Source of the DNA: Elusimicrobiota bacterium | Lineage (GTDB): Bacteria > Elusimicrobiota > Elusimicrobia > UBA1565 | Assembly: GCA_043827405.1 (NCBI GenBank) | Contig: JBDRPD010000050.1 | Location: 156,891-220,890, forward strand | Direction: 5' to 3' | Length of the DNA: 64,000 nucleotides | In this document: positions 1-64,000 of the stretch, one piece after another | Numbering within the stretch: the stretch's first letter is position 1 | How the letters are laid out: each line of letters starts with the position of its first letter | Notes under the pieces: generated by a model | Told to the model about the DNA's origin: nothing | The model's database searches: none | The model's input: only the letters and a program-made list of their open reading frames with translations | Made by a program: the position numbers and the translations under genes

Positions 1-122
1 TTGGGTTTGCAAGACGGATCGGGATTGCGCCCGGAATCGTTGTCGGCAGACTACAGCATGACAAGGTTATTCATCCCAGCCAGCTAAATACCCTAAAAGT
101 CCGACTTAAGTGGGCGGATTAA
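1..122 (+). CDS. C-terminal fragment of a HigA-like/ImmA-IrrE metallopeptidase antitoxin (gene starts before the window)
   Basis: Frame from base 3 reads GFARRIGIAPGIVVGRLQHDKVI...WAD*. The FAxxxGIxPGIVVGRLQH end is typical of HTH+IrrE HigA-family proteins. Confidence 0.65.
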   Translation, partial: GFARRIGIAPGIVVGRLQHDKVIHPSQLNTLKVRLKWAD

Positions 123-231
123 GTGTCTGACGAGGAGCCGTCTGACCAATTACCTGCGACACAGTCCTTTGGACGCCAAGTCGGAGTTGGCACCATTCTA
201 AGGGTAACTAGTGCGCCCCAGGTTTTACATT

Positions 232-1260
232 ATGTTCGATGAACTTCAGCGACGCATAAAGAAGCTCGATCAAGAGAAGATTGCCATCCCGGTTGAACTG
301 GATGCAGAGGGCTTTCTTGATCGAGAGTGCCCCTCAGATCGCTGTCGCTTTCAATTTAAGGTGCTGAATGAGGACTGGAAGAATATCTGCAAGGATGAGG
401 CCATCTATTGTCCTCTTTGTGGTCATGCCGATCCTTCAAATGCCTGGATGACCCAACAACAATTGGACAATGTTCGGAGTCAGGGGACAGCCTACATTTC
501 AGGCGTCATTGGAGATGCACTCAAGACTGACGCGAAGAAGTTTAATAGACGCCAGCCCAAGGGTGGTTTCTTTCGGATGTCACTTCATGCAAAGGGATTT
601 CACACAGGACATATTATTGTTCCCGTCCCTGCTGGCGAGACGTTTGTTTTAAAGATCGCTTGTGAAAAATGCACTTGTCGCTTCGGGGTGGTCGGGAGTG
701 CGTTTTTCTGTCCAGCTTGTGGGTACACGTCGGTTGAGCGCCTTTTTGATGACGCAATCGGCAAGGTGTACACGAAGCTCGATGCCATCCCGCGCATTCG
801 AGAGATGTTGGAGCAAGATGTGGGTCGTGATCAAGCCGAGGTGACTTGTCGTTCTATTATTGAATCCTGCCTGTCCGATTGTGTCGGAGCGTTCCAGAGG
901 CTCGCCGAGACCATTTTCGATCGACGTGACAGTGCGGAGAAGCCTCGACGAAATGCCTTTCAGAACCTCACCGAGGGCAGTAACTTATGGAAGGCGGAAT
1001 TTGGATGCGGCTACGATCGGTGGCTAACATCCGATGATTTGGCGGAACTCAATCGATTCTTTCAACAACGGCACCTGCTGGCTCATCGAGAGGGGTTGGT
1101 CGATGAGGACTATGTTGCGAAGTCTGGAGATGATTCCTATACAGCCGGACAGCGGTTGGTTATTAAGGCCGCCGATGTGAGACGCTTGGCAGAACTGGTT
1201 GCAAAGCTCGGGAATGGTCTGAAAACCTCGCCTGATCAGTCCGCTACCGAGGAGACTTAG
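232..1260 (+). CDS. Zn-finger + HEPN-like protein
   Basis: Four Cys pairs (CPSDRC, CPLC, CEKC, CPAC) and a C-terminal RHLLAH (Rx4H) motif. ATG 232 preferred over GTG 211. Confidence 0.7.
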   Translation: MFDELQRRIKKLDQEKIAIPVELDAEGFLDRECPSDRCRFQFKVLNEDWKNICKDEAIYCPLCGHADPSNAWMTQQQLDNVRSQGTAYISGVIGDALKTDAKKFNRRQPKGGFFRMSLHAKGFHTGHIIVPVPAGETFVLKIACEKCTCRFGVVGSAFFCPACGYTSVERLFDDAIGKVYTKLDAIPRIREMLEQDVGRDQAEVTCRSIIESCLSDCVGAFQRLAETIFDRRDSAEKPRRNAFQNLTEGSNLWKAEFGCGYDRWLTSDDLAELNRFFQQRHLLAHREGLVDEDYVAKSGDDSYTAGQRLVIKAADVRRLAELVAKLGNGLKTSPDQSATEET

Positions 1261-1443
1261 CCGCCACCCGCTTCCCTTCAATTCGGTCCGCTCCTTTTTG
1301 TTTGCACCAATCTAGCCAGCACCTGCTGATCTGCCGGGTCCAGTGCATCATGGCCTGGATCGGGCAATGATGATTGTTAAGGCCAAAACAGCCCATCCCT
1401 GTCACCCCGGACAAAGGGGGATGGACGGTCATCAGCGCGTGGG

Positions 1444-2136
1444 TTACGGTGCCTTTGGGTGACTCAGAACAAACCCCGCCTCGGCTACATAACGGTTGTG
1501 GAGCCACGCGAACAGGTCGAGAAGGGGCGGAGTGTGGCGGAGACACTTCCAGGACATTTGGTGGCCGATAGCCCACTTGTTGCCCCCATGGAGGCATTTA
1601 TTCCGGGCGGTGTTGGCCTTCAAGTAGAAGTCCAGAGCCTCCTGGATTGTTGGGTTGGGCTTCCGATCCACTTCGGCACCCGCCTCCGCAATGGCGTCCT
1701 TCCATGTCTTGCCCGCCAGGGCCGGAAACAGCTTTTCCACGCGCCGCCGGGGGAATAGGTTGTCCTTGAGGAGGCGTTCCTGAACGTTAGCCTTGAGGCC
1801 CTCCTTGAACATGAACTCACGGAGGAAGTCTTCAAGGAGCACCTCTAAAAGAGTACAGAAGAAGATGACGACCGCTAGGTGATGCCCCTTGACCGCCAAG
1901 TGGTCGTCGGTCTGGGACGAATCGGCATGATAGAACTCCTGGATGAGGTTGATCGTGCTGAGGATGCCGACATGGAAGAACATGCGCCCGCCGTCACTGG
2001 GCTTTTTGCAGTTCGGGCAGGGGAACCCGATCAGCGTCCAGTCTCCCTCGCGGCCAACATAACCACATGATTGGCACTCGTTGTGGCCAGCGATGACGGA
2101 GCTTAAGTGCTGGCCCTTTATCTTCGTGATGTCCAT
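1444..2136 (-). CDS. Zn-ribbon + HEPN-like protein
   Basis: CQSC...CPNC ribbon, helical body, RNKCLH motif. Confidence 0.65.
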   Translation of the reverse strand: MDITKIKGQHLSSVIAGHNECQSCGYVGREGDWTLIGFPCPNCKKPSDGGRMFFHVGILSTINLIQEFYHADSSQTDDHLAVKGHHLAVVIFFCTLLEVLLEDFLREFMFKEGLKANVQERLLKDNLFPRRRVEKLFPALAGKTWKDAIAEAGAEVDRKPNPTIQEALDFYLKANTARNKCLHGGNKWAIGHQMSWKCLRHTPPLLDLFAWLHNRYVAEAGFVLSHPKAP

Positions 2137-2138
2137 CG

Positions 2139-2867
2139 CTATGCCCGATCAAGCGCTGAGGACATCTCCAGGAGTCGCATCAAGAGACTCGCTAGGCAAA
2201 GGTATTCGACCGCCTTGGCCGGGTCCTTCTGGACAATGTTCTCATGAGCTTTTCGGTTTCTAATGCCCACAATCCCCTTGAATAAGAAATAGATACCTCG
2301 ATGCTCATTGATTTCTTCTCCCGTGTCGAGGGGATTAAATCTAATGGGGGGAGTCCTTTTGTCGCAACCCATCGCATGATCAATCATGCTGGCCCCGCCG
2401 TCGCGGAGCGGCTCCCCCTTCGTCTCCAGAATGGCTTTGACTTCCGCGATCACGCGCTTGAGCGCCTCCTCAATCGCCTGGGCATAATGTCCATCCAGGA
2501 GTAGGTTCCCCGAGACCGCATCGATGGCGGGGTGGAGCGAATACCCCTGGAGTGGATTCGGGTTGATTAGGCCACTCGTAGCGGGTTCCGCTGACTCGTG
2601 TTCTTCAATAATGGCCGCCAGCGCCGTCCGCTTGGATTCAAGCTCTTTGAGAAAGAGTCGGTAATGCTCCGCATCGGTGCGCGCCCATTGCCCAGGTCCT
2701 GAGCCCTGGAATACAGAAACAACACTGCCGTCGAATGTCCCGATGAGGAGCTTGGTGACAGTTGACAACCAGAGCATATATTCAGGATGAAAGGCCGGAG
2801 GGTGCTTCAGCTTCTCAACCCCAGCGAGCTTTGTCTTCAGTAGCCTGATGCACTCATTGATTTCCAT
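2139..2867 (-). CDS. TIGR02391/Ymh-family HEPN-like protein
   Basis: LHPAI...GHYAQAIEEA...LFKGIVGIRNRKAH...AVEYLCLASLLMRLL signature. Confidence 0.8.
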   Translation of the reverse strand: MEINECIRLLKTKLAGVEKLKHPPAFHPEYMLWLSTVTKLLIGTFDGSVVSVFQGSGPGQWARTDAEHYRLFLKELESKRTALAAIIEEHESAEPATSGLINPNPLQGYSLHPAIDAVSGNLLLDGHYAQAIEEALKRVIAEVKAILETKGEPLRDGGASMIDHAMGCDKRTPPIRFNPLDTGEEINEHRGIYFLFKGIVGIRNRKAHENIVQKDPAKAVEYLCLASLLMRLLEMSSALDRA

Positions 2868-2881
2868 AATGCCTCTTGCCC

Positions 2882-3649
2882 TTACTGGATGTCTTTAATC
2901 CGACGCCAGTGGAAACCCCGCGCCTCGACGAACCTCTCGATCAGGTTGTAGATGGCCATGTTCACCACTCGGGTGAGGTCGGAGAGCTTGTCGGCGATCT
3001 CCTCCTTGGTGCCCAGTTCGGTCAGGGTCTCGAAGCACCCCTGGACAGCGGCATCGGCGAAGAAGAACCGCGTGTCCTGCATCGCCTTGCCCCTCGAAAT
3101 AAATGCATCGTCCCTGCCGGGCACTGAGGCATCCTCAAAGAAGCGTCGATAGCCCCTGTTGATGTATTTGAGGTCGCTGTAGTGGTTCGAGACCTTGTTG
3201 CGGACCCGCAGGAGGGCCTGCATTAGCGGTGACTTGGGGCCGCTTGCCTTGCTGTTGGAGAAGTCAACGAGCGCGTTCCAATGCTCGCGGTTGTCCTTCT
3301 TCATCAATCTGACGGCTTCCTTGAAGACAGAGTGATCTTGGACCTTTGGGTGCTTCGCGATCAGTTCAGCAATCTCCGAGAAGCAGGAATACAGGAGCTT
3401 TACCACATGGAAGTGCTTCCCTCCAATATCTCCCGACCTCGATGTTGGACCAACAGGAACGTGATCCCGGCAGGTCTTCAACATGGCGTAAGCCCAGAGA
3501 CGGTCAGATAGATCGTTGAAGGCTATCGCCAAGGCCAAGACGAAGGTGCAGGCGTCCTGCTCGTCCGGGTCCTCGGACTTGAAGGCTTCGGGGTCGAAGG
3601 TCTCCAGGGGGGCTAGGTCGCAGAGGCCGTCAATATCCATAACGTCCAC
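2882..3649 (-). CDS. HEPN-like protein (AbiU2/Cthe_2314-like)
   Basis: All-helical protein with RNKVSNHY (Rx5H) motif. Confidence 0.6.
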   Translation of the reverse strand: MDVMDIDGLCDLAPLETFDPEAFKSEDPDEQDACTFVLALAIAFNDLSDRLWAYAMLKTCRDHVPVGPTSRSGDIGGKHFHVVKLLYSCFSEIAELIAKHPKVQDHSVFKEAVRLMKKDNREHWNALVDFSNSKASGPKSPLMQALLRVRNKVSNHYSDLKYINRGYRRFFEDASVPGRDDAFISRGKAMQDTRFFFADAAVQGCFETLTELGTKEEIADKLSDLTRVVNMAIYNLIERFVEARGFHWRRIKDIQ

Positions 3650-3725
3650 ATTGTAGCCCTCCTCGGCGGCCTTTACTACAGGGCTTAGCCTGATTGCCCG
3701 CCGTGAGATGTGTTTCTGGCGAGCA

Positions 3726-4559
3726 TTAGGGCCTCTCAGATGATGGTAGAAGTTCCCTACCGATCAGGCATCTTCGGCATTGCAGTCTTAGTGGGGGGGG
3801 GTGAAACGCTGGTTCCTGGAAGGGGTTGGTCGGATGGTAAAAAAGGTCTAGTCCGGGAGGACAACGCCCCGTGCTCATATAGGCTCTTACAAATCGCCCT
3901 CGTTGATTCAGGGAGGTCACCCAAACTTTGCGACCACGGCGGTTAAGATAGTAGCGGCCACCACCATCTGGCGCAGAGATTTCAATGGAGACCTTATTGG
4001 TGGGCGAAGAAAGCTCTCCTTCTAGGATAGCTGTGAACTCGCCCCGTTCATCCGTTGTCTGCGAGACGAAACAAGCATCCTGCTTCTTTTCATTGGTTTC
4101 ATGGCAAGGGTAGGTGTGAATAGAGACTCGGGTATTGCTTCTTCCTGCGTGTCCGCGTTGGGACCAGTTCTGGTAATCGTCTTTGTGTGGCCAACAGGAT
4201 GTAATCCCAGTGAATCGAAATCGAGTGTCAATGTGGGTCCGAAATGGGGCCGTAAGCAAATCATATGGGACCGTAAGAACAGGGCCGATTACTCTTGCGA
4301 GATAGGATACGGGCACGATTACGAAAACCCATCCTCCAGCATAAGCCAAACCTTCGCCATGGAGTTTCGTCGCCTTGTAGAGCTTCTTGGTGGCGCCAAA
4401 GTTTAAGCGGTTGATCCGCCGCTTGGATTTGATTACCTCGACAAAAGGTTGTTCGGGATAAGATCGTAGCTTGATAGCGCTTGCAGGCGTTGTGGCGGCA
4501 ATAAGCATGAGAGATGCCGCAAGGAGAAGGTGTGGCTTGGATGAGCGTGTGGCCTGCAT
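3726..4559 (-). CDS. Hypothetical exported/membrane protein
   Basis: Signal-like LLLAASLMLIAATTPASA plus an internal hydrophobic stretch. Start uncertain (ORF open to 4667). Confidence 0.5.
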   Translation of the reverse strand: MQATRSSKPHLLLAASLMLIAATTPASAIKLRSYPEQPFVEVIKSKRRINRLNFGATKKLYKATKLHGEGLAYAGGWVFVIVPVSYLARVIGPVLTVPYDLLTAPFRTHIDTRFRFTGITSCWPHKDDYQNWSQRGHAGRSNTRVSIHTYPCHETNEKKQDACFVSQTTDERGEFTAILEGELSSPTNKVSIEISAPDGGGRYYLNRRGRKVWVTSLNQRGRFVRAYMSTGRCPPGLDLFYHPTNPFQEPAFHPPPLRLQCRRCLIGRELLPSSERP

Positions 4560-4774
4560 CAAAGGAAGCGTATCAATTATTATGCCAGGAGACTCGGTGA
4601 CGCCTTGAGAATGGCCAGCCTCGGACTTTTCTGGGACTTTCGCGCAACTTAGGGCAACTTCAGGCAAGCTAGAGCAACGTTGGCGGGCTACTTCTCCGAC
4701 GGGGAATCATTCTCTCGACGTGGGCGGGGTGGGTGCCTCTCGCTTTTCAGGGTTGTTCAGCCTATACGTGCGCC

Positions 4775-6220
4775 TTAGTCTGCCTGTTTGTCTCGCTCAT
4801 CACACTCCCAAGAGGATTTCGTGCTTCTCCAAATATCCTTTCCTCTTGTCCAGTTGGGGTATCGGTAAGCATAGAGTGCTCCATTATTCTCGTTCCAGAT
4901 AAAGACATCCTGGCCATCCGAGAGCACGGGCTGGGCAGGAAGGTCCGGCCTTACGAACTGACCTGACTTGATGTCGATGTAGTGGAATGTCCCCGATCTT
5001 GCATCCTCAGGGAAGAACATCGCGTCGGCTGATGGCAGGATTCCCATAATGCGCCGCGCTTTGCCTGAATACCCCACGAAGACTAGAGTGCCGTCGTTGT
5101 CTGTGCGGTGAAGGGCAGGATTGGCCGCGATAGGCAAGGCTGTTCCCTTCTCTGGATGTATGGCAACATAGCGGTCCCTTCTGGGGTATCTCGCGGGGGC
5201 GATGTCTTCAACCGGAAATCGGCTTTGGCCAATGATGAGTGCGTCCGGAGTGACAAGAATATCGCCGACCTCCGAAGCTCTATACCGTATCTTGGCAGGG
5301 GTCCAGGGAATATAGGGAACGAGGTTGAAGGTCCACTCTGTTTCCCCTGAAACGGCGTTGACCGCCGTCACTGTATTCGTTGAAACCAGATACGCCAGCG
5401 TCCCATCATTATTGGCGGCCACATGGCTCTGGCTAAATTCTCGCTCCAGCTTGCCATTGCGGTCCAACATGTAGACTTCCCCATCTTGCCTAAAAAAGAG
5501 AAATTGCCCGATTTCTTCGGGATACTGAATTGGTCCTTTGCCCCACTCATTCGCATAGGACCACTTGGTATCTCCAGTCCTGGCGTCAATAAATGAAATC
5601 TTCCGCTCGTCAACGCTGTAAATCCCATGTTTGCCAGCGACCGCTCTGGAGTAAGAGAAGGTCGCCCTTGCGAGGATATGCAAGGTGCTCGTAGAAAGAA
5701 AGGTCCACTTAGTCTGCGCCTCCTCCTCGGTGACAGAGGGGCATAATCCTCGGCACTCTGCTCGTTCTATTGGTTGCGCGACGACATAATCGTCACCGGA
5801 GTGTATGTCCTGGTTATATCCCGACCACTCAAAGTCCCAAGACCACTTAACTGGAGTTGACCACAGCATGTCTCTATGCGGATTGAATCCAACAGCCCGA
5901 AGCTCCTCGTCGCCGTGTCGCAACGATGATCGGTGGAGCAGGAACGCAATAGCGAGGTCTGGATGTTTGACGACCAAATCGCTTTGCTCATCTGCCTGCA
6001 TGTGAGTTTCGATGACGCGCCGACATTGCCCGGTCTCACGGTCCAGCATGGTGAGTTTTGTGCCATGTAGCACAATCAGGAAGTCTTTTGAGACAGCCCA
6101 ACGGAATGACCCATATTCGGTCCAGCCATGCTGGACGGTGCAAAGGCAGACCAGAATCCCGACAACAAGAGCCGGAATTATCCGCCGTCGGCCACCGACC
6201 GATGTCAACGTTTGTTTCAT
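4775..6220 (-). CDS. Exported PQQ-like beta-propeller protein
   Basis: N-terminal signal/TM segment. Repeats DRETG, DARTGDTKW, NAVSGETEW. Confidence 0.7.
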   Translation of the reverse strand: MKQTLTSVGGRRRIIPALVVGILVCLCTVQHGWTEYGSFRWAVSKDFLIVLHGTKLTMLDRETGQCRRVIETHMQADEQSDLVVKHPDLAIAFLLHRSSLRHGDEELRAVGFNPHRDMLWSTPVKWSWDFEWSGYNQDIHSGDDYVVAQPIERAECRGLCPSVTEEEAQTKWTFLSTSTLHILARATFSYSRAVAGKHGIYSVDERKISFIDARTGDTKWSYANEWGKGPIQYPEEIGQFLFFRQDGEVYMLDRNGKLEREFSQSHVAANNDGTLAYLVSTNTVTAVNAVSGETEWTFNLVPYIPWTPAKIRYRASEVGDILVTPDALIIGQSRFPVEDIAPARYPRRDRYVAIHPEKGTALPIAANPALHRTDNDGTLVFVGYSGKARRIMGILPSADAMFFPEDARSGTFHYIDIKSGQFVRPDLPAQPVLSDGQDVFIWNENNGALYAYRYPNWTRGKDIWRSTKSSWECDERDKQAD

Positions 6221-6222
6221 TA

Positions 6223-7077
6223 CTACTCCCCCATCAGCATGTGCTCAATCAGAAACTTCGCATCGTCGTAGACCTTTGGCGCATATCTGTATTGCTCGGA
6301 TGGCGTTGGTCGCACATCAGGGGCGGGGACAACTGACTTGGCCCGTAAATCAGCATGAAATGCGTATGCGCGGGCATAGGCCCTCCCGGTCAGGTCGCTT
6401 CCATGATGGGCGACCTCAACGTGATAGGTCGCTCCATCTTCATATTCCGCCGTCCACTCCAGTCGGTCGGGGAACCCTTTGCTACGAAATGCTTTGACAG
6501 CACCGCCGAGTAATTCTTCGACGGTTCTCTTTCCTCGCGGTGGTTTATATGCCTTCACCAACTCGATGGCTTCTTCCTCGCGGCCCTTCAACTTGCGCTC
6601 GCTAATCTTAGAAGCTGTAATGGGTGCCGATTGATTTTGCCTATGCGCTTTGGGATGTAAGGCAGGAGGGGGCGGAGAACCAGTGGACTCCAACTTCGGG
6701 ATGGTCAACAGAACTGCGACAAGACACATGACGATTACCACCCCAAGCAAGAAAATCTTGACCTTCTCGCCCTTGCTCAACGGTTTCAGTTCCAGACCGA
6801 TCCTCTCGGCTACCCACCCCCACAAATCTCCCCAAATTCCGCCCTGGTCAGTCTCGACCAATTTTAGCTTGCATTTCCGACAACGGCCCTGCCCATCTTC
6901 CAACTCCTCGACCTTTCCGCCGCACTCTGGACAATGCCCGGAATTATTATCCTGCATGGCCCCGATATTGGACTTGGATTCCCGATTTTTGCGGCCACGA
7001 GATAAAAGGTGCGTCCCGCACTGGCGGCAAAACTTGTCGTCATCGAGGACTTCACCCCCGCATTTTGGGCAATTCAA
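6223..7077 (-). CDS. Double zinc-ribbon membrane protein
   Basis: CPKCG...FCRQCG and CPECG...CRKC motifs, followed by one TM helix. Confidence 0.7.
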   Translation of the reverse strand: MNCPKCGGEVLDDDKFCRQCGTHLLSRGRKNRESKSNIGAMQDNNSGHCPECGGKVEELEDGQGRCRKCKLKLVETDQGGIWGDLWGWVAERIGLELKPLSKGEKVKIFLLGVVIVMCLVAVLLTIPKLESTGSPPPPALHPKAHRQNQSAPITASKISERKLKGREEEAIELVKAYKPPRGKRTVEELLGGAVKAFRSKGFPDRLEWTAEYEDGATYHVEVAHHGSDLTGRAYARAYAFHADLRAKSVVPAPDVRPTPSEQYRYAPKVYDDAKFLIEHMLMGE

Positions 7078-7159
7078 TTCCTATCCTCCTGCGACGCACT
7101 TCTATCCGAGGAACGAGAAGGGGCGTCCGTCTCGCTTGTCGGGGTTATTCGATCCTCTA

Positions 7160-7663
7160 TCAGCGACGCTTGCCCCGCCGCTTTTTCTTCTTTGCCGCCC
7201 GGCCCACAGGGGAGCCGTTCGCCGTGCCGATCACCTGAAGGCGCTCTCTGGCTTCGCGCTTTCCGAGCTTGCGGATCGCAACCAAAGCGGCGCGGGCCGC
7301 TTCTCGGGGCTTGGCCTTGCCGCCTTCCCAAACAAGGACCGATTGTCCGCTAACCCGTAGGAGCTTCCCGAAGTTCTCCCGTGACAGTCCGAGCCGCTTT
7401 CGCTGGGCCCTAATCACCCGGGGACTGATCCTCGCGTGCTTCATCTCATCTTCGGTCGCCTTGGGCGGGGCCTTGAGCTTCTCATTGAGGTCGGTCATCA
7501 GCCTCTGATTATCATGTCGAAGCTGTGCGATCTGGCGTCGATGCGCGGCGGCCTGGTGTTTAAGCCACGCCACGTCTTTCTTGAGCGCGGCATTGATCGG
7601 GTGTATTGCTCGACGAGCTAGGCGGGTGATCTCGGACTTTAGGATTGTGCTCAGATCAGGCAT
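7160..7663 (-). CDS. Coiled-coil + XRE-type HTH regulator
   Basis: LKSEITRLAR N-terminus and RKRLGLSRENFGKLLRVSGQSVLVWEGG HTH. GGAG RBS upstream. Confidence 0.8.
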   Translation of the reverse strand: MPDLSTILKSEITRLARRAIHPINAALKKDVAWLKHQAAAHRRQIAQLRHDNQRLMTDLNEKLKAPPKATEDEMKHARISPRVIRAQRKRLGLSRENFGKLLRVSGQSVLVWEGGKAKPREAARAALVAIRKLGKREARERLQVIGTANGSPVGRAAKKKKRRGKRR

Positions 7664-7763
7664 GGTCTCCTCCAGAGAGTCTGCATCGGAAAGATTCTAT
7701 AATTTGCGAGTCCCCGCATTTCGCAAGCACGATATAAACGGGAACTCTTTTTAATTCGGAGGG

Positions 7764-8255
7764 TTGGCAGTGCGAGCACTACGTTTGAGGCCGAGATTGG
7801 TTCCGGAACCTCTATGGGGGAAGGGCCTCCGAAAACATCTTGGAGAGTACCGCTGGTCGTCAAAAGTGTCGAAGCCCATCCGCGAAGCCGCCAAGTGGCG
7901 GTGTGAAATCTGTCGCAGTTCAGGCAACGACAGTCCCCTAAACTGGAAGGTGTGTTGCGACGAAGACTGGAAATACAACGACAAGGCCCATACTGCGAAA
8001 TTGGTCGGCCTCCAGTGCGTATGCTGGAAGTGCAGTGGTGTCATCCACTTTGGGCGAACCGCTTGCTGGTCCACCCCAGAGCAACTAGCCGAACTTAAAG
8101 CTCACGCCCTAAAGATCAATAAGATAACCGAGGACGCCTGGACGCGAATACTCGCCAAAGAACTGGCCGCATGGGAAAAGCGCTCGAAGTATAAGAAGTG
8201 GATAATCTCCTGGGAGGGCTGGGAGAAAATACTTCGGAAAAAGATTGGTCTGTGA
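7764..8255 (+). CDS. HNH-like nuclease-family protein
   Basis: LVPEPLW...CEIC...LQCVCWKCSGVIHFG pattern. The expected first His appears replaced (CCDEDW). Confidence 0.6.
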   Translation: MAVRALRLRPRLVPEPLWGKGLRKHLGEYRWSSKVSKPIREAAKWRCEICRSSGNDSPLNWKVCCDEDWKYNDKAHTAKLVGLQCVCWKCSGVIHFGRTACWSTPEQLAELKAHALKINKITEDAWTRILAKELAAWEKRSKYKKWIISWEGWEKILRKKIGL

Positions 8256-8258
8256 TGT

Positions 8259-8906
8259 CTATGGCTGGCCCACAAAAACAGTCGCCATCCCTCGGAACAT
8301 CTGCCCCACCTGTCTCGCGGAATATTCTTTCTTGACTTCGTCAATCCATTCATGCAAAACGCCGGATGGCATCATCGCCTTGCGAAAGTCATGCTGAGAA
8401 AATTGTCCCATCAAGCCCTCCCAGGACGTAAAGTCCGGCTTGAACGGTTTCGAGTAGACGGCGATGCTTCGACGATCACATTCAACGCGGTGATACCCCC
8501 GGAGGCCCTTTGGCAAGACAGAAACAGGCAGGAAGTGTGTGCCTCCCAAAAGATGCGGACAGGCTCCGCCAAGCGCCCTGAGCGTATTGAACAATGGGAA
8601 CACATAGTGCACGGCATGGGGGTGGAGGTTGCTCAAGCGTCGGAGGGCTCGATATTGATGGCCGCCTATTCGGAATCGGTAAGGGAATGTATCACGCGGC
8701 GTGGGGCTTGGAGACTTAAACTGAAGCATCATGTGAAATCCCGGCGCATTCCTGACGAGTCCGTCTAGTCCATTACGAAACTCCTGATCCTGCTTCATGC
8801 CGATCCAGGTCGCGTGGTGACAGCCGGGCCATCCTCGTATCTGGCCCAATAATTCCGCACAGATGTTGATCTCCAGAGTTTTTTCAGAGACTTCTTTTCT
8901 CGCCAT
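8259..8906 (-). CDS. PD-(D/E)XK restriction-fold nuclease-like protein
   Basis: SEKTLE...E..NGLD...LQFK motif spacing. Confidence 0.55.
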   Translation of the reverse strand: MARKEVSEKTLEINICAELLGQIRGWPGCHHATWIGMKQDQEFRNGLDGLVRNAPGFHMMLQFKSPSPTPRDTFPYRFRIGGHQYRALRRLSNLHPHAVHYVFPLFNTLRALGGACPHLLGGTHFLPVSVLPKGLRGYHRVECDRRSIAVYSKPFKPDFTSWEGLMGQFSQHDFRKAMMPSGVLHEWIDEVKKEYSARQVGQMFRGMATVFVGQP

Positions 8907-8929
8907 TATCCTAAATCCTCAATCCTAGA

Positions 8930-9048
8930 TCGCCCAGCCCATGACGACCTGGGCGGTCGGCGGGGACGAGGACACGGCGCCAGATTGGGGGCGCGACACC
9001 GTCGAGCGTGATCTTGATCTGATAGACCTTCTCGCTGGGCTTCGCCAT
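8930..9048 (-). pseudogene. Truncated pRiA4b ORF-3 family gene
   Basis: MAKPSEKVYQIKITLDGVAPPIWRRVLVPAD. The conserved QVVMGW follows in another frame after an internal deletion and the rest is missing. Confidence 0.75.
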
Positions 9049-9508
9049 GTGACACCTCGGGAAAGTGCGACGATAGCCCACTATAGCAGACACGCAAGCT
9101 TGTGGCCAAATGGCGGCCAAACCATGTCACAAAGCAGGGAAAACGCGGGAACTGGCGGGAGAGAGCGGGGTCGTGGTCTACACGGATTCCCCGTCGGAGA
9201 GCACTCCCCCGCGACGGAAAATACGGACACGCATGGAACCGTCTGGCCGGATTATAAGGGAGGCGGTCTGCCTCTGAGCCGGATGCCCGTCGCACCTGCA
9301 ATCTTACGCTTTTCATGGCGGGATGAGAGTCCAAATGGCCTCGGTGCCACCCCTGATGCGATCGACACCAACTCACGCCTTGTTTTGTTTTGATTTGCGC
9401 ACTATACTTCTCCCGAGATTGACACTCCGACATCGAAATGTTAGAAAGCAATTACTTCCAACGGGATGGGGATTCTTTAGGCTGTCGATCCCCACGAAGG
9501 ATATTATT

Positions 9509-10225
9509 ATGAAGTTTGAAGACCTTGAGATTGCAGTCCTAAAAGGTGGTATTTTTCTTCCAATTCATCGCCTCCAAAAACAGTACCTCGCCCTCAAGAA
9601 AGCTGATGTCTTGGATACCATTGCAGAGAGCATTAAGGAGGAGCCATTCGGGCCTTTCTCCTTTACACCTTTGATAGTTGAGGACGACGGCGAAGAACAG
9701 GTCCAAATCAAGGCCACCGGAGAGTTGGACATTCAGTTCACGCTCCATTCGGCGGGAATTTCTTTTTCGGCCCAACGTATTTCTTGGTCAGAGAAAGAAA
9801 AATTTCTCCCAACAATTCCCGTTGCTTACTCAAATTTGAAGGAGAGCCTTTCAGCAGGTGTCTGGACCCGAATGGGCCTTGAACTCGTCTGCCTCCTGCC
9901 CAAATCAAAAACCAACGCTTTGAAGGTCCTGGAAGACAAGATCTCCCCGATTTCACGAAAAGAACCGCGCGGACTTATCACTCCCCAAGCGAAGTTTCTC
10001 GATATTGATTTGAAGTTTCTGGTCAAGGATGGTGACTACACGAGTAAGCTTCGAGTCACCACTTACGAAATCGATGACACATCTCGCATTGTCGTCATTA
10101 TGGATGTTCAGGCTGAGCCATCGAAAAATCCCCAAGAAACTGATCTAGGCTCTGTCCAGAAGCAGATTTGGGGCAAAATTCAGTCAACATTGACGGAGTT
10201 CGCTCCGCCGCTTTGCGTGGATTAA
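9509..10225 (+). CDS. Hypothetical protein (possibly TIGR04255-like fold)
   Basis: AAGGA RBS. RMGLELV and C-terminal VIMDVQ strands are reminiscent of that family. Confidence 0.5.
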   Translation: MKFEDLEIAVLKGGIFLPIHRLQKQYLALKKADVLDTIAESIKEEPFGPFSFTPLIVEDDGEEQVQIKATGELDIQFTLHSAGISFSAQRISWSEKEKFLPTIPVAYSNLKESLSAGVWTRMGLELVCLLPKSKTNALKVLEDKISPISRKEPRGLITPQAKFLDIDLKFLVKDGDYTSKLRVTTYEIDDTSRIVVIMDVQAEPSKNPQETDLGSVQKQIWGKIQSTLTEFAPPLCVD

Positions 10226-10238
10226 GGCGAGGAAGCCC

Positions 10239-10766
10239 ATGGACGCCGATGACCTTATCGATGAAATTAGAGGGAAAAAATCCGGAGAAGGCCAGGCACT
10301 CGCCAAGATGCAGGCAGACATTTCCGGCACTGACTACCTTGCCCTCTATCAATCCATCTTCTCACAATCAATCAAGGAAGACCTTTGGCGTCCCTATGGG
10401 ATTGGCCCAAGTGCATCATACGGTCTTCACAAATTGTTTTCCACCGGTTTTTTGAAGCCACCTCAGCGCTCACGACCTTCAACGCGACACGAGATTATCA
10501 GAGAACTTTTTTTCCTCCGACTCGCCATGAATCGCCAAACCAAACTGCTTTCTCAACTGGGCCCGACGATGGGGCGCGCAGATTTCCTTTTTTCGGCTCT
10601 GATGATTGCTGTGGCCACAGTGTTCTTCGTAATGGGCCTCGTCCAAGCGGCTTACCAACTCCAAGTAATCGGCATTACCATCTACTTGGTAACCGCATAC
10701 CACCTGATCCGCCTTATTTTCCGGGAACGCTCTGGAAACTGCTTCGATGGATTGGGAAACGATTAA
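10239..10766 (+). CDS. Hypothetical protein with two C-terminal TM helices
   Basis: GAGGA RBS and two hydrophobic segments. Confidence 0.55.
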   Translation: MDADDLIDEIRGKKSGEGQALAKMQADISGTDYLALYQSIFSQSIKEDLWRPYGIGPSASYGLHKLFSTGFLKPPQRSRPSTRHEIIRELFFLRLAMNRQTKLLSQLGPTMGRADFLFSALMIAVATVFFVMGLVQAAYQLQVIGITIYLVTAYHLIRLIFRERSGNCFDGLGND

Positions 10767-10992
10767 AGGCTTTCTTGCCGAATCCCCCAAAATCGGGGGG
10801 CTTGCTGTTGTTATGTGGTATGCAAATGATTATTGGAAGAATTACCTGCCAGTCCATCCAAATTCTAAGCTCTCCAACCCGGTTGTTTTTCTTGGGCTTC
10901 TTATCCTTGTAGCAGTCGGCTTTCTTGTTTGGGCCAAGAAGCAACGCCAAGACGCTGAACGAGACCGTCGTATTGATGGGCTCCGCCCGTAG
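10747..10992 (+). CDS. Small membrane protein
   Basis: Overlaps the upstream gene. Hydrophobic VVFLGLLILVAVGFLVW followed by basic residues. Confidence 0.5.
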   Translation: MDWETIKGFLAESPKIGGLAVVMWYANDYWKNYLPVHPNSKLSNPVVFLGLLILVAVGFLVWAKKQRQDAERDRRIDGLRP

Positions 10993-11303
10993 CCCATTTC
11001 TTCGCAATTTGAACCAGTCCATCTTGTTGATTCCCCGGCGGTTTCGGTTCGCGGGATCGCCGATCTCATGAGATTCGTCAAGGTCCATTTTGGGCGAAAG
11101 TGCCCCGGTGATGTGCGTGGTTAGTCGGGTCACCCCCATCAGAAACCTTAACGCCATGGATGATCGACTCGTGGGGAGCGCGGTCCTCGGTCCCAGCCCA
11201 GAGTGTCCTGTTCAGTGTCCTGTTTCGGTCAAAACAGGGTCTACGGCTGGCAACGATCGGCAAGAGGGGGGAAAGGGCTCCGTCGGGAAACGCAATAAAC
11301 CGA

Positions 11304-11376
11304 AAGTGTGGGCGGAAATCGAACCCGCTCGACGGGTTTTGCAGACTCGCCCCTTAAACCACTGGGGTATCGCACC
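11304..11376 (-). pseudogene. Degenerate tRNA-Cys(GCA)-like sequence, probable att remnant
   Basis: Minus strand reads GGTGCGATACCCCAGTGGTTTAAGGGGCGAGTCTGCAAAACCCGTCGAGCGGGTTCGATTTCCGCCCACACT. D and T arms fold, acceptor and anticodon stems have mismatches, no CCA. Confidence 0.6.
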
Positions 11377-11560
11377 AATAAGTTATTGTCATTGCCTTTT
11401 TGGGCCATCGGCGGCAACGGCTCGGCATCACTTGGATGTTCGCCTTCTTCGTCTCGGCACCTTTCGACGCGCCAGCTTATTCTTGGCCGCCGGAACCCGG
11501 GGGCTTCCGTTCGACCTGCTCAGGACTTCCAATCTCTCCTTTGCCCCGCACTTCCCGAGC

Positions 11561-12205
11561 TTACCTATTCGTACACAGAAAAATTCCAGCGTTGGCCAAC
11601 TCGAACAACAGCACCTCAAACCTGCACCCCGGCGGACTGATTCGGGTCTGCGACCTTAAGAATCCTGTTGGCGTACTTTCCCGAGGAGAGAGGGGCGTGC
11701 TCCCAATCACATCACGATCGAACTTCCTTCTCGAATACCTGCTCTTATGCGCGAGGGCATTTCTGATGATCGCCGATTTGTGAAGTATCGATTTGGACTC
11801 ATCGGGCAAAGACGTGAACGGGCGCCCCCCTGTGAAGAAAATCTTTGCCCTGCTTGCGGTGCGATCATACGGGAGCCAGTCTAAATAATTCTTCCCCGCA
11901 TATACGAACTCGCGTGCGACCGCATAAGACCTAAACTCAGTCCTCGGGCTGGCTTCCGGGTGGCCGAGTCCCCCGACAAGCAGGCCGAAGAACAAATCTT
12001 CGAGGAACGCCTCGAACATGGCAACCGAGGTGACAAACAAGCCTGCATATAACGCTTCAACATCTCGAACTCCGATTTGCCGCTGGGCCAGAAGTGCCTC
12101 GACCTTTAGCCGCGTCTTATCCAGCGAGCCCAGACGGCCAAAGAGGACCTTCCCGAGGTCTAATGCGTGCTTAGGCAAGCCCGCACTCTTTTTTGAGGTA
12201 GCCAA
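11561..12205 (-). CDS. HEPN-domain protein (MAE_28990/RiboL-PSP-like)
   Basis: AMFEAFLEDLF and IRNALAH motifs. Overlaps the DUF262 gene. Confidence 0.75.
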   Translation of the reverse strand: MATSKKSAGLPKHALDLGKVLFGRLGSLDKTRLKVEALLAQRQIGVRDVEALYAGLFVTSVAMFEAFLEDLFFGLLVGGLGHPEASPRTEFRSYAVAREFVYAGKNYLDWLPYDRTASRAKIFFTGGRPFTSLPDESKSILHKSAIIRNALAHKSRYSRRKFDRDVIGSTPLSPRESTPTGFLRSQTRISPPGCRFEVLLFELANAGIFLCTNR

Positions 12206-13244
12206 GCTGAATCTTCCGAGAGCTAATATGGGTGGTTCGTCTTGCGACGGCTTCCAAGACTTTCTCGCTCGCCGTTTGCTTGTCTAACTTATCGCCCGCC
12301 GCCTTTATCTTCGTGAACAGCGCCTTCTTAACTGGCCGCTCCTTCTTCCGCTTAAGCGATGATCCCAAGCCAAAGGCAACATCATAAATCAGCGCGAACA
12401 GAGGGTAGACCAGCGCCTTCTTTCTGAAGGGAAGAACCCGCATTTCTTCCCCAAACCCGTCATCAATATGTTGCATGACGATTTGGAACCGTCGGACCAC
12501 TTCCTTCCGATCAGCAAATTTTTCTTCGAAATCATCGTAGAGCTTATTGAGCTTGCCCTGAGTCTTTCCCACAACCCCTTTTAGCATTAGCTGGGCGAAC
12601 TCGCTCGCAAGCTCAACCTCATGCATCCTGGCGATGTCGTTCTCTGAAAATACATGCCAATTCCTCCACTGGGGCAAGAACTGGTACGCGAGGTCATACA
12701 TACAGGTCTTGAAGGAGCCGAACCACCCCGCATTCCTCAACTCCTGCTTATTGAGCTTCACACCTGTCGCATTCATGCGAGCAAAAATTGCCAAAACTTC
12801 ACGGTCATCAACATGAGCGGGCAGAACGTGCACGCTAAACTGGTAGTCCAATAGTGCCGATCTCACATCATCAGAGAGTTCTTTGAATGACCGCTTGGCC
12901 AACTCCGCATTGTGGTTCTTCTTGACGACAAAGGTATCCCGTTCTTTTTTAAAATCTGGCAAGGATTTCGGCGAGATAAATGAAATTAGCGTTCGGAGTC
13001 TCTGCTGTCCATCTACTACTTCCCGCCGAGGCTCCAGCGTCCTAGGATCGCTCTTTCTCTCGCGCAGGAAAATGATGGGGATGGGCAATCCTCGGGCAAC
13101 GGTATCAATGAGGTATGACTTGGCGGCAGGTGGCCAAATGGGCCGCCGCTGGAAACTTGGACTAAGCTCCAGCGACCCCGCCTTCTGCCATGAAATAAAA
13201 TCGCTAACCCGATATAGGGTTCTTGTCATTGATATTGTTCCCAT
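12171..13244 (-). CDS. DUF262 (GmrS/ParB-like) protein
   Basis: FQRRPIW, DGQQRL and FARMNATG motifs. Confidence 0.9.
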   Translation of the reverse strand: MGTISMTRTLYRVSDFISWQKAGSLELSPSFQRRPIWPPAAKSYLIDTVARGLPIPIIFLRERKSDPRTLEPRREVVDGQQRLRTLISFISPKSLPDFKKERDTFVVKKNHNAELAKRSFKELSDDVRSALLDYQFSVHVLPAHVDDREVLAIFARMNATGVKLNKQELRNAGWFGSFKTCMYDLAYQFLPQWRNWHVFSENDIARMHEVELASEFAQLMLKGVVGKTQGKLNKLYDDFEEKFADRKEVVRRFQIVMQHIDDGFGEEMRVLPFRKKALVYPLFALIYDVAFGLGSSLKRKKERPVKKALFTKIKAAGDKLDKQTASEKVLEAVARRTTHISSRKIQLGYLKKECGLA

Positions 13245-13479
13245 AACTGCCTCCTGGTCTTCCTATCCTTTGATGTTACTAAAGAGCCCTATGCCCCCAC
13301 AAAATAACGTCGGACGCAGGCCCTCCGATGATCCTATTTCGGAAAAGCTGTCCGCAACTCCCAGACAAGATTGCGCCCTTACTGCGACAGGTTGCCCCAC
13401 GGGGTTGGATTGTTCGTGTTGGAGGAGACGAGAACGCGGCGCCGGGCCGGAGGCGGGCACGACCTAGCGCGAACTCTGA

Positions 13480-14406
13480 TTAAGGCTCGGGACCAGAGCC
13501 CTCCTGCTTCTCTTGAAATTGGATGTTATATTTCTGAGTTGAAGCAGGAAGCCTCCCGTCTTTGATCAGCGTAGTGGCCTCAAAGAGAACGTCCTTCAGA
13601 GCCTCGTCCGCAGGGACGACATGCTTCTCGATCTTGAATGAATTGTCTGGAATACCCATCACAAAAATCCAGGGCCCAAAAAACAGATTTATGAGATAAG
13701 GGGGATGCTGTGAATCATCGCGCTCCCGCTCAAAGAGGATCAAAGTCGTTTTCGAAAATCCGCTCCCCGCATAAAATCCTCTAAGGAACGTGACAGGGAA
13801 TGGGCTTGCCCTGCCTGCGATCCAGTCGTTGATGTGCTGAAATTCTTTCAGGCGATCAGCGGGCATCAAGAACCACGCCATGCGGGCGAAAGCCTTGGCA
13901 ACACGGTAGAGAGAAAAGGGCCCTCGCGTGATAGAAAGCTCAAGCTGACTTTCACCGACCTCCCTAAGGGAGACAGACTCATCATTGGGGTCAAGGCTTA
14001 CCTCAACCTGGCTGGAGTCAGCCCCACTTTTCACGAACGACTTCCCGTCAGGTTTCTTATGCTTAACGTAGCTCTTTTTGCCCGTCCGAATTCTTCCGAC
14101 CGCCCTCTCCAGCGTCAGGTAGATCGCAAGTTCATTTTCCAGCGCAGAAGCCTTCTGATTGCACTCGTCACATTCCTCTAGGGAAACATGGGCCCTGTTC
14201 CCAAGGGCCTGGGGAATTATATGCGCCTCCTTCTTGAACGTAACGTCCGGCTCTCCCTTACCACAAAAGCGGCACTGACGAGGTGTCCTCCTCCCATGTG
14301 GGACGTTCTTCACGTTCTCATCAAGAACCGAGAAGGAAATGCCATCTATCGACTTATACACTGCGCCTCCCCATGTGGTGCAACGAATCCCGGCCCGGCG
14401 CACCAA
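13480..14406 (-). CDS. HNH endonuclease-domain protein
   Basis: CRFC...EAHIIPQALGN...ECDECN. Real start may be GTG at ~14361. Confidence 0.75.
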   Translation of the reverse strand: MVRRAGIRCTTWGGAVYKSIDGISFSVLDENVKNVPHGRRTPRQCRFCGKGEPDVTFKKEAHIIPQALGNRAHVSLEECDECNQKASALENELAIYLTLERAVGRIRTGKKSYVKHKKPDGKSFVKSGADSSQVEVSLDPNDESVSLREVGESQLELSITRGPFSLYRVAKAFARMAWFLMPADRLKEFQHINDWIAGRASPFPVTFLRGFYAGSGFSKTTLILFERERDDSQHPPYLINLFFGPWIFVMGIPDNSFKIEKHVVPADEALKDVLFEATTLIKDGRLPASTQKYNIQFQEKQEGSGPEP

Positions 14407-14420
14407 TCCCCGACGGGAGC

Positions 14421-14440
14421 TTGGTGCAATATTGGTGCAA
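14421..14440. repeat. Tandem TTGGTGCAA direct repeats, putative integrase arm-type sites
   Basis: Copies at 14421 and 14432, plus TGGTGCAA at 14376. About 100 bp from the tRNA 3' end. Confidence 0.5.
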
Positions 14441-14533
14441 CGAGCGGGTCAAAAAAGTGCAAAAAGGATCAAAATGGGACAAAGTCCCGCCCTGGTCCCT
14501 TTTGCATTTCTCGTCGGAAAAACCGACTTAAAG

Positions 14534-14608
14534 TGGTGGGCAGTACAGGTTTCGAACCTGTGACCTTTCGCGTGTGAGGCGAACGCTCTACCGCTGAGCT
14601 AACTGCCC
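14534..14608 (-). tRNA. tRNA-Val(CAC)
   Basis: GGGCAGTTAGCTCAGCGGTAGAGCGTTCGCCT-CAC-ACGCGAAAGGTCACAGGTTCGAAACCTGTACTGCCCACCA. Full cloverleaf with CCA. Confidence 0.97.
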
Positions 14609-14659
14609 TTATGTAGCAATTATATAACTTTCTTCCCTCTGCCTAAATCCCGAAACCCG

Positions 14660-14825
14660 GAACGTATCCAATTCGCATCCACTTAGAGACCCGATCAGAC
14701 AAGCTCCAGCAAACTCGCCAGAGGAAAAAATCAGATTTGCCGACGAGGAGCGATAACAAGCAATAACCAACAAAGTCAAAAATTCGAATTTTAAGCGAGT
14801 GCTCTACCACTCAGCTAATTGTCCC
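14660..14825. repeat. Diverged ~165-bp att-like unit, copy 1
   Basis: GAACGTATCCAATTCGCATCCAC...TCCAGCAAA...CGACGAGGA...tRNA 5'-half variant. Colinear with 17781-17947. Confidence 0.75.
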
Positions 14826-14828
14826 TGT

Positions 14829-15845
14829 TCACTCGGAGGCGGACATCAGGTCGCCGTCTTCGGCGGCGGCCCGGTGCTGATTCTTGCCGTTATGGGTGAC
14901 GCGCGAGAACTCCATGGGAATAGCGTCGCTCTTCTCCCACCCGCCACCGACGGGATAAGCGTCCGTGACGTGCATATGCAGGTGGGGCTCGGTGCTGTGG
15001 CCGGAGTTGCCGACCCGGCCGATCGACTGCTTGGCGCGAACGCGACCGCCCTTCGCGACGCCCAGCGTCCCGGGCTTGATGTGAGCGAACAGGATGAACG
15101 CGTCATCCGCGATCTTCACCACGGCATAGTTCCCGAGATATCCGTCGAAGGTCTTTCTCGGGATATTGTCGGGCTCGCCGTCGTGAGCATCGACGACCAC
15201 GCCGTCGGAGGGACAGCGGATCTCCTGGTCGTAGGCGAAAAAAGATCGATTGTCGGAGACATCGCCGTTATAGGTCTCACTGCCACGGACGATCACAAAA
15301 TCCATCGCATAGCGCTGCGCGCGTGATGATCGATGATGTGTTCCGCCCAAGAACCATTCGCCGGTCGCCGGAGTGAACGGGAAGTAGAACGGGTCCGCAA
15401 GAACGCGACTGGAATGAGGCGACGGAAAGGGGGACGCGCCCGGTCCGCTCTGTGCCTGCCCCTGCCCCGCGATGCGCCCGGAAGGCGTGAACCAGATTTC
15501 CAAGGCGAGATTGCCGACGGCCGTCTTCAATTCAAACCAATAGAGACCGGCCTTGCCCGGCATGACGGTCGCGGAATCCCGAACGAGTTCAAACGGGACG
15601 ACCGCCGCAACGGCGTTTTTGAACGCACTGCTCGAGATCTGGGCTTGAAACTTCTTCGTCAGCGTCCCGTACATCGCGTCGTACCGGCCTGCCTTCCAGT
15701 AAGCTAAATAGTCCGCCGCGCGCCGCCGGAGCAGTTCCTCGTCCACCGGCGCATTTACAGCCACCGCGCCCGAACCGACAGCCAGCGCGGCGGATGCGGA
15801 CAAGGAGGCGAGGGTCAGGCTAAGGAGAATCAGAGTAAATCGCAT
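14829..15845 (-). CDS. Exported M23-family metallopeptidase with N-terminal DUF3887-like domain
   Basis: Signal peptide. QRYAMDF, GNYAVV, FAHIK and GNSGHSTEPHLHMH motifs. Confidence 0.85.
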   Translation of the reverse strand: MRFTLILLSLTLASLSASAALAVGSGAVAVNAPVDEELLRRRAADYLAYWKAGRYDAMYGTLTKKFQAQISSSAFKNAVAAVVPFELVRDSATVMPGKAGLYWFELKTAVGNLALEIWFTPSGRIAGQGQAQSGPGASPFPSPHSSRVLADPFYFPFTPATGEWFLGGTHHRSSRAQRYAMDFVIVRGSETYNGDVSDNRSFFAYDQEIRCPSDGVVVDAHDGEPDNIPRKTFDGYLGNYAVVKIADDAFILFAHIKPGTLGVAKGGRVRAKQSIGRVGNSGHSTEPHLHMHVTDAYPVGGGWEKSDAIPMEFSRVTHNGKNQHRAAAEDGDLMSASE

Positions 15846-16081
15846 CGGTAGAGATATATTTTAGCACGGATCCTCAGGTCCTCCGCCTTCAAACTCTCTC
15901 CGATGGCGTGGCTCAGCGTCGTCTCTACCAGTGCCCGGGTCCCGTGCCCGAAAGCGCTTCACCGCCCCTCATTAACCTTCCGCTAGATTTCTCCCAGCTT
16001 GGCGAGAATAAAGAGAATCAGCACACGAATAGAAATCAAATAATACATGTAAAATAAATTACTATTTAGTATAATAGCTGC

Positions 16082-16119
16082 TTGATATATGTCACAGATA
16101 ACTATATAATAGTGTGACA
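16082..16119 (+). promoter_or_regulatory. Sigma70 promoter with overlapping inverted-repeat operator for abiE
   Basis: TTGATA-17bp-TATAAT (16082-16110). TGTCACA at 16090 and TGTGACA at 16113. Confidence 0.7.
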
Positions 16120-16120
16120 G

Positions 16121-16741
16121 ATGGGCGTGAAGCGAAAAAGCCTCCAAGAAAAGATCCTCGCAAAAGTCGTTCGTCGCGGCCGCGGGACCGTTTTCTTTGG
16201 TGAAGAATTTCTAGACATGGGACGGGCCGACGCCGTGCGCCAGGCGCTATCCCGCCTTGCCCGCGCGGGGACTATCCGAAGGATCACGACCGCGCTTTAC
16301 CACTACCCGGAATTCAACGATAAACTCGGGGGCGAATTGCCGCCCTCGGCCGACACGGTGGCACAAGCCATCGCCCGCCGCACGGACAGCAGAATCGTAG
16401 CTTCCGGCGCCTTAGCGGCGAATCTCCTCGGGCTTTCCACCCAAGTCCCCGCAAAGCGGGTCTATCTGACGAACGGCCCATCGAGGGATGTCTCCATCGG
16501 TTCCAATATTCTGAGCTTCCGTCATGCATCGCCGCGCCGAATGGCCGCCAATGGCAAGATCAGCGCCATAGTATTCGAGGCGTTTCGGTATCTTAAAAAA
16601 GAAAACGTAACCAATAACGTGGTAACACGGCTGCGGCGCATCCTTCCGCCTGCAGCCAAGGCCGAACTGCACCGCGATCTTCCACACGCGGCGGTCTGGA
16701 TGCGTCCTTTGATAGAGCGCATTACAGGAGACGAAATCTAA
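16121..16741 (+). CDS. abiEi: AbiEi antitoxin (DUF6088)
   Basis: VRQALSRL...ANLLGLSTQVP...YLTNGPSR. Confidence 0.9.
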   Translation: MGVKRKSLQEKILAKVVRRGRGTVFFGEEFLDMGRADAVRQALSRLARAGTIRRITTALYHYPEFNDKLGGELPPSADTVAQAIARRTDSRIVASGALAANLLGLSTQVPAKRVYLTNGPSRDVSIGSNILSFRHASPRRMAANGKISAIVFEAFRYLKKENVTNNVVTRLRRILPPAAKAELHRDLPHAAVWMRPLIERITGDEI

Positions 16742-16745
16742 GCGC

Positions 16746-17771
16746 ATGGATTCCGTCGCGAAGACGTCGGCACGGGAACGCGCTCAGCTATTCAAAGCTG
16801 CGGAAGCCAAGCACACACTTAAAATCGCGGCGCCGATCATCGAAAAGGACTTTTGGGTCTGTTGGAGCTTGCGCCGAATGTTCGAGGTTCTGCAATTCCG
16901 CCCTCAGTTGATCTTCAAAGGCGGCACGTCGCTTTCCAAGGTTTTCAATATCATCGAACGTTTTTCAGAGGATGTGGACCTGTCCTTGAGCCGGCGCGAC
17001 TTAGGGTTTGCTGACGACCGGGACCCGGAACAGACCGGCATCAGCAAAAATGAAGGGCGGCGCCGACTCGACGCCCTGGTGGAACAGTGCCGGCAGACCG
17101 TACGCGAGCGCCTGCTGCCGGAACTGCTCCGAGACTTTGCCGCAGTGCTCGGCGACTCCGGCTGGTCGGTCGAGTTGGACGCCGACGACCCGCAGACTTT
17201 GATCTTCTCGTACCCGACAAGCGATCTTTCCGCCGCGTTGCCGTACATCAAGCCGGCCATCCGTCTGGAAATGGGCGCTCGTTCCGACGATTGGCCGGCG
17301 ATCGACGCCGAGATAAAACCCTACGCCGCCGAGAATTTTTCGGAGATGTTCGCGCTGCCGACGTGCCGGGTACGAACGCTGAGCGCGGAGCGCACCTTCT
17401 GGGAAAAAGCGACGCTGCTCCACGCGGAGTATCATCGTCCGGAAGACAAGCAATCGCGGGAACGACTCTCAAGACACTACCACGATCTATACTGCCTTTC
17501 CCGTAACGAGCTTGGCCGCAAGGCGCTTGAAGACGGCAGCCTACTGGAGCGGGTCGTCCAACACAAACGCTTCTTCTTTGCCAGCGCCTGGGCTAATTAT
17601 GACACCGCAAAGCCGGGGACCTTCCACCTTCTCCCTACTGCGGCGCGAATGGACGCGCTGCGCAGAGACTACGACGCAATGCAACCGATGCTCTTCGGGC
17701 AATCGCCCAAGTGGGATGAGATCATCCGCGAGTTGAAGCAACTCGAAGTCTTAATTAACCGCCGCTCATAA
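16746..17771 (+). CDS. abiEii: AbiEii nucleotidyltransferase toxin
   Basis: EKDFWV, FKGGTSLSK, RFSEDVD, RTFWEK, SRHYHD. Confidence 0.93.
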   Translation: MDSVAKTSARERAQLFKAAEAKHTLKIAAPIIEKDFWVCWSLRRMFEVLQFRPQLIFKGGTSLSKVFNIIERFSEDVDLSLSRRDLGFADDRDPEQTGISKNEGRRRLDALVEQCRQTVRERLLPELLRDFAAVLGDSGWSVELDADDPQTLIFSYPTSDLSAALPYIKPAIRLEMGARSDDWPAIDAEIKPYAAENFSEMFALPTCRVRTLSAERTFWEKATLLHAEYHRPEDKQSRERLSRHYHDLYCLSRNELGRKALEDGSLLERVVQHKRFFFASAWANYDTAKPGTFHLLPTAARMDALRRDYDAMQPMLFGQSPKWDEIIRELKQLEVLINRRS

Positions 17772-17780
17772 CCGATTGGG

Positions 17781-17947
17781 GAACGTATCCAATTCGTATC
17801 CACTCCGCAACCGAATCAGGTGAGTTCCAGCAAAGTCGCGGAGTGGTAAAAATCGAGTTTCTCGACGAGGAACAAGATCGGGCAATCTCCAGCAACATTA
17901 AAAATCCCGCGTGTGAGGCGAACGCTCTACCGCTGAGCTAACTGCCC
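17781..17947. repeat. att-like unit, copy 2, ending in the tRNA-Val 5' half
   Basis: CGTATCCA tandem repeat followed by a 40-bp exact tRNA fragment. Confidence 0.8.
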
Positions 17948-18115
17948 GTATCGGTGTATTTTAGCAAACCTTCCCCCGGTCGGGAGCTTGCCCCGCCGCA
18001 AAGAACGCCGCCCCCCCATCCGGCCGATTGGCCCAAAAACGCCGGGAAAACAAGTCCTACCCGCTCTGGGCCGTTAGCCACTGTCGACAAAACGCCATTC
18101 CGCTATCCTAATAAT

Positions 18116-19783
18116 ATGAGGATTCTTTGCCTCCTATTAACCCTCCCGGGGCTGGCGTTCGGCGCCCCCGTAGCGCGGATAGCCCCCGTCCGCGCCCCAG
18201 CCGTAAACGTCGGCGCGTCGGGGGCGGCATTAGGACAGCTCCAGCCCGCATTAACTCTTTCCGCCCCGCAGCAGGGCTCCGCGCTCGGTCAAGCCGGCTC
18301 CAGCCTCGTTCTTCCCGACGCGCCGTCGGTCATCGCCAAGGACGCGCCGAAGATCATCGTACCGGAAAAGAAAAAGATCATCGTACCGGAAAGCGGGATC
18401 ATCGCGGCGCCCAAGAAAAAGATCATTATCGCCGAAAGAGAGCTTACCGAGGAGGAAGCGGATGTCGACAACCGGCCCTCGGCGGAAGCGCTTGCGGAGC
18501 TCGCCAAGTCTCTCACCTCCGAAGCCGAGCCGGGAGAGCGGGGCGACGTCGACGGCCAAATCGCGGCGGCGCTCAACGCGCAATTCGACGGCATGTCGGC
18601 GGCGGACGCCCAGATCGCCGTCGAATATTTCGCGCCCGGCCCGCGGGCGCCGCAGCTCTCCAAAGTTGAACGGGCGGCGCATTCCCTCTTCCGGGGCCTG
18701 CTGCCGAGCTTTTATCGCCCGATTCCCGTCACCGCGCGCTACGATAAAAGCGCCCACCCCGAGACCGGCCATCTATGGAGCGCCGAGACCGGCCACATTA
18801 TCGAACTCAATCCCGTGCGCGCGGATTCCGCCGGCAATGTCCCCAGCGCCTTCGGCCTTCCCGGCCTCGCATTTGTGCAGCAGAAGATAGAGCAGGTCAT
18901 ACAGTTTGCGCATGAATACGCCCATGTGGTTTTCGACACCGTGGTGCGAAAAGCCGAGAACCACGCGCCGCTGGCGAGCTACTCCGCGATGACCGAAGGC
19001 TTCGCCGTGACCCTCGAACAGCAGCTGATCGATCGCGCGATCAACAATCCCGGGATGCTCGGCCTCTCCGTAAATGACGTTGCGGACCTGGTGACCATCG
19101 CCAAGGCGCGGCGCGACTGGCTCAATGCATTGGACACGCATTACTCGGAAGGCGTCCTCCCCTGGAAGAAGGCCTATGCCAACGGCGGAACCAAGGGTCT
19201 GCTTTCGTTTCTCTCCTCCCTCTCCGCGCAGCGCATGATCAGGATTCATCGTTCCGACCCCGTCTACCAGCTGGCTTCCGCCGAACCAGACCTCTTATCC
19301 GCCTATTTGGGCGGCGATAGCCGGCACCCCGCGCGCCGGGGGCTGGAGGCTTTCGGCAGGAACGCCCGCGGCGAGGAACTTGACGCAGGCGAACGCGACG
19401 CGGCGAAGGCGGTCATCGAGGCCGCCGGCCCGGAAGGCCGGCAGCGACTCTTCGAGCGGACGCTTTTGGAAGACAAGCGTATCGCGGCGCCCGTGAAACC
19501 CGCCGAGAAAACGGCCTGGTACGAGAAGGAGTCAAAAGCCCCGGTATCGGTCGAGGCGGTTTTCGCCCTGGCGCGCCTGAGCCCCGTGGGCGCCGCAGAG
19601 CTGGCGGCCTTTTTAACCCGTACCATTCAGGCATCCGATGGAGCGCGGCGCCTTTTCGGCCGCCCGGGTCCCAATGAGAAGCTCAACGCCGTCGTCGCGG
19701 GAGCCGAGTCCCTGCCGTTTGATGAAGCCGGGCGTCAGAGCTGGAGCGAAGCGCTTACCAACTGGCTGTTCGGCAACAGCTGA
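18116..19783 (+). CDS. Exported protein with zincin-type metallopeptidase motif
   Basis: Signal peptide MRILCLLLTLPGLAFG, low-complexity leader, HEYAH...TEGFA (gluzincin-like). Confidence 0.7.
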   Translation: MRILCLLLTLPGLAFGAPVARIAPVRAPAVNVGASGAALGQLQPALTLSAPQQGSALGQAGSSLVLPDAPSVIAKDAPKIIVPEKKKIIVPESGIIAAPKKKIIIAERELTEEEADVDNRPSAEALAELAKSLTSEAEPGERGDVDGQIAAALNAQFDGMSAADAQIAVEYFAPGPRAPQLSKVERAAHSLFRGLLPSFYRPIPVTARYDKSAHPETGHLWSAETGHIIELNPVRADSAGNVPSAFGLPGLAFVQQKIEQVIQFAHEYAHVVFDTVVRKAENHAPLASYSAMTEGFAVTLEQQLIDRAINNPGMLGLSVNDVADLVTIAKARRDWLNALDTHYSEGVLPWKKAYANGGTKGLLSFLSSLSAQRMIRIHRSDPVYQLASAEPDLLSAYLGGDSRHPARRGLEAFGRNARGEELDAGERDAAKAVIEAAGPEGRQRLFERTLLEDKRIAAPVKPAEKTAWYEKESKAPVSVEAVFALARLSPVGAAELAAFLTRTIQASDGARRLFGRPGPNEKLNAVVAGAESLPFDEAGRQSWSEALTNWLFGNS

Positions 19784-19807
19784 TCGCCGCCGACCGCAGA
19801 AGCGACC

Positions 19808-20281
19808 CTACCGCTGACGAAACTTCGACGTCCGCTCCTTATTCACCGTCGTCCAGGCCCCGGCGGCTTTGCGCCGGTCGAGCTTCTTTACCGCGATCCG
19901 CTTTTTCGTCTCGGGGAGCGGTCGAGGCCGGCTCTCCAATGCCTGCCGTTTTTCCCTGAATTCCGCCGCGGCCTCTTCAACTTCCCGCACCGCGTCAGCC
20001 AGGGGCCGGCCTTTACGCAGAACCGCGAAACTCGCCCTTTCAAGCAGCTCCGCGGGAGCATCCGGCGGCATGGCTTGGAGAATGCCGCGCAGCGCGGCGA
20101 TATTTGCGTCGCTCACCTTTTCCCGCACCGCCTTCAAGGCGATCCTGGATTTAAATCCGTAGGGTTGGCGAACCAGCCGGTTGGCCGCGCGGGCCTGATC
20201 GTCCGTCAGGCGTTGTTTAAGAAACTCGGCCCGCACCGCCGGATGCAGTCCCTTAATCTGGTTGGCAGTTAGTTTTTTCAT
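19808..20281 (-). CDS. Hypothetical basic protein
   Basis: 157-aa ATG ORF filling the gap between genes. Confidence 0.55.
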   Translation of the reverse strand: MKKLTANQIKGLHPAVRAEFLKQRLTDDQARAANRLVRQPYGFKSRIALKAVREKVSDANIAALRGILQAMPPDAPAELLERASFAVLRKGRPLADAVREVEEAAAEFREKRQALESRPRPLPETKKRIAVKKLDRRKAAGAWTTVNKERTSKFRQR

Positions 20282-20383
20282 AACAGTCGGCGCAGCGGCC
20301 GCTTCCTAAAAAGTATAGCCGTCTCGCATGAGAAGTAATAGTTAATTTTGCGCATAGCGGTTCGCGGGGCAAACCGCTATCCT

Positions 20384-20725
20384 ATGGGCGTGAACGACGA
20401 CGAGCGCAAAAAATTTAAAAAGAAGGTCCTGGCGGAAATCAAAGACCTTAAAAGCCGGCTGCCCGCTCTCAAAGAAGCGGCCAAACCGGTCGCCCCGGAC
20501 AATGCCGTGGGCCGCATCAGCCGCATGGACGCGATCAACGAGCAGGGCGTCCGGGAATCCGCCCTGCGCGAGGCCAAAGAGAAGCTGCGGAAGCTTGAAA
20601 ACAGACTGGAGCGGGCCGCGGACGCCGACTTCGGGCTCTGCTCCGGGTGCCGGCAGCCTATCCCCGCCGCGCGTCTCCTATACCTGCCGGAATCCGACCG
20701 CTGCGTCGCCTGCGCGCCGTTTTAG
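20384..20725 (+). CDS. TraR/DksA C4-type zinc-finger protein
   Basis: GRISRMDAI coiled coil and FGLCSGC..IP..RL..PE..RCVAC. GTG 20390 is an alternative start. Confidence 0.85.
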   Translation: MGVNDDERKKFKKKVLAEIKDLKSRLPALKEAAKPVAPDNAVGRISRMDAINEQGVRESALREAKEKLRKLENRLERAADADFGLCSGCRQPIPAARLLYLPESDRCVACAPF

Positions 20726-20744
20726 CCGCGCGGCTTAAATCCGG

Positions 20745-21077
20745 TCATGTGCGCGCCGCCATCAGCAGCCAGACGACAAGTCCGCTCGATATCAGCGTCG
20801 CCGCGGCCCATCGCAGCGTCAGCGGCAGCGGACGGGAGACATGCTCGGAGCTGCTGAGCTCGAACAGACTCCCCGGGCGCCATCGGTGGCCGCAGGATAG
20901 ACAGTACCTCACCTGAACGCCCCGGATAAGGCGGCTGTAGTGCCGCCACAGCGAGGATGCGCGCCGGACTTCCATGCCAAGGCACTTTGAACATTGCTCG
21001 GAAATAGGACCCTGTCGCGGTCCCGACGAAACGGATGATGGGGGCCTCCCGCTTTGCGTCTCAGATTTTTGTTCCAT
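20745..21077 (-). CDS. Small Zn-ribbon membrane protein
   Basis: CSKC...YCLSCGHRW and a C-terminal TM helix. Confidence 0.5.
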   Translation of the reverse strand: MEQKSETQSGRPPSSVSSGPRQGPISEQCSKCLGMEVRRASSLWRHYSRLIRGVQVRYCLSCGHRWRPGSLFELSSSEHVSRPLPLTLRWAAATLISSGLVVWLLMAART

Positions 21078-21202
21078 AGCGAACTCCCGGGAGACGGCCG
21101 GTCGCGGCCGCCTCCAAACAGTCCGCTATACTGTAACGCGCCGGCAGAACATCCGCTTAAACAGCGGCATAAATCGAACTCACATCCCACGGGAATGTGC
21201 CG

Positions 21203-21877
21203 TCAGCCGGGCCGTTCCGCCATCCAGATTATATGATGGCCGCCGCGATGCTTGTTTCTCGCGCGAGCGGCGATCTCTTCCACCCGAAAGCCCGCTTTCT
21301 TGAGCCGCTTGACGAACTTTCGATCCGGACGGGCGGACCAGACGCCCAAGACTCCTCGGGGCTGCAAAGCCGAAAAGGCGGCTTCCAGCCCGGCGGGGGA
21401 GTAGAGCCAGTTATTCACTTCCCGGGTCAGCCCCTCGGGGCTATTGTCCACATCCAGCAGAATGGCGCTGTAAACTTCGCGCCCCGCGCGGATCGTCTCC
21501 GCCACGTCCTGCTCCAGAACGGTGACGCGTCGATCTTTCAGGGGATGGCCGGCCAGATGCGACAGCGGACCCCGGTTCCATTTGACCACCGCGGGCACGA
21601 TCTCGGCGACCACCAGCCGGGCGCCCGGACCCACCCGCTTGAGCGCTTCGGCCAAGGTATAGCCCATGCCCAGCCCGCCGATCAGGATGGCCGGCTTGGG
21701 CTTGCCGCGAAACCTCGCGCAGGCGATAGACGCCAGGCCGTCCTCCGACGCATGGAGAGAGCTGTTCATGAGTATGCTCGCATCCAAATTGATGGAGAAC
21801 TCCTCGCCCCGGTTGTAGAGACGCAGCGCCCCCCCGCCGGGGAAGGAAACCTGGTCTAAAAGCTTCCATGGAATCAT
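21203..21877 (-). CDS. Spermidine synthase-like SAM-dependent methyltransferase
   Basis: LIGGLGMGYTL, ILLDVDNSP, GVLGVWSA. Confidence 0.85.
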   Translation of the reverse strand: MIPWKLLDQVSFPGGGALRLYNRGEEFSINLDASILMNSSLHASEDGLASIACARFRGKPKPAILIGGLGMGYTLAEALKRVGPGARLVVAEIVPAVVKWNRGPLSHLAGHPLKDRRVTVLEQDVAETIRAGREVYSAILLDVDNSPEGLTREVNNWLYSPAGLEAAFSALQPRGVLGVWSARPDRKFVKRLKKAGFRVEEIAARARNKHRGGHHIIWMAERPG

Positions 21878-24064
21878 CTAGCCGTTAAACTCCTCTTCTT
21901 CCCAGCCCTCATCTTCAACCATTTCAAAGCGCAGTTCTTCGGCTGGCGGCGGAGCCGGCTGCTCCCGGGTGCCGGCGATGACGGCGAGCACGTCCTTGCC
22001 GAGCCCGCGCGCCTTGCTCGGACCGATGCCTTTGATATCCAGCAGCTCATCCTGAGTGCTCGGCTTGACGCGGGCCAGCTCATCGAGCGTGGCGTCGTTG
22101 AAGATCATATAGGCCGGCACGCGCCGGGCCGCGGCTTTCTTGAAGCGCCATTGCCGCAGCTCCGCGAGCAGGGCATTATCGCGCGGGCCGGCCGGCTTGG
22201 CGGCGGCTTGGCGTTTGCCGCCGGACGGTCCGGGGCGGGCGGCCTCCGGCATCGCCACGTTCACCTCGCCGGCGCCGGCGATGACTTGACGGCCGAGCTC
22301 GGTGATCGAGAGCACCGGGTATTTGTCGCCGCTGATGCGCAGGCAGCCGGCCTGCGCCAATTCGGTCAGCAGGCTGAAGGCGTAATCCGCGCCCTGGTTC
22401 TTAAGCGCGCCGTAAGCCGGGCTGCCGTCGAGGCATACGTCGAGCACTTCTTTCGAGCGCGAGCCGGCCAGCGTCTGCGCGATGCGCCCGCGGCCGAAGC
22501 GGCCGTCGGCGTTGTGCACGGCCATAAGCGCCTGCCGGATCAGCTCTTGCTCGCCCGCCGTCACCGGACGCGCGGCGCGCGACTGGCGCGAGGAGCAGTT
22601 ATCACAGGCGTCGCAGCTTTCCTTAATATGGGGGTCGCCGAAGTAATCGAGAATGAAGCGGTGACGGCAGCCGGCGTCGCCGGCGTAGCGGATTATGCGC
22701 TGCAGCTTCTCGCCGTCGCGTTCGCGCTTCTGCTCCAGCTGCGCGAAGTCGAAGCCGAGGTCCTCGATGTCGCGGACCGGTTCGACCAAAGTCGTGGTAT
22801 AGGTGCGGCTGCCTTGATAATCGCGCTCAATCGCCTCGGCCCGCTGCAGCAGGCGGAGCGCGGTGCCCACGGCCATGGCATTGGGCCGGCCGCCGCCGAC
22901 CTTGGCCGCGATCTTGGTGATCGGCGTCTGGATCGGTCCCTTCCGGCACAGGCGCCGGACCGCCGCATAGGTGTCTTCGATGATGCCGCGCGTCGGATTG
23001 GATCCATCGAGGAAGAATTCCTGCGTCTTAACATCGGCATAGTTAAAGAGCAGCTCGCAGCGCGCCGGCTCGCCGTCGCGTCCGGCCCGCCCGGCCTCCT
23101 GGTAGTAGGCCTCGACGCTGCCGGGGATGTCGTAGTGCATCACAAACCGCAGATCGGCGCGGTCGATCCCCATGCCGAAGGCGTTGGTGGCGACGGCGAC
23201 CTCGCTGCGGCCGCGCATGAACTTCGTCTGCGCCTTGGTGCGCTTATCCTCATCCATCGCGCCATGGTAGGCGACGCATTTGACCTTGGCGCTTTTGAGC
23301 TCGCGGTAGAGCATCTCGACGTTCTTGCGCGTGGCGCAGTAGACGATACCGGTCTTATGCTTGTCGATGACGTCGCGGATGCGCGCGAGCTTATCCTGCT
23401 TGCCCCGGACCGGGGTGACGGCCAGCGTCAGGTTATGGCGGGCGAAGCCGGTGACGAAGGTCCGCGGCTCCCGGCGGCCGTTGCGGCCCAGCTCGAGCTG
23501 CTCCTTTATATCCTGCCGCACGACCGGCGTCGCCGTTGCGGTGAGCGCGATAACCTGCGGCTGACCGAGCTCTTTGAGCGCGCGCTTAAGGCGCAGGTAG
23601 TCGGGACGAAAGTCGTGCCCCCACTGGCTTAGACAATGCGCCTCGTCCAGAGCGAAGAGGCCGATATCAATAGGCTTAAGCGCCTCGAGAAAGCGGCGGC
23701 TCTTGAAGCGTTCGGGAGCGATGTAGACGATCTTGAGCTCCCCGCCGCGCATCTGCGCCAGGCGTTCGTCGATTTCGCCGGGGCTCAGGCTCGAGTTAAT
23801 GAAAGCGGCGCGCAGGCCCTTGGCGAGAAGGGCGTCGACCTGATCCTTCATGAGGGCGATCAGCGGCGAGATGACGAGGGTGAGGCCGTCTTTGGCCAGC
23901 GCCGGCAGCTGGTAGCACAGCGATTTGCCGCCGCCGGTCGGCATGATGACGAGCGCGTCATCGCCGCCGACGATGGCGGAGATGACTTCCTCCTGACCCT
24001 CGAGGAACTCGCGGTGGCCGAAATAGCGGCGCAGCAGTTCGCGGGGATCAGCGGCGGACGGCAT
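21878..24064 (-). CDS. recQ: ATP-dependent DNA helicase RecQ
   Basis: MPTGGGKSLCYQ, DEAHC, WGHDFRP, QEAGRAGRDG, Zn site, RQC and HRDC domains. Confidence 0.95.
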   Translation of the reverse strand: MPSAADPRELLRRYFGHREFLEGQEEVISAIVGGDDALVIMPTGGGKSLCYQLPALAKDGLTLVISPLIALMKDQVDALLAKGLRAAFINSSLSPGEIDERLAQMRGGELKIVYIAPERFKSRRFLEALKPIDIGLFALDEAHCLSQWGHDFRPDYLRLKRALKELGQPQVIALTATATPVVRQDIKEQLELGRNGRREPRTFVTGFARHNLTLAVTPVRGKQDKLARIRDVIDKHKTGIVYCATRKNVEMLYRELKSAKVKCVAYHGAMDEDKRTKAQTKFMRGRSEVAVATNAFGMGIDRADLRFVMHYDIPGSVEAYYQEAGRAGRDGEPARCELLFNYADVKTQEFFLDGSNPTRGIIEDTYAAVRRLCRKGPIQTPITKIAAKVGGGRPNAMAVGTALRLLQRAEAIERDYQGSRTYTTTLVEPVRDIEDLGFDFAQLEQKRERDGEKLQRIIRYAGDAGCRHRFILDYFGDPHIKESCDACDNCSSRQSRAARPVTAGEQELIRQALMAVHNADGRFGRGRIAQTLAGSRSKEVLDVCLDGSPAYGALKNQGADYAFSLLTELAQAGCLRISGDKYPVLSITELGRQVIAGAGEVNVAMPEAARPGPSGGKRQAAAKPAGPRDNALLAELRQWRFKKAAARRVPAYMIFNDATLDELARVKPSTQDELLDIKGIGPSKARGLGKDVLAVIAGTREQPAPPPAEELRFEMVEDEGWEEEEFNG

Positions 24065-24070
24065 AACGTT

Positions 24071-24628
24071 CTACGCCCGTTCGACGTACTCCCCGGTGTT
24101 CGTATTGACCCGGACCTTGTCGCCCGCGTTGATAAAGAGCGGCACTTGGACATCGGCGCCGGTCTCGGTCTTGGCCGGCTTCTTGACGCCTTGGGCGGTA
24201 TTGCCCTTCACCCCGGGCTCGGTCTCGACGATCTCGTAGACGACGTTGATCGGTATTTCGACCGAGACGAACTTGCCGTCGATATGGACCGAGACCACTT
24301 GCATGTCGTCCTTCATATACTTCGCCATATCCCCGATCACATCTGCCGTCAGGTACTCCTGCTCGTAGGTTTCCTGGTCCATGAAGTGATAGCCGGCGCC
24401 GTCGCTGTAGAGGAAGGTCTTGTTGCGCCGCAGCACCTCCACCTCGCGGAACTTAACGTCCGGCTTCATGGTCTTTTCAATGGTCGAACCGCGCTTCATG
24501 TTCTTGATCTTGAGGCGCACGACGGCCCCGCCTTTGCCGGGCTTGTGATGCTGGAACCACACCACGGTGAAAATATCGTCGCCGTCGGCGAAGACGGTTC
24601 CGTTCTTAAAATCGCCCACTCGAATCAT
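24071..24628 (-). CDS. efp: Elongation factor P
   Basis: HHKPGKGGA, ETEPGVKGNT, VPLFINAGD. Confidence 0.97.
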   Translation of the reverse strand: MIRVGDFKNGTVFADGDDIFTVVWFQHHKPGKGGAVVRLKIKNMKRGSTIEKTMKPDVKFREVEVLRRNKTFLYSDGAGYHFMDQETYEQEYLTADVIGDMAKYMKDDMQVVSVHIDGKFVSVEIPINVVYEIVETEPGVKGNTAQGVKKPAKTETGADVQVPLFINAGDKVRVNTNTGEYVERA

Positions 24629-24707
24629 GTATCGCGCGCTCCTTACGGCAAGTGTTCCGACCGGGTATTTTAGCAAAGGCGCCGGACCATTCAGTATCAT
24701 GTACCGC

Positions 24708-25196
24708 ATGGAGCTGGAAAAGGCCCGCCTGCTGGCCGCCGACCTGATGCGGCGCCACGACCTGGGCGGGGGCTCGCCCTGGGCCTTCGCGTTCGACCGC
24801 AGCCGCCGCCGTTTCGGCGTCTGTATCCCCCAGCACCGGCGCATCCAGCTGTCCAGACACCTTACCCTGCTCAACGGCGAGGAGCAGGTCAGAGACACCT
24901 TGCTGCACGAAATCGCCCATGCCCTGGTATTCCTGCGCTATGGTCCGCGCATCGGCCACGACCGGCGGTGGAAGAAGATCGCCGCCGCCATCGGCGCCAA
25001 GCCCGCGCGCTGCTACGACTACGCCGCTGTCGATACCCCGCCGCTGCCCTACCTCGTTAAGTGCGAGCGGCACGGCATCCTCGGCCAGCGCGCGCGGCGC
25101 TGGAGCGGGCAGCGCTCCTGCTCGCGCTGCCGGCGGCGGTTCGACCCCGAGCATCTGGTCGCGCTGATACCGAACCCCGCTTACCGCGACGCGTAG
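24708..25196 (+). CDS. SprT-like zinc metalloprotease
   Basis: RRFGVC, DTLLHEIAHA, GHDRRWK and C-terminal Cys cluster. Confidence 0.88.
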   Translation: MELEKARLLAADLMRRHDLGGGSPWAFAFDRSRRRFGVCIPQHRRIQLSRHLTLLNGEEQVRDTLLHEIAHALVFLRYGPRIGHDRRWKKIAAAIGAKPARCYDYAAVDTPPLPYLVKCERHGILGQRARRWSGQRSCSRCRRRFDPEHLVALIPNPAYRDA

Positions 25197-25211
25197 GAAC
25201 ATCCCCGGCCC

Positions 25212-26582
25212 TTACTCAAAAAACGAGCCGAAGAACACGTAGTACTTCCCAGACTTGAAACCGCGGGCGTGATCGTAGCCCTGCGCCGCCTGCTCCGGCG
25301 AGAAGCCGTAGCGCCGGGCGAAGCTCCGCGACTGCACCACGGAGCCGGTCTGCGGCGCCTCGCGGATCATGCCGTCGCCGATATACACGACGACATGCGA
25401 GATTCTCCGATCCTTGGTCTTGGAGGTGAAGACCAGGTCCCCTTTCTCCAGCTTGGCGGGGTTGACCGGCCGGGCGGCCGCTTTCTGCTGCCGCGAGGTC
25501 CGGGGCACGACCCGGCCCATGCCGACATAGGACGCCGCCAGCTGCACCATGCCCGAGCAGTCCACGCCCCGCGGCGAGCGGCCGCCCCATTTATAGGGAA
25601 CGCCCTCGAGCTGGGCCGTCTCCTTGACGAAGGCCTCGCGCAGCGGGTCGGCACCGCCGAGACCGCCGCGCGGCTCGATCCGGCGTACCGGAAAAGACGC
25701 CGCCAGGGACGCATCGCCGCTCATCCGGTCTTCAGGCACCCAGCCGCGGATATTCTGCCCGGGAATAAATACCGGCATCATGCCGTCGACCGACGGCCCG
25801 GTGATCTCGACCGCCTCGCCCGTCATCAGCTGGGTGGCGAGCTTGTGCTCCTTGCCGTCGATATCCATGGTCTCGTCGGACTCCAAGCCTTCCATATCGG
25901 AGAAGACGTCAACGGTGTCGGCAGACGCGTAACGGAGCACGGGACCGGAGGCGCTCTCCGCGGGCTTGCCGCGCTGCGTTTGGAAGCTGTGCGCCGGCTC
26001 CTGGTCCTTGCCGTCGAACTTGACCGAAAAGCGCGACAGGCGGCCGTCCGAAGCAGCCGCTCCATGCCCGCCGGCCGCCGCCGCGGCGCCGCCCCCGCCT
26101 CCGGCAGCGGTACCGCCGCCCGCCGTTTTAATTTTGCCGGCGGAGGATGAACCGCCGCCGCCGAGCCCATCGCCTTTCCCGCCGCCGCCGTCCGCCGCGG
26201 CCCCGGCGCCGCTGCCGCTCCCGGAAGCGAGCATAAAGGTATCCGTACCGCCGCCGCCCCAATCACCGTCCCCCGAACCGGCGGTCCCGGCCGCGGTCGT
26301 CTTAAGCCGCGGCCGGGCACTGCCGGCGGCCGCGCGCTCTTCCTGTTCGCCGGAGGCCGCGGCAGCAGCGGCGACGGCGTCTGACCGGGAGGCGTTCGCG
26401 GCGGCGCGCGTCTGCGGATTGCGGCTGTCGGGCATATATTTGAAGGCGCGTTCCGGCGCGGGCAGGCCGCCCCCGGCGCTCCAGGCGCTTATGGACTTCT
26501 CGCGCCTGCCGCGCAGCGCCCAAAGGCCGGCGAGGAGCGCGAGCAGGCCGATGCCGATGATTACCGCTTTGCGCGTATTCAT
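25212..26582 (-). CDS. Membrane-anchored NlpC/P60 (C40) cell-wall peptidase with Gly-rich linker
   Basis: PYKWGG..RGVDCSG, GDLVF, HVVVYIG. Confidence 0.9.
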   Translation of the reverse strand: MNTRKAVIIGIGLLALLAGLWALRGRREKSISAWSAGGGLPAPERAFKYMPDSRNPQTRAAANASRSDAVAAAAAASGEQEERAAAGSARPRLKTTAAGTAGSGDGDWGGGGTDTFMLASGSGSGAGAAADGGGGKGDGLGGGGSSSAGKIKTAGGGTAAGGGGGAAAAAGGHGAAASDGRLSRFSVKFDGKDQEPAHSFQTQRGKPAESASGPVLRYASADTVDVFSDMEGLESDETMDIDGKEHKLATQLMTGEAVEITGPSVDGMMPVFIPGQNIRGWVPEDRMSGDASLAASFPVRRIEPRGGLGGADPLREAFVKETAQLEGVPYKWGGRSPRGVDCSGMVQLAASYVGMGRVVPRTSRQQKAAARPVNPAKLEKGDLVFTSKTKDRRISHVVVYIGDGMIREAPQTGSVVQSRSFARRYGFSPEQAAQGYDHARGFKSGKYYVFFGSFFE

Positions 26583-26666
26583 CGCTCATAGGATGACGCG
26601 AATCCCGCCACAGGTCAACAGCAGATATGTATACTCTCGCGGGGCCCTTCCCCATAGGAGAGCATC

Positions 26667-27653
26667 ATGGGCATCGACGTCTACGGCATCGGCAACGCCC
26701 TCGTCGACGTACAGGCGGGGGTCGAGGACGCCGTCCTCGATAAAATCATCGCGCTCAAGACCCCGGGAGCTCCGGAGCGGATAGCCAAGGGCAATATGCA
26801 CCTGGTGGACGCCGCCGCCCAGCAGGCCGTCCTCGGCCAGCTCGCGGGGCATGACCTGGCCACCGTATCCGGCGGCAGCGCCTGCAATACCATGATCGGC
26901 CTGGCCCAGCTCGGCGGCCGCGCCGCCTACTGCGGCAAGGTCGCCGGCGACCAGTACGGCTCCTTCTTCGCCGAGGATTTGCGCGCCGCCGGCGTGGACT
27001 ACAACGTTCCATTCGGCGAGCAGGGCACGGGAACCTGCGCGGTGCTGGTCACGCCCGACGCCCAGCGCACCATGTTCACCAACCTCGGCATCAGCATCGA
27101 GCTCAAACCGGAAGACCTCGACTTCGACGCCATCGCCGCCGCCAAATGGGTTTACATCGAGGGCTACTTATGGGACGCGGCGGGCCCCAAGGCCGCCTCG
27201 GTAAAGGCCATGGAGTACGCCAAAAACAACGGCATCAAGGTCGCCTACAGCTATTCGGACTCCTTCTGCGTACAGCGCGCGCTTGAGGACTTTCGCCGCT
27301 TCACCAAGGACTACGTGGACCTGGTATTCTGCAACGATGACGAAGCCTGCGCCTTCGCCGGCCGCGACGACATCGAAGCGGCCCTCAAGGAAATCGAGAA
27401 ATACGGCACCGGCATCGCGGCGACCCGCGGCAAGCAGGGCTCAATCCTCGTACTGGACGGCGCCCGCCATGATATCGCTCCGGTCTCCTGCGTCCCCGTC
27501 GACACCACGGGAGCCGGCGACCTCTACGCCGCCGGCGTGCTGGCCGGCTTGTGCCGGGGACTCCCCCCCGCCGAGGCCGGCGCCCTGGGTTCCAAGATGG
27601 CGGCGCATGCCATCTCGGTCCGCGGCGCGCGCATCCCGGCTTCTGCGCTCTAG
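26667..27653 (+). CDS. PfkB-family (adenosine-like) kinase
   Basis: GNALVD, GGSACNT, DTTGAGDLYAAG. Confidence 0.9.
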   Translation: MGIDVYGIGNALVDVQAGVEDAVLDKIIALKTPGAPERIAKGNMHLVDAAAQQAVLGQLAGHDLATVSGGSACNTMIGLAQLGGRAAYCGKVAGDQYGSFFAEDLRAAGVDYNVPFGEQGTGTCAVLVTPDAQRTMFTNLGISIELKPEDLDFDAIAAAKWVYIEGYLWDAAGPKAASVKAMEYAKNNGIKVAYSYSDSFCVQRALEDFRRFTKDYVDLVFCNDDEACAFAGRDDIEAALKEIEKYGTGIAATRGKQGSILVLDGARHDIAPVSCVPVDTTGAGDLYAAGVLAGLCRGLPPAEAGALGSKMAAHAISVRGARIPASAL

Positions 27654-27661
27654 CGCGGCGC

Positions 27662-29701
27662 ATGGAGCTGCTGGCCCCCGCCGGATCCAAGCCCGCCTTT
27701 ATCGCCGCCATTCGCGGCGGCGCCGATTCCGTCTACGTGGGCATGCAGGGCTTCAATGCGCGCGCCAACTCCAAAGAGCTCTCCCCCTACGATCTCGAGG
27801 TCCTCACGCATTACGCGCACGAGCACGGCCGCAAGATTTACATCGCCTTCAATACTCTGGTCAAGCAGTGGGAGATCGCCGACGCGGTAAAGGCGCTCTC
27901 ATCTTTGCAGCGGCTCAAGCCCGACGCGCTCATCGTCCAGGATATGGGCATCGCGCGCATAGTCCGCGAACAGTTTCCCGAGCTTGCCCTGCATGCCAGC
28001 ACCCAGATGTCGGCGCACAACAGCCAGGGCGCGGCGGAGCTGGCGCGGGCGGGCTTTACGCGCGTGATCCTGGCGCGCGAGCTGTCCTTTTCGGAGCTCA
28101 AACTCATCGCCGCGCGCTCGCCGGTTGAGCTGGAGGTCTTCTGCCACGGCGCGCTGTGCTTCTTCGTCTCGGGCATGTGCCTGTTCTCGAGCTCCATCGG
28201 CGGCCACAGCGGCAACCGCGGACGCTGCACCCAGCCCTGCCGGCGCATCTGGCGCGGCGGAAACGAAAAGGGCTACCTGTTTTCCCCCCGCGACCTGCAG
28301 CTGGCCGAGCAGCTGCCCAAACTGGCCGCCGCCGGCGTAAAAGCGCTCAAGATCGAGGGGCGGCTGCGCAGCAGCGACTACGTCTACCGCGTGGTAAAGG
28401 CCTACCGCATGCTGCTCGACGCCGGCCGCGGCGGCTTCGCGGACGCGATGGAGGAGGCGAAGAGCCTGCTCGCCGTCGACTACGCCCGCGCCAAGACCAC
28501 GGCGCTGTTCTCCGGCCGCGACCCCGAGCTGATCAACCCCGGGCGGGCCCAGTGCCTCGGCCTGCGCATCGGCGAGGTAACGGGCGCCTGGAAGGACCAC
28601 CTATCCCTGCGCCTGACGCGCGCGCTTGAGTGCGGCGACCGCCTGCGCATCGCCGACCCGCGCACCGATGTGAGCGCGTCGACCAAGGTCAAGGAGTTCA
28701 CGCAGCGCAAAGATTGCTGCGACTTAACTTACACGGGACCGGCGATGCAAAAAGGAGCGGTGGTCTTTCTGGCCGGCGACGCGCAAACGGAAGAAAAGAG
28801 CTTTACCAAGGAAGTGGATGAGGCCTATGCGGCTTTTACCCCCGAAGACAGCAAGCGCAGCGGCCCGTCGACCGCCTACCTGAATCTGCTGGCCAACCAA
28901 TGGCGGCGCCGGCATAGCAGCGAGCGCGCCGAGCGCCTATGGGTCCGCATCGACGATCCGGCCTGGCTGCCGCTGCTCCAGGTCGAAGCCGAGGCCGCCG
29001 ACATCGTGCTGTCGCTCAACAAGGACAATCTCCACGCCTTCATCCGCGGCGCCAAAAACCTTCCCCTGCCGGCCGGCCGATTCCTCTGCGAGCTCACGCC
29101 CTATATCGGACAGCGCGAGCTCCCGGACTTCCGCCAAGCCGTCACGGACCTGTCCGCGCAAGGGCTGGCGCGCTGGATAGTCAACAATGTCTCGCACTTC
29201 GCCTTCTTTCCCGTGCGCCCGACGGAGCTGGTCTCGGGCCATTTCCTGTACGACTGGAACGCCTACGCCGCGCTCGCCTGGAAGGAGCTGGGAGTTTCGC
29301 GCCATGTCGTATCGTGGGAGGACGACGCCCTCAACATTAAAGAGCTGTGCCGGCTGGCCCTGCGCGGACACCTCGCGGTGTATCTCTACGGCTATCCGCC
29401 GCTGGGCCGGTCGCGCTTCATGACCCGGGACATGTGCGGCGAAGCGGCGGTGGAGGAGAAGGCGGGCGGACGCTTCCGGCGCAGCTACGAGTCCGGCTCC
29501 GGAGTCCTGATCCCGGAGCAGCCGGTATCGCTGTTTAATACGCGGAAGAAGCTGGCCGGCTTCGGCATCGAGGTCTTCGGCATCGATTTAAGCTTCATTT
29601 CGCCGGATGTGAAGCGCTGGCGGGACATCCATGCGGGCTATCTCGACGGCAAGAATCCCGCCGCCTCCTTCAAGTTCAACTACAAGCGTACGGTGAAGTA
29701 G
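27662..29701 (+). CDS. U32-family protein (RlhA/TrhP-like RNA hydroxylation)
   Basis: MELLAPAG, HASTQ, HGALC...SGMC...NRGRCTQPCR, KIEGR. Confidence 0.88.
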   Translation: MELLAPAGSKPAFIAAIRGGADSVYVGMQGFNARANSKELSPYDLEVLTHYAHEHGRKIYIAFNTLVKQWEIADAVKALSSLQRLKPDALIVQDMGIARIVREQFPELALHASTQMSAHNSQGAAELARAGFTRVILARELSFSELKLIAARSPVELEVFCHGALCFFVSGMCLFSSSIGGHSGNRGRCTQPCRRIWRGGNEKGYLFSPRDLQLAEQLPKLAAAGVKALKIEGRLRSSDYVYRVVKAYRMLLDAGRGGFADAMEEAKSLLAVDYARAKTTALFSGRDPELINPGRAQCLGLRIGEVTGAWKDHLSLRLTRALECGDRLRIADPRTDVSASTKVKEFTQRKDCCDLTYTGPAMQKGAVVFLAGDAQTEEKSFTKEVDEAYAAFTPEDSKRSGPSTAYLNLLANQWRRRHSSERAERLWVRIDDPAWLPLLQVEAEAADIVLSLNKDNLHAFIRGAKNLPLPAGRFLCELTPYIGQRELPDFRQAVTDLSAQGLARWIVNNVSHFAFFPVRPTELVSGHFLYDWNAYAALAWKELGVSRHVVSWEDDALNIKELCRLALRGHLAVYLYGYPPLGRSRFMTRDMCGEAAVEEKAGGRFRRSYESGSGVLIPEQPVSLFNTRKKLAGFGIEVFGIDLSFISPDVKRWRDIHAGYLDGKNPAASFKFNYKRTVK

Positions 29702-29702
29702 G

Positions 29703-31220
29703 TCACAGCCGCGCGACGGCTGCGACCAGTTCGGCCCCGGTCGCGAAGCGCTTGCCCGCCTCCGCCGCCAGCGCCCGCTTAAACACCTCGTCGATGCCGG
29801 CCGGCAGGTCCGCCGCCCGCATGCGCGGCGGGGTGTAGAACTCTTCGCGCTTCTGGGCCAGGAAGTTCGGACCCGTGAACGGCAGCTCCCCGGTCAGCAT
29901 CTGATAGAAGCATATCGCGAGGGCATAGATATCCACCCCGCTCGACACCCCGCCCATCTCCTGCTCGGGCGCCATGTAGGGAGGCGTTCCCCAGGCGTCG
30001 GCGCGGGTCAGGCGCGCGATCGTGCTCTTGGCCTGATAGGCGATGCCGAAATCCATAACCTTGACCACGCCTTCGCGCGAGATCATGATATTGGCGGGCT
30101 TGAGGTCCCGGTGGACGACCTTCTTCGCATGCGCGTAGTCGAGCGCCGAGGCCGCGCACTTGAGGACGTACGTGGCTTCCTTCCAGGGCAGCCGGTCCCG
30201 CGCCTCAATAACGCCCTGCAGAGTCCTGCCGTCGATATACTCGAAGACGAGAAATATCTGTCCCACTTCCTTTACAATCGAGTGGATCTCAACGAGATTC
30301 GGATGCTTAAGTGAGGCGACCAGCCGCGCTTCGGTCAGAAACTGCTCAAGCTCTTTCGTGCTCTGCAGCAGCTCCGGGCGCATCTGCTTGACGGCTACCC
30401 GCCTCCCCAAGCTCCGGTCCTGGGCCTCGAAGACCTGCCCCATGCCGCCCTGGCCGATCTGCCGGATGATCTCGAAGTTGTCGCCGATCACCGCCGGCAG
30501 CTGCGGCGCCGGGCCGGTGGCGGCGGCGGTGATCGGGGCCGGCTGGCCGGGCATCGTGACGGGGGAGGTCCCCAGGGCGACCGGCATGATCTCGGGTTCG
30601 CGGCCGCCCCGGCCCAGCAGAAAACTCGCCGCGCCGAGAACAACCGCGATCCCGGCCGCGACGGCGATCAGCAGGTGCTTACGCCGCTTCTTTTGCCCCG
30701 CTTCATGCGCCGCTTTCAGCGCGCCGAAGGCCTCCTGCTCGCGCTTGAAATCGGCGATCTGCTCGAAAAACCTGTCGCGCCGCTCCTCGCCCATCCGCTC
30801 GTACATGATAATGTGCGACGTCACTGGGCCGAGGTTTTTGTGCCCCTTCAGCTTATCCTTGAGCTGGAAGCCGCGGGCAAGCGCGGTGAACTGGATGCCT
30901 TGACGGACCCGCCGAATCTCGCCGCGGACCTCCTCCGCCTCGGCGAAATCCGCGCTGAGTTCCTGCAGCAGCCCCTCATGCTCGCGCAGCCAGGCCGACT
31001 TGTCGGCGGCGGCGTTGAAGCCGCCGCGCCGCTTAGCCAGCGCCGCCAACCCGCGATCTATGCTGCGACTATGCTCCGCGAAGTCATCCTGTAAAGAATC
31101 AAGCCGATCCCAGGGGTAAAGGTCGGGCCGCGCCTTGGAGTGATCGATAGCGCCGTGCGCGCCGCCTGCCAGCAGGCAGAGCACAAAAGGGATGATGGTC
31201 AGCATCAGTCGCCGGCGCAT
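29703..31220 (-). CDS. Receptor-type Ser/Thr protein kinase
   Basis: Signal peptide, TM helix, GQGGMG, VAVK, HRDLKPAN, DFG, GTPPYMAPE. Confidence 0.93.
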   Translation of the reverse strand: MRRRLMLTIIPFVLCLLAGGAHGAIDHSKARPDLYPWDRLDSLQDDFAEHSRSIDRGLAALAKRRGGFNAAADKSAWLREHEGLLQELSADFAEAEEVRGEIRRVRQGIQFTALARGFQLKDKLKGHKNLGPVTSHIIMYERMGEERRDRFFEQIADFKREQEAFGALKAAHEAGQKKRRKHLLIAVAAGIAVVLGAASFLLGRGGREPEIMPVALGTSPVTMPGQPAPITAAATGPAPQLPAVIGDNFEIIRQIGQGGMGQVFEAQDRSLGRRVAVKQMRPELLQSTKELEQFLTEARLVASLKHPNLVEIHSIVKEVGQIFLVFEYIDGRTLQGVIEARDRLPWKEATYVLKCAASALDYAHAKKVVHRDLKPANIMISREGVVKVMDFGIAYQAKSTIARLTRADAWGTPPYMAPEQEMGGVSSGVDIYALAICFYQMLTGELPFTGPNFLAQKREEFYTPPRMRAADLPAGIDEVFKRALAAEAGKRFATGAELVAAVARL

Positions 31221-31225
31221 AGGGA

Positions 31226-32230
31226 ATGAACAACAATGTTATAATTTCCTTCGCTATTTACGAACCATTTCTACCCAAATACCAGGTGACAGCCACGAAA
31301 AAATACCGCTTCAGCATCGTTGTTCCGGTCTACCACAACGAGCTAAACCTGCCGGAGACCATCCCGGCCCTGCTGAATCTGGCCAAGGAGGCCCCCGGCT
31401 GCGAGCTCGACCTCGTACTGGTCGACGACGGCTCGGGCGATCGCTCGGTAGAGGTGATCCGGGAACATCAGAAGAAATTCCCCGGCGCCATCACTCTGGT
31501 ACGCCTGACGCGCAACTTCGGCTCCATGGCCGCCATCCAGGCCGGCCTGACCGCGGCCGCAGGCGACTGCGTCGGCATGATCTCGGCGGACCTGCAGGAC
31601 CCGCCCGAGCTGTTCCTCAAGATGCTGGCGCAGTGGCGGGACGGCGTCAAGGTAATCCTGGCGACCCGCCAGACGCGCGATGAGAGCTTCGGCAAGACGA
31701 TATTCGCCGACATCTACTACTTCCTGATGCGGCGCTTCGCCCTGAGCCGCTACCCCAAAGGAGGTTTCGATTTCTGCCTGGTGGACCGCCAGGTCGTAGA
31801 AGACCTTAAACGCATCGCGGAGAAGAACACCAATGTCATGTCGCTGATCTTCTGGCTGGGCTATCAGCCGGTGATTATGCCCTATTCCCGCAAAAAGCGC
31901 ACGCATGGCAAGTCGCGCTGGACTTTCATGAAGCGGGTCAAGCTGTTTATCGACTCCTTTGTTTCCTTCTCCTATGCCCCGATCCGGCTGATCACGACCG
32001 TCGGCTTCATCACCGCCGCCGCCGCGATCGTCTACTCCGCCTTCATCCTCTACTACCGGCTGATCCATGCCCATCCCGTACAGGGCTTCACTACCCTCGC
32101 GGTGCTCATCGCGCTGTCTTTCGGCATGCAGATGATGGTGCTGGGCATCCTCGGCGAGTATCTATGGCGGGCGCTCGACGAGACCCGCAAGCGTCCGCCC
32201 TATGTGATCGACGAGATCGAGCGAAGATAA
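31226..32230 (+). CDS. GT2 polyprenyl-phosphate glycosyltransferase (GtrB/ArnC-like)
   Basis: VDDGSGD, RNFG, ADLQDPP and two C-terminal TMs. Start may be GTG ~31286. Confidence 0.88.
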   Translation: MNNNVIISFAIYEPFLPKYQVTATKKYRFSIVVPVYHNELNLPETIPALLNLAKEAPGCELDLVLVDDGSGDRSVEVIREHQKKFPGAITLVRLTRNFGSMAAIQAGLTAAAGDCVGMISADLQDPPELFLKMLAQWRDGVKVILATRQTRDESFGKTIFADIYYFLMRRFALSRYPKGGFDFCLVDRQVVEDLKRIAEKNTNVMSLIFWLGYQPVIMPYSRKKRTHGKSRWTFMKRVKLFIDSFVSFSYAPIRLITTVGFITAAAAIVYSAFILYYRLIHAHPVQGFTTLAVLIALSFGMQMMVLGILGEYLWRALDETRKRPPYVIDEIERR

Positions 32231-32231
32231 T

Positions 32232-32708
32232 ATGGCCTTCTTCAAGCACGCCAAAGCCCTCGTAGAGTCCAAGCGGATCGGCGCCCGCACCCGGATCTGG
32301 GCCTTCGCCCATGTCCTGCCCCAGGCGGAGATCGGCCGGGACTGCAATATCTGCGATCATGTCTTCATCGAAAACGACGTGACGGTCGGCGACCGCGTCA
32401 CGATAAAATGCGGCGTGCAGCTATGGGACGGACTCCGGGTCGAAGACGACGTCTTTATCGGCCCCAACGCCACCTTCACCAATGATCCCTTGCCGCGCAG
32501 CCGGAAGCATCTAAAAAAACATCCCGTCACCCGGCTGGAGCGCGGCTGCTCTATCGGCGCCAACGCCACCATCCTGCCGGGCATTACCGTCGGACGGCAG
32601 GCCATGGTCGCGGCGGGCTCGGTGGTAACCCGCGATGTCCCGGCGCGGACCTTGGTCATGGGCTCACCGGCCAAGGTCCGGCGCAAGCTGCGCGCCGGCG
32701 AGCTCTAA
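32232..32708 (+). CDS. Hexapeptide-repeat N-acetyltransferase (WxcM/QdtC-like)
   Basis: CNICDHVFIEND, FIGPNATFTND, IGANATILPG. Confidence 0.88.
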   Translation: MAFFKHAKALVESKRIGARTRIWAFAHVLPQAEIGRDCNICDHVFIENDVTVGDRVTIKCGVQLWDGLRVEDDVFIGPNATFTNDPLPRSRKHLKKHPVTRLERGCSIGANATILPGITVGRQAMVAAGSVVTRDVPARTLVMGSPAKVRRKLRAGEL

Positions 32709-33805
32709 TGCCGGTCCCCTTTAACGACCTCAAGCGGCACAATGACGCCTGCGGCCCGCAGCTGCGGGAGGCGGCCGAACGCGTGGTGCGCAGCGGCTGG
32801 TACACCCTCGGCGAAGAGGTCGCGGCCTTCGAACGGGAGTTCGCCGCCTTCCTGGACATCAGGCACTGCGTCGGCGCCGCCAGCGGCAGCGACGCCCTCG
32901 AGCTCGCCCTGCGCGCGCTCGGCGTCAAGCCGGGCGATGAGGTCATCACCGCCGCCAATGCCTCCATGTATTCCGCCTGCGCGGCACTGGCGATGGGCGC
33001 CGTCCCGGTTTTCGCCGATGTCGACCCCGAGACCATGACGCTCGCGCCGGAATGCCTCGCCGCCGCGGCGACCGCCAAGACCAGAGCGGTGATCGCCACC
33101 CATCTCTACGGCCGCATGGCGGATATGGACGAAATCGTCAATGAAGCCGCGCGCCTCGGGCTCGCCCTAATCGAGGACTGCGCCCAGGCCCACGGCGCGC
33201 GGCGCGGCGGCCGCAAGGCCGGCACTTTCGGCGCCATCGGCTGCTTCAGCTTCTATCCGACCAAGAACCTCGGCGCTTTGGGCGACGGCGGCGCCCTGGT
33301 CACCGCGGACGACGCCTTGGCGGCGAAACTCCGCGCTCTCGGCCAGTACGGGTGGGGAGAGAAATACCATTGCGAGACCGGCGGCGGCCGCAACAGCCGG
33401 CTCGACGAGCTGCAGGCGGCATTTTTACGGGTAAAGCTCCCCCGCCTGACCGACGCCAACAACCGCCGCCGGGAAATCGCGCGGCGCTACAGCGCGGCCT
33501 TCCGCGAACTCGACCTCAAGCTCCCCGCGGCCGACGGCGAGGACTATGTCGCCCACCTCTACGTGATACGCAGCCGCGAGCGGGATGCTCTGCGCCGGCG
33601 CCTGGCTGATCAAGGCGTGGCCGCCGCCGTACACTATCCGGTCCCGGATCACCGGCAGCCGATTATCGCCGCCGCCTGCGCGCTGCCGGTCACCGATAAA
33701 TGCTGCGCCGAAGTGCTGAGCCTGCCCTGCTTTCCGGAAATGACCGACGCCGAAGTCGAGCATGTCATCCAGGCCGTAAAGGAAGTCTGCCATGGTAAAA
33801 AGTAA
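32708..33805 (+). CDS. DegT/DnrJ sugar aminotransferase (FdtB/QdtB-like)
   Basis: EDCAQAHG, SFYPTKNLGALGDGG, NSRLDELQAA. Confidence 0.92.
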   Translation: MPVPFNDLKRHNDACGPQLREAAERVVRSGWYTLGEEVAAFEREFAAFLDIRHCVGAASGSDALELALRALGVKPGDEVITAANASMYSACAALAMGAVPVFADVDPETMTLAPECLAAAATAKTRAVIATHLYGRMADMDEIVNEAARLGLALIEDCAQAHGARRGGRKAGTFGAIGCFSFYPTKNLGALGDGGALVTADDALAAKLRALGQYGWGEKYHCETGGGRNSRLDELQAAFLRVKLPRLTDANNRRREIARRYSAAFRELDLKLPAADGEDYVAHLYVIRSRERDALRRRLADQGVAAAVHYPVPDHRQPIIAAACALPVTDKCCAEVLSLPCFPEMTDAEVEHVIQAVKEVCHGKK

Positions 33806-34199
33806 GCCCAAAGCACGGAAAATCGACCTGCCGCGCATCCTCGACCGGCGCGGCAATATCACCGTCATCGAGGGTGATGACCATGTCCCCTTCCCCATCA
33901 AGCGGGTCTTTTACCTCTACGACGTGCCCGGCGGCGCCGAGCGGGGCGGCCATGCGCTCAAAACCTGCGAGCAGTTCCTGGTCGCGGTCTCCGGCAGCTT
34001 CGACGTCAAGCTGGATGACGGACGCAAAAAGACCACCGTCCGGCTGGACCGCCCGTACTACGGACTGTATCTGCCGCCGCTGACCTGGCGCGAGCTTGTC
34101 AATTTCTCATCCGGCTCGGTCTGCCTGGTCCTGACCTCGGAGCACTACAAGAAATCCGACTACTATCGCGACTACGCGGAGTTCCGCAAAAATATATAG
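33792..34199 (+). CDS. dTDP-sugar 3,4-ketoisomerase (FdtA/QdtA cupin)
   Basis: DRRGNI, PFPIKRVFYLYDVP, RGGHA. Confidence 0.9.
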   Translation: MVKSKPKARKIDLPRILDRRGNITVIEGDDHVPFPIKRVFYLYDVPGGAERGGHALKTCEQFLVAVSGSFDVKLDDGRKKTTVRLDRPYYGLYLPPLTWRELVNFSSGSVCLVLTSEHYKKSDYYRDYAEFRKNI

Positions 34200-34204
34200 C
34201 CGGC

Positions 34205-35236
34205 ATGCTGACCACCGATCTTCTGCGCCGGCACTTCCACTGCCCCGCCTGCCGGGCGCATCCGCTTGAAGTGAAGCCTTTCGCGATGGACGGTCCGGGG
34301 ATCGTGCACGGCGTCATCAGCTGTCCCAAATGCCGGAACTGGTACCGGATAGAGGACGGCCTGGCGGAGCTCCTGATCCCCGCCCTGCGCCATACCCCGG
34401 CTCTCGATGCCTTTACGCGCCGCTTCCGCGACCGCTGGGAGGGCTGGGAAGCCGCGGCCGACAGCGCCGGCGGCGGAAGCGAACATAAGCTGGAGCAGAA
34501 GTCCTTCTACGATGCGGACGCCGTGGGCTACGAGAGCTCCATGCTGCAGTTGCCATTCTGGAAAGCCGTGGACGCGGCATCCATCGGTTCCATCGCCGGC
34601 GGCGGCACCGCCGATAAAATCCTGCTCGAGATCGGCTGCGGAACGGGCCGCATCTCGATTCCAACCGCCGGCCGCTTCGCCAAAGTGCTGGGATTCGACA
34701 TCTCCGAAACCATGGTGCGCACCGCCATGAAAAAGCGCGCCCAGACCGGAGCCGCCGGCCGGGATATCCATTATTTTGTCGCCGATGCCGAAAATATCCC
34801 CGTCCGCGCGGAAACGGCGGATGCGGCGCTGCTCTACGGTATTCTCCATCACGTGGAGTCGCCGTCGACGGTGCTGGCTGAAACCGCGCGCTGCCTGCGC
34901 GCCGGCGGCACCTTGTTCGGCTGCGAGAACAACCGCAGCCTGTTCCGGCCCATTTTCGATTTCCTTATGCTCGCCCGCAAGCTCTGGAACGAGAAGGCCC
35001 ATGAGGAGCATTTCATCATCTCGCACCGCATCCTCAAGGAGTGGTTCGCCGGAACCGGCCTGCGGAGCGCGGTATGGACGAGCGTATTTCTGCCGCCCCA
35101 CCTCTTCAATCTGCTCTCCCCGGCGAACGCGCGCCGCCTGCTGGCCCTAAGCGACGGACTCGGCTCGGCGCTGCCCTGGCTGCGCTGGCAGGGCGGGCTC
35201 TTGATGTTCTCCGGCCGCAAAGAACAGCGCTCGTAG
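34205..35236 (+). CDS. Trm112-like Zn domain + class I SAM methyltransferase
   Basis: CPAC...CPKC..YRIEDG, LEIGCGTG, LHH. Confidence 0.8.
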   Translation: MLTTDLLRRHFHCPACRAHPLEVKPFAMDGPGIVHGVISCPKCRNWYRIEDGLAELLIPALRHTPALDAFTRRFRDRWEGWEAAADSAGGGSEHKLEQKSFYDADAVGYESSMLQLPFWKAVDAASIGSIAGGGTADKILLEIGCGTGRISIPTAGRFAKVLGFDISETMVRTAMKKRAQTGAAGRDIHYFVADAENIPVRAETADAALLYGILHHVESPSTVLAETARCLRAGGTLFGCENNRSLFRPIFDFLMLARKLWNEKAHEEHFIISHRILKEWFAGTGLRSAVWTSVFLPPHLFNLLSPANARRLLALSDGLGSALPWLRWQGGLLMFSGRKEQRS

Positions 35237-35248
35237 CGGCGCGCGCGG

Positions 35249-36706
35249 CTACGGCTTGATCATGACCATTTTTATATTGGTCATTTCCTCCACCGTAAAG
35301 CGGACCCCTTCACGACCCAGGCCGCTGAGCTTATTGCCGCCATAGGGCATATGGTCGACCCGGAAGATGGAGGTATCATTGATCATGACGCCGCCAGTAT
35401 TAATCTGATCGATCGCATAGAAGGCCTTGCTCAGATCCTTGGTATAGACCCCGGCCTGCAGGCCGTATATGGAGTCGTCGACCAGGCGCACCGCTTCCTT
35501 GAAGTCGTCGTACACGACGATGGAAACGATCGGCGCAAAGGTCTCGTCGCACATAACCCTCATCTCCGGCTTGACGTCGGTGAGCACGGTCGGCTCGAGC
35601 ATCCGTCCCCGGCGCTTGCCGCCGGCGAGGATCCTGGCTCCCTGCGCCACGGCCTCGCGGATCCACTGCTCGCCGCGCACGGCCTCGCGCTCTTCGATCA
35701 TCGGTCCGACCTCGCAGTCCTTATCAAGGGGATTGCCGACCTTTAGCGACTTCGTGAGCTCAACTAATTTGGCGGTGAACTCCTCGGCGATATCGCGGTG
35801 CACGAATATGCGCTGCAGCGAGATGCACACCTGTCCCGAGTTGGCGAAAGCGCTCATGACGCAGCGCGGCACGGCGTCCGCGAGATCCGCGTCGGGCTCG
35901 ATGATGGTCCCCGAGTTGTTGCCGAGCTCCATCGTCACTTTCTTGAGCCCCGCTTTGCGGATAATGTCTTCACCGACCGGCGGGCTGCCGGTGAACGATA
36001 TCTTGGCCACCCGGGGATCGGTGACCAGCCATTCTCCCACCGTGCGGCCGGAGCCCACGACAAGGTTGAATGCGCCGGGCGGCAGGCCGGCCTCTTCCAG
36101 GATCTCACCGAGCAGCACCGCGGTAAGCGGCGTGGTCGAAGCGGGCTTGAGCACCAAAGTGCAACCGGCGGCGAGCGCCGGGCCGACCTTGTGCGCGACC
36201 AGGTTCAGCGGGAAGTTAAACGGCGTAATGGCGACCACCACCCCGACGGGACAGCGCAGGTAGAAGCCGACGCGGCCGCCGCCGGTAGCGCTGGCGTCCA
36301 GAGGAATAGTTTCCCCGTGGATGCGCTTGGCTTCCTCGGCTGCGAAGCGAAAGGTCTCCACTGAACGGGACACCTCGCCGACCGAATACTTCCAGGCCTT
36401 GCCCGCCTCGCGGCAGATGACCTTTGCGATCTCGTCCTTGCGCCGCTCGATAATATCGGCGGCCTTGGCCAGAATCTTAGAGCGGGCATGCGCCGGCATC
36501 CGGGAATAGGTCGGGAAGGCCTGGTGCGCCGCCCTGATGGCGCGCAGCACCGTCTTTTTGGAGGCCACGGCGACCTCGCCGATGGTCTTGCCGGTATACT
36601 TGTCGATGACCGACAGGGTTTCCTTCTCCTGCACCCTTTTCCCGTCAATAAACAGCTTATGAACTCGTGAAGCCTTCATAGTCTCTTTCCTCTCTGCCGT
36701 TATCAT
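35249..36706 (-). CDS. Aldehyde dehydrogenase
   Basis: TPFNFP, FTGS, ELG, GQVCIS, ETFAP. Confidence 0.93.
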   Translation of the reverse strand: MITAERKETMKASRVHKLFIDGKRVQEKETLSVIDKYTGKTIGEVAVASKKTVLRAIRAAHQAFPTYSRMPAHARSKILAKAADIIERRKDEIAKVICREAGKAWKYSVGEVSRSVETFRFAAEEAKRIHGETIPLDASATGGGRVGFYLRCPVGVVVAITPFNFPLNLVAHKVGPALAAGCTLVLKPASTTPLTAVLLGEILEEAGLPPGAFNLVVGSGRTVGEWLVTDPRVAKISFTGSPPVGEDIIRKAGLKKVTMELGNNSGTIIEPDADLADAVPRCVMSAFANSGQVCISLQRIFVHRDIAEEFTAKLVELTKSLKVGNPLDKDCEVGPMIEEREAVRGEQWIREAVAQGARILAGGKRRGRMLEPTVLTDVKPEMRVMCDETFAPIVSIVVYDDFKEAVRLVDDSIYGLQAGVYTKDLSKAFYAIDQINTGGVMINDTSIFRVDHMPYGGNKLSGLGREGVRFTVEEMTNIKMVMIKP

Positions 36707-36718
36707 AAATCTTTCCCC

Positions 36719-37855
36719 CTAGTTATTGCTGAACCGGATGACTTGACGCACGGCCTCACCGCTGGCCAGCGCGTCGAACGCCGAGTTGATCTCATCAAGG
36801 CGGATCGTCCGGCTGAGCAGCAGATCGACAGGAAGCAAACCCGCCTTATAAAGCTCAATAAAGCGCGGGATGTCCCGCCGCGGCACCGCTGAGCCCATGT
36901 AGGACCCCTTTATCACGCGCTCCTCCGCGACCAGCGACACCGCCGGGATGGAGAACTGTTTGCTCGGATGCGGCAGGCCCACCGTCACCGTAGTGCCGCC
37001 GCGCCGCGTAGCGCCGTAGGCCTGGATGAGCACCCGCTCGCTGCCCACGCTTTCGATGGCGTACTTGACTCCGCCGTTGGTCAGCTCTCTGACGGCCTCG
37101 ACCGGGTCGACCTTTTTGGCGTTGACGGCATGCGTCGCCCCGAGCTTCTTGGCGAGCTCCAGCTTGCTCGCCAACAGATCGACCGCGATGATGGGCCAAG
37201 CGCCGCTGGCGCGGGCGCCGAGAATGGCGCTTAAGCCCACGCCGCCCAAGCCGAAGACCGCGACGCTGCTGCCCGGCTCAACGCGCGCCGTGTTCATAAC
37301 TGCGCCGACCCCGGTCATCACCGCGCAACCGAACAGCGCGGCCTTATCCAGCGGCAGCTCAGAATCAATCTTTACCAACGACTCCTGCGCCGCAACCGTG
37401 AACTGCGAGAAGGCGGAGACGCCCAGATGATGATTCAGCTCGCCCCGCTTGCCGTGCGTGAAGCGCTTGGCGCCCGCCAGCAAGGTTCCCGCGACGTTGG
37501 CTTTGGCGCCGTTCTCGCACAGAGCGGCGCGACCGTCCATGCAGGGGGCGCAGTGCCCGCAGATCGGGACGAAAGAGAACACCACGTGATCACCGGGCCG
37601 CAAATCGCCGACCTCCGGACCAACATCGCGCACCACGCCGCTGGCCTCATGGCCCATAACCAAAGGTACGCCGCGCGGACGCGAGCCATTGATCACCGAC
37701 AGATCGGAATGACATAGACCGGCACTGGCGATTTCAACAAGGACTTCCCCCTTTCCCGGACCGGCCAGCTCAATCTCCTCAATCACCAGCGGCTTGGACT
37801 GCGCATACGGCGCGGACTTTCCCATCTCATAGAGTACGGCGCTTGGCGTCTTCAT
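36719..37855 (-). CDS. Zn-dependent alcohol dehydrogenase
   Basis: CHSD, GHEASG, CGHCAPC...C, GLGGVG. Confidence 0.93.
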   Translation of the reverse strand: MKTPSAVLYEMGKSAPYAQSKPLVIEEIELAGPGKGEVLVEIASAGLCHSDLSVINGSRPRGVPLVMGHEASGVVRDVGPEVGDLRPGDHVVFSFVPICGHCAPCMDGRAALCENGAKANVAGTLLAGAKRFTHGKRGELNHHLGVSAFSQFTVAAQESLVKIDSELPLDKAALFGCAVMTGVGAVMNTARVEPGSSVAVFGLGGVGLSAILGARASGAWPIIAVDLLASKLELAKKLGATHAVNAKKVDPVEAVRELTNGGVKYAIESVGSERVLIQAYGATRRGGTTVTVGLPHPSKQFSIPAVSLVAEERVIKGSYMGSAVPRRDIPRFIELYKAGLLPVDLLLSRTIRLDEINSAFDALASGEAVRQVIRFSNN

Positions 37856-38829
37856 TTAACAGCCTCCATTTCTCGGACCTCGCGGTCGAAATCACTTAGT
37901 TTCTGCAGCAGCAAATCGGGTTCGAACATCGGCGACAGGTGTCCGCCCGGCCAACGGACGTCCGCCAGCCGGGTCGCGCGTCCGCTTAAGCGACCCACCA
38001 GCTCGTCGTGCGCGCCCTGGGGGATAAGGCCGTCGGAGCGGCTGGCGCCGATAAAAACAGGAACTCCGCGCGGCAGGTTGGGCTCGTTCTCGGGAAAAAG
38101 CGCGCACAGCCGCTCCTGAACGATCAGCTCCTGCCAGACAAGCGAACGCCGGCGTTCGCCGATGCGCGCGATGAGGAATTCCGAAAATTCCTCCTGCCCC
38201 GCCGGCTGCTGGGCCTGAATGCGGCGAACCAGATCATCGATAAGCGCACCGGCCATTGAGCGCATCCATGACTCCTGGTAATGCGGGCCCCAATAGCGGC
38301 TGAGCCCATAGCCGTTGCGCAGCCCCCATGAGGCCGCGACCTGTTCCGCCTTCATGTACCCGAGCATGCCGGGCGCCGCCGGGTTGACCAGAGCGACCCA
38401 CAGAATCTTGTTCGGATCGGTCTCGGGAAGGAGCAGCGCGCCCAACGAATAAGCCATAATGCCGACCTTGCCGCCGCCGCCCAGCGTCCGGGCGATATCC
38501 ACCGCGGTCGCGACGTCGCTGACATTGAGCGGCACAACATCGCTCTTGGCCGCGGCCGCCAGGCCCGAAGGGCTGTAGCCGCGGCGGTATATCCCCATCA
38601 CGGGCCGCCCCGGGAAGAAGTCCCCCACTCCCTGCTTGAGCGACTCAATCCCGAGAATGGTGCCGTGGACGACAAGAATAGCCGGCCCCTGACCCGGCCG
38701 GTAGAGATAGCCGATCTTCACCCCTCCGGCGCCGTTGAACTCACCGGACTCCAGGGCGGCGGCCCGTGCCGAGGGGATGAGGAGAAGGCTTAGGAGCGCG
38801 GCGACAGCTATCAGCTTAACGGCTTTCAT
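37852..38829 (-). CDS. Exported alpha/beta hydrolase
   Basis: AGGAGG RBS, signal peptide, VVHG, AYSLG nucleophile elbow, D and GGH near the C-terminus. Confidence 0.75.
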   Translation of the reverse strand: MKAVKLIAVAALLSLLLIPSARAAALESGEFNGAGGVKIGYLYRPGQGPAILVVHGTILGIESLKQGVGDFFPGRPVMGIYRRGYSPSGLAAAAKSDVVPLNVSDVATAVDIARTLGGGGKVGIMAYSLGALLLPETDPNKILWVALVNPAAPGMLGYMKAEQVAASWGLRNGYGLSRYWGPHYQESWMRSMAGALIDDLVRRIQAQQPAGQEEFSEFLIARIGERRRSLVWQELIVQERLCALFPENEPNLPRGVPVFIGASRSDGLIPQGAHDELVGRLSGRATRLADVRWPGGHLSPMFEPDLLLQKLSDFDREVREMEAVK

Positions 38830-38853
38830 TCTAATCGTCCTCCTAAGGCAAAT

Positions 38854-38902
38854 AAAAAACGGGACCTCCGCATGCAGCGCAAACTGCATCTGGAGGTCCC
38901 GT
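38854..38902 (-). terminator. Intrinsic terminator inside a 5' UTR (attenuator)
   Basis: ACGGGACCTCC-AG-ATGCAG loop CTGCAT-GC-GGAGGTCCCGT followed by a T run, ~25 nt before the start codon. Confidence 0.8.
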
Positions 38903-38997
38903 GGGTTCGCCCCGTTACGGCGGGGCCGCCTTTCACCCCGGGGCCGATTCCCCGAGTTACACAGGCCTGCAACTTCGACGACATAAGTATTATACCA
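38854..38997 (-). promoter_or_regulatory. Riboswitch-like structured leader with extended -10 promoter
   Basis: TGGTATAAT at 38997-38989, then several hairpins, GGGGAATC/GGGGTGAA/ACCTC motifs and a terminator. Confidence 0.55.
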
Positions 38998-39013
38998 TAG
39001 GGCCCGGGAAACC

Positions 39014-39808
39014 ATGCCGCATAAAAACGTCAACGGAATAGAGATCTACTATGAGGTCCACGGAAAGGGCGAGCCGCTCGTCCTCATTATGGGCCTGCGG
39101 AGAAATATCGAGTCCTGGTACCGGCAGATTTCCGAACTATCCAAACACTTCCAGGTAATCGCTTTTGATAACCGCGGAGCGGGCCGCACGGACAAGCCGG
39201 CCATGGATTATTCCATACGTCTCTTCGCCGACGACACCGCCGGGCTTATGGACGCCTTGAACATTAAAGACGCTTATATTTTCGGCATATCCATGGGGGG
39301 CTATATCGCCCAGGAACTGGCGATCAACCACCCGCAAAAGGTCCGCAAGCTGATCCTGGGCTGCACCAGCGCCGGCGGCAGGCGGGCCGTCCTAATGCGC
39401 CTGGAGAGGATAAAAAAATTCATGGCCAATGAAGGATTGAGCCCCGAAGAGATTCTGCGCAAGGATATGGATATCTATTTCTCGGATAATTTTATCGCCG
39501 ACAATAAGGAATCTATCGATGAGTTCGTCGCCCGCTCACTGCGGAATTACCAGCCGGCCGACGCCTTCATACGGCAGTTTGAGGCCTGCCGCAAACAGGA
39601 CACCCTCGACCGCATAGGCGCTGTTTCCGTTCCGGTGCTGATCCTGACCGGCGACGACGATCCCCTTGTCCCGCCCGGGAACTCGGACATACTAAAAGAG
39701 CTCCTGCCCCATGCCGAATTCCACTCCTTTCCCGGCGGACGCCATATGTTCTTTATTGAGGAAGCGGAACAGGTCAACCGCATGGCGCGGGACTTCTTCC
39801 TCTCATAA
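39014..39808 (+). CDS. Alpha/beta hydrolase
   Basis: FDNRGAG, GISMGG, GDDD, GGRH. Confidence 0.9.
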   Translation: MPHKNVNGIEIYYEVHGKGEPLVLIMGLRRNIESWYRQISELSKHFQVIAFDNRGAGRTDKPAMDYSIRLFADDTAGLMDALNIKDAYIFGISMGGYIAQELAINHPQKVRKLILGCTSAGGRRAVLMRLERIKKFMANEGLSPEEILRKDMDIYFSDNFIADNKESIDEFVARSLRNYQPADAFIRQFEACRKQDTLDRIGAVSVPVLILTGDDDPLVPPGNSDILKELLPHAEFHSFPGGRHMFFIEEAEQVNRMARDFFLS

Positions 39809-39930
39809 GCGGTCCTCCGGCCCATTTCCTCCGCCCTATGGGCCCAGAGATTTATGGGCCAATTTATGAAGTAAAAACCGTTCTAAATACCCTCTCCGTT
39901 CCGACCGTGTTCGCATATAATCACCTCCAC

Positions 39931-41880
39931 ATGAATTCGGCATGGATGCGGGGCCCCCGGTCCTGCTTATGCATCGTACTGTCGGCCGCCTTGGTGATAA
40001 CTTCGCCGGGCCTATTCTGCTATGAAGCCCTGGGTGCCATGGTGGCCGGAACCTCCGCCGCGGCGGGAGTTTCCGCCGTTCCCGCCGGCGCCGCAGGTGC
40101 GGTGCTGGGCGCCGTCCCGCTCCAGCGGAACATGACGGCGGCGACGCTCAATGCCCTGCAAACGACCAGCGTCCTGCCCGGCCTGGAAACGGTCGCTCCG
40201 GCCATGACCCAGCGGATTCACGGCCTGATCCAGTCATCCGCGCAAACGATCAAGATTGAAAAGGAGCAGGCGCCCGCTCCGCTGCATAAAGCGCAAAAGA
40301 GCGTCGCCGCCGTTTTCAGCACGCTGGGATTTATTAGTTCGGACACAGATAATAAGACCCCCGCGCGGCGCACCCCGGCTCCGCAGCGCTCGCCCTGGAC
40401 GCCGGTCCGGGCGGCCGAGGAGTTCCGCATCCTCTTCGACGGCGGGCGCCGGCGGAAAAACGCCGTCAGCTCCGATGTCCCACAGGGCATCCACAGCCGC
40501 AAGGCCAACGGCGTCCACATCAGCCTGACCGGCCCAGGACTATCTGAAGTCCAAATGCAGGAAGTTCCCGCGCCGGCTGCGGCGCCGAAGACCAGCATCT
40601 GGGATTCCGCCATCGTACGCGTAGGCCTGCCGACCGCGGCGCTGGCCGCGACGGCCCTGCTTTATTCCGCCGATCTGGTGACTACCGGCATCATGGCGGG
40701 GACCTTAATGGTCTCCATCCTGGCGCATGAGACCGCGCATATCCTGGGCCTGCGCATCTGGGGAGACAAGACGCCGGCCAAGATGGGACGCGACTCCCTC
40801 AACCCTCTCGCTCATGCCGACGCGGTGGGCACCATATTAGTCCCGGCAGCGAGCGCGGCGATATCCAACTCCCTAATCGGCGTCCCCATCGTGACGGGCT
40901 GGGCCAAGCCGGTTCCTGTCGAGTTCAACAATCTCAAGAACGTAAAGAAAGACGCCGCCAAGGTCGCCATCATGGGACCCCTGGCCAACCTGGCGCTGGC
41001 GGCGCTAACCGGCACCGCACTCCTGGCTTTGCCGGCCGGCGGCACGGCCGCCCTGGTGCTCTCGACGATGTTTAAGGCGAACCTCGCGCTCGTCCTGTTT
41101 AATCTCATTCCCACGCCGTGGTCGGATGGCGGCAAGGTCCTTATCAGCCTCCTGCCGGAGCGGATCTACTCATGGTGGCGGCATAATCCGCGCATCCCAG
41201 ACGGCTACCAGAACATCTACCAACGCCTCTACGAGGGTCCGTCGCATGTGCTCAGCTCTTTTAATCTCGACTCGCGCGGGCAGATCAACGGCGCAACCCG
41301 GGCCCTGACCTTGGCCGGGATGGGCGCTTTCGTCTATCTCCTTTCGGGGACCATGCTCCACCTGCCCATCATGCTGCTGGCTCTGCCCTGCAACTACGAT
41401 TACTGGTGCATCGCCGAGAAGGTGCGCTCGGAAAAGGCCGTCGGCGAAATGATGGATCTCCTGAGCTCTTGGGGCACGCTCCTGGTGCAGCTCGCTGAAG
41501 ACCATGACGTGGAAAGCGAGGTCAGCGCCAAGGACGCCGAGCTGAACCTGGCGCATGCGATAGACGTCCTCCTCGAGACGCTTATGGCCAAAGAGGAGTT
41601 CCGCAACCTTCCCGACGACGAAAAGATCGAACGCTTCATGGCGGAGTTCCCCGAGTTCGCCGCCCGCGACCTGCGGAACAAGGCATTCACCGAGGACACC
41701 GTCGAGACCATCCTCAAGGTTCTCAACGATGCGCGCAACCAGCCCTTCAAGGACCGCCTCAAGAGCTGGCTCAAGGAGCACGGCATCTTCAAGAAGATGG
41801 CCAGCCCGCACGAAAAGAAGCACTACAAGGACCAGATGGAAGAAGCGAAGAAGGACAAGACGCGCGGCGCCGGCTCCTAA
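39931..41880 (+). CDS. Site-2 protease (M50) with long N-terminal leader and acidic C-terminal domain
   Basis: HETAH, GWAKPVP, GPLAN, FNLIPTPWSDGG. Start uncertain (ORF open from 39838). Confidence 0.88.
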   Translation: MNSAWMRGPRSCLCIVLSAALVITSPGLFCYEALGAMVAGTSAAAGVSAVPAGAAGAVLGAVPLQRNMTAATLNALQTTSVLPGLETVAPAMTQRIHGLIQSSAQTIKIEKEQAPAPLHKAQKSVAAVFSTLGFISSDTDNKTPARRTPAPQRSPWTPVRAAEEFRILFDGGRRRKNAVSSDVPQGIHSRKANGVHISLTGPGLSEVQMQEVPAPAAAPKTSIWDSAIVRVGLPTAALAATALLYSADLVTTGIMAGTLMVSILAHETAHILGLRIWGDKTPAKMGRDSLNPLAHADAVGTILVPAASAAISNSLIGVPIVTGWAKPVPVEFNNLKNVKKDAAKVAIMGPLANLALAALTGTALLALPAGGTAALVLSTMFKANLALVLFNLIPTPWSDGGKVLISLLPERIYSWWRHNPRIPDGYQNIYQRLYEGPSHVLSSFNLDSRGQINGATRALTLAGMGAFVYLLSGTMLHLPIMLLALPCNYDYWCIAEKVRSEKAVGEMMDLLSSWGTLLVQLAEDHDVESEVSAKDAELNLAHAIDVLLETLMAKEEFRNLPDDEKIERFMAEFPEFAARDLRNKAFTEDTVETILKVLNDARNQPFKDRLKSWLKEHGIFKKMASPHEKKHYKDQMEEAKKDKTRGAGS

Positions 41881-42031
41881 CCCGCCCCCTTTTCCCGCAC
41901 GAAACACCGTTGCACACGGGAAAGAAATTCTGAAATCCCCCTTCTAGAGCCAATGAGGCTCCCCCTCCCGGACCTAGGACTCATGCGGCAAAACGCGATC
42001 CGCGGTATCTTAGGGTACGCTAATCGCGCAC

Positions 42032-45000
42032 ATGTCACTCCACATCAAATATACCGCCGCCGCAGTCTGCGCGTCACTCATCCTGACCGCACCCGGCGTC
42101 CCGTGCTACCAGGCCCTAGCCTCGGTCGCCGCCGTATCATCGGCCGGACGCGGCGCGGCGGTCAGCGGTGCGGCGGGAGCGTCGGTCGGCGCGGTGCCGC
42201 ACGGCCTTGCCGGACAGTTGCTTAATCCCGTTCAGGTCGACATCCAGGGCTCGCTCTCAACCGTAGCCAACCTCTCTGTACAGCCGGCGGCGAATATTCC
42301 GATCCCAACCACGATTCCATCGCCGACGCTTAAAGCGGCTCACCAACCGCAGGCCAAGCCCCTTATAAAGGAAAGACTGCCGCAAAAGCTGGGACGCATT
42401 CAAAAGCAGTTCCCCAAAGACAAGAAGAATAAATCAGGGATCCGATCCCGCCTTTTCTTTGACGGCGGACACCTGCTCAAGCGCGGCGGCGCATCGGCCG
42501 TCGCCGGCAAAGCATCCATCACCGCGTCGAGCCTCAATCCCGCCTTTACCGGGACACCCGTGAATAAACCCGCGCTCCCGGCGCCCAGGCGCTCTCGCGC
42601 CAAATCTTCCTGGCTGGTTCCGGCCGCCGACGCGGCCCTGCTCACCGCCGCCGTCATTTTGTGGCAGGCCGATCTGCTGCCGGTCTCGCTAGGCCTGAGC
42701 GCGGCGTTGTTTATGCTCGGCGAGGTCGGCGGCGGTGCTCCCGACCCGCGCGATAAAGTGTTTCGCGGTCAGGAGCTCTCCGGTCCGACCGAGATATGGA
42801 TCAACCTCGACTCGGAGCTCAGCCCCCAGCAGCGCGGAGCCTTCGTCCGCCGCCACGGCCTGTCGGCGGAGGCCGAGCGTGAATGGATCATGAACCACCG
42901 CCTGCGGATCGTCGCCGGCAGCGTCGCTGACGCCGGGTCCATCGTCCGCTCGGTTATCGAAGACGAACGCGTCGACTCGATCGCCGTCCACCAGGAGATT
43001 GAGGAACTTATCCAAGGCGCGGCGCCGGCCGCCCCCCCCGCGCGCTCAGCCTACCGGGCCGGAGCCTCCGACTTCAACGACGGCTCACCCGCCGGCGACA
43101 TTTGGATTTACTTCCGCGAGGGCACCAACCGCGCCGCCATCGAGACCATGCTCGGCGACAGCTACCGCGCCGACTTCCACATGAGCGAGCCCACCCCGCG
43201 CGTCGTCGTGCATGCCGGCGGCTCCGCCGACGACGCCTACCGGCTCGGCGCGCGCATGATCACCAACCCCAACGTCAGCGAGGTCCGCGCCCACATCGGC
43301 GTCGCCTGGCGCCTGCGCACCGACACCCGCGCCGAGATCCTCGCCGACCGGCGCCTCGAGGCGCGGCAGGTGCGCGCGCGCTTTTTATGGGCCGCAGATC
43401 CTGAGGGCGCGCGTGCGGTGTTTTTCGGCGCCCCCTGGCAAAGCTCCAGCCCTGAGACCCTGGACGACGATACCGTGGTCGTAACCGCGACTCTAAACTC
43501 CGACGCCGACATGGCCCGAGCCCTGCAGGACCTCGCAGCGGTAGATTCGATCGACCGCATCTACGCTAATCCCGACGAGGTGCCGACCATTGAAGGTCCC
43601 GCTCCACAACAAAATACCGTTCTCGACAAGCTCACCAGCGAAGGCTACGAGGGCAGCGACCCGCTGCTCTTAAAGGTCCGGCTTTATGAGGAAGTGGCGG
43701 CACGCCAGATCGGCGAAATCGTCGCCCGCTCCCTCGACGATCGGTATCGGCGCTGGGAGTTCGACTACGTCGACGACCGGCGAAACAGCCGCGGCTCGGA
43801 GTTCACTGTCTTCCTGACCAACCTCCACGATGACGCAGCCATGGCTGAAGGCATAATGCTCCTCGCCGCCGAGCAGGAGGTCGCAGAGATCGGCGTGTCG
43901 CCCGAGTATCACGAGGCCGCCCGCGGGGAGGCACCGAAAGCGCCGACCACCCCTGGGAAGTTCTCCACCGCCGACCACGGCAGCGTCGACCCCTTCTTCT
44001 TTCGCTTCCGCATCGCCGAGCACCTAAACCAGGCGCACGCCCACGGGCTCATGGAACGCAGCTTCAAAGATCTCTTCGCCGGCTGGAAGGTGGAAGACGA
44101 GAACGACGGACCCGGCGTCCTGGTCAGCGTCAACATCAAGCATGCGACAGGCGCCGAAACCTTCATCGCCGGGCTGCTCAACCTCGAACGCGAGAAGGGA
44201 GTGTCCGAGATCATCGTCAAGGCCGACATCCTGGACCTGGTGCGTCATGCGCGGCCCGCTCAACCGGCGCCCGCGCCGAGCGGCGCACTAAGCAAGATTC
44301 AAGGCGATCCCCGCCACTACTACGGCATCGGCGGCGGCATCCCCGACGGCCGCGAAGTGAAGGTCTACCTGCGGCCCCGCCCCGGCGGGCCCAGCGCCGA
44401 CGCCTTGGTCGACCAGCTGGGCATCGAGTACGGCAGCATGGGCCATAACGGCAATGCCCCCGAAGAAGACGGCACTGTCGAGGTGAAGATCGACGGAACC
44501 ACGTTCTCGGATCTCGACGAGTTCGCTCGGCAGGTTATTCGTGCCGCCGGGATTGAGGGCGTCGAGCGCATCGTCGTCAGCCCCGAGGTCTTCGTAGAAA
44601 TCCTGCGCCTTGAGGGACAGCCGACCGAAGCGCCCGCCGGCGCGAGCCTATTAGATAAGTTTCAGACCAACCCCGCGGCCGAGAATGGGCCCGATCATTT
44701 GGTGGTTGCCGTCGTCCGGCTGGACGAGGGAGATACCCCCGTCGAGGAGATGGCTGAGATTAAAGGCCTGACCGGCGGTACAGTCGACGGCGTGACGGTG
44801 GCGCGGGAAGGAACCTACAACGGCGTCCACGCTCAATATTCAGAGGTCCATGCCGGCAGCTATTTAGCGGATGAGGAGTTCGCTCGCAAGCTCGCGGCCT
44901 TGGCCTGGAACGATCGGGTGGTGGGCATCGAGGTGCGCACCGACAAGATGGAGGCGGTGCGGCCGATCCTTGAGAAGGCGGCGCTGGCGCAGCAGCACTC

Positions 45001-48000
45001 GCGGCGGAACACCTCAGGCGCATCCCCTGAAGCCAAGATACATGCCAGGCAGGACATGATCGGCGTCGGAAACTTCTGGATCCATTACCGGCCGGGCCTG
45101 ACGCAGGACGAGCTGCGGGCCATACAGGGCCCGTATGTAACCGGCAGCGCCCGCTTCATCACCCTGCAAGGCAAAAGCGGTCCCTTCATGAAGAGCTTGA
45201 TCGAAGCGCCCGATGCGAACGCAGCCGCGGACTTAGCCCACAGGATCGCCGCCGAGCCGGACGTCACGGCGGTGCACCTCCATCCCGATGCCGCCGACCT
45301 TCTCCGCAGCGCGCCGGCGAACATGGAACCCCTCCGCGCTGCGCCGCCGCAGCATGACCGCAAGATCGTCCACGGCGACTTGGCGCCGGACTTCATGAAA
45401 GTCGAGTTCAACGCGGGGACCTCCGACTCCCTCATCGATACAGTCCTCGGCGCCCACGGCTTCGGACGCCTCAACGCCAACCGTAATCCCGCCGACGTCC
45501 GACCCGGCGAGATCGGCAAGATTCTGGCCCTGGCCGCCGAAGCCGTCGTCCATACGATCACGCTCGGGGCCGCCAAGTTCGGTGAGCTCGCCGGCCGCAA
45601 TGTCTTCCGCGCCGCTCCAGCGCCGACCGCCGAAGAGGTTTCCCCGCCGGAGGAAGCTCCTCACGCCGCCGAGACGGAGCCCGAACCCGATCCCGGCCCG
45701 CTGGGCAAGGCCGCGGTCGACGCCTCGGTATTCGAACGCCACGAGCTGCGCGTCATGTTCGCGCCGGGCACGAGCGCGGAGCAGATCGACGCCTTCCTTA
45801 ATGACCATATCCTAAAGAATGCCGGGCTTTACCGCCGACCGGACCCGCTCAGCCTATCGCTCATCTCCCGTGAACCTGCCGCCTCGGCCCGCACCATGCA
45901 GGCCGCCAAACAAAACGCGCAGGTCGCCTCCGTGCTGATGTCGCAGGAGACCTGGGCCGATCTCAACTCACTTAAGGACGAAGTGTTCACGTCGGAGACG
46001 CCAGAGAACGACTTGCGCGCGGTAGAGGAAGAGCGCGGGCTCCTGATCCGCTTTATCGAGCAGGACTCCCAAAAGATACACGAATTCGCTAAGAAGTTCG
46101 ACCTCCGGCTCGCCGCTCCCGACTATCGGGAAAAGGGGCAGCACCTGTATGAGATGCCCGAGTCCTATGACCCGGCCTGGCTTATAGATGCGATGCGGGT
46201 TAATATCGAAAACGGAAACTGGCCGGTAGCCGAAATCTCTCCCTTAATCGAGAACGAAAGCGCACCCATAGAGAAAGCCCCGCCGCCGGCGGCGCGCCGC
46301 GACGCCCATGCCGATTGGATCGAATTTCTCAACACCCGCCCGCTCAACGGCGGCGACAAGACGCTGACCTCCGAACAGGTGCGGGCGCTCTCGGTATTTC
46401 TCAAGCCCGTCGTTCCGCCATCGGGCGTGCGCAAGCACCCGGTCATCGGACGCATGGATGAAATGAAGCGCGCGACCCGCATCCTGACCGCGCCGCGCGG
46501 CGGAATCACCAGCGCCATGCTGGTCGGCCCGGCCGGCACCGGCAAGACGGCGGTGTTTGAAGGCCTGGCCCAGCTGATCGAGGACGCCGAGCATGCCGAC
46601 GCCGTCCGCGTACGCAAGACCGACGGCAGCAGCGACTATCTCCACATAAAACGCCTGCGCGCCCGCTGGTTTGTCGAGCTCGACATCGACCGCCTGCTGA
46701 CCGAGGAAGATCCGGTAAAGACCTTGCTCGCGCTCATCGACATGATCCCGCAGCTCAACAATCCCGACCAGCGCGAGGGCAACAAGGTCATCCTGCTTTT
46801 GGACGAAATCCAGAAGCTGCGCGACAACCCGCAGGGCATCCGCATCATGAACGCCATGAAGCGGCCCATCCGCGACGGCCGTATCGCGGTAGCCGGCACC
46901 ACCACCGACAAGGAGTGGAAGCAGTACTTCGACACCGACGAGGCGCTCAAGAGCCGCTTCGAACTGATCCCGGTCGATGAGCCGGCTCCCGAGGAAACGC
47001 TTGAGATGCTGCGCGGCGCGAAAGCCCATTTCGAGTGGAAGCACGACACACAGATCGACGACGATGCGCTGGAAGCCGCGGCCAAGCTTTCCGAGCAGTT
47101 CATTAAGGAATTCAATAATCCCCGCGCGTCCTTTGACTTCGTAATCCCCGGCGCCGCCGAGCTGGCGCGGCCGGACAACCTGCGCTCGGCCCTGGCCTTT
47201 GATATTCGCGAAGGCTGGCGGCGGCTGACGGCATCGGTAAACACCGCGCGGCAGACACTTATCGACAAGGGCATCGCCTCCTCGCTGGCGCTGCCGGCCG
47301 AGCTCTACAACCGGGTCGCCGGACTCATTAAGGAGATTATCGAAGATTACGAGGCACGCGACGCAGTGCAGGACGGCAAGGGCGCGGTCACCTCCGGAGT
47401 CGTCAAGCGGCGCATCTCCGAGATGACCGGCATCCACGCCGGGCAGCTGACGATGGGAGAAGAGGACACCCAGCGCTACGTCGACATGGAGCAGACGATG
47501 GCTGAGGATGTGGTCAACCAGGACCGCGCACTCGAGGCTCTCGGCCGCGCCATCCGCCGCAACAAGGCCGGCCTCGGCGATCCCAATAAGCCGATGGGTA
47601 AGTTTCTCTTCGTCGGCCCCACCGGTACCGGCAAGACCCATATCGTCAAGCAGCTGGCCAAGTTCCTGTTCGAAGACGAAGAGGCCTATATCCGCTTCGA
47701 CATGACCGAGTTTATGGAACAGCACTCGGTGGCTCGGCTGATCGGCTCGCCGCCCGGCTACGTCGGCTATGAAGAAGCGGGTCAGCTCACCGAAGCGGTG
47801 CGTAAAAAGCCCTACTCGGTAGTGCTCTTCGACGAGATTGAGAAAGCGCATCCCGACGTCTGGAACATTTTCCTGCAGATTCTCGATGACGGACACCTGA
47901 CCGACGGTCATGGCCGCCGGGTGGATTTCAAGAACACGGTCATCATCTTCACCTCAAACATCGGCATGGACGTCGTCGACTCCGACGGCTTCGCCCGCCG

Positions 48001-50395
48001 CATCGCCGAGGCCGAAGAGAAGGGCGACCGGAAGATGGTTGATGAACTGCAGAAGGCATGGGACGAGGACATCGCCACCGCCATTAAGGAAGGCATCAAG
48101 AGCCGGATGCGGCCCGAATTCGTCAACCGCCTCGACCCCGATCCGCGCTCGAAGAGCAAATGGGTACTCTTCAACCGCCTTAACCGGGCGCATGCGCGGC
48201 TGATCACCAAGATCGAGCTCAGAAAGTTCACCCGGCTGCTCGAAGACCGCCACGGCACGAAGCTCGAATACGACAAGGAGGTGATCGACTTCATCTCAGA
48301 GTACGGCTTCTCGCCGGTATACGGCGCGCGGCCGCTTAAGGAAACGATCGAGAAGTTCATCAGCGACACTCTCGCCCTGTGGATCCTCAAGGAAGCGACC
48401 GAGGGCGGCAGCGACGTGCGCGGCGGCAGAATCAAGGTTTCCATAGAGGACGGAAAGCCCAAGTTCACGGTCCTCCCCAAGGAGGAGAAGAAGGTCGAAC
48501 GCACGGCACTTGAAGGACTCGCCCACCGCATGACCGAGGAGGTCATGGCCGTGATCGAGGGGTTGGTGGAGGACTGGCTCGGCGACGGGCAAGGCACGCC
48601 CGAACCGACGGAGAGCTACTTCGACTCAATCCTGCACCAGCTTAAGGGCGATGCGCCCTCCGCCCCCGCGGAAGGGACGCCGACGGCCTTCTATCCCGAT
48701 ACGCCGCTGCCCATGCGGGCGGATGCGGCTTATACGGCGGAGCACAACAATCCCGCCAAGCGCGACCAGGCCATGCGCAAGGCGATCAAAGACGCCGTTG
48801 CCTTAAGTCCCGATCTGCTCGGCGGCGAGGGCTTCCTCAAGCTTTTCGTGCGGCACGCCAAGGCCCGCGCCGGCGCCGGCGAGAAGCCGGTCAGCCTGAA
48901 GCTGCAGCGGGCCGACGGCACGGTCCGCGCGCTCGTTCACGGCGACCATGCGCTTACCGACGATGAGCGGCGTTTCCTGCAGGACCACTTCACCGGAACG
49001 CCGCCGGCCAGCCTGCGCGCGGCGCAGAAAAAGGCGGATCTCCTCGGCGTCGACTCGGAGCGCGAGTTCGACAGCGCCCTGCTCGATCTCTACCGGCGGA
49101 TCGCGACGACGCCCGGAGCGCGTATCGGCTTCGCCTCCGACAGCGCGGGGACCGACTACTGGCTGGAAATCGCGCCGCCGCGGGAATCGATAGCCGCAGC
49201 GGCGGCGCCGAAAAAGCTCACTCCGCACCAGCAGCGTGAACGCGCCAAGGCGAAAAAGCTATTCCTCAAAACGGTCCTATCCAAGAACGACGACGGTCCG
49301 GCCATCAGCATCGCCGCCGCGACCGGCTGGGCCGAGCTCTCCACTCCCGAAGATCTGGCCGAGGTCCGCGGCTGGATCCTGGACAAGAAATGGGCGGCCA
49401 AGGACACCATCAGCGGCCGCCTGACCGGCGACTGGCCGCTCTTGATGACGATGGCGCTGACCATGGAGAAGCACGGCACCGCCGCCGACATCAAGCCGCT
49501 GGAAACCATGCTGCGCGCCTTAACCTCCGGCTCGCACTTCCACCAGCCGGCCAAGACGGCGCTGACCGGTGCCCTGACCGCGGTCCTAACCCGCGCCGGA
49601 TATGAAGAGGTCCTCACCGCCTATGAAAGGTCAAAAGGCGTTGTTAATCATGAGGTCAACCAGGCCGTCCTTCCGGCCCTAGGACAAACAGGGCGCGCTG
49701 ACGACATCGATAAACTCCTCAGCAGCACCGGCGGGATGGACTATCTGCCCAATGCCGAAGGCTTCGCGCACCTAGTCGCGCGCACCGACCCGGACCGGCT
49801 CGCCGCCTTCATGGCCGAGCGCTGGCCCGTAAACTCCGACGGCAAGATTCCCAAAGACCGTCAACCCTGGGATTCACGCACCGTGGCCGAACGCACCGCC
49901 GTACTCAGGATCGTCGCCGCAGGCACGGACAACCCTGAACGCGATCTGGAGATCCTGTGGCGGATCGTCGGGCTCAAGCACGGCTCCGACCGCCCGACTA
50001 CCTATGCCGCCGCCGAAGCCTTCGGCACGGTGGCCGGCCGGCTCGGCGGCGCCGGGGACCTCAAGCAGCGCTTCGCGGACTTTAACAAGACGCATACCAT
50101 GACCAGCAGCGACCGCGACTGGGGAAAACTCCTCGCCTTGCTCCATACCGCCCGCGAGGTCGGAGGCGCCGACGTACTGCCGGCCTTGGAGGAAATTCTC
50201 GCCCGCTCCCCGTCCGGCCTGGACTACAACTACGAGCAGCCCTACTTTGAGACTCCTCTCACTTGGGCCAAGGTCTTAGTGCGCAGCGGGCTGTTTCCCG
50301 CCTACGCAAGGACGCGCCTGCAAAAGATGCTGACCTCGCGCCGGCCGATGGAGACCGCCGCCGCCCTCTACGCCATCGCCTTGGCGCGATCATAA
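42032..50395 (+). CDS. Giant multidomain Clp/Hsp100 AAA+ ATPase (2787 aa)
   Basis: NBD1 GPAGTGKT / LLDE. NBD2 GPTGTGKT, RLIGSPPGYVGY, LFDEIEKAH, YGARPL. Long extensions on both sides. Confidence 0.92.
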   Translation: MSLHIKYTAAAVCASLILTAPGVPCYQALASVAAVSSAGRGAAVSGAAGASVGAVPHGLAGQLLNPVQVDIQGSLSTVANLSVQPAANIPIPTTIPSPTLKAAHQPQAKPLIKERLPQKLGRIQKQFPKDKKNKSGIRSRLFFDGGHLLKRGGASAVAGKASITASSLNPAFTGTPVNKPALPAPRRSRAKSSWLVPAADAALLTAAVILWQADLLPVSLGLSAALFMLGEVGGGAPDPRDKVFRGQELSGPTEIWINLDSELSPQQRGAFVRRHGLSAEAEREWIMNHRLRIVAGSVADAGSIVRSVIEDERVDSIAVHQEIEELIQGAAPAAPPARSAYRAGASDFNDGSPAGDIWIYFREGTNRAAIETMLGDSYRADFHMSEPTPRVVVHAGGSADDAYRLGARMITNPNVSEVRAHIGVAWRLRTDTRAEILADRRLEARQVRARFLWAADPEGARAVFFGAPWQSSSPETLDDDTVVVTATLNSDADMARALQDLAAVDSIDRIYANPDEVPTIEGPAPQQNTVLDKLTSEGYEGSDPLLLKVRLYEEVAARQIGEIVARSLDDRYRRWEFDYVDDRRNSRGSEFTVFLTNLHDDAAMAEGIMLLAAEQEVAEIGVSPEYHEAARGEAPKAPTTPGKFSTADHGSVDPFFFRFRIAEHLNQAHAHGLMERSFKDLFAGWKVEDENDGPGVLVSVNIKHATGAETFIAGLLNLEREKGVSEIIVKADILDLVRHARPAQPAPAPSGALSKIQGDPRHYYGIGGGIPDGREVKVYLRPRPGGPSADALVDQLGIEYGSMGHNGNAPEEDGTVEVKIDGTTFSDLDEFARQVIRAAGIEGVERIVVSPEVFVEILRLEGQPTEAPAGASLLDKFQTNPAAENGPDHLVVAVVRLDEGDTPVEEMAEIKGLTGGTVDGVTVAREGTYNGVHAQYSEVHAGSYLADEEFARKLAALAWNDRVVGIEVRTDKMEAVRPILEKAALAQQHSRRNTSGASPEAKIHARQDMIGVGNFWIHYRPGLTQDELRAIQGPYVTGSARFITLQGKSGPFMKSLIEAPDANAAADLAHRIAAEPDVTAVHLHPDAADLLRSAPANMEPLRAAPPQHDRKIVHGDLAPDFMKVEFNAGTSDSLIDTVLGAHGFGRLNANRNPADVRPGEIGKILALAAEAVVHTITLGAAKFGELAGRNVFRAAPAPTAEEVSPPEEAPHAAETEPEPDPGPLGKAAVDASVFERHELRVMFAPGTSAEQIDAFLNDHILKNAGLYRRPDPLSLSLISREPAASARTMQAAKQNAQVASVLMSQETWADLNSLKDEVFTSETPENDLRAVEEERGLLIRFIEQDSQKIHEFAKKFDLRLAAPDYREKGQHLYEMPESYDPAWLIDAMRVNIENGNWPVAEISPLIENESAPIEKAPPPAARRDAHADWIEFLNTRPLNGGDKTLTSEQVRALSVFLKPVVPPSGVRKHPVIGRMDEMKRATRILTAPRGGITSAMLVGPAGTGKTAVFEGLAQLIEDAEHADAVRVRKTDGSSDYLHIKRLRARWFVELDIDRLLTEEDPVKTLLALIDMIPQLNNPDQREGNKVILLLDEIQKLRDNPQGIRIMNAMKRPIRDGRIAVAGTTTDKEWKQYFDTDEALKSRFELIPVDEPAPEETLEMLRGAKAHFEWKHDTQIDDDALEAAAKLSEQFIKEFNNPRASFDFVIPGAAELARPDNLRSALAFDIREGWRRLTASVNTARQTLIDKGIASSLALPAELYNRVAGLIKEIIEDYEARDAVQDGKGAVTSGVVKRRISEMTGIHAGQLTMGEEDTQRYVDMEQTMAEDVVNQDRALEALGRAIRRNKAGLGDPNKPMGKFLFVGPTGTGKTHIVKQLAKFLFEDEEAYIRFDMTEFMEQHSVARLIGSPPGYVGYEEAGQLTEAVRKKPYSVVLFDEIEKAHPDVWNIFLQILDDGHLTDGHGRRVDFKNTVIIFTSNIGMDVVDSDGFARRIAEAEEKGDRKMVDELQKAWDEDIATAIKEGIKSRMRPEFVNRLDPDPRSKSKWVLFNRLNRAHARLITKIELRKFTRLLEDRHGTKLEYDKEVIDFISEYGFSPVYGARPLKETIEKFISDTLALWILKEATEGGSDVRGGRIKVSIEDGKPKFTVLPKEEKKVERTALEGLAHRMTEEVMAVIEGLVEDWLGDGQGTPEPTESYFDSILHQLKGDAPSAPAEGTPTAFYPDTPLPMRADAAYTAEHNNPAKRDQAMRKAIKDAVALSPDLLGGEGFLKLFVRHAKARAGAGEKPVSLKLQRADGTVRALVHGDHALTDDERRFLQDHFTGTPPASLRAAQKKADLLGVDSEREFDSALLDLYRRIATTPGARIGFASDSAGTDYWLEIAPPRESIAAAAAPKKLTPHQQRERAKAKKLFLKTVLSKNDDGPAISIAAATGWAELSTPEDLAEVRGWILDKKWAAKDTISGRLTGDWPLLMTMALTMEKHGTAADIKPLETMLRALTSGSHFHQPAKTALTGALTAVLTRAGYEEVLTAYERSKGVVNHEVNQAVLPALGQTGRADDIDKLLSSTGGMDYLPNAEGFAHLVARTDPDRLAAFMAERWPVNSDGKIPKDRQPWDSRTVAERTAVLRIVAAGTDNPERDLEILWRIVGLKHGSDRPTTYAAAEAFGTVAGRLGGAGDLKQRFADFNKTHTMTSSDRDWGKLLALLHTAREVGGADVLPALEEILARSPSGLDYNYEQPYFETPLTWAKVLVRSGLFPAYARTRLQKMLTSRRPMETAAALYAIALARS

Positions 50396-50413
50396 GCCTT
50401 CTTTTTTCGTATC

Positions 50414-51226
50414 ATGAGCCCGCTCATGACTTCCTCCTGCCACAACCACTCCATATGGAGCGACGGCCAGACCCCGGTCGCCGACATGGTCGCCGGCGCG
50501 CGGAAGCTGGGCCTGGACGTCCTCGGCATGTCCGACCACTGGGTCCTGCATCCGAGCGGCCAGACGCCCAAGTGGTCGATGCCGCCGGAGAAGCTCGGCG
50601 AATATATTGGACATGTGCGCTCCTTCGATGATCGCGCCGGGCTCCGGGTCCTCGCCGGCGTAGAGGTGGACTGGATAGCGGAATCGGCCGCCGGGATCCG
50701 CGACGCGCTGAAGAAAGCCGCCCCGGACTATTCCATCGGCTCGATCCATTACGCCGATCCCGCCACCGAACCGATCGACGGTACCCGCAAGTACTGGGAC
50801 CGTATGACGCAGGACGAGGTGGACGAGGCGCATCATATCTACTGGAAGAACCTGCGCGCCATGGCGGAAAGCCGGCTGTTCACCATCGCCGGGCACCTCG
50901 ACCTGACCAAAAAGTTCCGCGTCTACGCCAGCGCTCCGCCCCAGGACATTATTAAGGCGGCGCTGGACGCCATCGCCCGGGCGGGCATGCCGGTCGAGCT
51001 CAACACCTCCGGCTGGCATAAGCCCTGCGACGAGTGCTACCCCGCGCCGGCACTGCTGAAGCAATGCCGCAGCCGGGAGATCCCGGTCATACTGACCGCC
51101 GACGCCCACCACCCCGACCAACTGCGGCGAGACTTTGACCGCGGCGCGCTGCTGCTGAAGGACATCGGCTACACCAAGACGGTACGGCTGGGCCCGGACG
51201 GCCTGACAGAATACCCCCTTAGATAA
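50414..51226 (+). CDS. PHP-family histidinol-phosphatase (HisJ/HisK-like)
   Basis: HNHS..SDG, SDH, GSIH, GHLD, ELNTSG, ADAH. Confidence 0.85.
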   Translation: MSPLMTSSCHNHSIWSDGQTPVADMVAGARKLGLDVLGMSDHWVLHPSGQTPKWSMPPEKLGEYIGHVRSFDDRAGLRVLAGVEVDWIAESAAGIRDALKKAAPDYSIGSIHYADPATEPIDGTRKYWDRMTQDEVDEAHHIYWKNLRAMAESRLFTIAGHLDLTKKFRVYASAPPQDIIKAALDAIARAGMPVELNTSGWHKPCDECYPAPALLKQCRSREIPVILTADAHHPDQLRRDFDRGALLLKDIGYTKTVRLGPDGLTEYPLR

Positions 51227-51287
51227 GGTGCCAGGCATGTTATCTAAAGACGGACGGCGTTTAGATAACATGCCTGGCACCTTATCT
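51221..51287. repeat. Perfect 28-bp inverted repeat with 11-nt loop
   Basis: AGATAAGGTGCCAGGCATGTTATCTAAA (51221-51248) and its exact reverse complement (51260-51287). Confidence 0.95.
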
Positions 51288-51306
51288 GGGGCTTATCTTT
51301 AATAGA

Positions 51307-52368
51307 ATGGGGGCGTTGAAAACCGCGCTCAAGAATATTTTCTACGGCACGCTGCACGGCGTCGGGCTGACGGCTCTGGTCCGCCTCAAGAACCGCGCGC
51401 AGGTGCCGGTCCTTATTTATCACGGGGTCACCGATGATGACCGCGACGACGCCCTCGACGTCGAACGCGTCCATATCAAGACCGCGGGCTTGCGCCGGCA
51501 CCTGGAGTTCATCGCGCGCCATTACCGCGTCGTTCCCCTGAGCCGCCTGGCCGACGCCCTGCGCGGCGGCCCAGCGCTCCCCCCCTACAGCCTCGCGCTC
51601 ACTTTCGACGACGGCTACGAAAACAACTTCACCGCCGCCTATCCGCTGCTCAAGGAGTTCGCGATGCCCGCGACCTTCTTCCTCTCGACCGACTTCGTCA
51701 ACGAACGCATTCCCCTGTGGGTGGACCGTCTAAAGAGCGTGTTCCGCGCGACCGAGCTGGCGGCCTGGACCGATCTCTCGGGGCGAGCCCACCTGCTGGG
51801 CAGCATCGAGGAGCGCGCGGCGGCCTATCTGCGCGCCAACCGCGAACTTAAAGAGCTCGACGGCGGCGAGCATGAGCAGGCGCTCGAACGCATCGAAACG
51901 GAGCTGCTGGAAGACAAACAGATCAAGCTGCTCTCGCTCTTTAACCCGCTCACCAAGAAGCAGATCCGCGAGATGGCCTCTTCCGAACTCATCGAGTTCG
52001 GCTCGCACGCGTGCCGGCACCGCCTGCTCTCCAAGCTGCCCCCGGAAGAAGTCGCGCGCGAGCTGACCGAGTCGCGCCGCATCGTTTCCGAGTTGTCCGG
52101 AACCGAAACGGTTTCCTTCTCCTATCCCAACGGCGATTTTGACCGCGGGATCATGGCGGCGGTGGAAAAGGCCGGCTATACGTCGGCCGTAGCCGGCGGG
52201 CTATGCCTAAACCGGCCGCAGCGAACCTCCCCGTACGCCGTCGCGCGGGTGGCGCTGGCCGAAGACGACAGCGAGGCGCTGATCGCGGCGACCCTATGCG
52301 GCATCCGCGAGCGCCTGCTGGCGCTGCGGGGACATCCCCAAATTGAGCATTACCGGCGCCATGGCTGA
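51307..52368 (+). CDS. Polysaccharide deacetylase (CE4)
   Basis: LIYHGV, TFDDGY, FGSH..H, FSYPNG. Confidence 0.9.
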   Translation: MGALKTALKNIFYGTLHGVGLTALVRLKNRAQVPVLIYHGVTDDDRDDALDVERVHIKTAGLRRHLEFIARHYRVVPLSRLADALRGGPALPPYSLALTFDDGYENNFTAAYPLLKEFAMPATFFLSTDFVNERIPLWVDRLKSVFRATELAAWTDLSGRAHLLGSIEERAAAYLRANRELKELDGGEHEQALERIETELLEDKQIKLLSLFNPLTKKQIREMASSELIEFGSHACRHRLLSKLPPEEVARELTESRRIVSELSGTETVSFSYPNGDFDRGIMAAVEKAGYTSAVAGGLCLNRPQRTSPYAVARVALAEDDSEALIAATLCGIRERLLALRGHPQIEHYRRHG

Positions 52369-53425
52369 GCTCATCGCCGCCCGGCAAGAGGACTACGACG
52401 CGTTGGCGGGCTACCTGGGCGCCTTCATTGGCACGTACGGCGAGCGCCGGTTCTGGCTGAGCCGCTTCCGGCTATGGTGGGACGCCAATCCGGCTTATGC
52501 CGCGGACCAGCCCCGAGGCTGGCTGCTTAAGGACCAAGGCCGGATCGCGGGCTTTCTCGGCGCTGTCCCGAGCCGGATGCTCGTCGGCGGCGGCGAACGA
52601 ACCGTCTACTCGATCACCTCCTGGATGGTCGACGAGGCCTTCCGCGACCGCAGCCTGGAGCTGCTGCTGCGGCTGATGGAGCACGCCGCCGACACTTTGC
52701 TCTTTGACACCACGCCGACCGACCACGTCGACGAGATTCTGCGCAATCTGGAATTCAAACCGCTGCCCTGGGGCGAGGACAAGGAGAGCTTCGTGCTGAT
52801 CGACCCGGCGCGCTGCGTCGAGGCCCTGCTGCCCGAACTCCCCGGCTCCGGGCTCGCCGCCAAAGCGGCGGCGGCGCCGCTGGGCCTGCTGCAGCGCCTG
52901 CGCGGTGCCGGTGCGGGGAAATCCGGACGCCGCGTCGCCCGGTGCGCCGCCGCCGACGCCGCCTTCGATACTCTCTGGGAAAGTACCCGGAAGTCCGCCG
53001 CCACGACCAACGTGCGCACGGCCGCGGTCCTTAAATGGCACTGCACGGAAGACGACAAGATCGACAAACGGCTCTACGCCTGCCGCGAGGGCGACAAGCT
53101 CTCGGCCTACGCGATCATGCGGGTGCGCGACCGGCGGGGTCTGCGGACTCTCGAATGCGTGGACCTGTGGCCAAACGAGACGCCGGCCCTCTCCGACCTC
53201 ATCTCACAAATCGCCGAGGACGCCCGTATCGAGGGGCTCCACCTCCTCACCTTTCCCCATTTCTCGCCGCGGCTCGGCGCTCGCCTGCGTGAGCTCAACC
53301 TCTTCGAGCGCGGACTGCGGCGCAAAAACTTATGCCTGGCCCCCGCCGGATTGAGGGACGCCCTCAGGGAAGAGAATTCCTACTTTGTCGGTCTGCAGGG
53401 AGACTACGGCACGGCGGGGCCCTGA
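52361..53425 (+). CDS. Probable tandem GNAT-fold acyltransferase
   Basis: IAGFLGAVP...SWMVDEAFR and NVRT..VLKW. Coupled to the deacetylase gene. Confidence 0.6.
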   Translation: MAELIAARQEDYDALAGYLGAFIGTYGERRFWLSRFRLWWDANPAYAADQPRGWLLKDQGRIAGFLGAVPSRMLVGGGERTVYSITSWMVDEAFRDRSLELLLRLMEHAADTLLFDTTPTDHVDEILRNLEFKPLPWGEDKESFVLIDPARCVEALLPELPGSGLAAKAAAAPLGLLQRLRGAGAGKSGRRVARCAAADAAFDTLWESTRKSAATTNVRTAAVLKWHCTEDDKIDKRLYACREGDKLSAYAIMRVRDRRGLRTLECVDLWPNETPALSDLISQIAEDARIEGLHLLTFPHFSPRLGARLRELNLFERGLRRKNLCLAPAGLRDALREENSYFVGLQGDYGTAGP

Positions 53426-53455
53426 CGCCTATCCGGAACTCATAATTCTGGCGCG

Positions 53456-53677
53456 CTAGACCGGCTCCGCCTCTTCCACCGCGGCTCTCAGCTCGCCGTA
53501 GGTTTTGACGATGCCGGCCCGCATGCAGTCCTTGCCCAGATGGCGGCGAATAGAAGCAATCAGCAGAGCCTTCTTTAAAGAGGTCTCCAGGCCGCCCTGA
53601 TCCAGGCGGTAGTCGTCGCTGATATCGCCGGCCGCGCAGCCGGCTAAACCCGCCACGACCTCCTCAAGCGTCTTCAT
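53456..53677 (-). CDS. Acyl-carrier-protein-like protein
   Basis: 73 aa. GLETSL (GxDSL-like Ser) and TYGEL C-terminal helix. Confidence 0.55.
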   Translation of the reverse strand: MKTLEEVVAGLAGCAAGDISDDYRLDQGGLETSLKKALLIASIRRHLGKDCMRAGIVKTYGELRAAVEEAEPV

Positions 53678-54719
53678 GGGCGGCTAGACGCTCGCGCAGC
53701 GCCCGCAGAAACCGCGCGGCTTCGCGGCCTTCGGATAGACGGTGGTCAAAAGTGAGATTCAGCTGAAATAGGCGGTCGCCCCCAACTTCATATTCGGCGC
53801 CGACGCCGAGGATGGCCGACTGCCCATGGTTAATGACGGGCAGGAAGGAGAAGACATCCTCGCCGGAGAGATCCGTCACGGTAAAGGTCCCGTCCTGGAG
53901 GGACTTCGCCGGCAGTGAATCCTCATGGTATTCGAGCGCGTAGTCCTGGACCTCGCGCGCGATGGCGGGAATTTCCTTCTTATCGGCTTCGCGGACCACC
54001 GGCACGCGGATGCCGCGGCCGTCGTCAATCACGAGACCGACATTAACGAACGGGTATTCGTGGATTCCCTCATCCTCATAGCGGGCATTGAATACCGGGA
54101 AGTCGCGCAATAGTCGAGCGCACTCAAAGAGGATGACCGGAGTCAAACTGCCCCCCCATGCGGCTTGCTTCCTGGCGGCGGCGCGCAGCCCCTTGGTCCG
54201 GCAGAGAACGGCAACGGCGCTGGCGTAGCGGTTATTGTCGCCGGCGAGGTACCGGTTCTCGGCACGCTTCTGTTCCGAGAGCGGCTTGACATCGACGGCC
54301 GCGCCGAGCCCCAGCGCCGCCAGCACATCGCTCTCACGCACCAGCTTTTTACCCGCAAACTTCTCGGGAGAAAGTCCGTGTCTCTCCATGACCTGCTTCG
54401 CTTTTTCGCTGAACAGCGGACCGCCGGACGCGGCCGCCGCCTGCGGCGCAGGCGCGGCGGGCAGCGGGTCATCGGCGTTCACGGAAATATAACACAGCAG
54501 TCCGCCGACCGGGACCTGGGCGCCCTCTTCCGCCCGGCGGCGCAGCCAACCGGCCGCCGGCGCCGGAATCTCCAGGACCGACTTGCTGGTCTCAACCTCG
54601 GCGACCACGGCATTTTTTTCCACCGCCGCGCCCTCGGCAAAATGCCAGCGCACCAGCTTAACCGTTTCGTCGTTTACGTTCTCACGGGGCACGCGCACCG
54701 CGACGGGCTCAGCAGTCAT
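53664..54719 (-). CDS. 2-oxoacid dehydrogenase E2-like acyltransferase
   Basis: Lipoyl domain VETSKS. Catalytic domain GTFTVT...LTFDHR. Confidence 0.85.
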   Translation of the reverse strand: MTAEPVAVRVPRENVNDETVKLVRWHFAEGAAVEKNAVVAEVETSKSVLEIPAPAAGWLRRRAEEGAQVPVGGLLCYISVNADDPLPAAPAPQAAAASGGPLFSEKAKQVMERHGLSPEKFAGKKLVRESDVLAALGLGAAVDVKPLSEQKRAENRYLAGDNNRYASAVAVLCRTKGLRAAARKQAAWGGSLTPVILFECARLLRDFPVFNARYEDEGIHEYPFVNVGLVIDDGRGIRVPVVREADKKEIPAIAREVQDYALEYHEDSLPAKSLQDGTFTVTDLSGEDVFSFLPVINHGQSAILGVGAEYEVGGDRLFQLNLTFDHRLSEGREAARFLRALRERLAAHEDA

Positions 54720-54802
54720 GGGAGGTCTTCTCTCGTTCACGCACGCCGCCATCATACCAAAAGTCCTCCAAAGCCCGCATTTGATATACTGCGCCGTCCG
54801 AC

Positions 54803-54982
54803 ATGAAGAAGCTTCTCGCGAAAATCTGCGACCACTGCCCGTTGTGCAACCACGCACGCAAAAACCCCGACTCGTTTCTCGGCAAGCTCCTGAACCACCC
54901 CGCGCACGCCGACAACTGCCCCGCCTGGAAGGCGCATAAGGAGCATTACGGCGGCGGGACGCCGCACCAGGCGGACTCCTGA
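54803..54982 (+). CDS. Small Cys-rich protein (59 aa, below the ORF-track cutoff)
   Basis: MKKLLAKICDHCPLCNHARKNPDSFLGKLLNHPAHADNCPAWKAHKEHYGGGTPHQADS. Confidence 0.65.
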   Translation: MKKLLAKICDHCPLCNHARKNPDSFLGKLLNHPAHADNCPAWKAHKEHYGGGTPHQADS

Positions 54983-55011
54983 TCAACAGCCGCTGGCGCA
55001 TACCTCTCGCC

Positions 55012-56199
55012 ATGGCCGCCATTTCCGCGGCGGCCATGTTTCTCGTGGGCGGCTACGAGTTCGTCCGCAGCGCGTCCACCTCCCTTTTCATCGAAGCCTA
55101 CGGCGCCAAGAACCTGCCCTATGCGATGACGGCCATCCCGCCGGTCCTGGCGCTCCTGGTCTATCTCTACGGCCGGCTGCTCTCGAAATTCGGCGCCATG
55201 CGCGCGCTCGCGGTCACCACCCTCTTCTCATCTCTCGTCTTCATCGCCTGCTATTTCGCCCTAGCCGCAGGCCATAAGTCCGCCGCCGCCGCCCTGTACG
55301 TATTCCGGCAAGCCTATATTGTCCTCATCATCGAGCAGTACTGGTCGCTGATAAACAGCACCCTCAAGCCGGAGCAGGCCAAGCTCTATAACGGGCCGAT
55401 CATCGGCGGAGCCTCGATCGGGCCGATCCTGGGCGGCCTCATCCTCAACCGCTGCGCCGAAAGCCTGGGAACCGAAACCTTCATCCTGCTGGCGGCGGCG
55501 GTGCTGGTGCCCGCCGCCATCCTATCCTACGCGGCATACCGCCTGACGGGCGAGCCGCAGCCGCAGGGACGGGAAAAGGACGGGAGCGAGGGACATGTGA
55601 ACCTGGGACTGTTCGCGCGTTCGCGGACCCTGGTGCTGATCGCCGCGATCGTGGCGCTGACGCAGATCGTATCGACCTGCCTGAGCCTGCGCTTCTACGA
55701 CCTGCTTGAGACCTCTATCGCCGTAAAGGACGCGCGCACCGCCTACCTCGGCGGCTTCTGGTCCACGGCCAACGGCTTCTCTTCCGTACTGCAGTTTATC
55801 TTGACGCCGCTGATTCTCAGCCGCACCTCGCTGCGCTGGGTACACCTGGGCATGCCGGTTATCCACATCGCCGCGGCCGCCGCGCTGTTCGCCCACCCGG
55901 CGCTCCCGGTCGCGGCGACATCGCTTATCTTGTTCAAAGGCTTCGACTACTCGCTGTTCCGGGCGGCCAAGGAGATTCTTTACATCCCGCTTTCATTCGA
56001 CGCGCGCTTCCGGGCCAAGCAGGTGATCGACGCCTTCACCTACCGCTTCTCCAAGGGCGCGACGGGCGCGGTCGTCGCCGTCGCCACCGCCGCGCTCGGA
56101 AAAATCCCTGGTCCGGTCTATCCCGCCGCGGCCGGCCTGGCGGCTCTGGTCTGGGCCGGTCTGGCCCTGCCCCTGACAAGAGAGGCGCCGGAAAGCTAA
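55012..56199 (+). CDS. TLC/Npt-family nucleotide transporter-like MFS protein
   Basis: Multiple TMs. DYSLFRAAKEILYIPL...AKQVID..YRFSKG signature. Confidence 0.8.
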   Translation: MAAISAAAMFLVGGYEFVRSASTSLFIEAYGAKNLPYAMTAIPPVLALLVYLYGRLLSKFGAMRALAVTTLFSSLVFIACYFALAAGHKSAAAALYVFRQAYIVLIIEQYWSLINSTLKPEQAKLYNGPIIGGASIGPILGGLILNRCAESLGTETFILLAAAVLVPAAILSYAAYRLTGEPQPQGREKDGSEGHVNLGLFARSRTLVLIAAIVALTQIVSTCLSLRFYDLLETSIAVKDARTAYLGGFWSTANGFSSVLQFILTPLILSRTSLRWVHLGMPVIHIAAAAALFAHPALPVAATSLILFKGFDYSLFRAAKEILYIPLSFDARFRAKQVIDAFTYRFSKGATGAVVAVATAALGKIPGPVYPAAAGLAALVWAGLALPLTREAPES

Positions 56200-57767
56200 G
56201 GCGGAGTGACGCGCTCCAGGACGTCGCGCGGATAATCGTAGAAATACAGCTTATCGTAGGCGAACTTCCGTTCGAAGCCGAAGTCCGCCAGCACGAAGCC
56301 GTCCGCCTCATAGCGCGTATCGGGAGACATCAGCCGACCGGATAGATGCGCACGGCCCGTCGCGCAGCGCAGGGCGTAGTCGAAATCATAAGAAGCGTCA
56401 AAGACCACCGCCCGCCCGCTTTGGCGCGGCACGCCTTTTAGAAGGACGACAGAATTGTCCGGCAGATCGGGCGAATGCCGCGCGATCCCGGCGAGAACAC
56501 TCCGCTGCAGCTTCCAGGATTCGGCATAGTCCCGCGCCGCCTGCCCGTTGGTCCAGGTAAAGGCTCCGACAATAGAGGCGGCCAGAACGCATTCGACGAA
56601 TCGGACTTTATCCGATTTCGGCCGCAGCCGCAGCAGGCCCTCAAAGAGCCAGGCCAGCAGCATCCCGCCGACCCAGGCGCCGGTACCGTTAGTGCGGCTC
56701 ATGATGCCGAATATTTGCGGCATATAGCTGCCCGACAGCGCATAGGGCGCGTAGGAACCGACAAACAGCGCCGCGATCATCAGCCCCGCACGCCCCGGTC
56801 GAACGCGCGGCGAGTCCGCGAAACCGTCCGCCCGGTAGACGGCCTCACCGACAAAGATGACCAGCAGCCCCCACAGCAGCCAGTAAGACGCGCCGAAATT
56901 GCGCCAGGCTTCCGGCGCCGCCAGGGCGCAGATGTGCAGCACGCGGTTGGTTACGCATTCGAAACCGGCGCCAAACGCCTTGAAGAAATGGCTCGCGGAG
57001 AACGCGATCTCTTTGGGATTCTCCCAATCCAGAAAGGCCATGATACCCCACCGCTGCCAGCCCACAACCAGCAGGAAGGACGCGCCGTAGGGCGCCATTC
57101 GCTTGACGGACTCCCATAACGCCGCCGGAAGCTCGCGCCTGGAAGCCTGATCGTGAAGTATGGCGGCGAACAGCAGCAGCGGCGTCAGCATCGCCGACTC
57201 GTAGCATAGAGCGCCCAATACGTAGCACAGCTGCGCCGCCGCCAGCCGCCCGAACCGCCGCGCCTCCAGGCCGTCCCAGTGGAGGAGAAAGCTCGTTAGG
57301 ACCAGGATGTGGCCCAACGGCTGAGGAGTGAGCACCATCCAGAAATGCGTGACGGCGCGATTAGGAAACAAGCTCATAAACAAAGCCGCCGCCAGCGAAA
57401 ACCGCCGGGAGCGCGTCAGGCGCAGCATCACCAGCAGAAACAGCACGCTTTCCACCGCGTCAAAGAGCAGCAGGATCAGCTGCCCCGCAAACGGACGCTC
57501 AGCGCCGCCGGTCAGCGTATACTGCAGGGGATAGAGCAGGATTCCGATCGGCCGCGTCCACACCTGTTTGTAGGCCGCGAACTCCCGGAACACTCCCCCG
57601 ATGCTGTCGGCGCGCAGATAGCGGGCGATGCTTACCCAATCGTCGTTGTAGAAGCCGGTATCGAAGATGAAAAGGCGGAAGGATATGAACTGTGCGGCGA
57701 CAATAAAAAGGACCGCGAACAGCAGCCCGCCCGTCAGACGTCCAGTGTCCCGCGGCTCCTTGGTCAC
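56196..57767 (-). CDS. Multi-TM GT-C-type glycosyltransferase
   Basis: GFYNDDW, RP and YE motifs in a membrane protein. GTG start inferred. Confidence 0.7.
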   Translation of the reverse strand: MTKEPRDTGRLTGGLLFAVLFIVAAQFISFRLFIFDTGFYNDDWVSIARYLRADSIGGVFREFAAYKQVWTRPIGILLYPLQYTLTGGAERPFAGQLILLLFDAVESVLFLLVMLRLTRSRRFSLAAALFMSLFPNRAVTHFWMVLTPQPLGHILVLTSFLLHWDGLEARRFGRLAAAQLCYVLGALCYESAMLTPLLLFAAILHDQASRRELPAALWESVKRMAPYGASFLLVVGWQRWGIMAFLDWENPKEIAFSASHFFKAFGAGFECVTNRVLHICALAAPEAWRNFGASYWLLWGLLVIFVGEAVYRADGFADSPRVRPGRAGLMIAALFVGSYAPYALSGSYMPQIFGIMSRTNGTGAWVGGMLLAWLFEGLLRLRPKSDKVRFVECVLAASIVGAFTWTNGQAARDYAESWKLQRSVLAGIARHSPDLPDNSVVLLKGVPRQSGRAVVFDASYDFDYALRCATGRAHLSGRLMSPDTRYEADGFVLADFGFERKFAYDKLYFYDYPRDVLERVTPP

Positions 57768-57822
57768 CGGATCATTCTCGCAATTTATACAGAGGCTGTC
57801 AGCATAAATGCATAATGTGGCG

Positions 57823-60273
57823 ATGCGTGCGGTTTCCATACTCTTCTTCCTGTCCGGCGCCACGGGGCTGCTGTACGAAGTCCTCTGGGCCAAGCACCTT
57901 GCCCTCGTTTTGGGCAGCACGGCCATCGCGCAAACCTTCATCCTGACCATGTTTTTAGCCGGACTGGCGATCGGCAACGCCGTCTTCGGACGGCTGGCCG
58001 ACCGCTCCGACAACCCCCTGGCCTTGTACGCGCGGCTGGAATTCGCCGTAGCCGCCTGCGCCGCGTTGTCGCCGCTGGCGTTTCGCGCCGTAGCGCTGCT
58101 GCCGTGGAACTTCGCGGCGGTCGGCGGCGCGGTATGCGTGCTGGCGCCCTCGATTCTCCTCGGCGGCACCTTGCCCGCGCTCAGCCGCTGGATCGCGCCG
58201 ACCCTGGCGCAGATGAGACGGGGCGTATCGTGGCTCTATTTTCTTAACAGCGCCGGCGCGGCATTCGGGGCGCTCACCGCGGGATTCGTCCTGATACCGC
58301 AGTTGGGGATCGATATCCCGGTCGTCATCGCCGCCGCCATAAACGCAGCGATCGGCGGGGCCGCGCTCGCCGTCTCAAAAACGCGGCCGGCGCCGGTGGA
58401 CGCGGCGGCGGAAGAACAACGTCCCGGCTCCTGCCCGCCATGGGCGATCTATGCCGCGGTATTTCTCTCGGGGTTTGTCGCGCTTTCCTATGAGATAGGC
58501 TGGATCCGACTGCTCGCACTTTCCCTGGGATCCTCGACCTACACCTTCTCCCTGATGCTGGGCGCGTTTATCTCGGGCATTGCCCTGGGCAGCCTGGCCG
58601 TTACCCGTCCCGGCCTATCCGTTTGGGACCCGGCCGTACTGTTCGCTTGGGCCGAACTGGGCGTCGTCGCTTCACTGCTCGCCGCATGGCCCTTTTATGA
58701 ACGGCTGCCGTATTACGCCATGTTCCTCGCCGGGTCTTTGCCGCGAACGCCCGCGGCTTTCTACCTGGTATCGATTCTGCAGTGGCTGTTCTGCTTTGCC
58801 TTGATGCTCCTGCCAACGGCATTTCTCGGCGCCGCGCTGCCTTTAGCCAGCCGCGCGGCTGGCCGCAGCGATGCCGGCGTTGGCGCCGTGGTGGGCAGGA
58901 TTTTCGCTTTCAATACCGCGGGCAATGTCGCCGGCGCCGCCGCCTCGGGACTGCTGCTGCTGCCGCTCCTGGGAATCAAGGGGCTTTTTACTGCGGGCAT
59001 GGCGGTCAATCTCGCGGTCGGTCTTATCGTCCTGTGGCTGGCCGGCGGCGCCGGCCGGCTGGCGCATCGTCTGGCGGCGAGCCTGGTTGCGGCCGGCCTC
59101 GGTCTGCATCTTTTTTTCTCGCCGCCGCTCGACAACCGGCTCCTCTCCAGCGGCTCATTCCGGCGGGACAAACCGCCGCCGGTCGGATTTCGCACCTTCA
59201 AGAACCTGACCGGACGCCGGAAGTTGCTGTTCCACCGCGACGGCCGCGAAGCGACCGTCACCGTCGAACAAAACCGCGACGCGACGCTGTACTTGAAGCT
59301 CAACGGCAAGGTGGACGCCTCCACCGGCGAAGACATGCGCACCCAGGCCCTCCTTGCCCATCTACCCCTCACCCTCAAGCCCGGAGCGCAGGAGGCCCTT
59401 ATTGTCGGCCTGGGAAGCGGCGTCACCGCCGGCGCCGCGCTGCAGCATCCGCTCAAGCGTCTCGATGTGGTCGAGATATCGCGCGCCGTAGCGGACGCCG
59501 AGAAGCTCTTTCGGGCGCACAACGACTCGCCGCTGGAAGACCGCCGCACCCGGCTGCACCTTGAGGACGCAAAAACATTTCTCAACCGGACGCCGGTCCG
59601 CTACGACATCGTGATCAGCGAACCCTCCAACCCTTGGCTGGCGGGAGTAGGCAATCTGTTTTCACTCGACTTCTACGTCCGAGTCCGCAGCAGGATGAAG
59701 CCGGGCGGAATTATGGTGCAGTGGTTCCACCTTTATGAGATGTCGGATCCCGTCCTGCGCCTGGTACTCAGGACCTTCGCCGCCGCCTTTCCGCAAGTGA
59801 CGCTATGGAGCACGTCTTCAAATGACATTCTCCTGCTGGGCTCCGACACGCCGCTCCCCGAGGAGTTCGGAAAGATGCGTGCGGCCATGGAGGTTCCCGC
59901 CGCCGCGGCCGGTATGCGGCGCATTAGAATCGACAGCCTCGCCGGACTGCTGTCGCTGCAGACCGCTTCGGATGCCGCGGTCCGGCAGGCGGCGGGCGCT
60001 GGTCCGCTGAACAAGGACCATTTCCCCATTCTGGAATACCAAGCGCCTATTGCCTTTTTCCTCAACAAGACCAGCGCGCTGCTCTCGGAGATCGATGAGC
60101 GGCGGCACCCGGAGCGCGGCAAGAAGCTTCTCCTGCCGCGATTTCTCGGCTGGCGGAACGCGCCGCTCTCCCGGGCCGAACTGCGCGGCATGATCCATTA
60201 CCACGAGCTCTACGGCGGCTTCCTGCACCAGGCGCTGCGGGCGGAATGGCGCCGTCGCTACCCGCCGGATTGA
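57823..60273 (+). CDS. Fused MFS-like membrane domain / spermidine synthase-like protein
   Basis: SGATGLLYEVLW repeat, NGKVDAS, GLGSGVT, ISEPSNPW. Confidence 0.88.
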   Translation: MRAVSILFFLSGATGLLYEVLWAKHLALVLGSTAIAQTFILTMFLAGLAIGNAVFGRLADRSDNPLALYARLEFAVAACAALSPLAFRAVALLPWNFAAVGGAVCVLAPSILLGGTLPALSRWIAPTLAQMRRGVSWLYFLNSAGAAFGALTAGFVLIPQLGIDIPVVIAAAINAAIGGAALAVSKTRPAPVDAAAEEQRPGSCPPWAIYAAVFLSGFVALSYEIGWIRLLALSLGSSTYTFSLMLGAFISGIALGSLAVTRPGLSVWDPAVLFAWAELGVVASLLAAWPFYERLPYYAMFLAGSLPRTPAAFYLVSILQWLFCFALMLLPTAFLGAALPLASRAAGRSDAGVGAVVGRIFAFNTAGNVAGAAASGLLLLPLLGIKGLFTAGMAVNLAVGLIVLWLAGGAGRLAHRLAASLVAAGLGLHLFFSPPLDNRLLSSGSFRRDKPPPVGFRTFKNLTGRRKLLFHRDGREATVTVEQNRDATLYLKLNGKVDASTGEDMRTQALLAHLPLTLKPGAQEALIVGLGSGVTAGAALQHPLKRLDVVEISRAVADAEKLFRAHNDSPLEDRRTRLHLEDAKTFLNRTPVRYDIVISEPSNPWLAGVGNLFSLDFYVRVRSRMKPGGIMVQWFHLYEMSDPVLRLVLRTFAAAFPQVTLWSTSSNDILLLGSDTPLPEEFGKMRAAMEVPAAAAGMRRIRIDSLAGLLSLQTASDAAVRQAAGAGPLNKDHFPILEYQAPIAFFLNKTSALLSEIDERRHPERGKKLLLPRFLGWRNAPLSRAELRGMIHYHELYGGFLHQALRAEWRRRYPPD

Positions 60274-61814
60274 AGGCGCAGACGTTCGGCCAAGACGCTG
60301 CCGCGGCGCACGAACAGGACAAAGTGCCCCAGGTCGCCGCCCGCGACCGGCTGGTATTCTCCGCGATACCATGCGGTCACGGGGTGCCGCACGGAATCAG
60401 GGCGGGAGAGAGCCCATTTCGAAACCACGAACAGGGCCGGCGGTTTGCGCTGAAGCGCGGCTAAAACACGCTGCGTCTGCTCGTGCTGCACGGGGCTCTC
60501 GAGCAGCAGCGCCGCGATATGCAGATGACCCGCGGGCGGACTTTTGCGGCTGTAGAAATACAGCGTGGGCTCGAATCCCCACTGAAAGAACGTCTCCTCC
60601 TCGCGCAAGGTATCCTTGAGCAGCAGGCCCAACTTCTTCGCCTCCGAATAATAGCGGTGGCCGTATTTGGCGTAGGACCACCCCTCGACGGGAATCCGAT
60701 AGAAGACCTGTTCGCGCAAAACCAACAGACCGCCCAGCATCACGCTCAGCAGCACGGCCGCTTTCGGCCATGGAACCCGCCCCGTCATCCTGCCGAGATC
60801 TTCGAGAAACCACGCCGCACCAATAACGAGAACCGGCATCCATATCTGGTAGTAGCTCCACTCAAAACGGCCCTGCAGGGCGAGTTGGATCTGCGCCGCC
60901 GCGATCAGCGCGGCCAGCAGGCCCCAGGCGCGGGAACCCCGCGCTCCGCCCCATACGGCGCCCGCCAACGCCGCTATCCAAAACGGCGTCAGCGACCGGA
61001 ACACCGCCGGAATGAGATGGCTGAAGTGCAGGGACCGCCAAAGATTTCCCCAAAAACCACCGGCAAAAAACTGATTAAACGAAACATTCGCAGTATAGAA
61101 AACGGCGAAGTCTCCCTTGGCTCCATAGTAGCCGCAAATCAGCGCCCACATAACGAAACCTGGAACGGCCATTGCCGCCGCCTGGCGGAGCCAGACGCCT
61201 TGCGGCGTCCGACGCCTGAACGCGAAAAGCACGTGCGCGCCCGCCAGCAGCACGGCGCTGACAAAGGACACGGAGCGGATAGCCGACGCCAGCGCCAGGA
61301 GCGCGCCGATTCCCAAGCAGCGCTTGAGCGCCGGCTTCTCCGCCGGCAGGCGCAGCAGCAGCGCCAGCGCCCATACCGTACAGGCATTAATGAACAGCTC
61401 CGACTCCGGCTGATTGGCGCGGAAAAAGAGGTCCCCGGACAGGACCGCCCAGAAGAAAGCGGCCCACAGCCCGGTCCGCAGCGGGCTCCCGCGGCAGCTC
61501 GCAGCCCGGTACACGCCGAGCAGGATCACGCAGGAACCGATCAGGTTCAGCATTAAAATGCCGAGGGTATTGTATCCGAACAGCAGTTCGCCCGCGGCAT
61601 AGATCCAGAAGATGCCCGGCGGCCGATGCTCCCACATATCCGTATAGAGAGCGCGCCCCGCGAGCATCTCGTGGGAGGTAACGGAATAGATGCCGATATT
61701 CCGCTCCAGCGGCTCATCGAAGGTGTAAATGCGCTGAAACAGAATAAGGGCGGCCAACCCGACGAGGACAATACCCGCAGTCGTTGATCTTGATATTTTT
61801 TGCGCGCCCGTCAC
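60258..61814 (-). CDS. ArnT/PMT-like (GT39/GT83) glycosyltransferase
   Basis: LYTDMWEHRPPG loop and many TMs. GTG start inferred. Confidence 0.75.
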   Translation of the reverse strand: MTGAQKISRSTTAGIVLVGLAALILFQRIYTFDEPLERNIGIYSVTSHEMLAGRALYTDMWEHRPPGIFWIYAAGELLFGYNTLGILMLNLIGSCVILLGVYRAASCRGSPLRTGLWAAFFWAVLSGDLFFRANQPESELFINACTVWALALLLRLPAEKPALKRCLGIGALLALASAIRSVSFVSAVLLAGAHVLFAFRRRTPQGVWLRQAAAMAVPGFVMWALICGYYGAKGDFAVFYTANVSFNQFFAGGFWGNLWRSLHFSHLIPAVFRSLTPFWIAALAGAVWGGARGSRAWGLLAALIAAAQIQLALQGRFEWSYYQIWMPVLVIGAAWFLEDLGRMTGRVPWPKAAVLLSVMLGGLLVLREQVFYRIPVEGWSYAKYGHRYYSEAKKLGLLLKDTLREEETFFQWGFEPTLYFYSRKSPPAGHLHIAALLLESPVQHEQTQRVLAALQRKPPALFVVSKWALSRPDSVRHPVTAWYRGEYQPVAGGDLGHFVLFVRRGSVLAERLRLQSGG

Positions 61815-61848
61815 CCGGTTAGTATAGCCCTTCCACCGCCGTCCCGAA

Positions 61849-62679
61849 ATGATATCCTCAGACACGATGCGCAGGGTCCTTAATATCGCCCATCGGGGCG
61901 CCCGCAGCCTGGCGCCCGAGAACACGCTGGCGGCCGCGCGTAAAGGCCACGCCTGCGGCGCCGACCTATGGGAAACCGATATCGCGGTCACCCGGGACGG
62001 CGAGCTCATCCTCATGCACGACGACACCTTCCAGCGCACGACCGACGTAGCTCAGCGCTTTCCCGAGCGCGCGGCCTCGCCCTTCACTTCCTTTACGCTC
62101 CCGGAGATCCGCACGCTCGACGCCGGCTCCTGGTTCAACACCCAGGACCCCTACGGGCAGATCGCGGCCGGCGCGGTAACCGCCGCGGAGCAGGAGAGCT
62201 TTCGGGGCCTGAAGGTCCCGACGCTGCGCGAGGCCCTGACCCTCACCCGGGACCTGGACTGGCGGGTCAACCTTGAACTCAAGCGCCTGCCGGGCGAGCT
62301 GGAGGACTATCCGGTTGCGGGCAAGGTCCTGGAGCTCATCGACGCCATAAAACTCGACCCCCGCCATGTGCTCATATCGTCGATCCGTCAGGACTGGCTG
62401 TGGGAAATACGCGGCCAGCGGCCGGATATTGAAGTTCAGGTCCTGCTGGGACTAATGCCCGACGATCCGATCGACTTCGGCGAGCGGGAGTTCGAGACCT
62501 ACAATGTCCGGATCACGCGCATCAGCGAGAACGAAGTGCACGCCCGGACCGAGGAAGGCCTCGCCGTCAACCTCTACGTAGCCAACGAAGAAGACGGGAT
62601 GCGGCGCTTCGCCGACGCCGGCGCCGCCGGCCTCATCACCGACTTCCCGCAGCGGCTTAAAGACCTGCTCGAGTCTTAG
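61849..62679 (+). CDS. Glycerophosphodiester phosphodiesterase
   Basis: AHRGA...PENT, ETD, HD, NLELK, ITDFP. ATG 61867 is an alternative start. Confidence 0.92.
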   Translation: MISSDTMRRVLNIAHRGARSLAPENTLAAARKGHACGADLWETDIAVTRDGELILMHDDTFQRTTDVAQRFPERAASPFTSFTLPEIRTLDAGSWFNTQDPYGQIAAGAVTAAEQESFRGLKVPTLREALTLTRDLDWRVNLELKRLPGELEDYPVAGKVLELIDAIKLDPRHVLISSIRQDWLWEIRGQRPDIEVQVLLGLMPDDPIDFGEREFETYNVRITRISENEVHARTEEGLAVNLYVANEEDGMRRFADAGAAGLITDFPQRLKDLLES

Positions 62680-63902
62680 CGCTTCTTCTTAAGAATCTTC
62701 GCGACCGCCGGCGCGTCGATGCGCTCGCAGACCGCGAGTTTGCCCACCAACGGCCGCGCGTAATCGATGAAGGCCTGCGTCACCATTGAGTTATTCACAT
62801 GGAAGAACTCTTTGGGCATGTGTTTGGTGTGCTTAGCCACGGTCTTCAGCGGCGTCAGGAAACACTCTGAAGCGTAGTCGCCGGTGCGCCGGATAGCGAC
62901 GCTGCCGTCACGATTCTCCCACGCGGCGAACTGCACCGCCTTCTCGCCGACTTCGCGCGCCTCCCAGGCGTCGACCTCGGAGACGACGCCGAGGAAGCTG
63001 CGCTGCAAATAGCCGAAGGTGTCGCTGCGCACGCGCTTGATCTTAAGCTTCTCCTTAACCACCGCGCTCAGGGCGTCGCCCAGCGCCCCGGTCCCGGAGA
63101 GCTGCACATTGCCGTGCGCGTCGCGCTCCTGCGATTTCGTCAGCGCCGAAATGATCGGCGTCCCTTTCTTGTCGCAGACCCCCTCGGAGATGGCGACGAC
63201 GCAGCGCTTGTGCTTCTTAAAGGTCTTGTCGACGTCGGCCAGGAACTTCTTCTCGCTGAACGGCACCTCCGGGACATAGACCAGATGCGGGCCGTCATCG
63301 GCATAGGTGCGGCCCAGCACGCTGGCCCCGGTAAGGAAGCCCGCGTTGCGGCCCATGACGACGCCGATATAGACGCCCGGGATGCTGCGGTTGTCGAGGT
63401 TGACGCCGGCGAAGGCGTTGGCCACGAACTTGCCGGCCGAGCCGAAACCCGGACAGTGATCGGTCACCCGCAGGTCGTTATCGATCGTCTTCGGGATGTG
63501 GATCACCCGCAGGTCGTAGCGCATTTTCTGGGCGTTCTCGCTGACGATGCGGCAGGTGTCGGCCGAGTCGTTGCCGCCGCAGTAGAAGAAGTAGCGCACC
63601 CCGTGCGCCTTGAGGACTTTAAATATCTCACTGCAGTATTGCGCGTCCGGCTTGTCGCGGGTGGAGAGCATCCCCGCGGAAGGCGTCTGCGCGACCATTT
63701 CGAGGTTGTGCGTGGTCGCCAAGGTGAGATCCTGAAAATCTTCCGCCAGGATGCCGCTGACGCCGTGCCGGGCGCCGTAAATATTCTCGATCCACGGATA
63801 CTTGCGGGCCTGCAATACCGCACCCACCAGACTCTGGTTGATGACCGCCGTCGGTCCGCCTCCCTGGGCGATGACCGCCTTACCTCTTAGTTTATCTTTC
63901 AC
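62676..63902 (-). CDS. pfp: 6-phosphofructokinase, probably PPi-dependent
   Basis: QGGGPT, GGNDS (Asp at the PPi-determining position), PKTIDND, MGR. Confidence 0.88.
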   Translation of the reverse strand: MKDKLRGKAVIAQGGGPTAVINQSLVGAVLQARKYPWIENIYGARHGVSGILAEDFQDLTLATTHNLEMVAQTPSAGMLSTRDKPDAQYCSEIFKVLKAHGVRYFFYCGGNDSADTCRIVSENAQKMRYDLRVIHIPKTIDNDLRVTDHCPGFGSAGKFVANAFAGVNLDNRSIPGVYIGVVMGRNAGFLTGASVLGRTYADDGPHLVYVPEVPFSEKKFLADVDKTFKKHKRCVVAISEGVCDKKGTPIISALTKSQERDAHGNVQLSGTGALGDALSAVVKEKLKIKRVRSDTFGYLQRSFLGVVSEVDAWEAREVGEKAVQFAAWENRDGSVAIRRTGDYASECFLTPLKTVAKHTKHMPKEFFHVNNSMVTQAFIDYARPLVGKLAVCERIDAPAVAKILKKKR

Positions 63903-64000
63903 GAAACCCTCCTCCCGCGGCTGTATATCAGCCTACATCCAACAACACTTCTGTCCGGTTAAATTTGAAAAGAGAATCCCCCGTCAGTGGTAGAATGGTG

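What the first reader, a model, noticed from the sequence alone, without database searches (positions are those of the whole stretch)
39931..42720. Paralogous ~200-aa leader shared by two unrelated enzymes: candidate export/targeting signal
Seen in S2P: LSAALVITSPGLFCYEALG...GAAGAVLGAVP...LFDGG...VPAP..KTSIW, then a hydrophobic segment. Seen in Clp: VCASLILTAPGVPCYQALA...GAAGASVGAVP...FFDGG...LPAP..KSSW, then a hydrophobic segment. The same ordered motifs (TxPGxxCYxAL, GAAGAxxGAVP, FDGG) precede different catalytic domains. I do not recognise this as a named domain. Inference: a lineage-specific sorting or secretion tag that routes cargo to a shared location or into another cell.
Basis: partly seen in the sequence, partly recalled or inferred. 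Interest (0 to 1): 0.82.

Follow-up and report, generated by a model that had tools for sequence, protein, structure and literature searches.

The report
Export leader on cysteine-free cytoplasmic-type proteins
In an uncultured Elusimicrobiota bacterium about 65 very different proteins, including the two in this window, begin with the same signal-peptide-plus-tag leader and have lost almost all their cysteines, which suggests a likely undescribed route for sending enzymes and membrane transporters that normally work inside a cell out of the cell that makes them, possibly into a prey or host cell.

Summary
The shared leader is real (alignment score 166; shuffles 42±7). It heads 66 proteins in this genome and many in related Elusimicrobiota. 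Anatomy: a Sec/SPase I-type signal peptide, an acid-poor Gly/Ala/Pro stretch, a disordered linker and a short FDG (or ILTG) island. No Pfam, NCBIfam or PDB family explains it. The two genes are not unrelated: they are the halves of an S2P–Clp fusion found whole in 12 of 12 relatives read, and the Clp half starts with a copy of the S2P N-terminus. Cargoes include adenylate kinase, PPK2, glycogen synthase, RNase, Clp, Lon and MFS/ABC transporters, mostly beside leaderless housekeeping copies. They hold 0.026% cysteine (cytoplasmic proteins 1.16%), with 1 cysteine in membrane helices where 62 are expected. They share a promoter motif, and both features recur in other genomes. The transporters keep normal N-in charge bias although the leader has no return helix. 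Best reading (about 50%): Sec export of the whole chain, then delivery to another cell's cytoplasm and membrane. Destination and machine are not shown. This scan noted the leader and the fusion before, on other DNA; seven literature searches found no description.

The parts
39839..39862 (+). two copies of the shared promoter motif (TGGGCCCA, TGGGCCAA) upstream of the S2P gene
   Evidence: sequence; motif enrichment; independent check
39916..39921 (+). TATAAT 9 nt before the ATG at 39931; likely -10 element of a transcript with little or no 5' leader
   Evidence: sequence; 38 of 66 members have a -10-like hexamer in the last 20 nt against 273 of 1430 background genes; function inferred
39931..41880 (+). 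leader-bearing site-2 protease gene (M50, 649 aa), N-terminal half of the order-wide S2P–Clp fusion
39931..40035 (+). predicted Sec/SPase I signal peptide of S2P, 'PG..aromatic' subtype (TSPGLFCYEALG)
   Evidence: sequence; family statistics; cleavage site inferred, no SignalP available
40087..40179 (+). GAAGA island through SVLP island of the S2P leader (acid-poor Gly/Ala/Ser/Pro stretch)
40435..40446 (+). FDGG island of the S2P leader (aa 169-172)
40612..40740 (+). two-helix membrane hairpin ending in the HETAH zinc motif of S2P
   Evidence: helix limits estimated from hydropathy
41389..41409 (+). conserved C-x5-C pair, the only cysteines of the mature S2P
42032..50395 (+). leader-bearing ClpB/ClpC-like double AAA+ gene (2787 aa, no cysteine after aa 45), C-terminal half of the fusion
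42032..42121 (+). predicted Sec/SPase I signal peptide of Clp (TAPGVPCYQALA)
   Evidence: sequence; cleavage inferred
42167..42199 (+). GAAGASVGAVP island of the Clp leader
42458..42469 (+). FDGG island of the Clp leader (aa 143-146)
42569..42718 (+). S2P-derived stub with membrane hairpin, lacking HExxH; likely remnant of a duplicated S2P 5' end that gave the Clp half its leader
   Evidence: duplication inferred
46460..48436 (+). two AAA+ modules with intact Walker A/B and GYVG pore loop

Best explanation
The leader is a bipartite N-terminal module shared by about 66 co-regulated-looking, nearly cysteine-free proteins, and it likely works as a two-step export address: a predicted Sec/SPase I signal takes the whole chain out of the cytoplasm, and the acid-poor stretch plus FDG/ILTG island would then route it, unfolded, to a second translocation step that likely ends in another cell. 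There, soluble cargo (adenylate kinase, PPK2, glycogen synthase, uridine kinase, RNase, nucleases, Clp/Lon and other proteases) would meet ATP and its substrates. Membrane cargo (MFS, ABC, dicarboxylate symporter, MscS, intramembrane proteases) would insert from the cytoplasmic side in normal orientation and hand nutrients to the donor. Shown: family, anatomy, cargo, cysteine loss, charge bias, promoter motif, split-fusion origin of this pair. Inferred: cleavage and export, escape of membrane helices from the donor's Sec lateral gate, a role of the post-signal tag, a Tad/type IV filament machine as second step, and a prey or host as destination.
For: Signal features: 66 of 66 have K/R in the first 14 aa, 60 of 66 an A-x-A in aa 15-42, none a Tat or lipobox pattern. 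[ASVL]-x-A-Q occurs in 21 of 29 relatives' leaders and 16 of 19 S2P orthologues, and in 46 of 200 ordinary signal-like proteins here. No second membrane helix: best segment to aa 150 averages 8.0 kcal/mol against 1.5 median for single anchors, 1 of 66 at or below 4. 28 of 66 have no hydrophobic segment after aa 60, among them ADK, PPK2, GlgA, LonB and RNB, with the catalytic motifs found for most. Leaderless housekeeping copies exist for ADK, PPK2, GlgA, Clp, RNB, Udk, Cdd, MoxR, S2P, ABC, SDF and MscS. Cysteine: 16 of 61,342 residues (0.026%) against 1.16% cytoplasmic, 0.59% ordinary signal-bearing and 0.90% membrane proteins; 1 in 3,591 helix residues against 62 expected; 14 of 17,247 in 29 proteins picked by leader alone in four other genomes. 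Seven leader MFS domains keep N-in bias (K+R 83 of 460 inside, 5 of 306 outside), so they cannot sit N-out in the donor membrane. Nucleases, a phospholipase D and broad proteases share the leader. Promoter motif twice or more in 24 of 66 members against 15 of 290 controls, 14 of 20 orthologue loci and 10 of 29 relatives' loci; three copies also precede a gene of the Tad-minor-pilin operon. The genome has 3 secretins, 8 assembly-type and about 9 PilT-type ATPases, a Tad locus and 4 TadG-like genes.
Against: No experiment or expression data. Membrane helices of leader MFS are not less hydrophobic than those of 12 leaderless MFS (p 0.65 and 0.23), so ordinary Sec should release them into the donor's own membrane; the model needs an unknown bypass. 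Ordinary signal-bearing proteins show no even-cysteine bias (83 of 196 even), so disulphide formation in this periplasm is not shown, although three DsbA-family genes are present. A family-wide automatic first-helix charge test was inconclusive (20 against 10, p 0.10). The post-signal stretch is more hydrophobic than random soluble windows (8.0 against 10.8). Strict FDG is present in only 23 of 65. Tad markers are wider than the leader (RcpC 91 of 121, TadG-like 66 of 121 genomes, including 26 of 26 in family f4 where the leader model found nothing), so co-occurrence may only reflect kinship. No prey or host is known, and only weak MFS-type cross-hits to ATP/ADP translocase were found.
Confidence: 0.5

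Rival explanations
1. Own-cell second compartment: the leader sends cargo through Sec to an ATP-containing periplasm, vesicle or second membrane of the same cell, where PPK2 and adenylate kinase regenerate ATP from polyphosphate and the transporters sit with their cytoplasmic-type face towards that space.
For: Explains signal peptides, cysteine loss and N-in bias equally well. The set holds its own ATP-regenerating pair (PPK2, ADK) and quality-control proteases. Periplasm-type cargo (S41, HtrA, subtilases, endonuclease I) shares the leader.
Against: RNase II/R, uridine kinase, cytidine deaminase, glycogen synthase and HD-GYP domains need RNA, nucleosides, ADP-glucose or c-di-GMP that a periplasm normally lacks (established knowledge); no ADP-glucose-making cargo was seen among the 42 annotated members. 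Inverted insertion in the donor's inner membrane is excluded by the MFS charge bias, so a second helical-protein membrane is required.
Confidence: 0.22
2. [quoted passage not shown]
For: Needs no new translocator; fits ATP use and the N-in bias of MFS, S2P and others; helix hydrophobicity is normal; the post-signal stretch is mildly hydrophobic. Earlier scan notes e1-7074053 and e1-4580140 preferred it.
Against: Gives no reason for a 40-fold cysteine loss, least of all inside membrane helices. No return helix of insertable hydrophobicity. Positive n-region and conserved A-x-A(-Q) site. It would put endonuclease I, phospholipase D and subtilases in the cell's own cytoplasm and duplicate housekeeping enzymes in the same place. 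Polytopic transporters need no tether.
Confidence: 0.17
3. Ordinary secretome: an ordinary signal peptide plus a fast-evolving linker spread by gene duplication and shuffling, with no sorting role after Sec.
For: The window's Clp leader did arise by copying a neighbour's N-terminus; islands are short and degenerate; the linker is predicted coil.
Against: Ordinary signal-bearing proteins here have 20-fold more cysteine and four times more acidic residues in aa 36-100; FDG is kept in 22 of 24 S2P orthologues while the linker diverges; ATP-dependent enzymes and N-in transporters remain unexplained.
Confidence: 0.07

Closest known systems
Sec/SPase I signal peptides, including the Bacteroidetes Q-rule (PMC5837995, abstract and outline seen)
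   Same: Basic n-region, short hydrophobic core, A-x-A site, often Gln at +1 in relatives.
   Different: Followed by a conserved 120-150 aa tag; cargo is cytoplasmic-type or N-in polytopic; no PF05096 glutaminyl cyclase found in this genome (1 of 5 genomes searched).
Two-partner secretion / contact-dependent inhibition (TpsA–TpsB; recalled knowledge)
   Same: Sec signal plus an N-terminal targeting region, cysteine-poor cargo that crosses the periplasm unfolded, delivery to neighbouring cells.
   Different: No TPS domain hit, leader predicted coil rather than beta-helix, no TpsB over cut-off, dozens of unlinked cargoes including polytopic membrane proteins.
Giant signal-peptide proteins of Omnitrophota (West-Roberts 2023, 10.1101/2023.11.21.568195; 10.64898/2026.06.07.730766; PMC10066038; passages seen)
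   Same: Signal peptide on multi-domain proteins with metabolic enzymes and membrane helices, puzzling predicted localisation, Tad/T2SS genes nearby, predation proposed.
   Different: Other phylum; those papers' passages describe no shared leader motif, and the 2026 preprint has no occurrence of 'cysteine' or 'Elusimicrob'; most members here are 300-1500 aa.
Myxococcus Kil (Tad-like) prey-killing system (PMC12075869, passages seen)
   Same: Tad core plus several variable minor-pilin clusters; proposed effector delivery on contact.
   Different: Kil works with a needleless T3SS, for which no marker was found here; no shared N-terminal cargo tag is described in the passages read; link to this leader is only circumstantial.
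Plasmodium PEXEL/PTEX export and complex-plastid bipartite leaders (recalled; PMC10653839 seen only as a search listing)
   Same: Signal peptide then a second, acid-poor targeting stretch; both soluble and membrane proteins cross a second membrane unfolded; a ClpB-type unfoldase is part of PTEX.
   Different: Eukaryotic; no sequence relation tested; analogy only.
FtsH (membrane zinc protease with AAA+ unfoldase; recalled)
   Same: The S2P–Clp pair joins a membrane zinc protease to an ATP-driven unfoldase.
   Different: M50 intramembrane protease and double-ring Clp instead of M41 and a single AAA; carries the leader; split into two genes in this window.

Membership tests
Sec/SPase I signal peptide | basic n-region | tested here: met
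   66 of 66 have K/R in the first 14 aa
Sec/SPase I signal peptide | hydrophobic core then A-x-A site | tested here: met
   60 of 66 A-x-A in aa 15-42 (Ala-rich context makes this a lenient test); helix 3-19 predicted
Sec/SPase I signal peptide | actual cleavage and translocation | not testable with these tools
   no SignalP, no proteomics; three S26 peptidases, SecA, SecY and YidC are present
Tat signal | twin-arginine RRxFL motif | tested here: not met
   0 of 66
Lipoprotein signal | lipobox cysteine | tested here: not met
   0 of 66 by pattern
Two-partner secretion (TpsA/TpsB) | TPS domain after the signal | tested here: not met
   0 Pfam families for 81 leaders; coil predicted
Two-partner secretion (TpsA/TpsB) | TpsB transporter in the genome | tested here: not met
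   PF03865 only one hit below cut-off; the control rang in 0 of 14 genomes, so sensitivity is unproven
Type III, IV or VI secretion substrate | core machine gene (SctV/FlhA, VirB4, TssB) in the genome | tested here: not met
   no match for PF00771, PF03135, PF05591 in a 98% complete genome; one marker each
Accessory Sec (SecA2/SecY2) | second SecY and SecA travelling with the substrates | tested here: not met
   a second SecY exists here and in G166, but the other leader-rich genomes have one full copy; one SecA
Tad / type IV filament-dependent secretion | Tad core genes present | tested here: met
   TadE, RcpC, secretin, CpaF-type ATPase, TadB/C-type genes at C83:127493-134562
Tad / type IV filament-dependent secretion | dependence of cargo export on the machine | not testable with these tools
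   co-occurrence is compatible but wider than the leader
Membrane-anchor hairpin | second insertable helix after the signal-like helix | tested here: not met
Site-2 protease M50 | HExxH and NxxPxxxxDG motifs | tested here: met
   HETAH aa 266, NLIPTPWSDG aa 391; PF02163 E 1.8e-5, just under cut-off
ClpA/B/C class Hsp100 | two AAA+ modules, Walker A/B, GYVG pore loop, D2-small domain | tested here: met

The most novel reading that the evidence does not exclude
These Elusimicrobiota are contact-dependent predators or parasites that export a 65-protein 'foreign-cytoplasm toolkit' by a Sec-plus-tag route through a Tad-type machine, and install in the partner cell not only enzymes but whole polytopic transporters and an S2P–Clp membrane-remodelling unfoldase, turning the partner into a nutrient exporter. 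The leader would be the first bacterial address that carries twelve-helix membrane proteins past the donor's own membrane into another cell.
Probability: 0.3. Interest if true: 0.96.

Novelty: categorically new. Interest (0 to 1): 0.8.

Why it matters
About 5% of this genome's coding capacity (64,312 residues, assuming 90% coding) carries a label that current rules cannot explain: signal peptides on ATP-dependent enzymes and on N-in transporters. Each of the three serious readings (delivery to another cell, an ATP-containing second compartment, a signal-like cytoplasmic tether) would extend bacterial protein-sorting rules. The leader, the cysteine signature and the promoter motif give three sequence markers for the same gene set. 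They make the open question about signal-bearing giant metabolic proteins in Elusimicrobiota and Omnitrophota testable with short reporter fusions, and they point to a predatory or parasitic lifestyle for a poorly known phylum.

Tried and rejected
Known domain: no Pfam hit for 81 leaders; NCBIfam gave three chance hits at E about 0.1 for one leader and none for the other; PDB gave two weak partial hits to 'Tri1' (E 0.009, 0.02), taken as Ala/Gly composition; ESM Atlas gave no usable hit. A second SecY as dedicated translocon: rejected, not conserved. T3SS, T4SS, T6SS, TpsB markers: not found. ATP/ADP translocase: only weak partial hits to MFS-like ORFs. Shared C-terminal motif: none seen by eye in the last 40 aa of 66 members. 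Reduced helix hydrophobicity: not found. Even-cysteine bias in ordinary exported proteins: not found. Family-wide first-helix charge test: inconclusive because the first, weaker helix of hairpins was often missed. An HMM of the S2P hairpin did not detect the Clp stub, while pairwise alignment did. AlphaFold of the S2P from a single sequence was unusable (pLDDT 39); the leader model from alignment A3 (pLDDT 64, pTM 0.27) shows two N-terminal helices then coil. Sigma-70 scan was uninformative. The search for related loci gave nothing. First phylum scan with the 30-row model was too insensitive (4 of 151). No RNA holder listed. Méheust et al. 2020 was not held. bioRxiv supplements were not seen and might list such motifs.
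Full report
Observation. The window holds two adjacent + strand genes, an M50 site-2 protease (39931-41880, 649 aa) and a ClpB/ClpC-like double AAA+ protein (42032-50395, 2787 aa). The N-termini align at 30% over 256 columns, score 166 against 42±7 in 1000 shuffles.

The pair is a split fusion. A paralogue on contig C30 is 49% identical to the S2P over 663 aa and runs, across a unique exact 141-nt overlap, into a C43 ORF 47-56% identical to the Clp; the joined frame is open for at least 2310 aa. The S2P core matches 51 of 101 genomes of the order, mostly in ORFs of 1,800-3,400 aa where contigs allow. Of 12 such loci that I picked and read in full, 12 have S2P and Clp in one ORF. Residues 179-232 of the window's Clp score best against S2P-family hairpins (top 12 targets), so the Clp half probably got its leader by duplication of the S2P 5' end. 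An HMM test of the same point was negative and the score against the window's own S2P alone is within shuffle range.

The family. An HMM iterated from the two leaders over the first 200 aa of 10,247 stop-to-stop ORFs reached 71 hits at E below 0.005, with 0 reversed decoys at that level and 3 below 0.1; it had not fully converged. I kept 66. Dropped by eye before any count: L043 and L059 (different post-signal region), L066 and L068 (signal only), one internal hit, and five weaker candidates (L069-L073). Anatomy: signal peptide, then an acid-poor stretch (D+E 2.9% in aa 36-100 against 12.1% in 200 ordinary signal-like proteins) with GAAGA and L..LP islands, a linker predicted as coil, and a third island near aa 140-180. 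Strict FDG occurs in 23 of 65 (1.3 in shuffles, 47 of 1430 background); about ten others show an ILTG-like variant, seen by eye. FD[GNA] is kept in 22 of 24 S2P orthologues whose linkers have diverged.

Range. Among 1.84 billion representatives the 30-row model found 57 proteins, many from this genome; the 3 of 10 looked up that carry an organism name are Elusimicrobiota. The 81-row model hit 36 of 120 other genomes of the class: f1 3/3, f3 20/23, f8 6/7, f35 2/2, f37 2/2, f36 1/1, f30 1/1, f10 1/12, and none in f2, f4, f5, f6, f7, f9, f31, f38. Only 29 candidates per genome were scored and f1-f3 sequences were in the model. In family f4, four giant, cysteine-poor signal-peptide proteins (three matched as MFS) have a different N-terminal module.

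Cargo. 42 of 66 have a Pfam hit: PPK2, adenylate kinase, glycogen synthase, two amylases, uridine kinase with cytidine deaminase, RNase II/R, two Clp plus the fusion, LonB, MoxR, VWA/DUF58, HD domains, nucleotidyltransferase, Fic, ATP-grasp, phospholipase D, endonucleases, proteases S8, S41, HtrA, M3, M28, M48, M50, Rce1, and MFS, SDF, ABC and MscS transporters. Leaderless paralogues exist for most cytoplasmic types; none was found for LonB, S41, M28, EEP or Fic by blastp. 28 of 66 have no hydrophobic segment after aa 60; catalytic motifs were found for ADK, PPK2, GlgA, RNB, MoxR, Clp, HD-GYP, PLD and M3, and my patterns missed the Walker A of LonB and Udk and the Fic motif. In relatives the leader also heads a PspA/IM30 domain.

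Cysteine. Following a lead from earlier scan notes, I counted cysteines after aa 45: 16 of 61,342 (0.026%), 56 of 66 with none, against 1.16% in 740 cytoplasmic-like, 0.59% in 252 signal-bearing and 0.90% in 229 membrane proteins (background sets are crude ORF classes of 300 aa or more). Paired domains agree (GlgA 1 against 10, ADK 0 against 6). Membrane helices hold 1 cysteine in 3,591 residues where 62 are expected. Several survivors sit in catalytic or conserved motifs. Independent check: 29 proteins picked by leader alone in four other genomes hold 14 in 17,247. Against a simple disulphide explanation, ordinary exported proteins show no even bias (83 of 196), though three DsbA-family genes exist.

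Topology. Seven leader MFS domains keep canonical N-in charge bias over helices 1-6 (K+R 83 of 460 inside, 5 of 306 outside; 12 controls 130 of 766 and 33 of 525), and their helices are as hydrophobic as controls. The leader offers no return helix (mean best 19-mer 8.0 kcal/mol; single anchors median 1.5; soluble windows median 10.8). So a signal that predicts N-out precedes domains that need N-in. Either the signal is not used, or the final membrane is not the donor's inner membrane. The cysteine loss inside helices favours the second.

Regulation. Upstream regions carry repeats of [AT]GGNCC[ACT][AT], mostly 50-110 nt before the start: two or more in 24 of 66 members, 15 of 290 controls, about 1 in shuffles. 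The pattern was derived from the members, so I checked it elsewhere: 14 of 20 orthologue loci (0.4 in shuffles) and 10 of 29 relatives' loci (0.55). The window's S2P has two copies; the Clp has only a degenerate one. Three copies precede C1:73787 in an operon of TadG/TadE-like, FtsH-like and paralogous Gly-rich membrane proteins that runs on to two giant genes, one a member of 5,431 aa.

Machine. No marker of type III, IV or VI secretion or TpsB was found. A second SecY is not conserved. Type IV filament systems are expanded, with a Tad locus and four TadG-like genes. The TadG-like gene follows the leader's family distribution but also covers f2, f4 and f5, and RcpC is wider still. This is a candidate, not a result.

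Comparison with print. Seven searches found no description of this leader. Seen: passages of 10.1101/2023.11.21.568195, PMC11573180, 10.1101/2022.07.08.499144, 10.64898/2026.06.07.730766, PMC10066038, PMC12075869, PMC13755416; the whole text of PMC9476967, which reports a complete Elusimicrobiota genome from an amoeba culture; abstract and outline of PMC5837995. The Omnitrophota papers describe the same puzzle for giant proteins without a shared tag. TPS, PTEX, plastid leaders and FtsH are recalled comparisons. Subscription papers and bioRxiv supplements were not searchable. This scan's earlier notes report the leader and the fusion in this and other genomes and split between export and tether readings; they are leads, not support.

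Verdict. Real, lineage-wide and unexplained by known families. Two-step export with delivery to another cell about 0.5, own second compartment 0.22, tether 0.17, ordinary 0.07. Interest 0.8.

Noticed in passing
G000:C1:70181-78650 joined to C22:73168-51959 (L077, L076): Operon of TadG-like, TadE, FtsH-like genes and about eight paralogous proteins with a charged N-terminus ending in KKG(G/A), then a Gly/Ala-rich hydrophobic stretch; no Pfam hit; may be long pilin-like tip proteins. Ends in a 1083-aa and a 3018-aa signal-peptide protein next to the 5431-aa member.
   Followed up: partly
G000:C108:76890, C28:2838, C91:34815: Three more TadG-like paralogues, each beside similar Gly-rich membrane proteins, recalling the several tip clusters of the Myxococcus Kil system.
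   Followed up: partly
G000:C66:14697-15962 (L153): Second, divergent SecY (33% identical to the ribosomal-operon copy), isolated; only one other genome of 120 (G166) clearly showed a comparable second copy.
   Followed up: partly
L148:2796-11018, L151:3659-13532, L152:7415-13501: In small family-f4 genomes, giant (1562-2741 aa) signal-peptide proteins with 0-7 cysteines, three matched as MFS, carry a different, charged N-terminal module; possibly the same principle with another leader.
   Followed up: partly
window:41389-41409: A C-x5-C pair just after the last S2P helix is kept in all orthologues read, in otherwise cysteine-free proteins; some orthologues add a C-x4-C pair in the linker.
   Followed up: no
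G000:C52:49895-54775 and C53:145510-148092: Large proteins with the 'PG' type signal peptide but without the GAAGA stretch; unannotated or glycoside-hydrolase-like.
   Followed up: no
G000:C23:17656-18219 and C91:37985-38617 (L070, L071): Short cysteine-free proteins that look like a leader with almost no cargo, each with two promoter motifs; possible chaperones, decoys or remnants.
   Followed up: no
L160 (G162): Leader in front of a PspA/IM30 (ESCRT-III-like) domain, a membrane-remodelling protein of the cytoplasmic face.
   Followed up: no
window:42750-46350: About 1200 aa between the Clp stub and the AAA modules have no Pfam hit and vary in length among orthologues; looks like degenerate repeats by eye, though self-BLAST found none.
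   Followed up: no

Follow-up and report, generated by a model that had tools for sequence, protein, structure and literature searches.

A giant leader-bearing Clp/Hsp100 protein of an Elusimicrobiota bacterium is the ATPase half of a site-2-protease/Clp fusion split over two genes

What does a Clp/Hsp100 ATPase of 2787 residues do behind a signal-peptide-like leader, and on which side of which membrane does it work? The question is raised by the gene P0001 (42032..50395, + strand), found in a stretch of 64,000 nucleotides from an Elusimicrobiota genome assembly (hereafter the window). The initial annotation described its product as a membrane-tethered or exported unfoldase of novel architecture. 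Here we examine the integrity of the gene, the anatomy of the protein, the family to which it belongs and the origin of its present form, and weigh the readings of its function.

The open reading frame of P0001 runs through 2787 codons with zero internal stops, and includes two Walker-bearing nucleotide-binding domains (referred to as NBD1 and NBD2). The locus (39000-51000) is covered by a single 21-kb contig of run X1 with 0 differences and a flat depth of ~20, an agreement that is not independent, since X1 may be the source of the assembly. The ATPase part is matched in 16 of 40 related genomes at E ≤ 6e-146, as against only ~1e-103 for the ordinary ClpC of the same genomes, and these matches lie mostly in open frames of 2400-3400 aa. 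Because relatives carry the matching ATPase part in frames equally long, and the X1 contig spans the locus, a misassembled fusion is ruled out; the gene is real, and its annotation as a 2787-aa Clp/Hsp100 protein stands. The whole domain order also recurs at one locus of a complete chromosome (L128:4061-12229) with three frame breaks, probably sequencing indels; this record backs the domain order, not the intactness of the frame. Elsewhere in the window, the G+C content shifts from ~0.54 (1-18000) to ~0.64 (18000-64000), and the first 18 kb may have come from elsewhere; a gene at 29703-31220 (- strand) encodes a signal peptide, a membrane helix and a Hanks-type Ser/Thr kinase in a receptor-kinase layout.

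The protein begins with a signal-peptide-like leader (aa 1-31; 42032..42124, + strand), in which a basic n-region, a hydrophobic core and an A-x-A site are recognisable by eye (KD11 peak 2.23), so that the signal-like N-terminus first noted is borne out as to its features; its score with the leader HMM is circular, the HMM having been trained on the leader family. The leader is followed by a low-complexity and then basic linker (42125..42607, +; 21 K/R and 3 D/E in aa 101-192) and by a two-helix hairpin (aa 193-233; 42608..42730, +). This hairpin accounts for the annotated hydrophobic segment, although it is only weakly hydrophobic (KD19 about 1.7). In the place of Clp_N lie tandem ferredoxin-like units with an ACT- or subtilisin-prodomain-like fold (42779..46267, +; about 11 by eye), in agreement with the tandem α/β domains without Clp_N of the initial annotation. 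With an iterated HMM, 4 repeats were detected in P0001 and 92 across 25 family regions, as against 0 in a reversed control; the last two units were modelled as ferredoxin-like α/β domains (pLDDT 87.5). In structural comparisons of these models, ACT domains tie with subtilisin prodomains (Z 7.2-7.3; the fervidolysin prodomain, at Z 7.2 and Atlas 0.76-0.77, is level with ACT domains), and such tied scores name no family for the repeats. All Atlas structural leads for the repeats fall below 0.9, and the repeat region as a query against proteins of 1532-4878 aa matched P0001 itself only. Neither the subtilisin prodomain (I9) nor Clp_N (PF02861) is among the best 25 of 31 Pfam matches of P0001, and Clp_N is also absent from the precomputed list.

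NBD1 (aa 1467-1712; 46430..47167, +) lies where it had been placed, with Walker A at 46526, Walker B with its Glu at 46793, and an arginine finger. Its pore-loop tyrosine is lost, being present in 0 of 34 family rows, while ClpC and a second giant Clp of the same genome (on contig C36, see below) do have it. A short, family-specific helical middle domain of about 80 aa follows (47168..47401, +), again as annotated. NBD2 (aa 1795-2135 by Pfam/NCBIfam; 47414..48436, +) had been called canonical. This fits its Walker A and Walker B, its tyrosine pore loop (at 47744; present in 33 of 34 family rows, P0001 included), its arginine finger and its sensor 2, but does not extend to the IGF loop, which is found in 0 of 34 family rows and is replaced by a helical insert of variable length. 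According to PMC5540906, the IGF/L loop is a ClpP-docking feature, and both pore tyrosines are important in substrate processing.

The C-terminal part was modelled with a pLDDT of 80, and Foldseek returned zero matches for this model at E ≤ 0.001. Its first domain (48710..49186, +) is predicted to adopt the Bergerat fold (SpoIIAB, Z 9.8, rmsd 3.8, 124 aligned; further HATPase rows at Z 7.6-8.9). The ATPase boxes of GHKL proteins are the N-box Asn and the G1 DxGxG, neither of which was seen by eye in a 14-row alignment; the fold of the annotated GHKL-like domain is thus retained and its recognisable ATP-binding boxes are not. The helical HEAT-like repeats proposed at the C-terminus appear in the model as an α-solenoid (49220..50392, +; HEAT/PC-repeat-like). 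The best structural match of the solenoid is the proteasome subunit Rpn2 (Z 14.6, rmsd 5.6, 343 aligned), a score near the level common among helical repeats, and the likeness may be generic.

Like ClpA, ClpB and ClpC as described in PMC5540906, P0001 has a middle insertion, the NBD2 tyrosine loop and a D2-small domain, and both of its AAA+ modules carry Walker A/B. Unlike these three proteins, it is devoid of Clp_N, the NBD1 pore tyrosine and the IGF/L loop, and adds a membrane hairpin, the repeats, and the GHKL-like and solenoid domains. It is 34% identical to the genome's own ClpC and scores far below the NCBIfam cut-offs of ClpA, ClpB, ClpV, ClpK and ClpG (e.g. 474 bits against 1232 for ClpB and 384 against 993 for ClpA). 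In a quick tree of NBD2, from which L007 was left out for want of a motif match, the P0001 family forms its own clade, apart from ClpV; the backbone of this tree is open, and therefore a ClpB or ClpC donor cannot be named. ClpV/TssH is a specialised class I Clp without a ClpP partner, a trait that P0001 would share. P0001 differs from this type VI protein in its score (361 bits against the TIGR03345 cut-off of 885), in its separate position in the tree and in residing in a genome without a VipB match. By its predicted rings, P0001 is a class I Clp, and its sequence is not that of ClpA, ClpB, ClpC or ClpV.

The initial annotation overlooked the partner of P0001. The family's site-2-protease/Clp fusion is split here, P0001 being its ATPase half, and the other half is encoded by the upstream gene P0002 (39931..41880, +; 649 aa from the database start, the open frame beginning at 39838). 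P0002 comprises a leader, a site-2 protease domain (M50) and a soluble, family-specific helical domain (41389..41877, +), and ends at the point where its fused relatives continue into the hairpin. Its zinc ligands (40726..41130, +; HExxH at 40726-40740, Asp motif at 41101-41130) are invariant in 15 of 15 alignment rows and both absent from P0001; the best solved match of the M50 domain is mjS2P (3b4r, E 2.4e-6), and its Atlas model match is to small M50 proteins (TM 0.78). Like the site-2 proteases mjS2P, RseP and SpoIVFB, P0002 and the fused relatives carry HExxH and the Asp motif, and unlike them they bear the leader, the helical domain and a coupling to Hsp100, by fusion or in tandem. The M50 Asp motif lies within the Clp chain in 30 of 33 close homologues, with the site-2 protease ahead of the repeats; the other three are P0001, P0005 and one N-terminally cut record. 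Among 20 loci in related genomes, M50, helical domain and NBD1 share one frame in 16, the N-half is missing from the contig in 3, and 1 is another paralogue; the N-half of the fused relatives aligns with P0002 at 38-53%.

Those close homologues that bear names are from Elusimicrobiota, as are 19 of 23 genome loci found in a C-terminal alignment search with one peptide pattern (these 23 overlap another set of family loci, so the counts are not additive). The family helical domain is matched in 21 of 301 genomes of the phylum, 17 of them within this order, the two weakest matches being doubtful. Basal members (P0031, P0032, P0033, P0035 and L086) have NBD1 almost directly after the helical domain, without the repeat array, and more distant long Clps (P0036, P0041, P0045, P0055 and a 5022-aa frame on G292 C27) combine an HExxH/M50 match with other leader types. 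As judged from the latter, the link between protease and Clp may be older than this order. No description of the architecture, of an M50-Clp fusion or of Elusimicrobiota Clp proteins was found in the literature searched, the coverage of which left most subscription journals outside; 'Clp' and 'M50' have 0 occurrences in the main text of two papers on giant proteins, whose supplements could list such proteins. This locus adds to the family the split form, a topology argument from the hairpin remnant, and presence and absence between close relatives.

The genome (G000) also encodes a fused copy, which spans contigs C30 and C43, the ends of which overlap by 141 identical bases. The upstream neighbours of the fused copy recur at three same-family loci, and none of the 10 neighbours in the window was matched at any family locus: the fused copy is syntenic, and the pair P0002/P0001 is a second copy outside this synteny. 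In the ATPase trees P0001 falls within the fused proteins, and therefore the M50-less state is derived. When P0001 is aligned with the fused paralogue (28% over 280 columns, pairwise E 5e-4), its hairpin matches the helix pair ahead of HExxH, so that the catalytic core seems to have been lost by an internal deletion, with the hairpin as a remnant of these two M50 helices. P0001 retains about 55% identity to the fused paralogue, with its catalytic motifs kept. In the helical-domain tree, P0002 and the fused copy of the genome come together (100/100). Its helical domain is 73% identical to that on C30 and its M50 part only 55%; these unequal identities point to gene conversion or co-adaptation between the paralogues.

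Stand-alone proteins with M50 and the helical domain were sought in the range of 374-1190 aa, giving 11 matches, 4 of which were inspected. Besides P0002, one of them, P0061, looks complete; the others are marked partial, lie on short contigs, represent the C30 fragment, or belong to a chromosome equal in length to that of the frame-broken L128. P0061 ends at the same point as P0002, is 50% identical to it and groups with it in the M50 tree (99/99). P0061 and P0005, the only other M50-less Clp, each lie on a contig of 21,484 bases, and, if this equal size reflects a shared contig, they probably form a second split pair in one other metagenome. Some results speak against this: in the ATPase trees P0001 and P0005 stay apart, and therefore a single origin of the split is supported for the M50 half only, and the helical domain of P0002 goes with the fused copy. 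Two independent losses of M50, as first read from the ATPase tree, were partly withdrawn when the alignment was split and P0002 and P0061 came together in the M50 part. No further M50-less Clp copy was found among 16 same-family genomes. A near-identical contig of another study (run X3; one contig, depth 4.7) is missing the stretch 41884..50424; positions 41883 and 50425 are joined in it, and its two sides show 3 and 4 differences. On it P0002 is directly followed by a PHP gene and P0001 is absent, and therefore the Clp half is an accessory gene here and the pair is not obligatory.

The side of the membrane on which P0001 lies can be approached through its protease relatives. The HExxH helix of site-2 proteases is here taken to run from outside to inside. 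According to PMC12067869 and PMC3604715, the N-terminus of RseP is periplasmic and its first helix belongs to the conserved core, and HExxH of mjS2P lies in the second of six helices. The family M50 domain aligns with mjS2P in a register that places HExxH in the second helix. Together with the strongly basic linker before the first helix, this register suggests that linker, active site, repeats and ATPase share a cytosol-type face, which would place the ATPase on the cytosol-type face of the protease in whatever membrane holds it; the P0001 hairpin may not span the membrane. The earlier proposal that a hairpin would make the ATPase extracytoplasmic holds only with a translocating Sec leader, and the homology of the hairpin and the basic linker argue for the cytosol-type face. 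Of the two options in 'membrane-tethered or exported', a tethered Hsp100 of unusual build is supported, and export applies only if the leader translocates.

A leader like that of P0001 heads about 25 unrelated ORFs in the genome. Pfam matches of 22 of these (one in two halves) include MFS transporters in 4, and otherwise an ABC exporter, a LonB-type protease, Clp, Fic, M48, S41, S8, M50 plus S8, α-amylase and vWA/TPR proteins. In the leader-headed LonB-type, Clp and Fic proteins, the stretch from leader to enzyme shows no hydrophobic peak, and the MFS domains directly follow the linker. Their layout suggests that such cargoes need cytosol on the linker side, so that either the leader is non-translocating or the cytosol is that of another cell. 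A reduced hydrophobicity of leader-bearing MFS proteins was not found (mean 1.86, n=7, against 1.78 for ordinary ones, n=15; p=0.67).

Several of these leader proteins are unusual in themselves. A signal-like leader and an N-terminal extension of 200-600 residues are present in 7 of 22 MFS matches in the genome. The second giant Clp (G000 C36:3477-10172, L094:1-6696; 2231 aa) keeps the NBD1 pore tyrosine and an IGF loop, and its leader and ATPase are not separated by a hydrophobic helix; G013 and G007 encode similar leader-headed Clps (2238 and 2416 aa). The gene at C3:33364-36705 (L092) joins, behind the leader and within a single chain, a site-2 protease (M50) to a protease of the site-1 type (subtilase S8), and that at C84:31474-35031 (L107) encodes a LonB-type AAA protease in which the leader is the sole hydrophobic peak. 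A ClpP-like peptidase (C10:2656-4104; PF00574, E 7.8e-20) is preceded by an ordinary signal peptide and then a long coiled coil, and so is apparently exported. No ClpP with the leader was found in the genome, the matches being two ordinary ClpP, this ClpP-like protein and one SppA-like match.

The reading to which we give about an even chance is that the split site-2-protease/Hsp100 machine resides in the cell's own inner membrane, where it would cut and extract membrane proteins; we slightly prefer the own inner membrane to that of another cell. P0001 would be the motor half of a membrane-bound cut-and-extract machine with an FtsH-like logic, which arose when the second copy of the fusion became two tandem genes, each with a leader, as seen in this genome and probably in one more. 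Homology and charge suggest that the two leftover M50 helices hold P0001 at the membrane, and that repeats, rings and solenoid lie together with the protease active site on one cytosol-type face. P0001 would form a hexamer under the membrane, in which, to judge by the motifs, NBD2 would grip and thread and NBD1 would mainly assemble or regulate, and the ferredoxin-like units and the solenoid might choose substrates or partners. It would extract membrane proteins or cleaved stubs from the bilayer, either to ready them for cutting by P0002 or the fused paralogue or once this has taken place; alternatively, the substrate may be pulled into reach of the protease. ClpP would not be involved. FtsH and the mitochondrial i-/m-AAA proteases likewise combine a membrane anchor, an AAA+ unfoldase and a zinc protease and can extract membrane proteins (PMC12067869), with a single AAA ring and a soluble M41 chamber in contrast to the predicted double Hsp100 ring and intramembrane M50 of P0001/P0002. 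The resemblance would be one of working principle only; the two M41 matches in this genome are on contigs other than that of P0001, and P0001 is not of the M41-behind-single-AAA type. Several points tell against the machine in the own membrane: P0001 is absent from the X3 contig, the hairpin is weakly hydrophobic and may not span the membrane, a cleavable-looking Sec leader fits badly with a cytosolic linker there, and the need of the cell for it is unexplained given that the genome also encodes two FtsH, RseP-like and small M50 proteases and ClpC.

In the second reading, the leader would be a real Sec leader followed by a transit-like basic linker, and both halves would be delivered to the membrane of a prey or host, where they would strip membrane proteins and run on its ATP. 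We regard this as possible, though somewhat less probable as a location, and hold with the same reserve that the leader is a delivery address and the machine one item of a kit of proteases, amylase and transporters dismantling the membrane proteins of a victim by a route other than type III, IV or VI; delivery into a target cell, suggested at the outset, keeps that standing. The leader is signal-like and heads about 25 extra copies of hydrolases and transporters, and, if Sec exports ATP users, these would reach ATP only in another cytosol. However, VipB, VirB4 and FlhA have no match in this 98%-complete genome, in which three secretins are present, and the leader-bearing MFS proteins, being as hydrophobic as ordinary ones, should stop in the own membrane. 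We know of no prey or host of this Elusimicrobiota order. A comparable puzzle is posed by giant Omnitrophota proteins (10.1101/2023.11.21.568195). It is improbable, but not far-fetched, that P0001 acts without M50, as an anchored remodeller or export motor for leader proteins in the manner of HSP101/PTEX or ClpV: M50 was lost and the anchor kept, the IGF loop is absent, the protease gene can stand without P0001 (the X3 contig), and Plasmodium HSP101/ClpB2 of PTEX is a precedent for an Hsp100 as translocation motor, working at a membrane and outside ordinary cytosolic quality control (PMC7355975). HSP101, however, as described there, has retained its N-domain along with both pore loops and is docked to a pore; for P0001 no pore partner and no pore gene nearby were seen. 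Furthermore, P0001 does not group with ClpV, the M50 half is present in both M50-less cases (the second presumptively), and two 97%-complete same-family genomes have leader proteins but gave no match to the family helical domain and none at family level to the ATPase, and therefore the leader system is seemingly independent of this Clp family. That P0001 is a redundant, decaying duplicate or an assembly product is very unlikely; the non-syntenic position of the second copy, its absence from one close relative's contig and the lack of another M50-less copy among the 16 same-family genomes would fit, yet the 8.4-kb frame is intact and has preserved its catalytic motifs while being only about 55% identical to the fused paralogue, a single contig spans the locus, and an orthologue of the stand-alone M50 half exists (50% identity).

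Should the cut-and-extract machine in the own inner membrane be the right reading, an intramembrane site-2 protease would be linked to an Hsp100 that has two rings and threads with only one of them, and bacteria would own a second, independently built answer to the problem solved by FtsH. The natural split provides two separately expressible halves, which makes the coupling of cleavage to ATP-driven extraction directly testable. It also sharpens the question of the Elusimicrobiota leader, which heads ATP-dependent enzymes that are unable to work in a periplasm.
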